This document shows, one piece after another, positions 1 to 64,000 of a DNA stretch of 64,000 bases. The position numbers were made by a program, and so were the translations under genes. The DNA comes from Macrostomum lignano (taxonomy: Eukaryota). Position 1 is the stretch's first letter; every line of letters begins with the position of its first letter. The notes beneath the pieces were generated by a model. The model saw only the letters and a program-made list of their open reading frames with translations. It was not told where the DNA came from and did no database searches. The stretch spans positions 248,001-312,000 of the forward strand of contig NIVC01000045.1 in assembly GCA_002269645.1 (NCBI GenBank), read 5' to 3'.

Positions 1-3000
1 GCTTGAATGTCCTTCAAAATGGTGGTCCTTTTTGCTTTGCTTGAGTTCGGGACCGAGCAGTGTGGATGCGTTGAGTTTCTGAGGTGGGTTCTGCAAGTCC
101 CTGGCTGATTAGCATCTCAGTGAATCCCGATGATATTAACATATGCAAGACAGGGGGACAAAGAAAGACGGACAGCCGGGCCGGCGCGGTGAGCGCAGAT
201 GAGCAGCGGAAGTCGGAGCCGCTCTCCCAGCCTGCTGACTGCTGAGCCGAGGCCACCACTGAAGGCTGCTGCTGCGCGGCCTGCGCATGCTGCTGGCGTC
301 ATTGGGGGGGGGCTCTCCCATATATTTTCCTGCGAATACGACATCTCATGGGTAGACTAAACGTGTAGTGTAAAAATACATAATTGTCAGGGACGTTGAT
401 AACACTAATGATGGACAGTGGAGATAATTAAGCGACCAGAATTGACTGCTATGTCGAAATGGCCAGTGATGACGAATTCGAAGGGACCTACGAAGCCTTT
501 CTAGCTTTAAATATTATTATGTACTTCTATTACAATCCCATGCACAAAATTTAGTTTAATTTAGCGAAGTGGTGTTATGTATACACGTACTTGTTGTTTT
601 GTTGTTAAACGGGGGTAGGAGCTTATGCTACCCGCGGATCAGCCCTGTGAGAGGCTCTGCCGCTGAGGGGCACTTCTAGAGATACCCACTGGTAATTAGA
701 CCCTGACGTCGTAGGCCAGGGCTGGGTGTGAACTGCCAACCTAATCCAAACATATGGTACAAGACACCGCCAACCCAACAATGGAATCAGGGACGGTGCT
801 AAAACCGAGTCCACCCAGACCGCCCCGGCCCCAGCTGACAAGTCTTCGGGTGTGCGCGCGAAAAAAAGAGTTAGAAATGCTTAGTTCACTACTTAGAGTG
901 GTCCGAGAGCGGGGAAACCCCGAAGTCTACGGAAAAGGCTATAGTTAGAAATTTGGCTGGAAGGCTTGTTTCCGAGGGCGAGCAAGCTATGAGCACCAAG
1001 GGTATCACCTATCCAGCTTTAGCTTGGAGGCCAGGCCAAGGTCGGGAAGGGGCACAAGGCGCAAGAGGACCCGGACTCAGTCGGTATCCCCGATTCGGGA
1101 CGAACTCGTTCCCCAGGACGCCAATCCACTGTCAGGATGAGAGAGCCAGAGACACAGCAGAGGCGGGGAGACAACCAGAGGAGCCAGCAGCAGATGGAAC
1201 CGAGGATAAAGCAAGGTGGACCGGGCAGGGAGGGTACTTACTGTACAATGTGCATGTTGTTGTGTAGCCGAGTCTTGAGGTTTTCCAGTTGAGTTGAAAT
1301 GTAAAGTGCTAGTAGGTAGGTGCGGACATGTACAGTAGTTGCTTTATTTCTATTTTTGTTATTTAAGAAAAACTACATGATCGATATTTTAACTACACAA
1401 GAAAAACTGCACGATCGATAAATTCGATAAGCTCGATAAAAGAGCTAGAGATATCACGTGATTAACAATACATTATACAGATAATTTATCAACGACTCTA
1501 CTTACAGTGGCAGTATAAGTAACAGACAATAATGATATAATAATAGTTAGCATTTACGTTATAGTAGAAATATTAGCGTAACAGTTATCATAAGTTGGTT
1601 TGTCAAGTTACACGTACAACACATGTGGCGTACATGTGCATGTAGTATTATATGATCGACCCGCAAGCATGGTATAGCTACTATGGGCCTTTTTCATATT
1701 GCTTGTTCTGGTTCCAGAACCAGAACCAATTTGTGAAGTATAACTTTTTGTCTCCTTAACTGAGGGAGATACGTGCTATAAAGTTTTTATTATTGAATGA
1801 CAATCGCCAAGAAGAAAGTGAAAAATTGTGCTGAGGTTGTTAAGGCAGTCAAACATTCAACATAATAGTTATAATACTTTTTTTCTTGGAAGATCCGAAC
1901 CGATTCTGATTCTGGAATTGGTAACATGAAAAGCCTCTATGTCTACTTATACTTATATTTGTACCTTTAAAAGTGCAAATGAAGTGCATACAAAATGCAC
2001 AGCGCGAGTTATTACATCAGATAGCATAAATATAGTAAAAAAATGTTTTGCAAAAATTCAAAACAAACTGTTGAGTAAAACTTCATTCGCTTATTAGACG
2101 AGAAAATTCTAAAATATTATTTTGGAAAATGTTGTTTTACTTTCTTTTTTTCATAGAAAATGAGTAATTCCTGTTTCGTCAAGTTGCACACGCTCTAAAT
2201 ATGTTCATCTACTACTTGTTGGTTTTTACTTAGCATAAATATTGCCTTCTATTCTTGATTGAATTATTCTTAAATACACTGAAATATATTGGCCAAACAG
2301 GCTTCTTGCTTGAGCCAAACTTACTAATACTACTGCTCGCTCGCTCTCTATTTAAGTTGGTAGTCTGATAGCTCTCTCCAGCTTTTGGCAGTTAACGGCA
2401 ACGGTTGGCTGCAGAAAAATTCTAATACTGATTACATTAACATAGTCTGTCTATGATTCAGAGTTTTAGACCTTCATTCTTGTCATCTTGATTCCATCAA
2501 ATTGTACAATTTAGTCAGTGCAGTGTACTTCTCAGGTCACAGGCTCACGCCTCACAGTTCAATTTATAGGCCTAGATCTGCCCAATGCATAGGCCTAATA
2601 GCATATTGCTAGGCCTAATGCAATGCAATGTCAATATAGATAGAGTTGGGATAAGATAAACAGTTTTGAGATGGATAGTATAGTATTTGCTATTTGGATC
2701 CCAAGTGACTTTGCATTGTTTACTTGTTGCCAGGGTTTGCCAGGGTCTAGATAATTTAATATAGGCCTAAGAATCCTATTCCTAGGCTAGGGCTAGGGCT
2801 AGGACATTTATGACTTAGGAAAAATATATAATAGCATATTTTATGCATAATTTATATAGATTATACATTTTGGATAACCTATGCCATTGTGAGTAAAATT
2901 TTCTAATTAACTTTTATTATGCACTACTCTGTTTAAAAATTTCTACTAGGCCTAGGCTTTTGTTGTATGCTATGTGTGCCACTTCCCATATATTTTTGTT

Positions 3001-3393
3001 GATGTCATTGTCAAAGAATATGTGCTAGAATTTTTTACTATAATATATACCTTTATTGTAAGAATATAGTCCAAAATATATACTAAAGTACCTTTTATAG
3101 ACTGAATAGTATAGTGATAAACTAGTAAATAACATTATGCTTTAAACTTTTTGAAACTTTTTAGAGTTCTTAATGGATAAAACTTTGAAATGGTCTTAAT
3201 GGTTTGAATTTCTAGCTTCCAGATCTAGCATTGCTTTGAGTTCTTGTTTAATAAATTTTGCAAAAGATCTAGTCAATGTAGCTTTACTTCTATTGCTATT
3301 ATATAATACTATCTAACTTTTATGCATTATGAGGCAAGACAATAATAGGTAGTTTATAGGAGTAAAATGAACAAGGACAAGTTTCCTCTTAGC

Positions 3394-4420
<1,027 letters not shown>

Positions 4421-6008
4421 TTTTGAAGGCTTATTATTTTTATCTATCAAAATAGCAAATTAAATGACAATTCTTCTTAAAATAAAGAGATAAACAATCT
4501 AGATTTGAATGCAAAGGAGAAAAATCTTATTATGGATAGTGATATAGTATGAGTAAAGAATGGCAGAAGCAGTTCACAATGATAGGTTCTATGGCTAAAA
4601 CCCCAAAGCAGGGGACAGTGTTCTAAACACACTCTCGAGTAATGGGTTTTGACAATGTTAAAGCAGCACTATAATTTTACATAGCAGTGCTAACCATCTG
4701 GTTTTTCATTTAATAAATAGAAATATGCAATATGGAACTAGTTAATAGGATTTTGATCCTAATCTTATTTTTTTCCTAAAAAGTCCTAGGTCCTAATAAT
4801 AGTTTTAATCTTTTCCCCACTTAAAAATGATTCTATCTAATAATCAATAATTAAACGATTAGAAATAAAAATATTCAATAAAATATATGATATGACATTA
4901 AAGTCATGAACTGAATTTTGTTTAAATAAGTATGAATTCTAGTAAATATATTTGTAGAATAGTCTAAGTTGTTTTATTAATATAACTTATAAGATAAATT
5001 GAGAGCAATAGCTTTAAAATATATTAAATTTCACTAATGCCAATGGACTACATCAGTACATGGCTGAGTAAGTGGAGAGACTTAAGGGATAAGGCAAGGC
5101 TAGCAAAATGATTTGCCACACTGAATTGTACAGAGTATGCATTTGTTTACTAAGCATATAGAACATGCTGATCCCAAAGGCAAGATGCAAATTAAATGAA
5201 GTTTAGTGATTAGGTTGACTAAATAAAGTTTAATTAAATAAAGTTAAACAAACAAATCCCATGTGTGCAATTACTTTGCTCACAAACCAACCAATGAACT
5301 ATCACTTCAATGTGATCAAAACCTCAAGAATTTGAAGATCTTTCATTTTTCATTAAATAAATAAATGTTTGAGACTAAAATGCCTTGTCCTAGCATTTGC
5401 ATTGTTTTTTTATGTTTTGTCTATAATTTAAACTACTTTGTCTTTATTAATCACACATGCATAACTTCTAGCTAACACAACCATTTCAATTATAAATTAT
5501 GAAGTTAATGACAAAAAAGAGGGGAAAAGAAAAGAATAGCGCAAGGAATCCAAAATAGAAAAGCTAACAAACAAAAAGCTAAATGTAAAAATTCAAACAA
5601 AGTAAGTTCTTAAAAGGAGAAACTAGCCACAATTTTAGTCAAAACACAAGTCATATCCAGTGTTATTTCTTTGGTTATGCTTGTAGGTTATCAATTAAAC
5701 TTTGTTTTTTATCCTTAACCAAAAACTTACATGACTAATTTTTATAAATCAGCACTAATTTTAATTTCCATGGCCATAAATTATAGCAAAACATAAAAAA
5801 ATTAAACAAGACTATATATTCTATAGTCACACATTAATATTTGTTGTTAATAATAGTACTTATAAGCATTAATAAGTACCCATTTTAACATACAGTTAGT
5901 TGCAAATAATATAGCCACAATCATTAGTATGTTAATAATAAATATCTTAATTCTCTAATTCTAATGCATGTTATTTTTTGGCACAAAATAAAAAACAAAC
6001 AAATTTCA

Positions 6009-8924
<2,916 letters not shown>

Positions 8925-9499
8925 CATCAGTGCATTTATCCTTTCTTTCATGATTCACGTTTTGCTGAGATTGCTTTCTGTCGGTCTGTCTGTCTGTGTC
9001 AGCCTGTTTGTCTGTCTTTGTCTGTCTTCATGTTTCGCTTCATACTACTTAATTGCTCTGTACGATTGTAAGTAGTATCTAAAATCAATTTGGAAATTGC
9101 AAATTTATTAATAACCTACAAATCATATAGATATATAATTTTTGTTACTTAATTACCTATGATCGCAACTGGCTACTATGTCACTGTCTACTTGAAGTAG
9201 TTAAGTTAGCTTTCTTGATGCATTTTTATTCAGACAATTGTTAACAATCTGCTTGGTTTCATGTAATCGTGTGTAATATTTGTGTAATTAAATTACGATT
9301 TAAATAAAAGTGCATCTTCTCAGTTGTTTTACGAAGCAGTCAGTTTGTAGGAAAATAAATTTTTGTTTGATTTACTTCCTTTTTCTTCTAGTAAGCCGAT
9401 ATTTTTATCTCATTTTATCAACTTTTTATGATGCTATTTCTATTTCATAAAGTAATCCCTGGAATTATCGTTCTTTCAAGTTCATAATTTAATTTGTCT

Positions 9500-12421
9500 A
9501 ATTATCGTATTCTTCCCAATTCATAATTCAATCAATCTAATTATCTTATTCTTCCCTATTCATAATTTATAATCCACCTAATTATAATATTCTTCCCAAT
9601 TCATAATCCACCTAATTATCATATTCTCCCCAATTCATAATCCACCTAATTATCATATTCTCCCCGATTCATAATCCACCTAATTATCATACTCTTCCCA
9701 ATTCATAATCCACCTAATTATCATACTCTTCCCAATTCATCCTTCAATTTATCTAATTATCATATTCTTCCCAATTCATAATCCATCTAATTATCATACT
9801 CTTCCCAATTCATCCTTCAATTTATCTAATTATCATATTCTTCCCAATTCATAATCCATCTAATTATCATACTCTTCCCAATTCATCCTTCAATTTATCT
9901 AATTATCATATTCTTCCCAATTCATAATCCATCTAATTATCATACTCATCCCAATTCATCCTTCAATTTATCTAATTATCATATTCTTCCCAATTCATAA
10001 TCCATCTAATTATCATACTCATCCCAATTCATCTTTCAATTTATCTAATTATCATATTCTTCCCAATTCATAATCCATCTAATTATCATACTCTTCCCAA
10101 TTCATCCTTCAATTTATCTAATTATCATATTCTTCCCAATTCATAATCCATCTAATTATCATACTCTTCCCAATTCATCCTTCAATTTATCTAATTATCA
10201 TATTCTTCCCAATTCATAATCCATCTAATTATCATACTCATCCCAATTCATCTTTCAATTTATCTAATTATCATATTCTTCCCTATTTATAGTTTTATCC
10301 ATCCAGTTATCATATTCCTCACAAATCATAATTCATAATCTGATTATCATTTTCTTCGTAATTAATAATTCAATCTATATAATTATCATATTCTTCCCAA
10401 TTCATAATCCATCTAATTATCATACTCTTCCCAATTCATCCTTCAATTTATCTAATTATCATATTCTTCTCAATTCATAATCCATCTAATTATCATACTC
10501 TTCCCAATTCATCCTTCAATTTATCTAATTATCATATTCTTCCCAATTCATAATCCATCTAATTATCATACTCTTCCCAATTCATCCTTCAATTTATCTA
10601 ATTATCATATTCTTCCCAATTCATAATCCATCTAATTATCATACTCTTCCCAATTCATCCTTCAATTTATCTAATTATCATATTCTTCCCAATTCATAAT
10701 CCATCTAATTATCATACTCTTCCCAATTCATCCTTCAATTTATCTAATTATCATATTCTTCCCAATTCATAATCCATCTAATTATCATACTCTTCCCAAT
10801 TCATCCTTCAATTTATCTAATTATCATATTCTTCCCAATTCATAATCCATCTAATTATCATACTCTTCCCAATTCATCCTTCAATTTATCTAATTATCAT
10901 ATTCTTCCCAATTCATAATCCATCTAATTATCATACTCATCCCAATTCATCTTTCAATTTATCTAATTATCATATTCTTCCCAATTCATAATCCATCTAA
11001 TTATCATACTCTTCCCAATTCATCCTTCAATTTATCTAATTATCATATTCTTCCCAATTCATAATCCATCTAATTATCATACTCTTCCCAATTCATCCTT
11101 CAATTTATCTAATTATCATATTCTTCCCAATTCATAATCCATCTAATTATCATACTCATCCCAATTCATCTTTCAATTTATCTAATTATCATATTCTTCC
11201 CAATTCATAATCCATCTAATTATCATACTCATCCCAATTCATCTTTCAATTTATCTAATTATCATATTCTTCCCTATTTATAGTTTTATCCATCCAGTTA
11301 TCATATTCCTCACAAATCATAATTCATAATCTGATTATCATTTTCTTCGTAATTAATAATTCAATCTATATAATTATCATATTCTTCCCAATTCATAATC
11401 CATCTAATTATCATACTCTTCCCAATTCATCTTTCAATTTATCTAATTATCATATTCTTCCCAATTCATAATCCATCTAATTATCATACTCATCCCAATT
11501 CATCTTTCAATTTATCTAATTATCATATTCTTCCCAATTCATAATCCATCTAATTATCATACTCTTCCCAATTCATCTTTCAATTTATCTAATTATCATA
11601 TTCTTCCCAATTCATAATCCATCTAATTATCATACTCTTCCCAATTCATCTTTCAATTTATCTAATTATCATATTCTTCCCAATTCATAATCCATCTAAT
11701 TATCATACTCTTCCCAATTCATCTTTCAATTTATCTAATTATCATATTCTTCCCAATTCATAATCCATCTAATTATCATACTCATCCCAATTCATCTTTC
11801 AATTTATCTAATTATCATATTCTTCCCAATTTATAGTTTTATCCATCCAGTTATCATATTCCTCACAAATCATAATTCATAATCTGATTATCATTTTCTT
11901 CGTAATTAATAATTCAATCTATATAATTATCATATTCTTCCCAATTCATAATCCATCTAATTATCATACTCTTCCCAATTCATCTTTCAATTTATCTAAT
12001 TATCATATTCTTCCCAATTCATAATCCATCTAATTATCATACTCATCCCAATTCATCTTTCAATTTATCTAATTATCATATTCTTCCCAATTCATAATCC
12101 ATCTAATTATCATACTCTTCCCAATTCATCTTTCAATTTATCTAATTATCATATTCTTCCCAATTCATAATCCATCTAATTATCATACTCTTCCCAATTC
12201 ATCTTTCAATTTATCTAATTATCATATTCTTCCCAATTCATAATCCATCTAATTATCATACTCATCCCAATTCATCTTTCAATTTATCTAATTATCATAT
12301 TCTTCCCTATTTATAGTTTTATCCATCCAGTTATCATATTCCTCACAAATCATAATTCATAATCTGATTATCATTTTCTTCGTAATTAATAATTCAATCT
12401 ATATAATTATCATATTCTTCC
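9500..12421. repeat. 73-bp (34+39) AT-rich satellite with recurring ~110-bp interruptions
   Basis: Period of 73 (ATCCATC at 9781 and 9854). The same interrupting block TTTATAGTTTTATCCATCCAG... recurs near 10285, 11276, 11831 and 12309. Confidence 0.95.
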
Positions 12422-12655
12422 CAGATTATTATTCCCAAAGTTAACAATCCAATAATCCCAAGAATAACAATAATGAAAATAATAATCCCAATAAAAATCT
12501 TCCCAATAGTTTAATCCTCTAATTATCATATTATTCCTAATTCATATTTTACCCCTAAAATCACCTTACTTTTTTTCTTAGATTATCATAAAATTAGCTT
12601 CATTAATTAACAAAGACCAATGAAAAAATGATTTTCACTTCATGCCTGACCGTGT

Positions 12656-15600
12656 ATGGACTTCCGCTTCTCCAACCTACTGGGCACAGTCTACCGCAGA
12701 GGCAATGTCTGCTTCACAGAAGACGGATTTCAACTTATCAGTCCTGTGGGAAACCGCGTGACAGTATTCGATCTGAGGCATGACCGGTCTCACACACTGC
12801 AGCTGGAGGCCTCATACGATATCGAGCACATTGCTCTGTCCCCAGACAATGCTCTGTTATTAGCTGTCGATTGCAAAGGCGAAGCTCACCTAGTTGCCAT
12901 GGCAACCGGAGCAGCTATTGCTCGTCAGAAATTGCCATCAAGAGTCAGCGCGTTGGCTTACTCACCAGATGGTGACTATTTTGCTATGGCTCGAGACAAC
13001 CGGGTGCACGTGTACCATGGACCTGGGCTGGAGCGGTACTTCAATCAGTTCAAGTTGTATCGCAGTTACTATGGCAACCGAGATGAGGTCACGAGCATAG
13101 CGTGGAGCTCCGATTCTAAAGCGTTTGTGTGCGCTTGCAGGGACCTGCAGGTTCGTTGGAGTTGGATCTGTCATTAGATACCCTCAGGGTGTCCCATTAG
13201 ATACCCTCAGTGTCTCCCATTAGATACCTTCAGTGTCTCCCATTAGATACCTTCAGTGTCTCCCATTAGATACCCTCAGTGTCTCCCATTAGATACCCTC
13301 AGTGTCTTCCATTAGATACCCTCAGTGTCTCCCATCAGATACCCTCAGTGTCTCACATTAGGTACCCTCATAGTGTCCCATTAGATACCCTCAGTGTCTC
13401 CCATTAGATACCCTCAGTGTCTCCCATTAGATACCCTCGGTGTCTCCCATTAGATACCTTCAGTGTCTCCCATTAGATACCTTCAGTGTCTCCCATTAGA
13501 TACCCTCAGGATTTCCCATTAGATATCTTTAGAATGTCCTATTGGATACCCTCAGTGTCTGCCATAATTTAGATTTCCTCATAATGTAAGAATCTCACCT
13601 TAGATTTCCATCAGACTGTGAGAATCTCACCTTAGATTCCCATCAGGCTGTGAGAATCTCGCCTTAGATTCCCCTTCAGACTGTAAGAATCTCACCTTAG
13701 CTTCCCATCAGACTGTAAGAATCTCATCTAGATTCCCATCAGACTGTAAGAATCTCACCTTAGATTCCCATCAGACTGTAAGAATCTCATCTAGATTCCC
13801 ATCAGACTGTAAGAATCTCACCTTAGATTCCCATTAGACTCTAAAAATCTCACCTTAGATTCCCATCAGACTCCCAGAAGAATCTCACCTTAGATTCCCA
13901 TTAGACTTTAAAAATCTCACCTTAGATTCCTCTAAGACCCTCTTCATGAGCAGAGGTCCCCAAACGCCATGCATTTCAGGTTCGGGTGTTCTCTCTGCAC
14001 AAGACCGCCCGCCTGCCAGGCTGCTACAGTCTCGGCGGTTTCACTGAGGACATTGTCGGCGTGGCATTCCTGCCAGATTCGTTGAACCTGTTTGCCGTGT
14101 CAAGCGCCGGTTTCGTGATGCTGTGGCAGTGCGACACGGAGCTGTCTGACTTGTTGATTAAACAGCAGCAGCAGCCTCAGCTCACTGACGGCACTGGTGA
14201 TGACAACGATGACTCACCATCTGACAGCGAAGATTGCGATTTGAAAGAAACAAAAAACGAAGAGAATAAACCGGAATTAGAGAAGATTTTTATTAATAAG
14301 CTGCGATATTTGAAGCCGAAAAAGATGCGGCTAAGAGAGGATGCTGAGGATAGCAAACGGGTTAGCGCTGTTATTGGTTGTTTGGCTTTTTGTCCCGGCT
14401 CCAAGCAGTTGGTGTGCGGCACCGAGGATGGCCGAGTGATGCTCTATGCTGTTGACAACTGCGCCCTGCTGCTGTCGCTACAGGTAAGATTCTTCTTAGG
14501 GACGGATTAGAAAATATGGAAGGGAAAAGCGGTAAGATCAAAAGGACAGATAAAAAGCGGCGAGATTAAAGAGACAAAACAGAGAAGCGGCGTGATCAAA
14601 GGGATAGATAGAGAAGCGGTGAGATCAAAAGGATAGATGGAAAAGCGGCGAGTTCAAAGGGACAGATAAGGAAGCGGGGAGATCAAATTGACAAAAAAAG
14701 AGAAGCGGCAAGATCGAGAGACAAATTAAAAGAGCGGCGAGATCAAAAGGACAGATAGAAGCGGCGAGTTCAAAGGGACAGATAGGAAAAGTGGTGAGAT
14801 CAAAGGAATAGATAGAGAAGCAGTGAGGTCAAAGGGACAGATAGAGAAGCGGCAAGATCAAAGGGCGAAATAGAGAAGCGTTGAGATCAGAGAGATAAAT
14901 GGATAGAGCGGCAAGATCAAAGGAACAAATAGAGAGGTTGTGAGATTAAAGAGACAGATGAAGAAGCAGCAAGATCAAATTGAGAAAATAGAAAAGCGGC
15001 GGCGAGATCAAAGGAGCAGATAGGAGAATCGGCGAGATCAAAGGGACAGATAGGACAATCGGCGAGATCAAATGGAGAAAAAAGAGAAGCGGCGAGATCA
15101 AAGGGACAGATATGAGAAGCGGCGAGATTAATGGGACAGATATACGCGGCAAGATCAAAGGATTAGGGCGTCTTTACTATCAGGGCATCCCTACCGACGC
15201 CTCCTTTCAAACAGGTATGCGACTCCCAGGTGGACTCGGTGTCAATCTCGCCAGACGGTCTGTGGATCGCAGCCGCAGGCGCCGCCCACGGTCAGCTGCT
15301 GGTGTGGGACTGGCGGGCCTCAGCCTATGTGATGCGGCAGGCTGGCAGCTTCAACTGCCTCCGCTGTGCCGCTTTCTCACCGGATGGTGGCCAGCTGGTG
15401 TGCGGCTACAGCGACGGCCGAGTCCGGTTGTGGAGCTCTCAGTCTAGCCTGTCATTCGCCACCCTGACTGAGCACACCAGCTGCATCACCGGGGTGAGGT
15501 TCTGCGGCAAACGAGTCGTGATTGCCAGTTCAGCTGATGGCTCGATTCGAGCCTGGGACCTCGGTCGGTATAGAAATTTTCGTACGCTGGTATCGCCTAC

Positions 15601-18036
15601 TCCGCTACAGTTGAGCTGCTTGGATGCGGATCCCTCTGGGGATCTGATTGCTGCTGGCTGTCTAGATGAGTTCCATCTGTTGATTTGGTCGCTGAAGACT
15701 GGGAGGCTGCTGGTGACCCTCACTGGCCATACAGCGCCTGTGTCTTGCGTAGCCTTCAGGTGAGTTGAAGTTTCTTAATCTGCTGTTATAGAGTCAGACC
15801 TATTAAAATACCCTGTAGAATTGCCCTATTTAATTACCCTGTAGAATTGCCCCTATTTAATTACCCTGTAGAATTGCCCTATTTAATTACCCTGTAGAAT
15901 TACCCCTATTTAATTACCCTGTAGAATTGCCCCTATTTAATTACCCTGTAGAATTGCCCTATTTAATTACCCTGTAGAATTGCCCTATTTAATTACCCTG
16001 TAGAATTGCCCTATTTAATTACCCTGTAGAATTGCCCTATTTAATTACCCTGTAGAATTACCCCTATTTAATTACCCTGTAGAATTGCCCTATTTAATTA
16101 CCCTGTAGAATTGCCCTATTTAATTACCCTGTAGAATTGCCCTATTTAATTACCCTGTAGAATTGCCCTATTTAATTACCCTGTAGAATTGCCCTATTTA
16201 ATTACCCTGTAGAATTGCCCCTATTTAATTACCCTGTAGAATTGCCCTATTTAATTACCCTGTAGAATTGCCCCTATTTAATTACCCTGTAGAATTGCCC
16301 TATTTAATTACCCTGTAGAATTGCCCTATTTAATTACCCTGTAGAATTGCCCCTATTTAATTACCCTGTAGAATTGCCCTATTTAATTACCCTGTAGAAT
16401 TGCCCCTATTTAATTACCCTGTAGAATTACCCCTATTTAATTACCCTGTAGAATTGCCCTATTTAATTACCCTGTAGAATTGCCCCTATTTAATTACCCT
16501 GTAGAATTGCCCCTATTTAATTACCTGTCGTCGTCCCTATTTACCTGTAGAATCGCCCTAATTACCTGTAGAATCTCCTTATTTACCTGTAGAATCTCCC
16601 TATTTACCTGTAGAATCTCCCTATTTACCTGTAGAATCTCCCTATTTACCTGTAGAATCGCCCTATTCACCTGTAGAATTGTCCCTGTTTACCTGTAGAA
16701 TCGCCCTATCACCCTAATAGAATCACCTGTAGCCCCACCCACCCTCCTGTCACCAACCAGGCCGGGTCCCGGCTCCACAATCCTGGCCAGCGGTTCCTGG
16801 GACAGCACAGTCCGTCTCTGGGACGTTCTCGGCTCTGACCAGCAGCCCGAGGTCATCCAGTGCGGTCACGACGTTCTCTCACTTGCCTGGCGACCGGACG
16901 GTCAGCAACTATCCGTTGCCATTAACAACGGCACCATCCTGGTGATGGACGCGGTGCCATCTGGCAGCGGCACCGACGCCCCCGAGTTCCAATCCACTCG
17001 CACCATCGACTGTCGTCAAGACCTCGGCTACGACAAACCCGACGGTGCCCTGATCAGCGGCCGACGGCTGGCCGAAGCTGGCGGCGGTTTTAACTCGCTG
17101 TCGTACAGTCCGACAGGTCAACTACTGCTAGCTGGTGGCCTCTCCAAGCACATCTGTCTGTACTCGCCTAGCGATCAGCTGTTGTTGCGCAAATTCCCTG
17201 TCACAGCAAATCGCAGTCTGAAAGCTGTAGCGTTGGAGAAGCGAGCAGCTAAACTGGTTCGAGATCTGGGTGTCCGGGCTGGGTCCAATGCCGGCGGTAC
17301 TGAGGTCAACTTTGAGGATGACGCTGTCGACTCGTCGGATGCCAGAGTGTCGGTGACTGGAGTGTCGTTTAGTCCAGCTGGGGACATGTTCCTGGCAGCC
17401 TGTACTGAAGGTGTACTGCTGTACTGCTCACCTGGATCGCGTCACCTGCTGCCGTCGGAGTCTCTGGTAGCCAGCTGCCGACGACTGACTCTTCGCGATA
17501 CGCCGCAAACTGTCGTGGAGTCGATTCAAGCTGGTCGATTTGGCGACGCATTGGACGTCGCTTTGCGTATCAACCAGCCGGGTTTGGTCAGGCAGTGCCT
17601 TGAGGCTACGCCTACTAGCGGGGAGAATCGCAATCTGGTTGACCTTCTTTGTTCCCAGCTGCCGTTGGACACCTGTAGAGACGTGCTGGCACCTCACGTA
17701 GCCGATTGGCTGGCGGATAGCAACCGGTTGGAGCACTGCATGGCCTGGGCCAGAGCGGTTGCTAGGGTGTGCTGTTTGGGCCAGTCTAACACGGCCAGAC
17801 AGCGCAGGGATCCGTGTCCCGGTCTGACTCGGCTACAGCGGGCAGTTGGCGATAGGCGCAGTCAGTTGGAACGAATCTGCTCGGGAAATATGCACACGCT
17901 GGACTATCTGTGCCATCTGGCTGGCGGGCTTGGCGATACCAAGAGTAGTAAAGCTGGCGATGCTCTGCAGGGCACTGATGATGGAGAACTGCCAGCTCAA
18001 TCTGCTGACTTGGAGCCAATGGAGACCATGGAGTGA
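12656..18036 (+). CDS. PWP2: PWP2/UTP1 WD40 protein of the SSU processome (~939 aa); exons 12656-13150, 13980-14483, 15215-15759, 16761-18036
   Basis: N-terminus FRFSNLLGTVYRRGN..ISPVGNRVTVFDL is the PWP2 signature, followed by WD repeats (GQLLVWDW, DGRVRLWS, DGSIRAWDL..YRNFRT, SGSWDSTVRLWD). Junction phases 0, 0, 2 are consistent. Confidence 0.96.
13172..13935. repeat. Two minisatellites in PWP2 intron 1 (23-bp CCCATTAGATACCCTCAGTGTCT; 32-bp AGAATCTCACCTTAGATTCCCATCAGACTGTA)
   Basis: Directly visible tandem units. Confidence 0.93.
14520..15150. repeat. Degenerate ~30-bp purine-rich minisatellite (AAGCGGCGAGATCAAAGGGACAGATAG), PWP2 intron 2
   Basis: Directly visible. Confidence 0.88.
15808..16725. 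repeat. 26-27 bp (AATTACCCTGTAGAATTGCCCTATTT) grading into 21-bp minisatellite, PWP2 intron 3
   Basis: Directly visible. Confidence 0.95.
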
Positions 18037-18065
18037 TAGGGCACCATTTAACCTAAGTTTTTTTC

Positions 18066-18282
18066 AGCCGATATGTATCGAAAATATCAAAATAAAGCAT
18101 AAATAACTAAAGAGGCCGATATGTATCGAACATTTTAAAATAAAGCAGTAAATAACTAAAAAAGGCCGATATGTATCGAAAATTTTAAAATAAAGCAGTA
18201 AATAACTAAAAAAAGGCCGATATATATAGAAAATATCAAAGAGAAGCTTTAAATAATAAAAAACGCCGATATGTATCGAAAG
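18066..18282. repeat. ~48-bp tandem repeat with CCGATATGTATCGAA core, downstream of PWP2 stop
   Basis: About 5 visible, partly degenerate copies. Confidence 0.85.
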
Positions 18283-18880
18283 TTTCAAAATAACTAAAGT
18301 AGACCGGTAAGTATCGATAGCTTAAAAAAGATGGTCTTTTTCGTGCTAAAATTGCATTCTTCAAACTTTTATCATCTGTTCCTTTGTTACTAATGCATTT
18401 TGTTTCATTTGTTGTTGCGCAAACTATCTGTTGTGGTTCATTGGTTCTCAGCATCAAATTATGAATTATGAGTCTGAGTTCCTGCCTTCAACGCAGCGGC
18501 ACGAAAGTACAGTGAAAAAAAATGGCGATTTTATTAAACAATAGCAAATGCATTTTTATTGGATCGATTTGGAATCGGTGCGCTTTTTTGTCTTTTTTCT
18601 TTTGAATGTTTCGGTTGCAGTGTTCGCCTCACCTACTTAAAGTAGGCTTCAATTTATAGTTTTTTTCGATTATAGATTTAAATCCTTAGTACTCATAAAA
18701 AGTTAACTCTAATGCGATAATTGTTTAGTGTATCATGTTTTCATAATTTACACAGTCAACAATCTAAAAGTTTAGAAGTTTAAAGTTAAACACGGTTTTA
18801 CCGATATGTATCGAAAGTACACTTTACAATCCCAGTCTGGTATGAATTAAAAAAATTGAATTTTCGCCAATTCATGCGCA

Positions 18881-19291
18881 ATGGCCTCCGGTGTAGCCGT
18901 CGATCCCAGCGTGAAGGATGATTTTAACGACATCAAACTGGGCCACAAGTACGCCTACATGGTGTTCAAGATTGATTCGGAGTCCATGATTAAAACTGAG
19001 CGCACCTGCGTCAGCTGCACCTACGACGAATTCACCTCCAGCCTGCCGGCCAACGAGTGTCGCTACGCTGTCTTCGACTACAAATACTGCCTTGACGACG
19101 GGTCGAAACGGGAGAAGCTTCTCTTCATCCACTGGGCGCCCGACAGCGCCAAGATTCGCGACAAGATGCTGTACGCCTCATCCAAGGACGCTCTGAAACG
19201 CGACCTGAAAGGCGTTGTTGAAATCCAGGCCAGCGACCTGTCAGAGGTGGACGAAGTCACCATCAAGGAGAAGGTGAAAGCTTCCGGTTGA
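18881..19291 (+). CDS. CFL: ADF/cofilin (actin-depolymerizing factor), 136 aa, intronless CDS
   Basis: MASGVAV start, CRYAVFDY, KLLFIHWAPDSAKIRDKMLYASSKDALK and EIQASDLSEV are canonical ADF-H motifs. Confidence 0.95.
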   Translation: MASGVAVDPSVKDDFNDIKLGHKYAYMVFKIDSESMIKTERTCVSCTYDEFTSSLPANECRYAVFDYKYCLDDGSKREKLLFIHWAPDSAKIRDKMLYASSKDALKRDLKGVVEIQASDLSEVDEVTIKEKVKASG

Positions 19292-20171
19292 AGTCGGACT
19301 TAATTTTATGTTTCACAATTTAATTAGCGGAAAAATTGACCGAGAAGTAAACGTATCTCAAGCTTCAAATCTCACTAAACTACTCACCAGTAATATGAGT
19401 GCGCGTTTATTATAATAATTTATTTTATTTATTCAATGCTTGCCGTTTTCTTTGGTGCAATAATTGTTGGATTATTTAATGACTAGCCGAGTTGCTGTGC
19501 TCTGTCCCCAAATACCAATTCATTTTTATTCTAGCTAAATTTTTAAAAGAACATTATCACAAAATTATTTTGTCAATTTTTTCTACGAGAGTGTGTCAGT
19601 AGTATCTGCTGAGCGATGTCGCCGAAATTAAAGAAACTATATTTAATTTTTTAATTAAATTACTTTATATAATTATGCTCAACTTTCTATCTGACTTTAT
19701 AAGCAGTTAATTATATTACTATTATTATTATATTTATAAAAGTACACCTAATTATATTTATTGCTTCCCAATGATGAACTTTTTTGTTTGTATTTTTTCT
19801 GTTTTTTAACCCTCGACAATGCAATAATATGTTGGTATTAGTATGTATGGCAGTTTATTTATTTATTAAATAGTTTAAACCACGCTTATAGTTTTTTATA
19901 TTAACTTTACCTAGTAAGTTGCAATCATTTCTATATTTAAGCTATAATTAGTAACTCTTATTTACCTGTAGTTTTGCATGAAATTTCAGCTTCTATGAAT
20001 GGTCAGTTTTTGAAATATATTAACACTATTTACTATAATTATTATTATTGCATACGCGACTAAAAGTTTATTAGGTCAATTTCTAAGAATTTTTTTGCGT
20101 TTGATGTCGTTACGTTTTGATTTCTTTTTTAGTACTTTGACAGCTGTGTCATGAACTTGGCCCAAAATTAT

Positions 20172-23100
20172 CACTGAGAATCGCCTCTAAGCCATCGTGA
20201 GAATCGCCCCTAAATCACCCTGAGAATCTCCTCTAAGCCATCGTGAGAATCGCCTTTGAACCACCCTGAGAATCGGCTCTAAGCCATCCTGAGAATCGCC
20301 CCTAAACCACCCTGAGAATCGCCTTTAAACCACCCTGAGAATCGCCCCTAAACCACCCTGAGAATCGCCTCTAAGCCATCCTGAGAATCGCCTCTAAACC
20401 ACCCTGAGAATCGCCTCTAAGCCATCCTGAGAATCGCCCCTAAATCACCCTGAGAATCGCCTCTAAGCCATCCTGAGAATCGCCTCTAAACCGCCCTGAG
20501 AATCGCCCCTAAATCACCCTGAGAATCGCCTCTAAACCACCCTGAGAATCGCCTCTAAATCACCCTGAGAATCGCCTCTAAATCACCCTGAGAATCGCCT
20601 CTAAACCACCCTGAGAATCGCCTCTAAACCACCCTGAGAATCGCCCCTAAACCACCCTGAGAATCGCCTCTAAGCCATCCTGAGAATCGCCTCTAAGCCA
20701 TCCTGAGAATCGCCCCTAAATCACCCTGAGAATCGCCTCTAAGCCATCCTGAGAATCGCCCCTAAATCACCCTGAGAATCGCCTTTAAGCCACCCTGAGA
20801 ATCGCCTCTAAGCCATCCTGAGAATCGCCTCTAAGCCATCCTGAGAATCGCCCCTAAACCACCCTGAGAATCGCCTTTAAACCACCACTAGAATCGCCTT
20901 TAAACTACCCGAGAATCGCCTCTAAACCGCCCTGAGAATCGCCTTTAGACCACCCTGAGAATCGCCTCTAAGCCATCCTGAGAATCGCCTCTAAACCGCC
21001 CTGAGAATCGCCCCTAAATCACCCTGAGAATCGCCTCTAAACCACCCTGAGAATCGCCTCTAAGCCATCCTGAGAATCGCCCCTAAATCACCCTGAGAAT
21101 CGCCTCTAAGCATCCTGAGAATCGCCTCTAAACCGCCCTGAGAATCGCCCCTAAATCACCCTGAGAATCGCCTCTAAACCACCCTGAGAATCGCCTCTAA
21201 ATCACCCTGAGAATCGCCTCTAAATCACCCTGAGAATCGCCTCTAAACCACCCTGAGAATCGCCTCTAAACCACCCTGAGAATCGCCCCTAAACCACCCT
21301 GAGAATCGCCTCTAAGCCATCCTGAGAATCGCCTCTAAGCCATCCTGAGAATCGCCCCTAAATCACCCTGAGAATCGCCTCTAAGCCATCCTGAGAATCG
21401 CCCCTAAATCACCCTGAGAATCGCCTTTAAGCCACCCTGAGAATCGCCTCTAAGCCATCCTGAGAATCGCCTCTAAGCCACCCTGAGAATCGCCCCTAAA
21501 CCACCCTGAGAATCGCCTTTAAACCACCACTAGAATCGCCTTTAAACTACCCCGAGAATCGCCTCTAAACCGCCCTGAGAATCGCCTTTAGACCACCCTG
21601 AGAATCGCCTCTAAGCCATCCTGAGAATCGCCTCTAAACCGCCCTGAGAATCGCCCCTAAATCACCCTGAGAATCGCCTCTAAACCACCCTGAGAATCGC
21701 CTCTAAGCCATCCTGAGAATCGCCCCTAAATCACCCTGAGAATCGCCTCTAAGCATCCTGAGAATCGCCTCTAAACCGCCCTGAGAATCGCCCCTAAATC
21801 ACCCTGAGAATCGCCTTTAAACCACCCTGAGAATCGCCCCTAAATCACCCTGAGAATCGCCTCTAAACCACCCTGAGAATCGCCCCTAAACCACCCTGAG
21901 AATCGCCTCTAAGCCATCCTGAGAATCGCCTCTAAGCCATCCTGAGAATCGCCCCTAAATCACCCTGAGAATCGCCTCTAAGCCATCGTGAGAATCGCCC
22001 CTAAATCACCCTGAGAATCTCCTCTAAGCCATCCTGAGAATCGCCTCTAAATCACCCTGAGAATCGCCTCTAAGCCATCCTGAGAATCGCCCCTAAATCA
22101 CCCTGAGAATCGCCTCTAAGCCATCCTGAGAATCGCCCCTAAATCACCCTGAGAATCTCCTCTAAGCCATCGTGAGAATCGCCTCTAAAATACCCTGAGA
22201 ATCGCCTCTAAGCCATCCTGAGAATCGCCCCTAAACCACCCTGAGAATCGCCCCTAAACCACCCTGAGAATCGCCTCTAAGCCATCCTGAGAATCGCCCC
22301 TAAACCACCCTGAGAATCGCCTCTAAGCCATCCTGAGAATCGCCCCTAAACCACCCTGAGAATCGCCTCTAAGCCATCCTGAGAATCGCCCCTAAACCAC
22401 CCTGAGAATCGCCTCTAAGCCATCCTGAGAATCGCCTCTAAGCCATCCTGAGAATCGCCTCTAAGCCATCCTGAGAATCGCCCCTAAATCACCCTGAGAA
22501 TCGCCTCTAAGCCATCCTGAGAATCGCCCCTAAATCACCCTGAGAATCGCCTCTAAGCCATCCTGAGAATCGCCTCTAAACCGCCCTGAGAATCGCCTCT
22601 AAGCCATCCTGAGAATCGCCCCTAAACCACCCTGAGAATCGCCCCTAAACCACCACTAGAATCGCCCCTAAACCACCCTGAGAATCGCCTCTAAGCCATC
22701 CTGAGAATCGCCTCTAAGCCATCCTGAGAATCGCCTCTAAGCCATCCTGAGAATCGCCCCTAAACCACCCTGAGAATCGCCTTTGAACCACCCTGAGAAT
22801 CGCCTCTAAGCCATCCTGAGAATCGCCTCTAAGCCATCCTGAGAATCGCCCCTAAATCACCCTGAGAATCGCCCCTAAACCACCCTGAGAATCGCCTTTG
22901 AACCACCCTGAGAATCGCCTCTAAGCCATCCTGAGAATCGCCCCTAAATCACCCTGAGAATCGCCCCTAAACCACCCTGAGAATCGCCTCTAAACCACCC
23001 TGAGAATCGCCCCTAAACCACCCTGAGAATCGCCTCTAAGCCATCCTGAGAATCGCCTCTAAACCACCCTGAGAATCGCCCCTAAACCACCCTGAGAATC

Positions 23101-23456
23101 GCCTCTAAGCCATCCTGAGAATCGCCCCTAAACCACCCTGAGAATCGCCGTTGAACCACCCTGAGAATCGCCTCTAAGCCATCCTGAGAATCGCCCCTAA
23201 ATCACCCTGAGAATCGCCCCTAAACCACCCTGAGAATCGCCTTTAAACCACCACTAGAATCGCCTTTAAACTACCCCGAGAATCGCCTCTAAACCGCCCT
23301 GAGAATCGCCTTTAGACCACCCTGAGAATCGCCTCTAAGCCATCCTGAGAATCGCCCCTAAATCACCCTGAGAATCGCCTCTAAACCACCCTGAGAATCG
23401 CCCCTAAACCACCCTGCGAATCGCCCCTAAACCATCATGAGAATCGCCTCTAAGCC
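20172..23456. repeat. 23-bp minisatellite (CTGAGAATCGCCTCTAAGCCATC variants), ~3.3 kb
   Basis: Directly visible, about 140 units, with block duplications of variant order. Confidence 0.98.
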
Positions 23457-23705
23457 ACACAGATCGCCGCTGTTTTAGTTCAAAATGACAAACACTTCAC
23501 TGAAGCGCTTCATTCGATCTGGTGCTCATTCAGTCGGGACAGCCACTTGACTCAAAATATATTGATATTATAATCTCCATACAGTTACAAAAACCGCTGG
23601 GGTCTCGGTCAGAAAAAAGAAGTAAAACGCAAAACAAACTCAAGAATATATATTGTGTACTCAAGCGACCCACACGAAGCACTTTCAGGCAGTCTGGCGG
23701 GACTC

Positions 23706-25397
23706 TCAGACGTAGAACTCCAGTAAAGAGGCCAGCATCATGAGCAAGTAGCCCACTGTCATGCCCAGGTTGCCAATAAAAAATGCCAGTATATTCTTGG
23801 CGTGATAGTTCTTGCGCACCATGCTGCTCTGGAAATTGAGTAGTGTTCACGCTAAATATGATACTTCATTCATGCTTGTTTTAGTTATCGGATTGGCACT
23901 CACCGACTCACGGCATTCACGCTGATCGGTTCACAATTACTCATTCCCGAATCCCGTCGCTCACAAGGAATCATTCACGGCGTTCACAATGACTTTCACG
24001 GCGGTCATAATGACTCATTCACGGCGTTTGCTAGGAATCGTTCGCGGCGTTCACAGTGACTAATTCACGATATTCATATTGCTCATTCACGGCGTTCACA
24101 ATGAGTAATTCACTATGTTCATATTGCTCATTCACAGCGTTCACAATGACTCATTCACAGCGTTTACTAGGAATCGCGTTCACGGTGTTCGCAATGATTC
24201 ATTCACAATATTTATTTTTCTCATTCACGGCGTTCGCAATTTACTCATTCACGGCGTTTGCATGCAACAATGACTTTTTCGCGGTGTTCGCAATTGACAG
24301 CATTCACACAGCAAGTTCACACTGACTTCAGCCGCAACTCACCATGGTAACCAGCGCAATGTACACAAACACGGCTGTGGCAATGGTGGTTATCCAGGCC
24401 CGCACCTCGTCTGACTTGAGCGACAGCGGGACCGAAATCGCGAGACCCAGCATGCTGGACAGGTAGTAGCAGAAATTGAGCAGCAGCACCGCTTTGATGT
24501 TGAACCCGCTGGTGGTGAGCACGGAAAAATCCGCCACCTTGTGCGCCAGCTCGTGCATGCCGACAGACACGCTGAGGTGCAGGCCGTAGTCCCACTGTTT
24601 CACGAATGCCGCCCCGATGGCGATTCCGCCAGCGAAGCTGTGCAGCACGGAGCCAGCGGACACGATGGAGCACAATCGGTAGGGACCCGGCTCGAAGCAC
24701 TTTCGAGGGTTCCGCAGCGCCTCCCGGATTGTGATCTCGGCGGAACCTCGTCGGTGCTGCAGATGCTGCTGTGAGTCGACACTGCTACTGCCGCAGCACT
24801 TCTTCTGAGGCTCCACTGGGTCGGCAATGACAGATCCGTTGGCTCTGATCGAGGACTCCCTGCTGAGGCTGTCCTCGCGGCAGTAGAACTTGTTCCTCTC
24901 ATCGTCACCCGTCCAGTCGTCCTCGTCTACTTCCTGCTCCTCATTGGCCTTGTCTTCATCTTGCTGCTGCTGCTGCTGAATCGACTGTCGCTGATTGTTG
25001 CGATTCACCCGCCAGTTGGAGCTGTGGTTGTGCTTGTCGGTTGCATCGGCTTCGGCGGTTCTCTCGCGCCACTCCATTGCGTGCGAGGTGCTCTGCCGAC
25101 GGCCGAAGAACACGGCGGATGCGGTGTCCAGGGCGTGCAGCACGCAGACACCGGCTGTGACGGTGGCCAAGTAGGGGAAGTAGTCTGGCACGCCAGGCTT
25201 CATGGACTTGTCGGGCAGGATCAGCGCAGGCAGCAGGTGCACAATGGCCTCGGTGGTGAGCGAGCCCACTGCCATCTCCACCAGGAACAGGCTCCAGTAG
25301 TTGAACAGGTGCGCCTGTCGGCAGACAAACATTATACTGATGAGGGTGGGCAGCACCGTGATGACTGTGACCGCGATGAAACCCAGCAGGTACGGAT
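23706..25397 (-). CDS. ZIP (SLC39, LIV-1-like) metal transporter; exons 25397-24343 and 23828-23706, 5' exon(s) unresolved
   Basis: TM1 LLGFIAVTVIT, TM2 AVGSLTTEAIVHLLP, TM4 GSVLHSFAGGIAIGAAF, TM5 MHELAHKVADF, TM7 VFVYIALVTM. An ATG|GTGAGT donor joins in phase 0 to SSMVRK...GNLGMTVGYLLMMLASLLEFYV* (TM8). The ORF-track ATG at 25446 lies inside a dispersed repeat motif and is probably intronic. Confidence 0.88.
23910..24320. repeat. Degenerate TTCACGGCGTTCACAATGACTCA repeat in ZIP intron
   Basis: Directly visible degenerate tandem units. Confidence 0.75.
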
Positions 25398-25879
25398 CTG
25401 CAGTGTTGTTAAGGAGGAGGTTTAAATTATTATTCTTTCGATACATATCGGCTATTTCAATTCCGAAGAATTGGCGTCAGCGCTGGTTGTGGGACCGATG
25501 TCACCGAAGGCGCTGCGCCATGCAGGTGCCGGCAACCCTTGCTCAAAATACATGCAATGATTTACTATAACTAAAATCAGCTTACTTCTCCAAACAATGC
25601 CAGCATCTGCGGTAGCCACGGTGCTGTTCAGTGCTGAGTCATTTGACATAGCTCTTTGTTTGGTTGCAGCCAAAAAACAGCCAAGCGTGCGAACAAACTA
25701 AAACTTTTTGTTAAATAACAGAAAGTGAAGAGCTGTGCTGAGAGTCGAGCCCAGGACTTCTCGGCTTAGTCGGACTGCTTACTGAGTCATGGCCGGTCAG
25801 GGATCACACGGGTTTTGTCAACGGCAGGAAATGGCGGCGCAGTGTCCCCATCTGAAGTGTTTTTTGTGATTTTGTGAGG

Positions 25880-27050
25880 GAGAGAGGAACGGTAAAGAAA
25901 AAAGTGAGAAGTAGAGGGGAATAAGGAGAAAGAGAGAAGGAGATTTAGGGAGTTGAGAGGTAGAGGAAGAGAGTAGAGAAGAAGAGACGGGATCTAGAAG
26001 GAAGGTAGAGGGAGAGAGTGGAGAGGGAGAGACAGAGCGGAGAGGTAGAGGGAGAGAGGGGAGAGGAAGAGAGGGGAGAGGGAGAGAGGGGAGAGGAAGA
26101 GATGGGAGAGGGAGAGAGGGAAGAGGAAGAGAGGGGAGAGGGAGAGAGGGGAGAGGGAGAAAGGGGAGAGAAAGAGATGGGAGAGGGAGAGAGGGGAGAG
26201 AAAGAGAGGGGAGAGGGAGAGAGGGTAGAGGGAGAGAGGGGAGAGGGAGAAAGGGGAGAGGAAGAGAGGGTAGAGGAAGAGAGGGGAGAGGAAGAGAAGG
26301 GAGAGGAAGAGAGGGGAGAGGAAGAGAGGGGAGAGGAAGAGAGAGGAGAGGGAGAGAGGGGAGAGGGAGAGAGGGGAGAGGAAGAGAGGGGAGAGGGAAA
26401 AAGGGGAGAGAAAGAGATGGGAGAGGAAGAGAGGGGAGAGGAAGAGAGGGTAGAGGGAGAGAGGGGAGAGGAAGAGAGGGGAGAGGAAGAGAGGGGAGAG
26501 GAAGAGAGGGGAGAGGAAGAGAGGGGAGAGGGAGAAAGGGGAGAGAAAGAGATGGGAGAGGGAGAGAGGGGAGAGGAAGAGAGGGTAGAGGAAGAGAGGG
26601 GAAAGGAAGAGAGGGGAGAGGAAGAGAGGGGAGAGGGAGAAAGGGGAGAGAAAGAGATGGGAGAGGGAGAGAGGGGAGAGGAAGAGAGGGGAGAGGGAGA
26701 GAGGGGAGAGGGGAGAAGAAGAGAGGGGAGAAGGAGAGAGGGAGAGAAGGAGAGAGGGGAGAGGAAGAGAGGGGAGAGGAAGAGAGGGGAGAGGGAGAGA
26801 GGGGAGAGGAAGAGAGGGAAGAGGGAGAGAGGGAGAGAAGGAGAGAGGGGAGAGGAAGAGAGGGGAGAGGGAGAGAGGGGAGAGGAAGAGAGGGGAGAGG
26901 GAGAGAGGGGAGAGGGAGAGAGGGGAGATAGGGAGTGGAGAAGTAGGGGGGAGAGAGAAAAGGAGAGACAGAGGGGTAGGGAAAAGATAGAGAGGGGGAG
27001 AAGGGAGAGGGAGAGATAGGAGAGGTAGAGGTAGAGAGTAGAGAAGGAGA
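25880..27050. repeat. Polypurine 15-bp repeat (GAGAGGGGAGAGGAA)n
   Basis: Directly visible; it explains the PSLPL/EGERG low-complexity ORFs. Confidence 0.95.
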
Positions 27051-27463
27051 GAGGGGATCTAAAAGGAATGGCATAGTCCAGAGGCCAGAGAGAACCCACA
27101 CCACAGTGAGCAGAATTCCGCATAGCTCACAATTCACCGCACGCGCAGGTCCTTCCGTCCCTGATCTGCAGCCGGAACTTCTGAATCAATGCGTGCTTCG
27201 CGTGCAAGACAATGAAAGATAAACAAAACGACTCTCGAAATGCACTTTATAGGCGATTAGTAGCTCGTGTTATAAGTTAGAAGATTATTTTTTAATACAT
27301 CAAATTCTTATTTTCAAGGATTTTTATTTGTCTCTATGGGCCATACTCATGGGGAATGTAATAATATAGTAGATATATACTAGCTAAATTTAGAGGAAAT
27401 TAATAATCAGGAATTAGGTAGGAGGACTTAAGATGCTTAGTTTGTAATAACGCTGATCATTGC

Positions 27464-27499
27464 CTGTCATTGGCTGACATTGCAGTGAGCCAATGACAG
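27464..27499. promoter_or_regulatory. Inverted pair of CCAAT boxes between divergent ZIP and RDL genes
   Basis: Perfect 12-bp inverted repeat CTGTCATTGGCT..(12 nt)..AGCCAATGACAG about 110 bp upstream of the RDL ATG. Function is inferred. Confidence 0.45.
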
Positions 27500-27610
27500 A
27501 GCAGCACGAGGGCCAAAACAGCCGCTATATCATCTGTCTTCTGCTGGAACTTCAATCCGAATCGTCTTTTTGGCTGTAATTCACCATTTCGACCTTCCTT
27601 CACCAAAAGA

Positions 27611-30600
27611 ATGTCAAGTTATCGAGACAGATATTTTCTATGCTCTTTGTTGCTAGGGTGGCTCTTGATCTCCGCGTATCTGCTGGTTGCTATGGGGATG
27701 CCTACTGATTCGGAGGCTTTGCACGAAGCAAGGTTGTTGGCTGACGCTATGGAACCGAGAGAGGGCAGGTGAGTCATGGAATTTATGAGCTTGTCTATGA
27801 GTGAGTTCATGCTTGAGTTCATGAGTGAGTTCATGAGTGAGTTCATGAGTGAGTTCATATGTGAGTTTATGAGTGAGTTCATGAGTGAGTTCATGAGTGA
27901 GTTCATATGTGAGTTTATGAGTGAGTTCATGAGTGAGTTCATGCGTGAGTTCATGAGTGAGTTCATGAGTGAGTTCATGAGTGAGTTCATAAGTGAGTTC
28001 ATGAGTGAGTTCATAAGTGAGTTCATGAGTGAGTTCATAAGTGAGTTCATGAATGATTTCATGAATAAGTTCATGAGTGAATTCATGACTGAGTTCATGA
28101 CTGAGTTCATGAGTGAGCTCATTAGATTATGAATGACAGTGTGAAGTGCGGAATAAACTGATAAACCATATTAGCATTCAAAACTTGCGATAGGAGATCA
28201 ATAGTGTCCCACGGCCTCAGGTGTTCCCCATGAGCTGTCAGTTGAGGCGGTCATAAACTATTCGTGGGAAAGACACAATCTGTCTGATGCCAAAAGTATC
28301 TTAATATAAAAAACAGAAGTTTTGTTATAATCAATCTTCTTTCCTAGAAAGCAACAAAAAAGTAAAACAAAACCCGTCTTTATTCGGGGATAAACAACCG
28401 TTTTTTAGGCAGCGGTCGATCTCAAGCGACTTGTTGGACACAAACGAATCCATCACTTTGACTGCCATCTTGGATGACATTCTGTCAAAATATGACAAGA
28501 GGATTCGACCCGGATACATCAATGCGAAAAGTGAGTTGAGCAGGGATCGGATCGGCGCCGATGTTGAGTAGGGAGAGGCCCGAGTGTTGAGTAGGGAGAG
28601 GCCCGAGTGTTGAGTAGGGAGAGGCCCGAGTGTTGAGTAGGGAGAGGCCCGAGTGTTGAGTAGGGAGAGGCCCGAGTGTTGAGTAGGGAGAGGCCCGAGT
28701 GTTGAGTAGGGAGAGGCCCGAGTGTTGAGTAGGGAGAGGCCCGAGTGTTGAGTAGGGAGAGGCCCGAGTGTTGAGTAGGGAGAGGCCCGAGTGTTGAGTA
28801 GGGAGAGGCCCGAGTGTTGAGTAGGGAGAGGCCCGAGTGTTGAGTAGGGAGAGGCCCGAGTGTTGAGTAGGGAGAGGCCCGAATGTTGAGTAGGGAGAGG
28901 CCCGAGTGTTGAGTAGGGAGAGGCCCGAATGTTGAGTAGGGAGAGGCCCCAGTGTTGAGTAGGGAGAGGTACTAACATTGAGTAGGGAGAGGCGCCAATG
29001 TTGAGTAAGGAGAGGTTCCAATGTTGAGTAGGGTGAGGCTCCACCATTCCTCATAAATAATTCCCCATTTCACACCAAACTTTTATATTTCAGAACAAAC
29101 TCCTGTCAATGTGAATGTCAGCGTCAGAATATCCTCTGTGAGCTCCATCTCCGAAGTTAACATGGTGAGGCCAGCTGCAGTTATGAACTATATACTAGAA
29201 CTGTGGGGCTCCTGTGAATAATTTCGATTGTGATAAGAAGGATTAAAATTGACAATGAGACACATGACAGTGAGACACACACATGACAATGAGGCACATG
29301 ACAATAAGACACATGGCAGTGAGACACATGACAAAAAGACACATGGAAGTGAAACACATGAAAGTGAGACACATGACAAAAAGACACATGGAAGTGAGAC
29401 ACATGACAGCGAGACACATGACAATAAGACACATGACAATGAGACACATGACAATAAGACACATGACAATGAGACACATGAAAATGAGACACATGAAAAT
29501 GAGACACATGACAATGAGACACATGAAAGTGAGACACATGACAAAAAGACACATGGAAGTGAGACACATGACAGCGAGACACATGACAATAAGACACATG
29601 ACAATGAGACACATGACAATAAGACACATGACAATGAGACACATGAAAATGAGACACATGACAATGAGACACATGAAAATGAGACACATGACAATGAGAC
29701 ACATGAAAATGAGACACATGGCAATAAGACACATGACAGTGAGACACATGGCAGTGAGACACATGACAATGAGACACATGGCAGTGAGACACATGAGAAA
29801 CCACCAGCCTAAGAAACTGCCATCAATAATCATATCACACGGTTATTATTACCAATATGACTTCCATAATCTCATATTATGGAATATCATAATTTCAATA
29901 TGAACTGCTATACTGTTTCCAAGTGGTACCTAAGTTACCGCGTTAGAAAAACTTCTGGGACGCACAGATGGTAAATCCCTTGCTCCCCTGCATCCCAGCA
30001 ATTCCATTGTGCCGCATTCTCTTCCCAACTCAGCTGTTTCATCTGATCAGCGACATCACTGTATCATTTTGAATAATTGATGCACTGAATAGTAAAATCT
30101 AGAATAAGAATTCTGCCTTGAGCCGATCCTAGGTGTACGTTCTATTGTTCTATGAATTTACGATTTTAAAAAAAAAAGTTGTAAAGGGCAAATCGTTTCG
30201 TCTAAGATTTATTTTAATCCTGTACTTCCCAACTGAATTCTCACGCAAGGGTCAAGGAATCTAGAAAGAAACTTTTCTATGATTAGCAAACTTCTCTCAG
30301 GGAAGATTGAGGTAGGATTGACACGCAACCGTAGCCTCATTAGCTACCACTCTGATTAAGATTAATTTGACGCTTAAAAGACAGCTGCTAGGATAATGGA
30401 ATGAATTTAATTTCAGAAGGTTTCGAGTGGATTGTCTCGACTCTGATTGGCTGGAAGCGGAGTGGGATGGATGGTTTTGTCTCTGATTGGCTGGAAGCGG
30501 AGTGGGATGGATGGTTTTGTCTCTGATTGGCTGGAAGCGGAGTGGGATGGATGGTTTTGTCTCTGATTGGCTGGAAGCGGAGTGGGATGGATGGTTTTGT

Positions 30601-33600
30601 CTCTGATTGGCTGGAAGCGGAGTGGGATGGATGGTTTTGTCTCTGATTGGCTGGAAGCGGAGTGGGATGGATGGCTTTGTCTCTGATTGGCTGGAAGCGG
30701 AGTGGGATGGATGGTTTTGTCTCTGATTGGCTGGAAGCGGAGTGGGATGGATGGTTTTGTCTCTGATTGGCTGGAAGCGGAGTGGGATGGATGGCTTTGT
30801 CTCTGATTGGCTGGAAGCGGAGTGGGATGGATGGTTTTGTCTCTGATTGGCTGGAAGCGAAGTGGGATGGATGGTTTTGTCTCTGATTGGCTGGAAGCGG
30901 AGTGGATGGATGGTTTTGTCTCTGATTGCTTCAATACGAGCGTAAATTTCTGTAACGAATTTCAAAGATTCGAATTGCTGTTGCAGCAACTTCTTGTTCG
31001 CTGCTTTTCTAAGTAAATTCACTGATTTTTCCGAATGGAAAAACTTTTCGGTCAAAAATGAGAAAAGTTCAAAGTCGTGATCTTCAGCTTCCTGTTCGCC
31101 AGTGTGCTTGCAAGTTTGGGAATAATAATCGTGGACTTAATCGAGGTCTGTTCGTGCTTTTTTTAAATTACATGGTTTCTCAATTTTTGTTCTTATTGCT
31201 GCCCTGATTTGCAAAGCTTCTTGAAGTTTAGAAGTTTGTTCTATTTACACTTAAGGTGGCAACGACATACTGTATTCAAAAAATTTTAGAGACTATATTT
31301 TTTTCGATTACACTTTCTCGACAGACTTCTTATTTTTACGAAACAGTTTTTAAAGTTCTCGTTTTTTAATTTGTTAAAAATTGGTTGCATTGAAGCGATG
31401 TTGTGTCATAAGCCATCTCTGATTTGCTGCGAGCAAAGGAGTGAGGGGGTGTCAAAGCCGTTTCTGATTGGTTGCGAGCAAAGGAGTGAGGGGGTGTCAA
31501 AGCCGTTTCTGATTGGCTGCGAGCAAAGGAGTAAGGTGGGTGTCATGGCCGTCCCTGATTTGCTGCGAGCAAGGGAGTGAGGTGGGTGTCATGGCCATCT
31601 CTGATTGGCTGCGAAAAAGGGAGTGAGGTGGGTGTCATGGCCATCTGTGATTTGCTGCGAGCAAAGAAGTGAGGTGGGTGTCATAGCCATCTCTGATTTG
31701 CTGCGAACAAGGGAGTGAGGTGGGTGTCATGGCCGTCTTTGATTTGCTGCGAGCAAGGGAGTGGGGTGGGTGTCATGGCCGTCCCTGATTGGCTGCGAGC
31801 AAAGGAGTGAGGTGGGTGTCATGGCCGTCCCTGATTTGCTGCGAGCAAGGGAGTGGGGTGGGTGTCATGGCCGTCCCTGATTGGCTGCAAGCAAAGGAGT
31901 GAGGTGGGCGTCATGGCCGTCCCTGATTGGCTGCGAGCAAGGGAGTGAGGTGGGCGTCATGGCCGTCCCTGATTGGCTGCGAGCAAGGGAGTGAGGTGGG
32001 TGTCATGGCCGTCCCTGATTTGCTGCAAGCAAGGGAGTGAGGTGGGTGTCATGGCCGTCCCTGATTTGCTGCAAGCAAGGGAGTGAGGTGGGTGTCATGG
32101 CCGTCCCTGATTTGCTGCAAGCAAGGGAGTGAGGTGGGCGTCATGGCTGTCCCTGATTGGCTGCGAGCAAGGGAGTGAGGTGGGTGTCATGGCCGTCCCT
32201 GATTTGCTGCAAGCAAGGGAGTGAGGTGGGTGTCATGGCCGTCCCTGATTTGCTGCAAGCAAGGGAGTGAGGTGGGTGTCATGGCCGTTTCTGATTTGCT
32301 GGTAAAAACCAACTCCAAATTCAATTCCGATACCCGCAGGACTTCACGGTGGACATGTACTTCCGCCAGCGGTGGCAGGACAAGCGCCTGGCATTCGCCA
32401 GCTACCTGAAAGGTCGCGAGGACGAGCTTGAAGGCAGCGTCAACATCGCCGAGGAAATGCTGCACAAAATCTGGTGGCCCGACACATTTTTCGCCAACGC
32501 AAAGAAGTCCGAGTTCCATCACGCCACCACAAGGAACGCTTTCCTGCGGATTGACAGCCTGGGAAATGTCTTCCACAGCCTCAGGTGCGGTCTGGGAGCG
32601 GAGCGAGAGAGAGCTACTCAATGAGTAGACCCTCAGTCGGAGAGAAGGCAAGCAGTCATGCCCCATTCCGCTGAGCCTTAGGCCGCACACAAGCTCACAC
32701 AGCGGCCTTGACTTTCTTATTGGCTGGCAGTGTACAGTCTCTTTTCCTTGGAGGTTGGCACTCTGAGGCGCGAATCGCAGAACAAGACATAAGCCTATTA
32801 ATTTGTGCGACTTAGATTCAGAGTGAGAATGAGAGTGAGAGTGAGAAAGTGAGATTGAGATTGAAAGAGTGAGGGTGAGAGAGAGTGAGAGAGAGAGAGA
32901 GAGTGAGAGTGTGAGAGTGAGGGTGAGAGAGAGAGTGAGTGTGAGAGTAAGAGTAAGAGAGAGTGAGGGTGAGAGTGTGAGAGTGAGAGTGAGAGAGTGA
33001 GAGTGACACTGAGAGTGTCAGTGAGAGTGACAGTTCACGCAGCACAAAAGAGCTACTCAAGCCGGCAAACATCAGGACTCAATACAGCTAGCAGCTCAAG
33101 GGGAGGCTGGGGCAGGGCAGGATGAAGCTGCCTTCAACTCAGCATTGGCGCTGTCAATTTCGCATAGATGCGATCCTGAGTATCTCAAAAGTGGCACTTC
33201 AAAACTTGCCAATTTGAATGCATGTCGCGCTTTAGCCTTAATTTTACTAAATGGATTTCCGTTGCCAATTAGTTTGGGCTGAAATTTCGGAGGCAGTTTT
33301 GGTCAATTAGTGATAAAAGCTGCAGCGCTAGAGAGGGATATTGCTCATTGAGGTAAGGCTTTGCAATTATGGCCGTTACATCCTCCCGCTTTCAAAGGCC
33401 GTTTTTCATAGATTAATCAATTTAGTGAATGGAAATGCGATTTTGTACTTAGGTGTTTTAGGAATGCAAATAGGGGATATGTAAATGCGAATAGGGGACC
33501 TGTAAATGCGAATAGGGGACCTGTGAATGCGAATAGGGGATCTGTGAATGCGAATAGGGGACCTGTGAATGCGAATAGGGGATGTGTGAATGCGAGTAGG

Positions 33601-36600
33601 GGATGTGTGAATGCGAATAGGGGACCTGTGAATGCGAATAGGGGATCTGTGAATGCGAATAGGGGACCTGTGAATGCGAATAGGGGACCTGTGAGTGCGA
33701 ATAGGGGATGTGTGAATGCGAGTAGGGGATGTGTGAATGCGAATAGGGGACCTGTGAATGCGAATAGGGGATCTGTGAATGCGAATAGGGGACCTGTGAA
33801 TGCGAATAGGGTATCTGTGAATGCGAATAGGCGATGTGTGAATGCGAATAGGGGATCTGTGAATGTGAATAGGGGATCTGTGAATGCGAATAGGGGATCT
33901 GTGAATGCGAATAGGGGACCTGTGAATGCGAATAGGGGATGTGTGAATGCGAGTAGGGGATGTGTGAATGCGAGTAGGGGATGTGTGAATGCGATTTAAG
34001 GGACCTGTGAATGCGAATAGGGGACCTGTGAATGCGAATAGGGGACCTGTGAATGCGAATAGGGGATGTATGAATGCAAATAGAGTGTCTGTGAATGCGA
34101 AAAGGGAACTTTGAATACAAATATGGGATTCGAGAATGGGAATATGTAATCTGTGAATCGGAATAAGAGATCTGCGAATGGAAATGTGAAATCTGTGAAT
34201 GGGAATATGTGATATGTGAATTGGATATTGGGATCTGTGAATGATAACGGGGGATCTATGAATGAGAAGACATCTTACTTGACTTACTTGACTTAGCTGC
34301 AGGGTGGTCCGTAGACACAGCGGGGAGGCGAGGGTCGCCCATTCCGCTAGCCCCTGAAGGCCCGCAGACAGGCAGAGGCGTGGGGCCGGTCAGGGTGGTC
34401 CGCCGGTCCGTCCTGCAGCGTGATCTTCCGTTGGGAAGAAACTGGCTCGTCTAGTCGCCCGAAGGAACTGGATGAGCCGTGGGATGCTGTCGGGCTGACA
34501 AACCTCGTCAATGGACGGGTTCGGCCCGAGGTAGCGTAGCCGGTCTCTGTTAAAGAAAGGGCAGTGACAGACAAAGTGCTGAGCATCTTCATTGTCGCAC
34601 TCGCAAAAGGGGCAAATTTCGCTCTCGAGGTCGCCTCGGAGGAAGCAGTGCCTGGCGAGGTAGCCATGGCCGGTAAGGGTCATGACAAGGGCTCGAATAT
34701 CCTTCCGATTCTGGTTCAGAAGGATGTTTCTGAGCCTGTGAGACGGGCAAGGAACCGCGGCACGAGATTGCCGGCAGTTTTGGGTGCCCGCCCATCTGTC
34801 CCTGTGGAGGGAGTCAGCCCAGTCGTCGATCTGACGATTGATGACTGTCAAGGGCATAGGGACCAGGGGGGCAGGGCCGAAAAAAGAGCCAGAGCCGCCC
34901 CTCTTGGCGAGGGTGTCTGCCAGCTCGTTCCCCGGAAACCCTGCGTGCCCTGGGATCCACTTCAGCCTGACAGTATTGCTTCTGGCCAGGAGGTTGAGCT
35001 GCCGGGCGCAGTCGGCGACTGTCCGGGAGTTCGTTGTGGTGTGGCAAAGGGCCTGTAAGGCCGCTTGGCTGTCGGAGTGGATGACAATAGTCTTTCCTCT
35101 CGTAACCTTGGCGTTTAGCTCTGCAGCGCAAGAGCTGATGGCAAGGACTTCGTTCTGGAAGACTGTGGAGAGTCTACCAGTGTGCTGGGCATGCGTGGCA
35201 ATTACGCGGCCGTTGATGATGATGCAGACCCCAAAGCCGGCGCGACCGTCTTTGATGGATCCGTCCGTGTAGCAATGGACCTCCTGGAAATTCCAGTGGT
35301 CATTGGCAGCATCCCTAGAGGGGATGGTGACCTTGTAGCGCTGAAAGAGGTTGAGAGTGCGGGGTTCGCCGTCAGATAGGACGTGGAGCCCGCCGCTGTC
35401 TCTCAAGTCCTTGAGGCAGAGGTCAGCGTGGGGCAGAAGCTTGCGCTTAGCCATGGCCCTATGGGGCTGGATTCGAATGCCAGCGTCAGCTAGACGGCGG
35501 GCAGTCTTAGCCGCTTCCCTGCGGACAAAGATGTCCAGCGGAGGAATGTTGAGGAAGGCGTTGAGGCCATCGTAAGGAGCAGACGGAGGGGCGCTCATGA
35601 TCGTGCGACAAGCGCGCCCTTGCGCTCTCCTGAGAGCCTCTAGACAGGTCTTTATCTGCAGGGCGCTAGCCCAGATCAGGCCGCCATACGAGATAGCGGG
35701 CCTAACCATTGCAGTGTAGATCCACCAGAGGCGCTTGGGGTGAGCCCCCAGGTGGTGCCGACGGCCCTGCGCAATTGCGCGAGGACTGCGAAGGCCTTTT
35801 TGGCTTTTGTTTGAACGTGGGGAGACCAGTTCAGCCTGTGGTCCAGGGTAATACCCAGACATTTAGTCTGCTTGCAGAAGGGGATTTCCCTTCCGTAAAG
35901 CGTGAGCGGCCGAATCTGCCACTTGGTCCTGCTGGTGAACATGATCGCTGCGGTCTTAGTCTCAGAGAGCCTTAAACCACAGCGGTCCGCCCATTGCTCA
36001 GCAGCGTAGATGAAGTTCTGAAGAAGGTCCCTGAGGGTATCAGGGGACGGACCAGATGCCACCGCGGTGACATCGTCCGCATATCCAACTTTCAGAATGG
36101 GGTCAGGCCGAACATCCCGGAGGAGCTCATCGATGACCATATTCCAGAGAACTGGAGACAGCACCCCACCTTGCGGGCTACCTTTGCAGACGGGGACCGT
36201 CCTCTGGTAGCCCAGCAGACTGGCGGTGGCCGTGCGATGGCTGATCATGTACATGATCCATCTGGTGAGATGTGAGTGCGTTAGCCTCTCACAAAGAGCT
36301 CTTCGGAACGCCTCAAAGAGGACGTTATCGAAGGCGCCAATGATGTCCAGGAAGATCCCCAGAGCAAAGCCACTACCAAGCACGGCCTTCTCGAGTTTAT
36401 CGACCAGGACGTGCAGCGCGCTTTCAGTGGAGCGACCCGCCCGAAAAGCGTGCTGGTTCTCGCTGAGAGGTTTGTTCTTCAGCTCAACAGAGAGAAGGCG
36501 CCAAAGCACCAGTCTCTCCATCAGCTTGACCAGGGAGGAGGTCAAGCTGATCGGTCTGAAGGATTTGATAGAATGGTAGTCCGGGCGGCCTGGCTTAGGG

Positions 36601-39600
36601 ATAAAGATCACCTTTGCCTCGGTCCATGCCTGCGGGACATAACCAAGCGTGATGCATGCCCGAAGAAGGCTGCAAAGTTTGCGCAGGAAGCCTGGGCATT
36701 TAACCGCCTCTCTTAGAAGGGCCGGTACAATGCCGTCGGGTCCTGGGGCTTTGAAAGGCTTGAAGGAATTTGCCGCTCTCACAATGCGGTCCTCCGTGAT
36801 GATAGATGCAGCCAGCGCGTGACCTCCCTCCGAGTGATCCGGAGTGGTCTGGTTAGCTGGCTCGTTAGGGAAAAACGCAGTGAGCATTACATCAAGCGTT
36901 TCCCCTGGGTTGTCCGTGGACGTACCGTCGGTGCGTTTGACCGAGGAGAGCTTAGACATTTTGTCCAGCGTGAGCGCTTTCACAACTCTGGAGGTGGGGC
37001 GTGAGCCCTCTAGCTCCTCACAGTATTGTCGCCATTTTTGAGCCTTTGCATTCCTAACCTGCCTTTTAAACTCATGAATTGCTTCATGATAGGCGGTTTG
37101 GTCTGCAGGGCTCTTAGTTTTAGTTGCTCTGCGGTGGAGTCTCTTAGCCCTGCGACGGAGGTTGCCGAGCTCGGGATTCCACCACGGCGCCGATTTTTTC
37201 CCTTTATAGGCTTTTAAAGGGCAGGACGCCTCAAAGGCGGCGGTTAGCGTCTCTGTCAAAACAGTCGCGCACTCATCCGCCTCTCGGCACGACGTGATCG
37301 TGGATGGTTGGCCAGGAGACCGATGGAATTCCTTCAGGGCGAGCCCGAAGGTTTCCCAATCCGTATTTCTGGCGTTCCGTCTCCACATAACACGAGTTGC
37401 GCTACGCGCGGCCATTAGGTTGAAGGAGATGAACTTGTGATCCGATAGTGAGGACACTGGAAGCACCCGCCACGCCCCAATACTCTGGTAGAGTCTGGGC
37501 GTTGCGAGCGTAGCGTCGATCACCTCCGACCACCGTCCGTTGTCAAAGGTAGGGGTGGACCCAGAGTTGCAGAACTCGAGGGTCGTAGAGGCAACGTAGG
37601 CTAGGAGGTCTTCGCCTCTCTGATTAATGCCAGTGCTGCCCCAGTGAGTGTGGTGGGCGTTGATGTCGCCGGCAACCATGAGCTCGTAGTTTTTGGCAGA
37701 GCAGAGCTCTACCAGCGTAGCGAGGGCTCTGGGGACGACCGCAGCATCGCCTGGTAGGTAAACCGAGGCAATGAGGGTGGTCTTCCCAGGAAGAAGGTCC
37801 TCGGATTGGATGACGCAGATGTCCCTGTTGGACAGGTCCGATCTGAGCCACGCACTGAGCGTTTTGCTCGCAAAGATGCAAGCTCTGGGAGGCTGGTTGG
37901 CCTCGCGAGGGTAAGTATAAAAACAATTGTAGCCAGCAGGGGCGTTTTGAGGCTTACCTCTGAGAGTCCAGGGTTCCTGGACGAGGATGAGCCCCGGCTT
38001 GTCGAGCTCGGCGTAACGCATAAGGTTGACCGAGGCTGCGACGCAGTGCTGCAGATTAATCTGCAGGCAATGGATTCCCTGGTTGCTGATCATTATCACG
38101 CAGTTGGGGAATCGTTGAGCAGGTCATCCTCCTCCTTTTCAGTGGTGGGTGACCCGCAGACCTCCATGGGAGTTTCAGCGTCCTCAGCAGTTAGGGTGGC
38201 TGTGGAGTCCTCCGCGGACGTGAGCCCAGCGTGGACGTTACCGTCGCCTCTCCTGCGTGCTTCGGTGCTGTCACTGCCCGTCCCCTCTGCCTCGTCGGTC
38301 AGGTCGATGCGGGTGGCGCCAGCCTCCTGGTGAGTCACAGACTCGAACCAGTCGGTCGGAGCCTCCCCGCTTAGAGTCTGGCCTTCTGGCTGTTGGGGTG
38401 GAGCGCGAGAAGCGCGGGCCCGCTCACGATGCGCACGAAGGTTCTTGGCCTGGTCCAGCGCGCGCTGGATCAGGCCGGACCTCCGGGTGCTCCTGGCGGG
38501 TCTGCGATTGCGATTTCCGGTTTCAGCAGCGCGAACTGCCTTACCGGGCATAGGATCGGCCGTTTGCCTCGGCTTCTTTGCCGGAGGAGCCTGGGCCCCA
38601 GTTCCGGTTTCGGAAGCTTTGGCATTCTTGGCTTCATCAGCTTTCCGCTCCTCGCAACGGAGGATGGTCAGCTGAGTCAGACCAATATGAATTGTGGACT
38701 TAGGCGGCAAGCGCTTAGCCCAGTCATCAGAGAGCCCTAGGATCACCGTAGCCCCCTTCTCCTTGCGGGAAGTGGCGTGGTGTAGGAGCCCGTTGACCTT
38801 AAGGTCGGGGTGCAGCTTTAGCAATATTTGCCTAAGCTGATCTCCGGACTTAATGGCACTGCCGGCCGGGATCCAGACGCGAAAGCGCTGGGTCTTCTGT
38901 CGTTCGCCCTCGCTGGCGAAGACGAGCTTGCCGAGCTTCTTGGGCCAGTTCAGCTTTGGCAGAAGCTCGCGTAGATTGCGGCTGCTCTCCTCCGAGCTGC
39001 ACCAGATGAAGATGCAGCCGTCGGTCTTGGCAGACTTGACCACGCTCACAGGGCGGCCCGCCAGGAGCTGGTCGATGAGCGCAGCATCGATGGTGCGCCA
39101 GGCACTGTCGAGCTCGTCGGCCGTGAGGTCCTGCTCTTCCCGAAGACGATGACCGCCGGTTGGAGCTTGACCTTTGAGGCGTAGTTGGTGGCGGCGGTTC
39201 CCGAAGGCCCGGCCGCGCTTGTAGCAGGTATACTGGGTGGCTCACCAGCGGGGGTTGTATCCTGGGGGGCAGGGGTTGCTGTGGTTCCTTTCGGCCCAAC
39301 AGCAGCCTCGCCCTCCCTAGGTTCCCCCTCCGCCGGTGGCCGGCCCGCAGTACCCCGTAGTCGCCGTCGCCGCTCGTTGCGGCGTTGGTTGCGGGTGCGT
39401 CGGGCTTCAGCGGAGGGCCCGGTTGCGCGTGCGGGCATGTCACCAGCCGAGCCGGCGGCAAGCCCATCTGCCCCCGGTGGGGCGGCGCTGGTGCCAGAGT
39501 CACCGGCCGGAGTTGCCGGGGCCCCGGCTTCAGCGGGGGTTAAAGAGGCGGATGACGCCATAGCTGAAAGCGGGAAGGAGTGAGCTGAGTCACAAAAGAA

Positions 39601-42600
39601 AGAGGAAAGAAGAAAAAGAAAAGGACCGCTAGCGACCGGACAACCCCCGGCCTTCCAGCCCATCGGCACGGTCAAACACCTTAGGCATTAGGGGGTACGT
39701 TAAGCAGTACCACGGCCTGCAGGCTGGCAAGCCAGACCCGCATACCCAAATTCGGCCGAAGCCACTGGATGGGTCGCCAGCGTCGGAGCCCAGTCTGTCC
39801 AGCAGCCCTAGGGTCTGCCTTGAACACACGCGGGGACGAGTACCCTGGGTCGACTTGTGAAACAGCGTGAGGGGGGGGGGTCTGCGGCTGCCAGCGGCAA
39901 ATAGCGGGTGCAGACCTCCCTCTCCAGCCTTGACCTGCTGAATATAGGGGCAGGCGTGAAGCATCGCAGACCGTAGCCCTTAGGCCTGGTCTGTCTCATA
40001 CTTCACTGGCGTGCTGAATACACCTTCGCGTGCATGAGAAGACATCAGTAAATATATGAGCCTAGTCATATATGAGTTTTAAAAAACTTCAGTACAATGA
40101 CATTAATTATTACATGTATATAGATAAGTATTGCACTATTAGATCGTCACAGATAAAGCCTTCAACAGGGATCTGCAGCATTTCACACTCTTTCTCCCTT
40201 CAAATCGGTCAGTCGATTTTGTCCCCCCCCAAATAGTGGAGCAAACTTGAGCAATTCGCTCATGAAGATGCAGCATCCGTTAGCTAATATAATCCAGCCT
40301 CCCGTTGCTTCTTGCAGACTTTCTTTGCAGAGATACTCCTTGCACAGAACACCACAGACCCCCGGGCGGTCTTTCTTGACTTCTTCTCTGCTTATCCCAA
40401 AACGGGATATCCTTGCCGCAAGGGAGATTCAGCGAACTTGCCAACGGACTCGCTGAGTATTCCTTTAGACTCGGTGAGTCCTGTCGGTCTCTGTCCGACT
40501 GACAGCAGCTTCTCAAAAGAGGAAGTCACACAGTCGGTTTGAGAAGTTAAACTGGCTGCGGGGCAAGGCAGTCTGATCCCTCTGGGATGGAGGGGAACGC
40601 CGCCTCAGTGAGAGGGAGTTTATTTAATTTTTCACAGCCTCTCGAGCTGCATCTCGGACTCAGAGCGGCTCCAGCAGTCATCTGCATCAACATTTTGATC
40701 AAAGTTTTTTTTGATGGAACTTTAATAACATTCATTCTTCGCCCGGTTGCAAATTGAAATTCAACTCTCGATGATGAAATAAAATTTAAGTGACCTGTTC
40801 GATTCTAATTCAAATCGAAAGTTCGAGCATAGGAAACATGGGAAAATGACCTTGATTGTCACTTCTGGAGCTGGCGCCCCTTGGTGCTAAAGCCCCTTGG
40901 TGCTAAAGCCCCTTGGTGCTAAAGCCCCTTGGTTCTAAAGCCCCTTGGTGCTAAAGCCCCTTGGTGCTAAAGCCCCTTGGTGCTAAAGCCCCTTGGTGCT
41001 AAAGCCCCTTGGTGCTAAAGCCCCTTGGTGCTAAAGCCCCTTGGTGCTAAAGCCCTTGGTGCTAAAGCCCCTTGGTGCTAAAGCCCCTTGGTGCTAAAGC
41101 CCCTTGGTGCTAAAGCCCCTTGGTGCTAAAGCCCCTTGGTGCTAAAGCCCCTTGGTGCTAAAGCCCCTTGGTGCTAAAGCCCCTTGGTGCTAAAGCCCCT
41201 TGGTGCTAAAGCCCCTTGGTGCTAAAGCCCCTTGGTGCTAAAGCCCCTTGGTGCTAAAGCCCTTGGTGCTAAAGCCCCTTGGTGCTAAAGCCCCTTGGTG
41301 CTAAAGCCCCTTGGTGCTAAAGCATTAACAAAAGACATTGGCATCAGCTAAAATACCAGCAATTAAAGGTGCTGGCGCCCCTTGGTACTTCAGAATAGAC
41401 CAAACCAGACCGACAAAAAATATTAAAGGCTCTCAGATCAACAGTGTATTATATAGATAGTGCTATTTTTAGCAATTAGCGATGCACTTCTGTTTTATCC
41501 GTTGGAGTGCAGGCATTTTCTAAGAAAAAAAGCAAAATTTCAGTGGTTAGTGCTGCAGAAAAAAATTGGTAAGTTGTGTTGCATCTTGCAGATTACAGTT
41601 ACAGTTGTTAAAATGAATGCTCTGCTTAAGATATAATGAAAAAAAATTTTCACGTTTGCAGATCAGAAATGCTTTCCAGTGTACATGCAGGTTTAGAAAA
41701 CTAACAAAAAATCTACACTGGCTAAATCAATAAGTAACTCTTTGTAGTCTTTGTTACTGAAAAAAGAGTTGTTTTGGTGCTGTATGGTCTTTGTTATCGC
41801 AGTGGGAGTGAGTTGGGTGTTATGGCTAATATATGTTATCGAGAGAGACTGAGGTGGGTGCTATAGCTAGTCTTTGTTAGCGCAATGGGAGTGAGGTGGG
41901 TGTTATAGCTAGTCTTTGTTATCGCAGTGGGAGTGAGGTGGGTGTTATAGCTAGTCTTTGTTATCGCAGTGGGAGTGAGGTGGGTGTTATAGCTAGTCTT
42001 TGTTATCGCAGTGGGAGTGAGGTGGGTGTTATAGCTAGTCTTTGTTATCGAAGACGGAGTGAAGTGGCTGTTAAAGCTTAGCTAGTCTTTGTTATCGAAG
42101 ACGGAGTGAGGTGGATATTGTATTTTTTGTAAACGCAATGAGAATAATTTTGTTTCTGTACGATCCTAGTTAGGGTGTAAGGGTCCACCAATTCAGTAAG
42201 TCCTGCAGTCTTTGTCATTTCTAGTACAAGAGTGTGGCTTCAATTAGATGCAGACTTGGGCAAACTGCCTTTCACAGTTTTGTGCGAATGCCGCTCAGCC
42301 TCCAGCATCATCTCCCGATGTCGTTCGGTCTCTGCCAGAGTGGGATCAATCAGCCTGTCTAAATATCCCGGATCCTGGAAGTAATTCATTCTTGGCAACG
42401 GCTTTGTGGTTGAATTGGGCATCATCACGCCTTTGTAGGTTCGATTTTTCTGAGCCGGGCGGAAGATGGTGTTGCGGAATGACAGGCAGTTGCCGAAGGA
42501 GGTCGTGTAGGCGCCGTCAATTTCGCGCTTGTCGATAATCCAGTCACTGCGAGGTCGCTCCGCCACCATGTCCATGAGAGTGGAGGGGACTGCGGGTTTG

Positions 42601-45600
42601 AAGGATGAGATTTTAGGGATGAGATTTAGGAGTAAGATTGTTGCATTGAAACTGAAGGGTGAGAAAGTGGTGGAAGTTTTTCTACCTCTGTCTCACAAGT
42701 TCCCTAAAGAAGCCCCATAGCAACCACAAAGAACATCACAATGACCCGATAGCAAATGAATAACAAAAGCCATTAGGACATAACAACAACAACAACAATA
42801 TAGCAAAGCATAGCAACCCCATAGCAACCCCATACGAGCGTAGCAGCCCTATAGCAGCCCCATAGCAACTCCATAGTAACAACTTTACAAAGCAACTAAG
42901 CAAGCCCATAGCAACAACTTTACATAGCAACTAAGCAAGCCCATAGCAACAAATTTACATAGCAACTAAGCAAGCCCATAGCAACAACTTTACATAGCAA
43001 CTAAGCAAGCCCATAGCAACAACTTTACATAGCAACTAAGCAAGCCCATAGCAACAACTTTACATAGCAACTAATCAAGCCCATAGCAACAACTTTACAT
43101 AGCAACCCTATAGCAACAGCTTTACATAGCAACGCCATAGCAACAACTTTACATAGCAACCCCATAGCAACCCCATAGCAACACCATAGCAACCCCATAG
43201 CAACACCATAGCAACCCCATAGCAACCCCATAGAAACCCCATAGAAACCCCATAGCAACCCCATAGCAACCCCATAGCAACCCCATAGCAACCCCGTAGA
43301 CTCACACGGCAGAACATCGGTTTTCTCGCCTCCGCACGGCGCATTGAGATCCATCTCGGCAATTTTGTTTCTACCCAAACCGAACCGCTGACTCAAATAG
43401 TACAGATAAGTGTTATCAGGTGTCCACTCGTTGTACTGCACTTTGGTGTGCACAAGTTTATAATCATACTTCTTCCTGAGCTTATAGGCAGGAAAATAGT
43501 TCTCCAACTGCTTGTTGCACCGGTCAATATCGGCTTGAGTCCCGCCGCGAATCTCCAGGATGCAGAATCGCATCGACTGTGAGCTGATCTTTCGAGTGAG
43601 CATCTTGTTGCACACGGAGAAGATGCACCGAGTTCGAGTGCAGGCCGCCTTGATGCGGGTGTCGCTGACCATCTGCAGGGTCTGATCGCAGATCGGCATG
43701 ATGTACTGCTCGCGAAATTTCATCTCCCGATAAGTCATGATGGCGGTGTATTGTTTGTGCCGGCGTTTCTTGGAAATAATGCGATCAGATTGACAGTTTT
43801 AATATCTGTCTGTTATCATCGAAATCTTTGAGAATTTTAAAGCTGGATGTTCCAATTGCTTTGAGACATCGTAGGTTTGGCCATAGACTATGTCATTTAT
43901 TGAGCAGCTTCTGAATAAGTGCTCTAGCAGGTTTTTGCAGATTAAAATTTGTGCAATATAAAAGTTGCTCAGGCGTCAGCGGAATGGGCTGTCCCAATCC
44001 CAACTAACTAAACAAACTAAATTTAGACTTTTACAACCGTAGTTTAATTAGTTATACTTCTCTCCTATTGCAGACTTACAGTAACTGCCATGTGCCCAAT
44101 GGACTTGACCTACTTCCCAATGGATGCGCAGATCTGTTCCGTGGAAATTGAAAGTTGTGAGTGAAAGAAAGTTTTTTCTACTCATTGAAGTGATGAATGA
44201 TAAACCAAAATCCATAAGTTAAAAATTTATCGATCAAGAATTGTGAATTGTAAATGTGCAAACCCAAGAAACTGTGAGTCTGCAAATTTGTGAATCTGTG
44301 AATCTGTGAATCTGTGAGTCTGTGAGTCTGTGAATCTGTGAATCTGTGAATCTGTGAATCTGTGAATCTGTGAATCTGTGAATCTGTGAATCTGTGAGTC
44401 TGAATATGTAAATCTGTGAATCTGTGAATCTGTAAATCTGTGAATCTGTGAGTCTGGGAATACAGTATGTAAATCTGTGAATCTGTGAGTCTGGGAATAC
44501 AGTATGTAAATCTGTGACTCTGTGAGTCTGTGAATATGTAAATCTGTGAATTTGTGAATATGTAAATCTGTGAATCTGTGAATCTGTGAATCTGTAAATC
44601 TGTGAATCTGTGAGTCTGTGAATCTGTGAATCTGTGAGTCTGTGAATCTGTGAATCTGTGAATCTGTTAATCTGTAAGTCTGTGAAATATGTCAATCTGT
44701 GAACCTGTGAATCAGTAAAGCTGTGACATCTGTACATACTCCCTCACGCCCTCCCCACTCCCAGTCGGCTACACAACAAAGGACATTCGCTATCACTGGG
44801 ATGTGGTGAAGCCTCTAGAGGTGTCCGAGGATGTCCGCCTGCCGCAGTATGTTGTCCGAGGCAAACGGAAGAAAATCAAAGAGGTGGCCCTGTCAACTGG
44901 TGAGACTCTTGTCTGAGACCTGCTCACGATTATGAGTCCTCATAACTGTGTAACCGCATTTGACTTGTTCAAGGGAAGCAGAAGGTCGAGAGGATGATTC
45001 AAAGCCAAAGGTTGAGGGATAATTAGTACTTGATAATTGAGTGAATGAAATAGTTAAAAACAGGGTAGATATTGGGTAAAGAGAGTGGGAGAGGAAGTTA
45101 AAAAGTTTGATACATGGGGCAGAGACTAGAAGGAAGGGAGCAAGTAAGAGTATATAGAAGAAAGTCGAGAAGGTAGATAAAAGAGAGTAAAGAGGGTAGA
45201 TAGAAGAGAGTAGAGAAGTAGATAGAAGAGAGTAGAGAGGGTAGATAGAATAGAGTAGAGAAGTAGATAGAAGAGAGTAGAGAAGGTAGATAGAAGAGAG
45301 TAGAGAGGGTAGATAGAATAGAGTGGAGAGGGTAGATAGAAGAGAGTAGAGAAGTAGATAGAAGAGAGTAGAGAGGGTAGATAGAATAGAGTAGAGAAGT
45401 AGATAGAAGAGAGTAGAGAAGGTAGATAGAAGAGAGTAGAGAGGGTAGATAGAATAGAGTGGAGAGGTAGATAGAAGAGAGTAGAGATGGTAGATAGAAG
45501 AGAGTAGAGAGGGTAGATAGAATAGAGTAGAGAAGTAGATAGAAGAGAGTAGAGAAGGTAGATAGAAGAGAGTAGAGAGGGTAGATAGAATAGAGTGGAG

Positions 45601-47531
45601 AGGTAGATAGAAGAGAGTAGAGATGGTAGATAGAAGAGAGTAGAGAGGGTAGATAGAATAGAGTAGAGAAGTAGATAGAAGAGAGTAGAGAAGGTAGATA
45701 GAAGAGAGTAGAGAGGGTAGATAGAAGAGAGTAGAGATGGTAGATAAAAGAGTGTAAAGAGAGTAGATAGAAAGGGTAGATAGGGTAGATAGAAGAGAGT
45801 AGAGAAGGTAGATAAAAGGGAGTAGAGAGAGTGGATAAAAGGGAGTAGAGAAGTAGATAGAAGAGAGTAGAGAAGTAGATAGAAGAGAGTAGAGAGGGTA
45901 GATAGAAGAGAGTAGAGACGGTAGATAGAAGTAAGTAGAGAGTGTAGATAGAAGAGAGAAGAGAGGTCGATACGAGTAGAAGAGAGAAGAGAAGGTAGAT
46001 AAACGAGAGGTAGAGAGTGTAAATGGAAGAGAGTAGAGAGGGTAGATAAAAGGGGGTAGATAGAGGGGCAGACATTGGTGGATAATGTTTGGAAAGCCAG
46101 TATTTAGAAGCCGTTAAATTAAAAATACTTCGGTGGTATCAGAAAACCAGTACAAAACCAACCGGCTCTCTCCCCAAACCTACCCAGGCAACTACTCTCG
46201 CTTAGCGGCAGAGTTCTACTTCGCCAGGAGCATGGGCTACTATCTAATCCAGATCTACATACCCAGCACTCTGATTGTGGTCCTCAGCTGGGTCAGCTTC
46301 TGGTTGTCAAGGACTGCCGTGCCCGCCAGGGTGGCTCTGGGTGAGCTGATCAGCTGCTGGTGGCCAAGGGTTGTTGCTCAAGCTGTCTTAAGTTGAATTT
46401 AGAAAATTTTCCCAGAATACTTTAGTAGGTAGAGAATTAGGGATTTGGTGTACTTTTAACATTTTTATTTCGACTTTTTATACAAGAGGTTAGCGAGCTG
46501 TTCCAAGTCAATGCTGTACATCTCTCCTTCTCACCCTCTGTCCCTCTCTCTTCCTCTCTCCCCCTACCCTACTTCTTCTATCTTCCTCTCTCCCTCTACC
46601 CTACTTCTTCTATCTTCCTCTCTCCCTCTACCCTACTTCTTCTATCTTCCTCTCTCCCTCTACCCTACTTTCTCTATCTTCCTCTCTCCCCCTACCCTAC
46701 TTCTTCTATCTTCCTCTCTCCCTCTACCCTACTTTCTCTATCTTCCTCTCTCCCTCTACCCTACTTCCTCTACCTTCCTCCTCTCCCCCTACCCTACTTT
46801 CTCTCTCTTCCTCTCTCCCTCTCTCACTCGCTTTTCAATCAATACTTCTAATTTCAACCCTCCCGTCCATTTCCCCATCCTAAATTTAATCCCGCTCCGA
46901 CAATTTTCGCTAGCATTCCTCTATCGCGCAGCAACACCTCCCACCCTGCGAATCCCCAGGCATCACCACAGTGCTCACCATGACAACGCTGATCTCATCA
47001 ACAAACGCAGCCCTGCCTAAGATAAGCTACCTGAAATCAATTGACGTATTTCTGGTCACCTGCTTCTTCATGGTGTTCGCATCCCTTCTTGAGTACGCCG
47101 CGGTCAGTTACATCGCTAAACGAACAGCTGATTTAGATAAATCTTCTAGAAGGCAGCAACAGCAAGAGCAACAGCCGATTGAACAACAGGAACAACAGCA
47201 GCAGCAACAGCAACAGCAAACTCCAGTGTTGAACAGCGTCAATCTGCATCAGTTCGACATGATTGACGATGACTCTGGCAGTCAGGGCAACCCTCTCGCC
47301 AAGTCCAATGCCTCTGCTAGCTTTCCTCTGATTGGTCAGCCAGGGGTCTGCTTTCAGACCCAGCAGCAGCAGCAGCAGCAGCCGCCACCTGCGGCATCCA
47401 ACAGCATCAGAGGTGGAGCCGCCACTTTGAAGCGAAGGTGTCCGCCCTCCCAGCAGCAGAGTTTGAACTGCGAGTCTGGCAGAACTCAACCAGATGCTCT
47501 GCATGAGGAGACGCCGTTTCTGGCGCAGACT
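27611..47531 (+). CDS. Rdl: RDL-like GABA-gated chloride channel subunit (Cys-loop), 513 codons through the M3-M4 loop; exons 27611-27768, 28409-28530, 29094-29164, 32340-32584, 44074-44156, 44765-44899, 46188-46340, 46960-47531; M4 exon not found
   Basis: Signal peptide; YDKRIRP; SSISEVNM|[10 protein letters not shown]; WWPDTFF; Cys loop [15 protein letters not shown]; EIESFGY; TGNYSRL; M1 [10 protein letters not shown]; M2 [17 protein letters not shown]; [11 protein letters not shown]; M3 VFASLLEY. All seven junctions are phase-consistent (2,1,0,2,1,1,1). Confidence 0.93.
27775..28125. repeat. 12-bp (TGAGTGAGTTCA)n, RDL intron 1
   Basis: Directly visible. Confidence 0.95.
28560..29035. repeat. 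23-bp (GTTGAGTAGGGAGAGGCCCGAGT)n, RDL intron 2
   Basis: Directly visible. Confidence 0.96.
29250..29797. repeat. 15-bp (GAGACACATGACAAT)n, RDL intron 3
   Basis: Directly visible. Confidence 0.95.
30441..30928. repeat. 40-bp minisatellite (CTCTGATTGGCTGGAAGCGGAGTGGGATGGATGGTTTTGT), ~12 copies
   Basis: Near-identical copies, directly visible. Confidence 0.97.
31410..32300. repeat. 46-bp minisatellite (GAGTGAGGTGGGTGTCATGGCCGTCCCTGATT..)
   Basis: Directly visible; related to the 42-bp array at 41790-42112. Confidence 0.94.
32622..33048 (-). mobile_element. Probable 5'-truncated LINE fragment related to the LOA-like element, with internal GA/GT microsatellite
   Basis: Minus strand GCGGCCTAAGGCTCAGCGGAATGGG...CTTGCCTTCTCTCCGACTGAGGGTCTAC resembles the 3' UTR of the 34275-40033 element (GCGGGCCTTCAGGGGCTAGCGGAATGGG...CTCGCCTCCCCGCTGTGTCTAC). 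It is flanked by a 12-bp direct repeat AGAGCTACTCAA (32610-32621, 33049-33060). Confidence 0.5.
33457..34110. repeat. 21-bp (TGTGAATGCGAATAGGGGACC)n
   Basis: Directly visible. Confidence 0.95.
34390..38093 (-). CDS. Retrotransposon ORF2: APE endonuclease, reverse transcriptase, RNase H and Cys/His knuckle; one 1-nt frameshift at ~35737-35740
   Basis: LQINLQH, LVQEP, GDINAH, SDH (APE); [25 protein letters not shown] (RT); [18 protein letters not shown] across the shift; YTDGS, SDSQAAL, WIPGHAG..GNELAD (RNase H); CPFC..HFVCHC. Confidence 0.95.
38096..39561 (-). CDS. Retrotransposon ORF1 (low-complexity N-terminus plus DUF4780-like domain); one 1-nt frameshift at ~39138-39142
   Basis: ATG at 39561 (MASSASL...[16 protein letters not shown]) continues, after a one-base shift, as [13 protein letters not shown]...FRVWIP...ILLKLHPDL...VILGL...IHIGL. 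This pattern resembles LOA-type ORF1 domains. The domain assignment is from memory. Confidence 0.75.
39782..40033 (-). ncRNA. HDV-like (nested double-pseudoknot) self-cleaving ribozyme at the retrotransposon 5' end
   Basis: P1 GCACGCG (40033-40027) / CGCGUGU (39832-39826) with G1-U wobble; P2 GUCGACCCA (39854-39846) / UGGGCUCCGAC (39792-39782); P3 GGG/CCC; L3 UACUCGU; P1.1 AC/GU; P4 hairpin 39823-39798; J4/2 CAGAC with putative catalytic C at 39797. Confidence 0.85.
40877..41323. repeat. 16-bp (GCCCCTTGGTGCTAAA)n
   Basis: About 28 directly visible copies. Confidence 0.97.
41790..42112. repeat. 42-bp minisatellite (GAGTGAGGTGGGTGTTATAGCTAGTCTTTGTTATCGCAGTGG)
   Basis: Directly visible. Confidence 0.9.
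42240..43768 (-). CDS. Uncharacterised protein nested antisense in RDL intron 4; exons 43768(or ATG 43738)-43306 and 42589-42240
   Basis: Two non-repetitive ORFs are joined by a GTGAGT donor (43305) and a CCGCAG acceptor (42590) in matching phase 1. The intron is filled with a CATAGCAAC repeat like other introns here. No family recognised. Confidence 0.72.
42715..43297. repeat. CATAGCAAC-based compound minisatellite (intron of nested gene)
   Basis: Directly visible. Confidence 0.92.
44270..44712. repeat. 8-bp (TGTGAATC)n, RDL intron 5
   Basis: Directly visible. Confidence 0.95.
45150..46070. repeat. Purine-rich GTAGATAGAAGAGAGTAGAGA repeat, RDL intron 6
   Basis: Directly visible. Confidence 0.93.
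46520..46830. repeat. Pyrimidine-rich CTCTCCCTCTACCCTACTTCTTCTATCTTC repeat, RDL intron 7
   Basis: Directly visible. Confidence 0.9.
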
Positions 47532-47571
47532 GTGAGAACCATGGGGCTGAGCCTTGCTGAAGCAGTGAATG

Positions 47572-49953
47572 GATAGATTAGCAATCCATTCTATTCCTGC
47601 ATTCATATTGGAGAGATAGATTAGCAATCCATTCTATTCCTGCATTCATATTGGAGAGATAGATTAGCAATCCATTCTATTCCTGCATTCATATTGAAGA
47701 GATAGATTAGCAATCCATTCTATTCCTGTATTCATATTGAAGAGATAAATTAGCAATCCGTTCTATTCCTGCATCAATATTGGAGAGGTAGATTAGCAGT
47801 CCATTCTATTCCTGCATTCATATTGAAGAGATAGATTAGCAATCCATTCTATTCCTGCATTCATATTGAAGAGATAGATTAGCAATCCATTCTATTCCTG
47901 CATTCATATTGAAGAGATAGATTAGCAATCCATTCTATTCCTAAATTCATATATTGAAGAGATAGATTAGCAATCCATTCTATTCCTGCATTCATATTGG
48001 AGAGATAGATTAGCAATCCATTCTATTCCTGCATTCATATTGAAGAGATAGATTAGCAATCCATTCTATTCCTGCATTCATATTGAAGAGATAGATTAGC
48101 AATCCATTCTATTCCTGCATTCATATTGAAGAGATAGATTAGCAATCCATTCTATTCCTGCATTCATATTGAAGAGATAGATTAGCAATCCATTCTATTC
48201 CTGCATTCATATTGAAGAGATAGATTAGCAATCCATTCTATTCCTAAATTCATATATTGAAGAGATAGATTAGCAATCCATTCTATTCCTGCATTCATAT
48301 TGAAGAGATAGATTAGCAATCCATTCTATTCCTGCATTCATATTGGAGAGATAGATTAGCAATCCATTCTACTCCTGCATTCATATTGAAGAGATAGATT
48401 AGCAATCCATTCTATTCCTGCATTCATATTAAAGAGATAGATTAGCAATCCATTCTATTCCTGCATCAATATTGGAGAGATAGATTAGCAGTCCATTCTA
48501 CTCCTGCATTCATATTGAAGAGATAGATTAGCAATCCATTCTATTCCTGCATTCATATTGAACAGAGATTAGCAATCCATTCTATTCCTGCACTCATTTT
48601 GAAGAGATAGATTAGCAATCCATTCTATTCCTGCATTCATATTGAAGAGATAGATTAGCAATCCATTCTATTCCTAAATTCATATATTGAAGAGATAGAT
48701 TAGCAATCCATTCTATTCCTGCATTCATATTGAAGAGATAGATTAGCAATCCATTCTATTTCTGCATTCATATTGGAGAGATAGATTAGCAATCCATTCT
48801 ATTCCTGCATTCATATTGAACAGATAGATTAGCAATCCATTCTATTTCTGCATTCATATTGAAGAGATAGATTAGCAATCCATTCTATTCCTGCATTCAT
48901 ATTGAAGAGATAGATTAGCAATCCATTCTATTCCTGCATTCATATTGAAGAGATAGATTAGCAATCCATTCTATTCCTGCATTCATATTGAAGAGATAGA
49001 TTAGCAATCCATTCTATTCCTGCATTCATATTGAAGAGATAGATTAGCAATCCATTCTATTCCTGCATTCATATTGAAGAGATAGATTAGCAATCCATTC
49101 TATTCCTAAATTCATATATTGAAGAGATAGATTAGCAATCCATTCTATTCCTGCATTCATATTGAAGAGATAGATTAGCAATCCATTCTATTCCTGCATT
49201 CATATTGGAGAGATAGATTAGCAATCCATTCTACTCCTGCATTCATATTGAAGAGATAGATTAGCAATCCATTCTATTCCTGCATTCATATTAAAGAGAT
49301 AGATTAGCAATCCATTCTATTCCTGCATCAATATTGGAGAGATAGATTAGCAGTCCATTCTACTCCTGCATTCATATTGAAGAGATAGATTAGCAATCCA
49401 TTCTATTCCTGCATTCATATTGAACAGAGATTAGCAATCCATTCTATTCCTGCACTCATTTTGAAGAGATAGATTAGCAATCCATTCTATTCCTGCATTC
49501 ATATTGAAGAGATAGATTAGCAATCCATTCTATTCCTAAATTCATATATTGAAGAGATAGATTAGCAATCCATTCTATTCCTGCATTCATATTGAAGAGA
49601 TAGATTAGCAATCCATTCTATTTCTGCATTCATATTGGAGAGATAGATTAGCAATCCATTCTATTCCTGCATTCATATTGAACAGATAGATTAGCAATCC
49701 ATTCTATTTCTGCATTCATATTGAAGAGATAGATTAGCAATCCATTCTATTCCTGCATTCATATTGAAGAGATAGATTAGCAATCCATTCTATTTCTGCA
49801 TTCATATTGGAGAGATAGATTAGCAATCCATTCTATTCCTGCATTCATATTGAAGAGATAGATTAGCAATCCATTCTAATTCTGCATTCATATTGGAGAG
49901 ATAGATTAGCAATCCATTCTATTTCTGCATTCACATTAAAGAGATAGATTAGC
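47572..49953. repeat. 43-bp minisatellite (ATAGATTAGCAATCCATTCTATTCCTGCATTCATATTGAAGAG), ~55 copies
   Basis: Directly visible; begins about 40 nt after the RDL exon 8 donor. Confidence 0.98.
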
Positions 49954-50453
49954 ACGTCATTTCTCACTGCTCAAAAATCAATCAACATAATCAATAATCA
50001 GTAACAACACAGGATTTTTTGAAGCAAAACTCGATTTAAAAAATGCCAGAGAGAAAATATTTTATATTTGTTAAGACTTTACGTAGAGCAACTCAAAAAA
50101 AACATTGAGAATCTGCAGCCGAAACGAATCAAACAAACCTGTAATCATTTCTACTCGATATTTTTGAGCAAGGTAAAAACATAACAAGCAACAACAGGCG
50201 GGCAGTTAAAAATATAATTCGGAGCAACTAAAAACCCAAAATCCAACTTCAAGCGCAAGAGAAAGACGGTGTTTTCAAAAGATAAACAGGCAATAAAAAG
50301 TTAGAAAATATTTTAAACACTTCAAATATCTATTGGAGCATAAAAATGCATTAGCAAAGGTGGTTAAAAACTAACAAATTAATCAACAACAACAACAGGC
50401 CCAAGAAGTATTGCTCAGACTAACACACAGTTATTTTCAAAAGTCGTTTTAAA

Positions 50454-53400
50454 TCAGACTTGGCTTGCCGGATGAGCGTTTGGCGACGAGCTTGGTGCCA
50501 CATTAGGTGCCGCATTAGGCGCTAAATTAGACCCAGCATTAGGCGCAGTCCCTGCCGTTCGACTGCAACTTGCAGCCGAAGCCCGTCGACTCGATGCAGC
50601 GGCTGAGGCCCGTCGACTTTCTGGCGGCTGAGGCAGCCGCGGGGGCGCTGGAACCTCCGTGCTGGGCAGGCGGGTTGGATCGGCGGCTCTGCCGGTGTTG
50701 TTGATGTTGCTGTTCCTCCTGTTGCTGCTCTCGGGCGCATCAGGCCTTGACGCTGCGGGGTTCTCACTGGCTGGTGCGGGTGCTGGTGCTGGTGCAGAGG
50801 TTGCAGTTGCTGTCAAGCCTTTCTCAGCATCTCTCTGCTGCTGCTGCTGCGGCTTATCGTCACTGTCAAACATCAGACTTCGCCGCTGGCTGTTAGTGGA
50901 CGGCTGTTGCGGCCGAATCCTGCTGCCGTAGTTGTTGCGGCGCATTCTGTACAGTCGAATAATGAGTAGAGTGCTCAGGATGAGCAGCAGGAGGCAGGCC
51001 ACGCCCAGGATGCAGTAGATGGCGATTGGCACAGACTGTTCATCGGTTTTGTCCAACTTAGGCTGACGATGGACGGCGATAGGCGCGGTGGACACAAAGG
51101 AGCCGTCTCGGTCAAGCTGCAGGCCGTGGAAAGGACTGCTAGAGGAGAACAGAGCCTCAGTGTTGAGCTCGATATGCTTGGCAGCAGAGCCGGTGTCGAG
51201 CAGCCTAGGGTAGATCTGGTAGCTGACAGAGACCAGGATGGACCCGGGGCTGTACCGAACTGCAGTCACCTGGCCGGAGAACAGGTTGGCAACTCCGCGA
51301 AGGTAGACAGCCAGGGATCGCTTGATAGCCTCGGTGGTGTCCAGGTACAGCAGCGAGCTGGAGTTGCGCAGATCGTCTGGAAATCCGGCGGAATCGAAGC
51401 GCAGCAGCTGGTAGATCGGCACCGGCTGGATCGGGGTCACCTCGCCCAAGGCCAAGGACCTGCCAGCGATGTCGGCGTAGGCATTCAACGAGCTGGCCAG
51501 CTGGTTGATAGCGTCAGTGGCTTCGTCAGGATTGAATGGCTGGCTGGAGTTGTGCAGGGTGAAGTAGGCAGCCGCGGCAGTTGCTGGGATGCGGCGAGCT
51601 GACAGCGGATGCGGCCGGAGGAGGCCGCGCTGGGTGACCCGGGCGGCGCACAGGTCGTCAACAAACCGGAGGCGACCGCTGCCGCGCTGGCGGAAGGCTG
51701 AGGCGATTAGCAGGCAGATAAAGTCGCTGGTGAGGCTGCTGTCGTTGCGGCTGTCTGGCTGAGCGGGGCCGCTGTCCACCAGGTGCACCGACTGCTGCAC
51801 GGCCACGCCGGAGTGCATGAGCTGCAGGTGGTGCCGGTCATAGTGCTGCGGCTGGTGGTCGAAGTCCTGCATGGAGGAAAGCGGGAGGAATCTGCTGGTA
51901 AAGATCATTTGTAGTGATCTTTGTGATGACCCCCTGTGAGCCATGGCATCTCAGCAAACCCCCCCCCCCACTGACTGAGCCATGGCATCTCAGCAACTCC
52001 CCCATTGAGCCATAGCATCTCAGCAAGCCTTGAGTCAGCCAGACAAACAAAGCAACAAACAAATAAACAAACCTGCAAAGGCAGAGTGAGGTTGGAGCTG
52101 GTCAGACCCGTCAGGTTGGCAAGCTGAGCTCGCAGCTGCCGTGGCGTGGAGTCCGGATTGCGCGGGCCAGTGGAGGCGAGCGTGGCCAACACGCTGACAA
52201 GCTGATGGTGCCGGCCGGGACCGCCAGATCCCAGACGCTTCCAGCGCATCAGGCGGAGCTGCACCACTCTGATGCTGTTAGACGAAGCCGACGACCGGCT
52301 TAGAAGCGCTTCGAGATGGCGTCGAGCCCCGGCTGCCAAAGCGTAACCGTGCAGCGACGGGCCCTCCTCGGCGTAGTCGAAGGTGGCCTGGACGTCGAAC
52401 CAGTCAGCAACGCCCGCGGGCAGTCCGGTGCGCCTGGTCAGCAGCCGCAGGTCGATGCCTCTGCTGGACAGCTGGGCTGGCAGCACGTGCTCGTTGGTGG
52501 CCAGACGCAGCAGCTGCTTGGTCACGTGATCCCGGATGTCAGCCTCGGAAACGTCTGCTCTAGCCAGCAGGCGGACCAACAAGAAGGCGATCACGGTGGA
52601 GTTGCGACCGTAGCACTCAAAATCGAAGCCGGCTAAGGTGAGGCTGCTGACATTGCCGAGGCTGGTGCCGTTGCCGGGGTACAGCTGGCCAAGGATGAAA
52701 TGCAGCCGGTGCCGCATCAGCTGGTTGAGATCGTCGTGGCTGAGCTTGCGCATCGTGTCTGAGCCGACAAAGCCGTCAAACTGCAGTCGCTGGTAGATCA
52801 ACAAGCCGACTGTCTCGTTGGCGGCGTCGGCGGTTGCCACCGGGCGGAGCTCCTGGTGCCGAGCTAGACAGAGTGAGCAGCTGGCCAGCTCATTATTAAC
52901 AGCCACCCAGGCTGCAGAAAAGCCGTCCATGACTTGGCGCTGACTGAGGCCGGCAGGTTTCGGATAGCGGATGCACAGAGTCACTGAGATGTTGTCAGAT
53001 CGCAGCCAGGCCAGTTTAGGCCAGTCTGAGCTGGTCTGATTGGTCCAGCGCTGCATAGCGGTGTTGAGCAGCCGCTGGGTGAGGAAGGACAGCAGAGGGT
53101 CTGGGCGCAGTGGAATGTCTCTGTAGCGATAGAAAACTGGCAGAGATGGGCTGGCAAACAGCTGCAGTCGGTGCTCAACAAACTCGGACGACGCTGCAGA
53201 ACTTGTTGAACGCCTTCGACGACTCTTGCTAGCTGACGGTTGCGCTGGAGTATCAGACTCTGTAGAGTTCTGCGGCGGAGTAGGCAGGGGTTCGAACTCT
53301 GGCCACACAGTGACAATGGGACGATCAGTGAACAGTGCAGCAGCCAGAGGCCAGTTGGAGACGGCTTGAGCAACAGACAGTCGCAGGTGGTCGGGCGAAT

Positions 53401-56400
53401 CTACAGCCGATGGCGGTTGAAATTTGGCCAGAGCCTGGCCGAGTCCCAGTTCGGCTGTAGTTGCATTGTCCGACAGGTCCCGGCTGATGTTGGTGACAAT
53501 AAGGTGTTGAGCAAGTTTTGAAACGCTAGCGTTAGCCAAAAGGGCGTCGTTGAGCAGAGAACGGGCCAGCAATAGCGCCATGGGCGAGTCCGGTTCAGCC
53601 AGGTAGTCCCAGGTAGCATTGGACAGAGGGAACTGCAGCTTCAGGTTGTAGTAGAGTACAGTTCTCGGCCTAGTAGTTGTTGCAATGGTTGATGCGGATG
53701 CTGGGCTAGTTGTGGTAGCGACCGTGATGGCGGTGGTGGCGGTGGTGTCGGTGCTGTCAGTGGTGGTTGCAGCGGCTGCAGAAGTGCCGGTTGTGGTGGA
53801 GTTCGTCACCAGCTGCGCAGGTTTGGTGACGCTATCAGGCTGCACGGAGATGTACACGCTGACATCCTGTACGTGAACTCCTTCGGACAGCACCAGCTCC
53901 CCGGAATTGAAGTAGAAGTTCTTAATAGCCAGTGCACTCTGGAATGCTCTAGTAGCTGTCGAAGCGACTTCAACTGACTTGGTCTGCGACACCACCGTGG
54001 CGGAGATGTTCATGCGCAGGCCTGGGATCGACAGCTGCGGCTGCTGCTGGCTGACGGCGACTCGAATGTTGGCGGCGGTCACCGCGGCGGAGCAGCTGTG
54101 CGGCACCACGTAGAGAGCGAACCAGTGCGCTGACTCGAGCGAGCTCTGGTACAGGTGGCAGGCGTACTTGGCCAGCTTGTCGGAGTCTGCAAGAGCAGCG
54201 GAGTTGCCGCTGATGAAGGTCACGGCCTGGTTCACGCGTCGGTAGCGAGTTGAAGAGCCGGGGCCGAGGCTGGCGGCAGAGCTGGAGCCGTGGAACGGTG
54301 CCGCAACTGCACGGGTGGTCAGGCGACTTGGCGACTCCACTGCCGCGGCCGCCTTCATCAAGATGCTGGTCGCTTGGTCAAATGGCAGAGAGCGGGATGA
54401 GCTCATGGTGACCAGGGCTTGAACTTCTAGCAGGTGTGTGGCGCTGGAACCGGTTGCCGGGCCCCACTGCAGCACTGCCAGCCGTTCCAGGTGAGTAGGC
54501 TGCTGCAGTTTCGGCGCCAACAGCTGACTCAGATAGGTCGCGAGTTCGAATCCTTGAGCAGGCAGCCTAGCGGATTCCACGGTGAATGAGTAGACTAAGT
54601 CGCACCAGAACGGCTGGCTGAGGCCCTCCTTTAAATCGACAACTCGAACGTCGGTTTTGCCGACACTGAACACACTGGGCACCAGGTTGATATCGTTCGC
54701 CAGCTGCTCGAGCCGCTGCATGACGTGCAGCTGCAGGCGCTGCTCCAGTTTAGCCAGCCGGAAGCCGGGCGGAATGGCCACCCGAGTCAGGGCCACAATC
54801 TCCAGAGCGCCGTCCTTCTTCGCGTAGGTGGCGTCAACGTCGAGGAACTGCGGCACCGAGGCGCTGCCACCGGGGAACACCTGTTGCATGACGTATCGAA
54901 TCTTGGGCCGCAACAGCAATGCCAGGTAGTCTGACGGCAGCGACATGAGCGACTTCTTGTTGATGTAGCTCTCCAGACGGAGGCGCTGGTAGAGCAGCAG
55001 GCCGCGATGAGGCGGTGGCGGGCCAGGCCGGAAGTCCAGGTACAGGATGCTGCGCAGAGTGCTGGCTGAGGGTTGCCGACGCTGCCAGGCTGAGGCAAAG
55101 TCGGAGCTGAACAGCTTCAGTCTGCTCGCATTCACCTGGCTGATGTCATATCTCAGCTGGAGCAGAGCCAGCTCCTTGTCGGCTTTGTAACGAATGAGTC
55201 GCGGCCGCCCAATCAACTGCTGGCTGCCGCAGGCGTCGGCGACCAGCTGCTGGAACAGGAAGTCCAACAGCAGGTCCTCCCTCGCGCTAGAGTCCATGCC
55301 GCCTACAGTTCTCAGTCGCAGGTAGTCTGGCGCGGTGTCCGCGAGTCTAATCAGCATGGTCTGGTCGATGGACAGGCGAGCTGAAGCAGGCGGCGGCTGA
55401 GGTGTTGCTACGGCAGGCTGAGGCCGGTACAGGTAGCGTCTGGTAGGTAAATTGACAATCAGCACTGAGTAGGCTCGCTTTGAGAACACTGTGCTCAGCA
55501 GCATAGACTGATCCACGCCAGTGCGCAGGACCGACTCTAAATCGGCAATGTTTCTACTGGCAGGCAGAAGCAAGTCAACGCTGATGTAGATGGTCATGCT
55601 GTTGGAGTCCACAGAGATTCTAACTGCGCCAATCTCATCGGAAGCAATCTGCCAAGCGGAACGTTGCAGACTCTGTTGAAGAGCTGACTTGAGCAGATAG
55701 TCGCTAAGGGCTTTGGCTTCTTCAGCAGAAGTTTGATTGGCGCTTTGAGGTGCCGCCGCTGCCAAGAAGTAGCGAGCTAGCCAGGGATCAGCTGGCATGC
55801 TCAAGTTGATGCTTAGAGTTGCCATGCGATCGATAGGAATGTAGTCAGGTCCCATCGGGTGCGGAGATGTCGGAGCTGGAGTTGTGGTAGCTGCAGCTGT
55901 AGCACCTTTAAGAGTCTGCTGGGTTGTTGGCAGAGGACCTCCGGGAGCTGGTGTAGCTTTTGCCTCATCAGTAGCAGCAGCAGTAGTAGTTGTTGCAGTA
56001 GTCGCTTCTGATGTTGCCACTGAAGTCTGGACAACGGTAGCCGCAGTTGTAGTTTCCATAGCAACTGTGCTGACATTGACAACCCGATGCTCTGGAGCCG
56101 GAGGCAGCTGCCTGATGATGAGGCTAGCATAGGAGTCCTCGCTGGAGTTGGGCCGCTGCTGATCCAGCTGCTGCAGGCGCATCCGGTCCAGATCGATGAA
56201 GGACTCATTGGATGACAGGTAGAAGTTCTTGAAGGCCCAGAAGCGCTGCATGACGGTGTCTGGCGGCATGCTGGTGAAGGCTGACACGGTTGACAGTTGC
56301 AAAGCAGCCGAGGTGGCATTGGACAGCGGATTGAGTCGAATTCGATGCTGCTCAACCAGATTAGAGACGCAGACTCCGCCTTCGCTATTGGTATTGAACA

Positions 56401-59400
56401 GAGCGTGAGCCCAGGTGATGAGGAAGCAGAAATACTCGCCGGATGAGTCGCTGCTCTGCCGGCTGAACGGCTGCAGAGCGGAGTGGCGCACCAGGACAGT
56501 CAGGTTCGCTGTGGACGGACCGTCACTTGTCGAGAGGACATTGTCAGACAGAGACCTGGCCGCGATCAGTCGCTTGTCGCTGGTAGCCGTGGCCGACCAG
56601 TTCAACAGTTGGACAGCCACCTGGGAGCAGCTGACGGCGGCGCCAGCCTGCGGCACCACTGCCAAGGCCTCGATGGTGCCAGACGGATCCGTGGGCAGCG
56701 ACAGAACGGTCACGTGACTGGCGTTGGCACCGAGCCAAGCCGACAGGCGATTGGCTACCGGCAGCCAGGAGGCGTCGGCGGCAGCTACGGCAATGTCGGC
56801 GGGCGAAGGACGGAACCGGAGCAGCAGGTCGCACCAGCGCGGAGCTGTCAGGCCAGTTCGAGTGTCCAGCAGGCGCAATGTGGAGCTCTGATTGTCAAAC
56901 ACCAGTGGAAACACGTTAACATTGGCTTGAAGAGCCTCAAGCTCAGAGTTGATCAGCTTGCTCAGCGAGGTCTCATCGAAATTAGCTCCAGTTGCTGAGA
57001 CTGCAGTTCTATTTGCCGGCCAGGCGATACGGCTGAGGCCATCAATTCGAATGCTGGCATCGAGCTGACGGCGGGCTCTGTACTCGAAGCTGACCAGCTG
57101 GGGCCGGCCCTGCTGGCCGGAGAAAATGACCGACTGGACGAAGCGCAGCTTGCCGGAGAGCAGGCGGTGAAGGTCGCTCTCGGGCATGGCCTGGGAGAGG
57201 GGGGGTGTTAGGGATGGACTGGGTTGAACTGCAGGCGAAATTCTGAACTACAAAGTCGCAAAGCTCTAATAATGTGCTTTCCGGTGCATGACCACTTCTC
57301 GGGTGTATGACCCCCTCCATGACTCCATGAACCACCTGATAGACATTATGACCCATCTGATACACTATGACCCACCTGATAGACAATATGACCCATCTGA
57401 TGGACACTATGACCCATATGATAGATACTATGACCCACTTGATATACACTCAATGACCCACCTGATATATACTCAATGACCCACCTGATAGACACTCAAT
57501 GACCCACCCGATAGACACACTGATCCACCCGATAGACACTATGACCCACCTGATATACACTCAATGACCCACCTGATATACACTCAATGACCCACCTGAT
57601 ATACACTCAATGACCCACCTGATATACACTCAATGACCCACCTGATATACACTCAATGACCCACCTGATATATACTCAATGACCCACCTGATATACACTC
57701 AATGACCCACCCGATAGACACACTGATCCACCCGATAGACACTATGACCCACCTGATATACACTCAATGACCCACCTGATATACACTCAATGACCCACCT
57801 GATATACACTCAATGACCCACCTGATATACACTCAATGACCCACCTGATATACACTCAATGACCCACCTGATATATACTCAATGACCCACCTGATATACA
57901 CTCAATGACCCACCCGATAGACACACTGATCCACCCGATAGACACTATGACCCACCTGATATACACTCAATGACCCACCTGATAGACACTCAATGACCCA
58001 CCCGATAGATACACTGATCCACCCGATAGATACACTGACCCACCTGATATACACTCAATGACCCACCTGATAGACACTCAATGACCCACCCGATAGATAC
58101 ACTGATCCACCCGATAGATACACTGACCCACCTGATATACACTCAATGACCCACCTGATATACACTCAATGACCCACCTGATATACACTCAATGACCCAC
58201 CTGATAGACACTCAATGACCCACCCGATAGATACACTGATCCACCCGATAGATACACTGACCCACCTGATATACACTCAATGACCCACCTGATAGACACT
58301 CAATGACCCACCCGATAGACACTCTGACCCACCTGATAGATACACTCAATGACCCACCCGATAGACACTCTGACCCACCTGATAGACACTATGAAACACC
58401 CGATAGACTATGACTCACTCATTCGACAGACACTATGACTCACTCATTCGACAGACACTATGATTCACTCATTCGACAGACACTATGACTCACTCATTCG
58501 ACAGACACTATGACCCACCCGATAGACTGACCCACGCGATACTCTATGACCACCAGATAGACGCTCAATAAACCCCCGATAGATTATGACCTAATAGATA
58601 GACTATGACTTCCATGGACTCGAATGACCCACCCGATAGACGCTATGACCCACTAGGTAGACTATATGACCCACTCAATGAACTTCATGATAAATGAAAA
58701 TCAAATAACTATGAAAAATAGGCCTCACCTGCAGAGTGGCATTGCTAACAAAATTCCGCAACAAGTAGGTCTGCAGCATGAGTGCGCTGTTGAACAGTCC
58801 AGAAGCGGTTGGCTGGCCCGACAATCGAAGATCCGACAGTCTCACAAAGCTAAATAGCGGCATTTTATCGGCAGTAGCCGATGCCTCATCAGACAGTCTG
58901 GCCAGAGGCGACTTGGCATCCAGAGCTACCAGAGCGTCTAGCCGAGCCAGTTTAGAATCGGATTTGTATCTGACAGCCACTGGCCAAGACACGAGCCGCC
59001 CTCCGAGCAGATCTACTAGCATCTGTTCGAGCAGGAATTGCAGCCGGTTGGCGCCGCTAGATTGCGGATTAGTTGGCCAGCTGCGATAGGCCAACGGCGC
59101 GGATGCATTGACGGAGACCAAGCGCCACAGGATGGTCAGGCGGACCGGGGCGATGCTGGTTGACCCCATCACTGGCGGTGGCCGGCTGAAATAGGTCGAC
59201 GTTGCGTAGCGATAGATTATTGAAGAGGCCGGGATCTGTTGAGGCGGCAGAGTGGGCACAATGTCGGCGCGTAGGTCCACCGGTTGAAGCAGGGAGTCGC
59301 CGGATAGAGAGGCTGTTAGAGCTGTCAGGGTGATGTCGTGCATACCGGGTGATGTAGCATTGCTGCTGCTGCTGCTGTGGTTGCTGCACAATATCATGGC

Positions 59401-62400
59401 CGTGATCTGCGAGCGATAATAAGGTAGTTTTGAAATGGATTATAGTCATTGTGGCTAACAGTCTTTTAGTGTAAAAATTGGTTTCAAATGGTGCAAAAAG
59501 CAGCGTCAGGGAAAACCTCAGTAAGTGTCAGGGAGAATCTCAGTAGGTGTCAGTGAGAACCTCAGTAAGTGTCAGGGAGAACCTCAGTAAGTGTCAGGGA
59601 GAACCTCAGTAAGTGTCAGGGAGAACCTCAGTAAGTGTCAGGGAGAACCTCAGTAAGTGTCAGGGAGAACCTCAGTAAGTGTCAGGGAGAACCTCAGTAA
59701 GTGTCAGGGAGAACCTCAGTAAGTGTCAGGGAGAACCTCAGTAAGTGTCAGGGAGAACCTCAGTAAGTGTCAGGGAGAACCTCAGTAAGTGTCAGGGAGA
59801 ACCTCAGTAAGTGTCAGGGAGAACCTCAGTAAGTGTCAGGGAGAACCTCAGTAAGTGTCAGGGAAAAACCTCAGTAAGTGTCGGGGAAGCACCCCAGTAA
59901 GTGTCAGGAGAGCACTTCCTTTAGTGTCAGGAGATCGGAGCACCTCGTTTAGTATCAAGAGTGCACCTCATTCAGTGTCAGGAAAGCACATCATTTAGTG
60001 TCAGGAGAGCACCTCATTTTGTGTCAGGAAAGCACCCAAGTACGAGCTAAGTGTCAGGAGAGCACCTCATTTAGTATCAGGGAGGCAACTCATTTAGTGT
60101 CAGGAGAGCACCTCATTTAGTATCAGGGAGGCAACTCATTTAGTGTCAGGAGAGCACCTCATTTAGTATCAGGGAGGCAACTCATTTAGTGTCAGGAGAG
60201 CACCTCATTTAGTGTCAGGAGAGCACCTCATTAAGTGTCAGGAAAACACAACATCAAGTGTCAGGAGAGCACCTCATTAAGTGTCAGGAAAACACAACAT
60301 CAAGTGTCAGGAGTGCACCTCATTTAGTGTCAGGAGTGCACCTCATTTAGTGTAAGGAGAGCACCTCATTTAGTGTCAGGAGAGCACCTCATTTAGTGTC
60401 AGGAGAGCACCTCATTTAGTGTCAGGAGAGCAACTCATTAAGTGTCAGGAAAACACAACATTAAGTGTCAGGAGAGCGCCTCATTTAGTGTCAGGAGAGC
60501 ACCTCATTTAGTGTCAGGAGAGCAACTCATTTAGTGTCAGGAGAGCACCTCATTTAGTGTCAGGAGAGCAACTCATTAAGTGTCAGGAAAACACAACATT
60601 AAGTGTCAGGAGAGCGCCTCATTAAGTGTCCGCGAAGCACCTCATCAAGTACCAGGTGTCAGGTAAAAATCTCATTAAGTATCAGGAAAGCAACAACAAA
60701 ATACAATCTGTCAGACAACTCACCCTACACGTGTCGCCAGCCCGACAGTCCTTGGCAGTCAAATCGACATCTTCAATATCGCGCAGACCGGCGCGCCGCA
60801 GGGCAGCATTGAGGCCGCTAGTCAGCAGGTAGTCACCGATGCGGCCGCCGTACAGCAGCTTGGAGCTGACGGTGAACACCAGCCGAAGTGCATGGTTGGC
60901 ATCGAGATCGGCGGTGCTGCCGTCTGGTTTTTTCGGCGTTGGAGTCGGACTCGGCGTTGTCGCCGGCCCCGGCGTGGCAGTGGCGGCAGCGTTGCAGGAG
61001 CGACGCTCAACATTGGCCGCGGAGTTCAAAGTAGTCAGGGGTCCAAAGTCGCCGCTGATTAAACGGATTGAACGAACAAATCGAGCGTTGAAGTCGGCGG
61101 CGTCGGAGCTCTTGAAAGAGTCGTTAACAGCGTACGACACTTTGACGTCGATGACAGCAACAGCAGCGTTGGAAGTTTTGCCAGCGACCTGATGCGACAC
61201 GCTCAGCGACAGATTGCTAGTCAAGGATCTGTACTCGGGCTTGTCAATCTGAGATACCGCAGCGATGAGAAAAAATCTAATTAGGCCGGTGGTCAGGTCA
61301 GGCCGGCTTATTGGCACCTGTGCTAGAAGAGATTGTCGGTCTAAGCTGAGCTGGAACTGCTGTCTCAGGATGCTTACAGAGCCGGCCAGCTTAGCTGTTG
61401 CACAGAGCCTGGTTAGCAGGGTCAGGTCATTGTCAGGCGCTGGTTTGCCGTTGCCGCCGTTGCCGCAGTCGGAGCTGTAAGCGGACACAGGCTGTGACAG
61501 GCGTACACTAGCCAAGCCCAGGTGCTTCCTGACCAGGTAGGCATTGATGTTGCGCTGCAGGCCGGACTGCAGCACCAGTGGATAGCGGAGCAGTGCCGGG
61601 TGGCGAGCTTTCAGTTTGATGGACAGATCAACAACCAGACGCTTGGGCTGGGCGCTGCAGGACACTGACCGGATGTGCACGTATGCGCTGCTGTGATTGG
61701 CTGGCACAAACAGGTGAGCGGTGCTGTTGCTCCTAGCTAGGGAGGCCAAGATATCTCGAGTTTCAATCACGCGCCTGCTATTGTCGGCGCGCACCGAGGC
61801 GATGGTCTCGCATTGAGGCGGCCGGATGTCGGCAGACTCGCTCAGGCTGATGTTGACAGACACGGAGGCTGAGATGTCGTAGCAGGCGACGCAGCTGGCG
61901 GCCAGTTGAGTAGCCGGTGGGCTGGCAAAGTTCAGATAGTTCAAACAGCTGGGCGCCGCTCCCTGCCTCTGCACGCCATAATCGTCGCTGTGACGGGACA
62001 GTTGAGCATAGCGCTGAGCAATATCCGAGTCCAACATGAGCCAATCGGTAGTTGGATTGTCTACGCGAAGGCGAAAGTCAATGATGAAGGCTAATAGGCG
62101 AGAGTTGGACTGCAGGATGATTGGCAAAGGTGCACCGCCGCTGAAAATCAGGCCGCTGCTGGTTGCATTGCTGGCAGGTGCAGTGGAGTTGAACCTGCTA
62201 GACGGCATGAAGAACAGCCGGTCGGTGAGGCGGTGCAGATCCGCCGGTAGTCCAGCAGCCGCAGTCGCTGCTGCATCCTGCGCGCTAGCTAAGTTTCTAC
62301 AGGCGCTCTCGGATTTGTCCAACCTCAGGGCGCCGAAAAAGTGCACAGTCTCCTCTTTTGAAGGCTGGCAGGCGCCAAACAGGTAGTGATATTCGACTCT

Positions 62401-62880
62401 AATGTCGGAGAACTGTCTGAAATTGAAGTGCGTATCAGCGGCGCGAGTCTCTGCGGCCATAAACAGGTGCTGCTGGAACACGTGGCTGCAGTGGTCGGAG
62501 TCTGCTGGCGAGTTCAGCTCAACAATGAGATCTCGCATCCCTAACTGGGTGCCGTTGGCTTCCAGCCAGGCAGATGACGCGTCATGCACCCATAGCTTGC
62601 CGGGGAAGACGGTTGCTAGGAGGTGGCGGAGCTCGTACAGGCCGGCAGTTGTGAGGCCGTCGGGACCGGAGCGCAGCGCAGCTGCTGCCCAGCTTCTGGT
62701 CTCCGGGTCTTGGCGAAGCGGCAGTCGGATGTTCAACAGGCGGTTGTACATGGGATAGGCCACGCTGGGATCCGGTGGTCGCTCGCAAACTCCAGACGCT
62801 AGCAGGCCGACCGGAGCACCGGTCAGGAAGACGATCAGGATTGGCCATAGACGATGGCTGTCGGCCAGATGATTGGGCAT
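50454..62880 (-). CDS. Giant type I membrane mucin-like protein with multiple SEA-like domains (~3120 aa); exons 62880-60724, 59406-58729, 57190-52073, 51866-50454
   Basis: N-terminal hydrophobic signal-like segment (MPNHLADSHRLWPILIVFLTGAPVGLLA), Thr/Ala/Pro-rich linkers, membrane-proximal SEA-like domain (FPDDLRNSSS...YSPGSILV), TM IAIYCILGVACLLLLILSTLLII followed by RLYRMRR, and tail ending SQV*. All three introns are GT-AG phase 0 and each exon length is divisible by 3. Confidence 0.85.
51936..52028. repeat. Short GAGCCATGGCATCTCAGCAA repeat in mucin intron 3
   Basis: Three copies; same family as 6361-6672. Confidence 0.8.
57290..58672. repeat. 23-bp (GACCCACCTGATATACACTCAAT)n, mucin intron 2
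   Basis: Directly visible. Confidence 0.95.
59512..60680. repeat. 22-bp (ACCTCAGTAAGTGTCAGGGAGA) grading into 23-bp (GTGTCAGGAGAGCACCTCATTTA) minisatellite, mucin intron 1
   Basis: Directly visible. Confidence 0.95.
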
Positions 62881-62987
62881 GTTCTGGCTGCCCAACGAGT
62901 CCGCTCTCGGTAGATGATCTGGGGAAGGGTGGGTGACGGAGTCAAGATATTTTTGACTAAATAGACTGAAGAACTGAGGAAGAGGGT

Positions 62988-63702
62988 AGCTGCAACCCCA
63001 ACTGACTGAAGCCCAGAGGAAGAGAGGCTGCAAACCCAACTGACTGAAGCCCAGAGGGAGAGAGGCTGCAACCCCAACTGACTGAAGCCCAGAGGGGGAG
63101 AGGCTGCAACCCCAACTGACTGAAGCCCAGAGGGAGAGGCTGCAACCCCAACTGACTGAAGCCCATAGAGGGAGAGAGGCTGCAACCCCAACTGACTGAA
63201 GCCCATAGAGGGAGAGAGGCTGCAACCCCAACTGACTGAAGCCCACAGAGGGAGAGAAGCTGCAACCCCAACTGACTGAAGCCCACAGAGGGAGAGAGGC
63301 TGCAACCCCAACTGACTGAAGCCCATAGAGGGAGAGGCTGCAACCCCAACTGACTGAAGCCCATAGAGGGAGAGAGGCTGAAACCCCAACTGACTGAAGC
63401 CCAGAGGGGAGAGGCTGCAACCCCAACTGACTGAAGCCCACAGAGGGAGAGAGGCTGCAACCCCAACTGACTGAAGCCCATAGAGGGAGAGAGGCTGCAA
63501 CCCCAACTGACTGAAGCCCACAGAGGGAGAGAAGCTGCAACCCCAACTGACTGAAGCCCATAGAGGGAGAGAGGCTGCAACCCCAACTGACTGAAGCCCA
63601 CAGAGGGAGAGAAGCTGCAACCCCAACTGACTGAAGCCCAAAGGGGGAAAGGCTGCAACCCCAACTGACTGAAGCCCAGAGGGGGAGAGAGGCTGCAACC
63701 CG
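62988..63702. repeat. ~38-40 bp GCTGCAACCCCAACTGACTGAAGCCC-based minisatellite upstream of the mucin ATG (probable 5' UTR intron)
   Basis: Directly visible; it explains the spurious N-terminal part of ORF 60682..63561. Confidence 0.93.
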
Positions 63703-64000
63703 AACAGACAGAATATTATTGAAACAATTGAAACAAGATTTTCAGAAACAATCAATCTGAAATATTATCTTCTACTGTTAAAAATAAACAAAAAAATTAT
63801 ATAAATTCACTCTGTACAAAAATAGAAAGTTCCAATCTAAATGACTAGTGTGTACAATGCAAATACAAAGTTTGGATAATACAAGCTATAAAGATAAATG
63901 AAGTTGCGAGGAAAACAATAAATTAAAAATCTGCAATCTAATGCACTCCACAACCTATACAGGATCACAGCCCACAAATCCGGCCAATGTACTATTATCG

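Follow-up and report, generated by a model that had tools for sequence, protein, structure and literature searches.

The first 252 bases (positions 40033-39782, minus strand) of a 5,760-bp (5.76-kb) non-LTR retrotransposon of the flatworm Macrostomum lignano very probably constitute an HDV-like self-cleaving ribozyme of the nested double-pseudoknot type, which forms the 5′ terminus of the element. The predicted cleavage site of this ribozyme coincides with the first inserted base, as supported by the comparison of a filled and an empty insertion site. Four independent lines of evidence support this central reading: the fold itself, the filled and empty sites, the compensatory changes found in P1, P1.1 and P2 of the closest relative of the element (hereafter L001), and the presence of a ribozyme in a more distant relative (L004). 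All positions given below are those of the window, that is, the whole stretch of 64 kb of M. lignano DNA that was analysed.

The ribozyme fold

All the elements of the HDV fold occur in order on the minus strand, as the first-pass annotation had claimed, and the 20 pairs proposed among them are all standard, against 6-12 of 20 when the partners are slid by 1-3 nt:

40033-40027, minus strand: 5′ strand of P1, GCACGCG; G40033 is G1, with which the element starts and, as proposed, the 5′ product of cleavage as well
40026-39855, minus strand: J1/2 peripheral domain, 172 nt, with three hairpins (MFE and centroid folds, fold of the alignment with L001)
39854-39846, minus strand: 5′ strand of P2, GUCG-A-CCCA
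39845-39833, minus strand: P3, GGG/CCC, enclosing L3
39842-39836, minus strand: L3, UACUCGU, 7 nt, with U39842 and G39837 at the U20 and G25 positions
39841-39840 with 39825-39824, minus strand: P1.1, A39841 and C39840 of L3 with GU (pairs A21-U39 and C22-G38)
39832-39826, minus strand: 3′ strand of P1, CGCGUGU, giving a P1 of 7 bp that includes G1·U
39823-39798, minus strand: P4 hairpin, seen in constrained and unconstrained folds
39797-39793, minus strand: J4/2, CAGAC; C39797, equivalent to C75, would be the catalytic cytosine
39792-39782, minus strand: 3′ strand of P2, UGGG-CUC-CGAC (duplex energy of -8.8 kcal/mol)

The P1 helix has a length within the 6-7 bp expected for this fold and starts at G1 with the usual G·U pair, which marks the predicted cleavage site. 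The three base pairs of P3 close a loop of the expected size (7-8 nt), whose first and sixth nucleotides are U and G, and whose positions 2 and 3 form P1.1 with the two nucleotides lying 3′ of P1. A pseudoknot with P1 arises through P2, in which the strand 5′ of P3 pairs with the 3′ end of the ribozyme through CCCA/UGGG and GUCG/CGAC. The P4 hairpin is then followed by a J4/2 with the C-N-R-A pattern. This junction had been read as CAGA in the first-pass annotation, and the CNRA pattern stands, but not the length, as J4/2 comprises five nucleotides (CAGAC); the same CNRA+C form is found in L004 (CUAAC) and in the Rfam consensus of drz-agam-1 (CuaAc). The suggestion that a P1.1 made of AC/GU keeps its pairing was borne out by an A-U and a C-G pair in the window, both of them compensatory in L001, and the A-U pair departs only slightly from the usual P1.1. 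Regarding stability, the nested fold compatible with the ribozyme (P1, P3, P4 and the J1/2 hairpins) amounts to -94.3 kcal/mol, to which the P2 duplex adds about -8.8 kcal/mol, versus -99.4 kcal/mol for the pseudoknot-free MFE of the same region, and the ribozyme fold is therefore competitive.

A GC-rich 5′ UTR could resemble the HDV fold by chance, since GC-rich sequences make many helices; at -1.2, the MFE z-score of the 252 nt is modest, and no covariance model detects the site. Against this, a descriptor of the canonical HDV fold, composed after the candidate had been seen, has a single match in both strands of the 64 kb, precisely at this site (G1 at 40033 and C at 39797), and none when the window is dinucleotide-shuffled 100 times and the element shuffled 1,000 times. 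Together with these 1,100 shuffles, the position of G1 exactly at the insertion boundary attested by the empty site, six compensatory changes in L001 and a second family of like architecture (L004, whose ribozyme also adjoins a target-site duplication) effectively refute a chance resemblance, to which we give next to no credence. A relaxed version of the descriptor yields other matches, such as one in the plus strand at 40208 (L3 UCUCUGU, with no retrotransposon ORFs downstream), which are false positives of a loose pattern.

At the gathering score, Rfam detects no ribozyme family anywhere in the window; with the limit relaxed to E<=10, the region 39600-40200 gives no ribozyme, but weak noise from miRNA models in the opposite strand. 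The search with HDV-type covariance models that had been proposed with the first-pass annotation was equally negative, as none of the Rfam models of this type (RF00094, RF00622, RF01787, RF01788 and RF02682) reaches threshold on the window. The likely reason is the 172-nt insert inside P1, and an Rfam score is a criterion of detection, not of structure. Moreover, a covariance model (R1) built from the cores of L004 and L006 (a second copy of the L004-type ribozyme) alone was too sequence-specific, and so recovered neither the core of the window nor that of L001. Curated covariance models thus miss HDV-like ribozymes with a long J1/2, and these motifs are probably under-annotated in repeat-rich genomes.

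The host retrotransposon and its insertion boundary

The element carrying the ribozyme lies in the minus strand, beside a satellite array, and shows the following features:

40045-40034, minus strand: target-site duplication ATGTCTTCTCAT, 5′ copy, with U40034 at position -1 of the proposed cut
39675-38096, minus strand: ORF1, with an apparent frameshift near 39130 and weak DUF4780-type similarity
38099-34390, minus strand: ORF2, encoding AP-endonuclease, reverse transcriptase and RNase H (Pfam Exo_endo_phos_2, RVT_1 and RNase_H)
34296-34274, minus strand: 3′ tail of short repeats, (TAAGTCAAG)2-TAAG
34273-34262, minus strand: 3′ copy of the target-site duplication

The encoded reverse transcriptase and endonuclease, together with the 3′ repeat tail and the target-site duplication, are those of a retrotransposon. 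Its APE-RT-RNase H architecture of ORF2 is a feature not specific to the LOA clade, being common to LOA, I, Nimb, Ingi, Tad1 and other clades, and named database matches were uninformative on the clade of the element; the LOA-like label of the first-pass annotation is a tentative one. An exact-protein look-up of the 490-aa ORF of the window returned no record. ORF2 also shows an apparent frameshift between 35826 and 35736 (tblastn with P0001), and the frameshifts in both ORFs of this copy could be PacBio assembly errors (PMC5730564).

Exact matches of the 12-mer ATGTCTTCTCAT occur only at the two positions listed above. A duplicated locus in contig NIVC01000114.1 (L100; M. lignano Mlig_3_7, GCA_002269645.1), with flanks 94.7% identical, is an empty site containing a single copy of this 12-mer. 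The 12-bp duplication and the single-copy empty site therefore identify G40033 as the first inserted base, so that filled and empty duplicated loci agree with the previous placement of G1 as the first base inside the duplication. This pair of loci proves at the genomic level, and with unusual clarity, that the insertion begins at the base where cleavage is predicted.

Covariation with the closest relative

The closest relative of the element, L001, which comes from run ERR14788467, has an ORF2 63% identical and an ORF1 34-37% identical to those of the window, and its contig starts at the base aligned to G40033. Core helices of this one close homologue, on which the covariation rests, were aligned by hand, with a P1 shorter by 1 nt and a spacer from P2 to P3 longer by 2 nt, and in this alignment 19 out of 19 pairs are standard, compared with 6-8 when the partners are slid. 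Six two-sided compensatory changes separate both sequences (P1 and P1.1 hold two each, P2 and its extension one each), with no broken pair and one further change from G·U to G-C. From the window to L001, the P1 changes are A-U to C-G and C-G to U-A, whereas P1.1 goes from AC/GU in the window to CU/AG in L001 (C-G plus U-A) and CC/GG in L004. The P3/L3 layout of the window recurs in L001, L004 and L006.

On the other hand, P1 of L001 has 6 bp and starts with a G1-C instead of a G1·U pair, and its J4/2 reads CUC or CUGC, which departs from C-N-R-A; for this latter reason, L001 may be weaker or inactive. These features would suit a fold that is now a relic of an ancestral ribozyme, or a structural module, with no or negligible cleavage, where an internal promoter starting at +1 sets the 5′ end of the RNA and the conserved 5′ UTR would act as a promoter, translation-initiation or RNP-assembly signal. 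Such a role would also fit the location of the most conserved block, which lies in J1/2, outside the catalytic core. In addition, the Pr77 motif of L1Tc combines promoter and ribozyme activity, which shows that one 5′ module can serve two purposes (PMC4035085, PMC3185411), and some R2 ribozyme-like sequences, such as that of the sow bug, are inactive in vitro (PMC3774820). We nevertheless regard this explanation as unlikely, because the core of the window is intact (G1·U, the U20/G25 positions, the C-G pair of P1.1, and the C plus NRA of J4/2), because covariation in P1 and P1.1 is expected only under selection on the pseudoknot pairings, and because the window and L004, which represent two families, each have G1 as the first inserted base.

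The J1/2 domain

Folding by MFE recovered the three J1/2 hairpins that had been named in the first-pass annotation. The two of them compared with L001 are:

40006-39956, minus strand: hairpin 1, 51 nt, GUGAAGUAU...AUGCUUCAC around CAGACC...GGUCUG and a GGCC-UAAG-GGCU tip
39916-39879, minus strand: hairpin 3, GGUCUGC...GCAGACC; its L001 equivalent, identified by eye, is GGGUCCC/GGGACCC

Hairpin 3 is followed by a C10 run at 39880-39871. No block of the 5′ UTR is better conserved than hairpin 1, in which 41 nt match L001 at 88% identity. It folds alike in the window and in L001, with three two-sided compensatory pairs. The GAGA/CG internal loop of this hairpin and its AGGCCYAAGGGCUA tip are ~88% conserved, while the ORF1 proteins of the two families are ~35% identical. 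Exact-pattern scans with the conserved J1/2 block GACCAGGCCNAAGGGCTANGGTC gave 0 matches in metagenome_contigs and genome_contigs. We tentatively consider, as a less probable possibility, that hairpin 1 constitutes a module with its own function inside the ribozyme, and not just a stabilising “pinch” helix. By analogy with Pr77 of L1Tc, it could work as an internal promoter element, or else as a binding site for the ORF1 or ORF2 proteins of the element itself. In any case, this strongly conserved hairpin is the one part deserving follow-up, as it represents a defined target for extra functions of peripheral ribozyme domains.

Distant relatives

A compact canonical HDV-like ribozyme is present at positions 4025-4096 of L004, which is 36% identical. 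Three Rfam models point to one common start G in this sequence (drz-agam-1 with E=7e-5, HDV-F-prausnitzii with E=1.6e-4 and HDV with E=0.039), even the best of these matches being below its gathering score. G1 of this ribozyme adjoins a 13-bp target-site duplication, P1 has 7 bp with G1·U, P1.1 is made of two C-G pairs, and the element ends in (TAA)6.

Among ~90 loci with an ORF2 29-38% identical, which were drawn from metagenomes and from MAGs with a bacterial label, L004 and L006 are the only credible matches of the descriptor in its strict and relaxed forms. Eight of these more distant loci, each taken with 4 kb of upstream sequence, were also scanned by Rfam E-value and gave no HDV-type match. 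For P0002 (run SRR14005100), P0003 and P0004, the next-closest ORF2 relatives, contig sequence, where there is any, breaks off within ORF1. In three other relatives (L005, L007 and L008), either the ribozyme is not recognisable or the 5′ end is absent. Searches of the 5′ UTRs against all loci with blastn and nhmmer returned only L001, and those for ORF1 homologues only the protein of L001 itself and one M. lignano UniRef entry. These scans of the ~90 loci indicate a patchy distribution of the ribozyme across the wider clade.

A model for 5′-end processing

According to the HDV-like ribozyme that we favour, the element would be transcribed, probably by upstream read-through or from its own promoter, and its RNA would fold, possibly during transcription, with the first 7 nt pairing in P1 with a strand located 195 nt downstream. 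The structured 172-nt J1/2 would bring P1 and P2 close to each other at their far ends, and C39797 in J4/2 would catalyse the scission of the U40034/G40033 phosphodiester, freeing a retrotransposon RNA with a 5′-OH at G1. Full-length reverse transcription of the released RNA would then explain why the genomic insertion starts exactly at G1.

A refinement of this model, which does not exclude it, would be that the ribozyme does cleave, but makes its main contribution after processing, either in cap-independent translation of ORF1 or in the priming or positioning of the second strand at integration. An IRES-like action has been proposed for the HDV-like ribozymes of R2 and L1Tc (PMC6765202), the 5′ RNA structure of R2 affects insertion (PMC11331408), and the sequence-conserved loop of the J1/2 hairpin suggests specific recognition. 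However, ORF1 begins several hundred nucleotides downstream, and we deem such a main role highly improbable.

Comparison with known 5′-terminal ribozymes

HDV-like ribozymes with large J1/2 inserts at the 5′ termini of retrotransposons are already known in R2, R4/Dong, Baggins, RTE and L1Tc. Both large J1/2 inserts and 5′-terminal cleavage are documented (PMC3774820, PMC4908430), and the initial description of the motif as a possibly unrecorded variant was overstated. The ribozyme of the window is thus, with good support, a new example of a known way of trimming RNA and not a new mechanism, leaving unchanged the established picture of ribozyme-mediated retrotransposon processing. What it adds to the elements with ribozyme-defined non-LTR 5′ ends is a new organism, the free-living flatworm M. 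lignano (a model for regeneration and transgenesis), and an APE-RT-RNase H family with a DUF4780-like ORF1, whose full-length copies could be marked by the ribozyme.

As in R2, a double-pseudoknot HDV fold with a very large J1/2, which in silkmoth R2 has loops of 216-498 nt (PMC3774820), occurs where a non-LTR element begins; the P3/L3/P1.1 core is conserved, and P1 varies in a compensatory way. R2, however, has a single ORF with a restriction-like endonuclease and is specific for 28S rDNA, whereas the element of the window has two ORFs, an APE-RT-RNase H architecture and a location near a satellite. Many R2 ribozymes cut upstream, within the 28S, while the cut predicted here would leave G1 as the first base of the element itself; the ribozymes of R4 and Dong do cut at the 5′ junction of the element (PMC3774820). 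An HDV-like ribozyme also defines the 5′ end of Baggins (LOA clade) and RTE elements, following the accounts of Ruminski et al. 2011 in PMC6765202 and PMC3774820. These are likewise APE-type non-LTR elements, thought in those accounts to be processed from read-through transcripts. The cases described there come from insects and nematodes, in contrast to our flatworm element with its DUF4780-like ORF1.

With drz-Agam-1 (RF01787) and L004, the motif shares the order of its elements, a J4/2 of the C-N-R-A-C form directly before the 3′ strand of P2, and a 7-nt L3 that starts with U and has CG at positions 5-6. It differs from them in its structured J1/2 of 172 nt versus ~9, a P3 of GGG/CCC versus ACC/GGU, a P1.1 with A-U and C-G versus two C-G pairs, and the absence of an RF01787 score in the window. 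In ribozymes of the drz-Agam-2 type, a helical J1/2 domain (P1.2) speeds cleavage up to ~1,000-fold (PMC4908430). The J1/2 of the window is also a helical domain able to “pinch” P1 and P2, but it has three hairpins, one of them sequence-conserved including its loops, which goes beyond the needs of the pinch model. Finally, Pr77 of L1Tc in Trypanosoma cruzi is the 5′ HDV-like ribozyme of another APE-RT-RNase H element and cuts at +1 (PMC3185411, PMC4035085); unlike the motif of the window, it is a compact unit of 77 nt, which doubles as an internal promoter.

Anatomy and chance expectation of the candidate ribozyme

Along the minus strand, reading from 40033 down, none of the elements that make up the nested double pseudoknot of HDV-like ribozymes is missing, and their order is correct. 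The first-pass annotation had described this anatomy, and our sole correction is a fifth nucleotide in J4/2, C39793, resulting in a C-N-R-A-C form that a relative and the drz-agam-1 consensus of Rfam share.

Ribozyme and retrotransposon features, by window coordinates
40033-40027, minus: P1 5′ strand, G1-CACGCG
40026-39855, minus: J1/2, 172 nt
39854-39846, minus: P2 5′ strand, GUCG-A-CCCA
39845-39843, minus: P3, GGG
39842-39836, minus: L3, UACUCGU
39835-39833, minus: P3′, CCC
39832-39826, minus: P1 3′ strand, CGCGUGU, which makes the G1·U wobble
39825-39824, minus: P1.1, GU, whose partners are A at position 2 and C at position 3 of L3
39823-39798, minus: P4 hairpin
39797-39793, minus: J4/2, CAGAC, with putative catalytic C39797
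39792-39782, minus: P2 3′ strand, UGGG-CUC-CGAC
39675-38096, minus: ORF1
38099-34390, minus: ORF2, with AP-endonuclease, reverse transcriptase and RNase H domains (Pfam)
3′ end of the element, same strand: (TAAGTCAAG)-type tail

Each of the 20 proposed pairs is a standard one; with the 3′ partners shifted by 1-3 nt, the number drops to 6-12 of 20. A descriptor was composed after the candidate had been seen, and is hence not fully independent of it: it demands a 7-bp P1 with G1·U, a Watson-Crick P3 of 3 bp, two Watson-Crick pairs in P1.1, an L3 reading U...CG, P4 and P2 stems no shorter than 4 bp, CNRA plus 0-1 extra nt, and a J1/2 that does not exceed 250 nt. Across the 64 kb of the window, both strands included, it matched exactly one site (G1 at 40033, C at 39797), and neither 100 dinucleotide-preserving window shuffles nor 1,000 shuffled versions of the GC-rich element gave a match. 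The expected number of matches is well below 0.01 per window, even before the position of G1 is counted, and a chance resemblance to the HDV fold is effectively excluded. Moreover, the fold constrained to P1, P3 and P4 reaches -94.3 kcal/mol, to which P2 contributes roughly -8.8, versus a pseudoknot-free minimum of -99.4 kcal/mol, so that the ribozyme fold is thermodynamically competitive.

Rfam returned no family at threshold for the window, and none locally even at E≤10, likely because P1 contains the insert; the window core was likewise not recovered by a covariance model made only from the core of two distant relatives (L004 and L006). In view of these missing model scores, the family assignment is based on three things: the anatomy at descriptor level, the coincidence with the boundary, and covariation. 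A loose descriptor match at 40208-40560 on the plus strand (P1 GUCAGU/ACUGAC, L3 UCUCUGU, P1.1 CU/AG), which adjoins the element on the opposite strand, was judged a false positive, having neither the L3 C-G signature nor downstream retrotransposon ORFs.

The insertion boundary

The 12-mer ATGTCTTCTCAT has exactly two occurrences in the window, 40045-40034 and 34273-34262. A ZIP zinc transporter ORF (24328-25446, minus), 99% identical to Macrostomum lignano BOX15_Mlig006290g3, served to reach two Mlig_3_7 contigs: NIVC01000045.1, to which the window corresponds and which is 100% identical to it across the last 1,376 nt of the element, and NIVC01000114.1, a duplicated locus with flanks 94.7% identical to those of the window, where an empty site (...ttactgATGTCTTCTCATtcatagatc..., ~1004-1015) holds a single copy of the 12-mer. 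The TSD and this empty site define an insertion of exactly 40033-34274 (5,760 bp) that starts with G40033, the 5′ boundary being unambiguous because the empty-site base following the TSD is a T; the earlier placement of G1 as the first base inside the TSD is thereby borne out. Mlig_3_7 has large duplicated blocks (PMC5730564), and the empty site in the duplicated locus makes the insertion younger than the DV1 duplication.

The assembly is a PacBio/Canu one polished with Pilon (PMC5730564), and errors in it may account for two apparent frameshifts, at ~39130 in ORF1 and at 35826-35736 in ORF2. The length of the C10 homopolymer inside J1/2 (39880-39871, minus) is uncertain for the same reason. 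The APE-RT-RNase H architecture is common to several clades and is hence no marker for a "LOA-like" element; the DUF4780 match of ORF1 is weak (E=0.017).

The insertion point is the edge of an array with a 21-bp period. Minisatellites and microsatellites with periods of 4-134 bp crowd the window, where dozens of different arrays occur (for example 7378-8376, 9564-12423, 20174-23458, 33462-34268 and 47572-49954). Several of the long "ORFs" are just repeats in translation. Minus-strand ORFs without a Pfam match lie at 51905-57187 (1,760 aa), 50454-51944 (496 aa) and 60682-63561 (959 aa, overlapping a 40-bp tandem array), and a Utp12/WD40-like ORF at 16942-18036 (plus), which, like the ZIP transporter ORF, is a host gene.

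Covariation and the proposed mechanism

The closest ORF2 homologue (P0001, 63% identity) sits on the Logan contig L001, which starts at the base aligned with G40033 and is collinear with the window over its first ~250 nt; the ORF1 proteins are just 34-37% identical. In a hand-curated core alignment with this one close homologue, 19 of 19 L001 pairs are standard (6-8 with slid partners), and six two-sided compensatory changes separate the window from L001: A-U to C-G and C-G to U-A in P1, the same two in P1.1, C-G to U-A in P2 and U-A to C-G in the P2 extension. Both P1.1 pairs have thus changed on both sides, in agreement with the previous suggestion that compensation maintains this helix. The comparison carries caveats, in that L001 has a 6-bp P1 with G1-C, 2 extra nt separating P2 and P3, and a J4/2 of CUC or CUGC, not CNRA.

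Fold elements, boundary and covariation are direct observations. We consider it likely that an HDV-like ribozyme cleaves the transcript, so that the retrotransposon RNA starts at G1 and insertions inherit this start. The transcript would fold co-transcriptionally and be cut between U40034 and G40033, with C39797 as the catalyst. This would free a retrotransposon RNA with G1 as its first base, and insertions beginning at G1 would arise when that RNA is reverse-transcribed in full. What we infer is how cleavage proceeds chemically, where transcription originates, and any part played in translation or integration. The main rival, an inactive relic fold with an internal promoter setting the 5′ end, seems improbable given the intact catalytic core in the window and the covarying pseudoknot pairs.

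A conserved hairpin within J1/2

The 172-nt J1/2 insert is predicted to form three hairpins, as had been proposed. No other part of the 5′ UTR is as conserved as the first hairpin (40006-39956, minus; L001 28-78), which has 88% identity over 41 nt, above that of the ribozyme core, between two families whose ORF1 proteins are ~35% identical. Its predicted fold is identical in the window and L001, with three two-sided compensatory pairs, and conservation extends to an internal loop (GAGA/CG) and to the tip (AGGCCYAAGGGCUA). Among the HDV-like ribozymes of retrotransposons, a large J1/2 loop is nothing unusual, silkmoth R2 having 216-498 nt (PMC3774820), and a J1/2 helix pinching P1 and P2 together can make cleavage faster by nearly three orders of magnitude (PMC4908430). 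This pinch model requires stability rather than loop sequence; conservation of the loops may point to a further role.

Distribution among related elements

R2, R4/Dong, Baggins, RTE and L1Tc elements are established carriers of 5′-terminal HDV-like ribozymes (PMC3774820, PMC6765202, PMC3185411), and long, structured J1/2 domains are equally well established (PMC3774820, PMC4908430); our literature search found no report of ribozymes in Macrostomum retrotransposons. The window ribozyme is convincingly documented and mechanistically ordinary, another case of these 5′-end ribozymes; its conserved J1/2 hairpin is the sole feature that might hold something new.

A distant homologue (P0010, 36% identity) is encoded on the long-read ENA contig L004 (ERZ25067590, ctg28909), in a complete element of ~5.9 kb (4012-9901) with a DUF4780 ORF1 (E=1.8e-9) and a (TAA)6 3′ end. 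Its compact, canonical 72-nt ribozyme (4025-4096) is matched by three HDV-type Rfam models, drz-agam-1 (E=7e-5), HDV-F-prausnitzii (E=1.6e-4) and HDV (E=0.039), all with the same starting G and below gathering scores, and its G1 directly adjoins a 13-bp TSD, ATACGAAAAATGC (4012-4024 and 9889-9901). A second, slightly decayed copy of this 5′ end occurs on contig L006 (1079). The window and L004 boundaries thus give two separate families with the same layout: TSD, G1-ribozyme, element, tail, TSD. The ribozyme is not universal in the wider clade, with no credible descriptor match in ~90 further loci (ORF2 29-38% identical) and no Rfam HDV-type match in 8 of them scanned with 4 kb of upstream sequence. 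Among the genome contigs, eukaryote-type APE-RT-RNase H retrotransposons also appear in six (L089-L094) from bacteria-labelled MAGs (Gammaproteobacteria, Pseudomonadota, Opitutia, Alphaproteobacteria, Cytophagales) or a "Candidatus Erwinia dacicola" assembly, probably through eukaryotic contamination of the bins.
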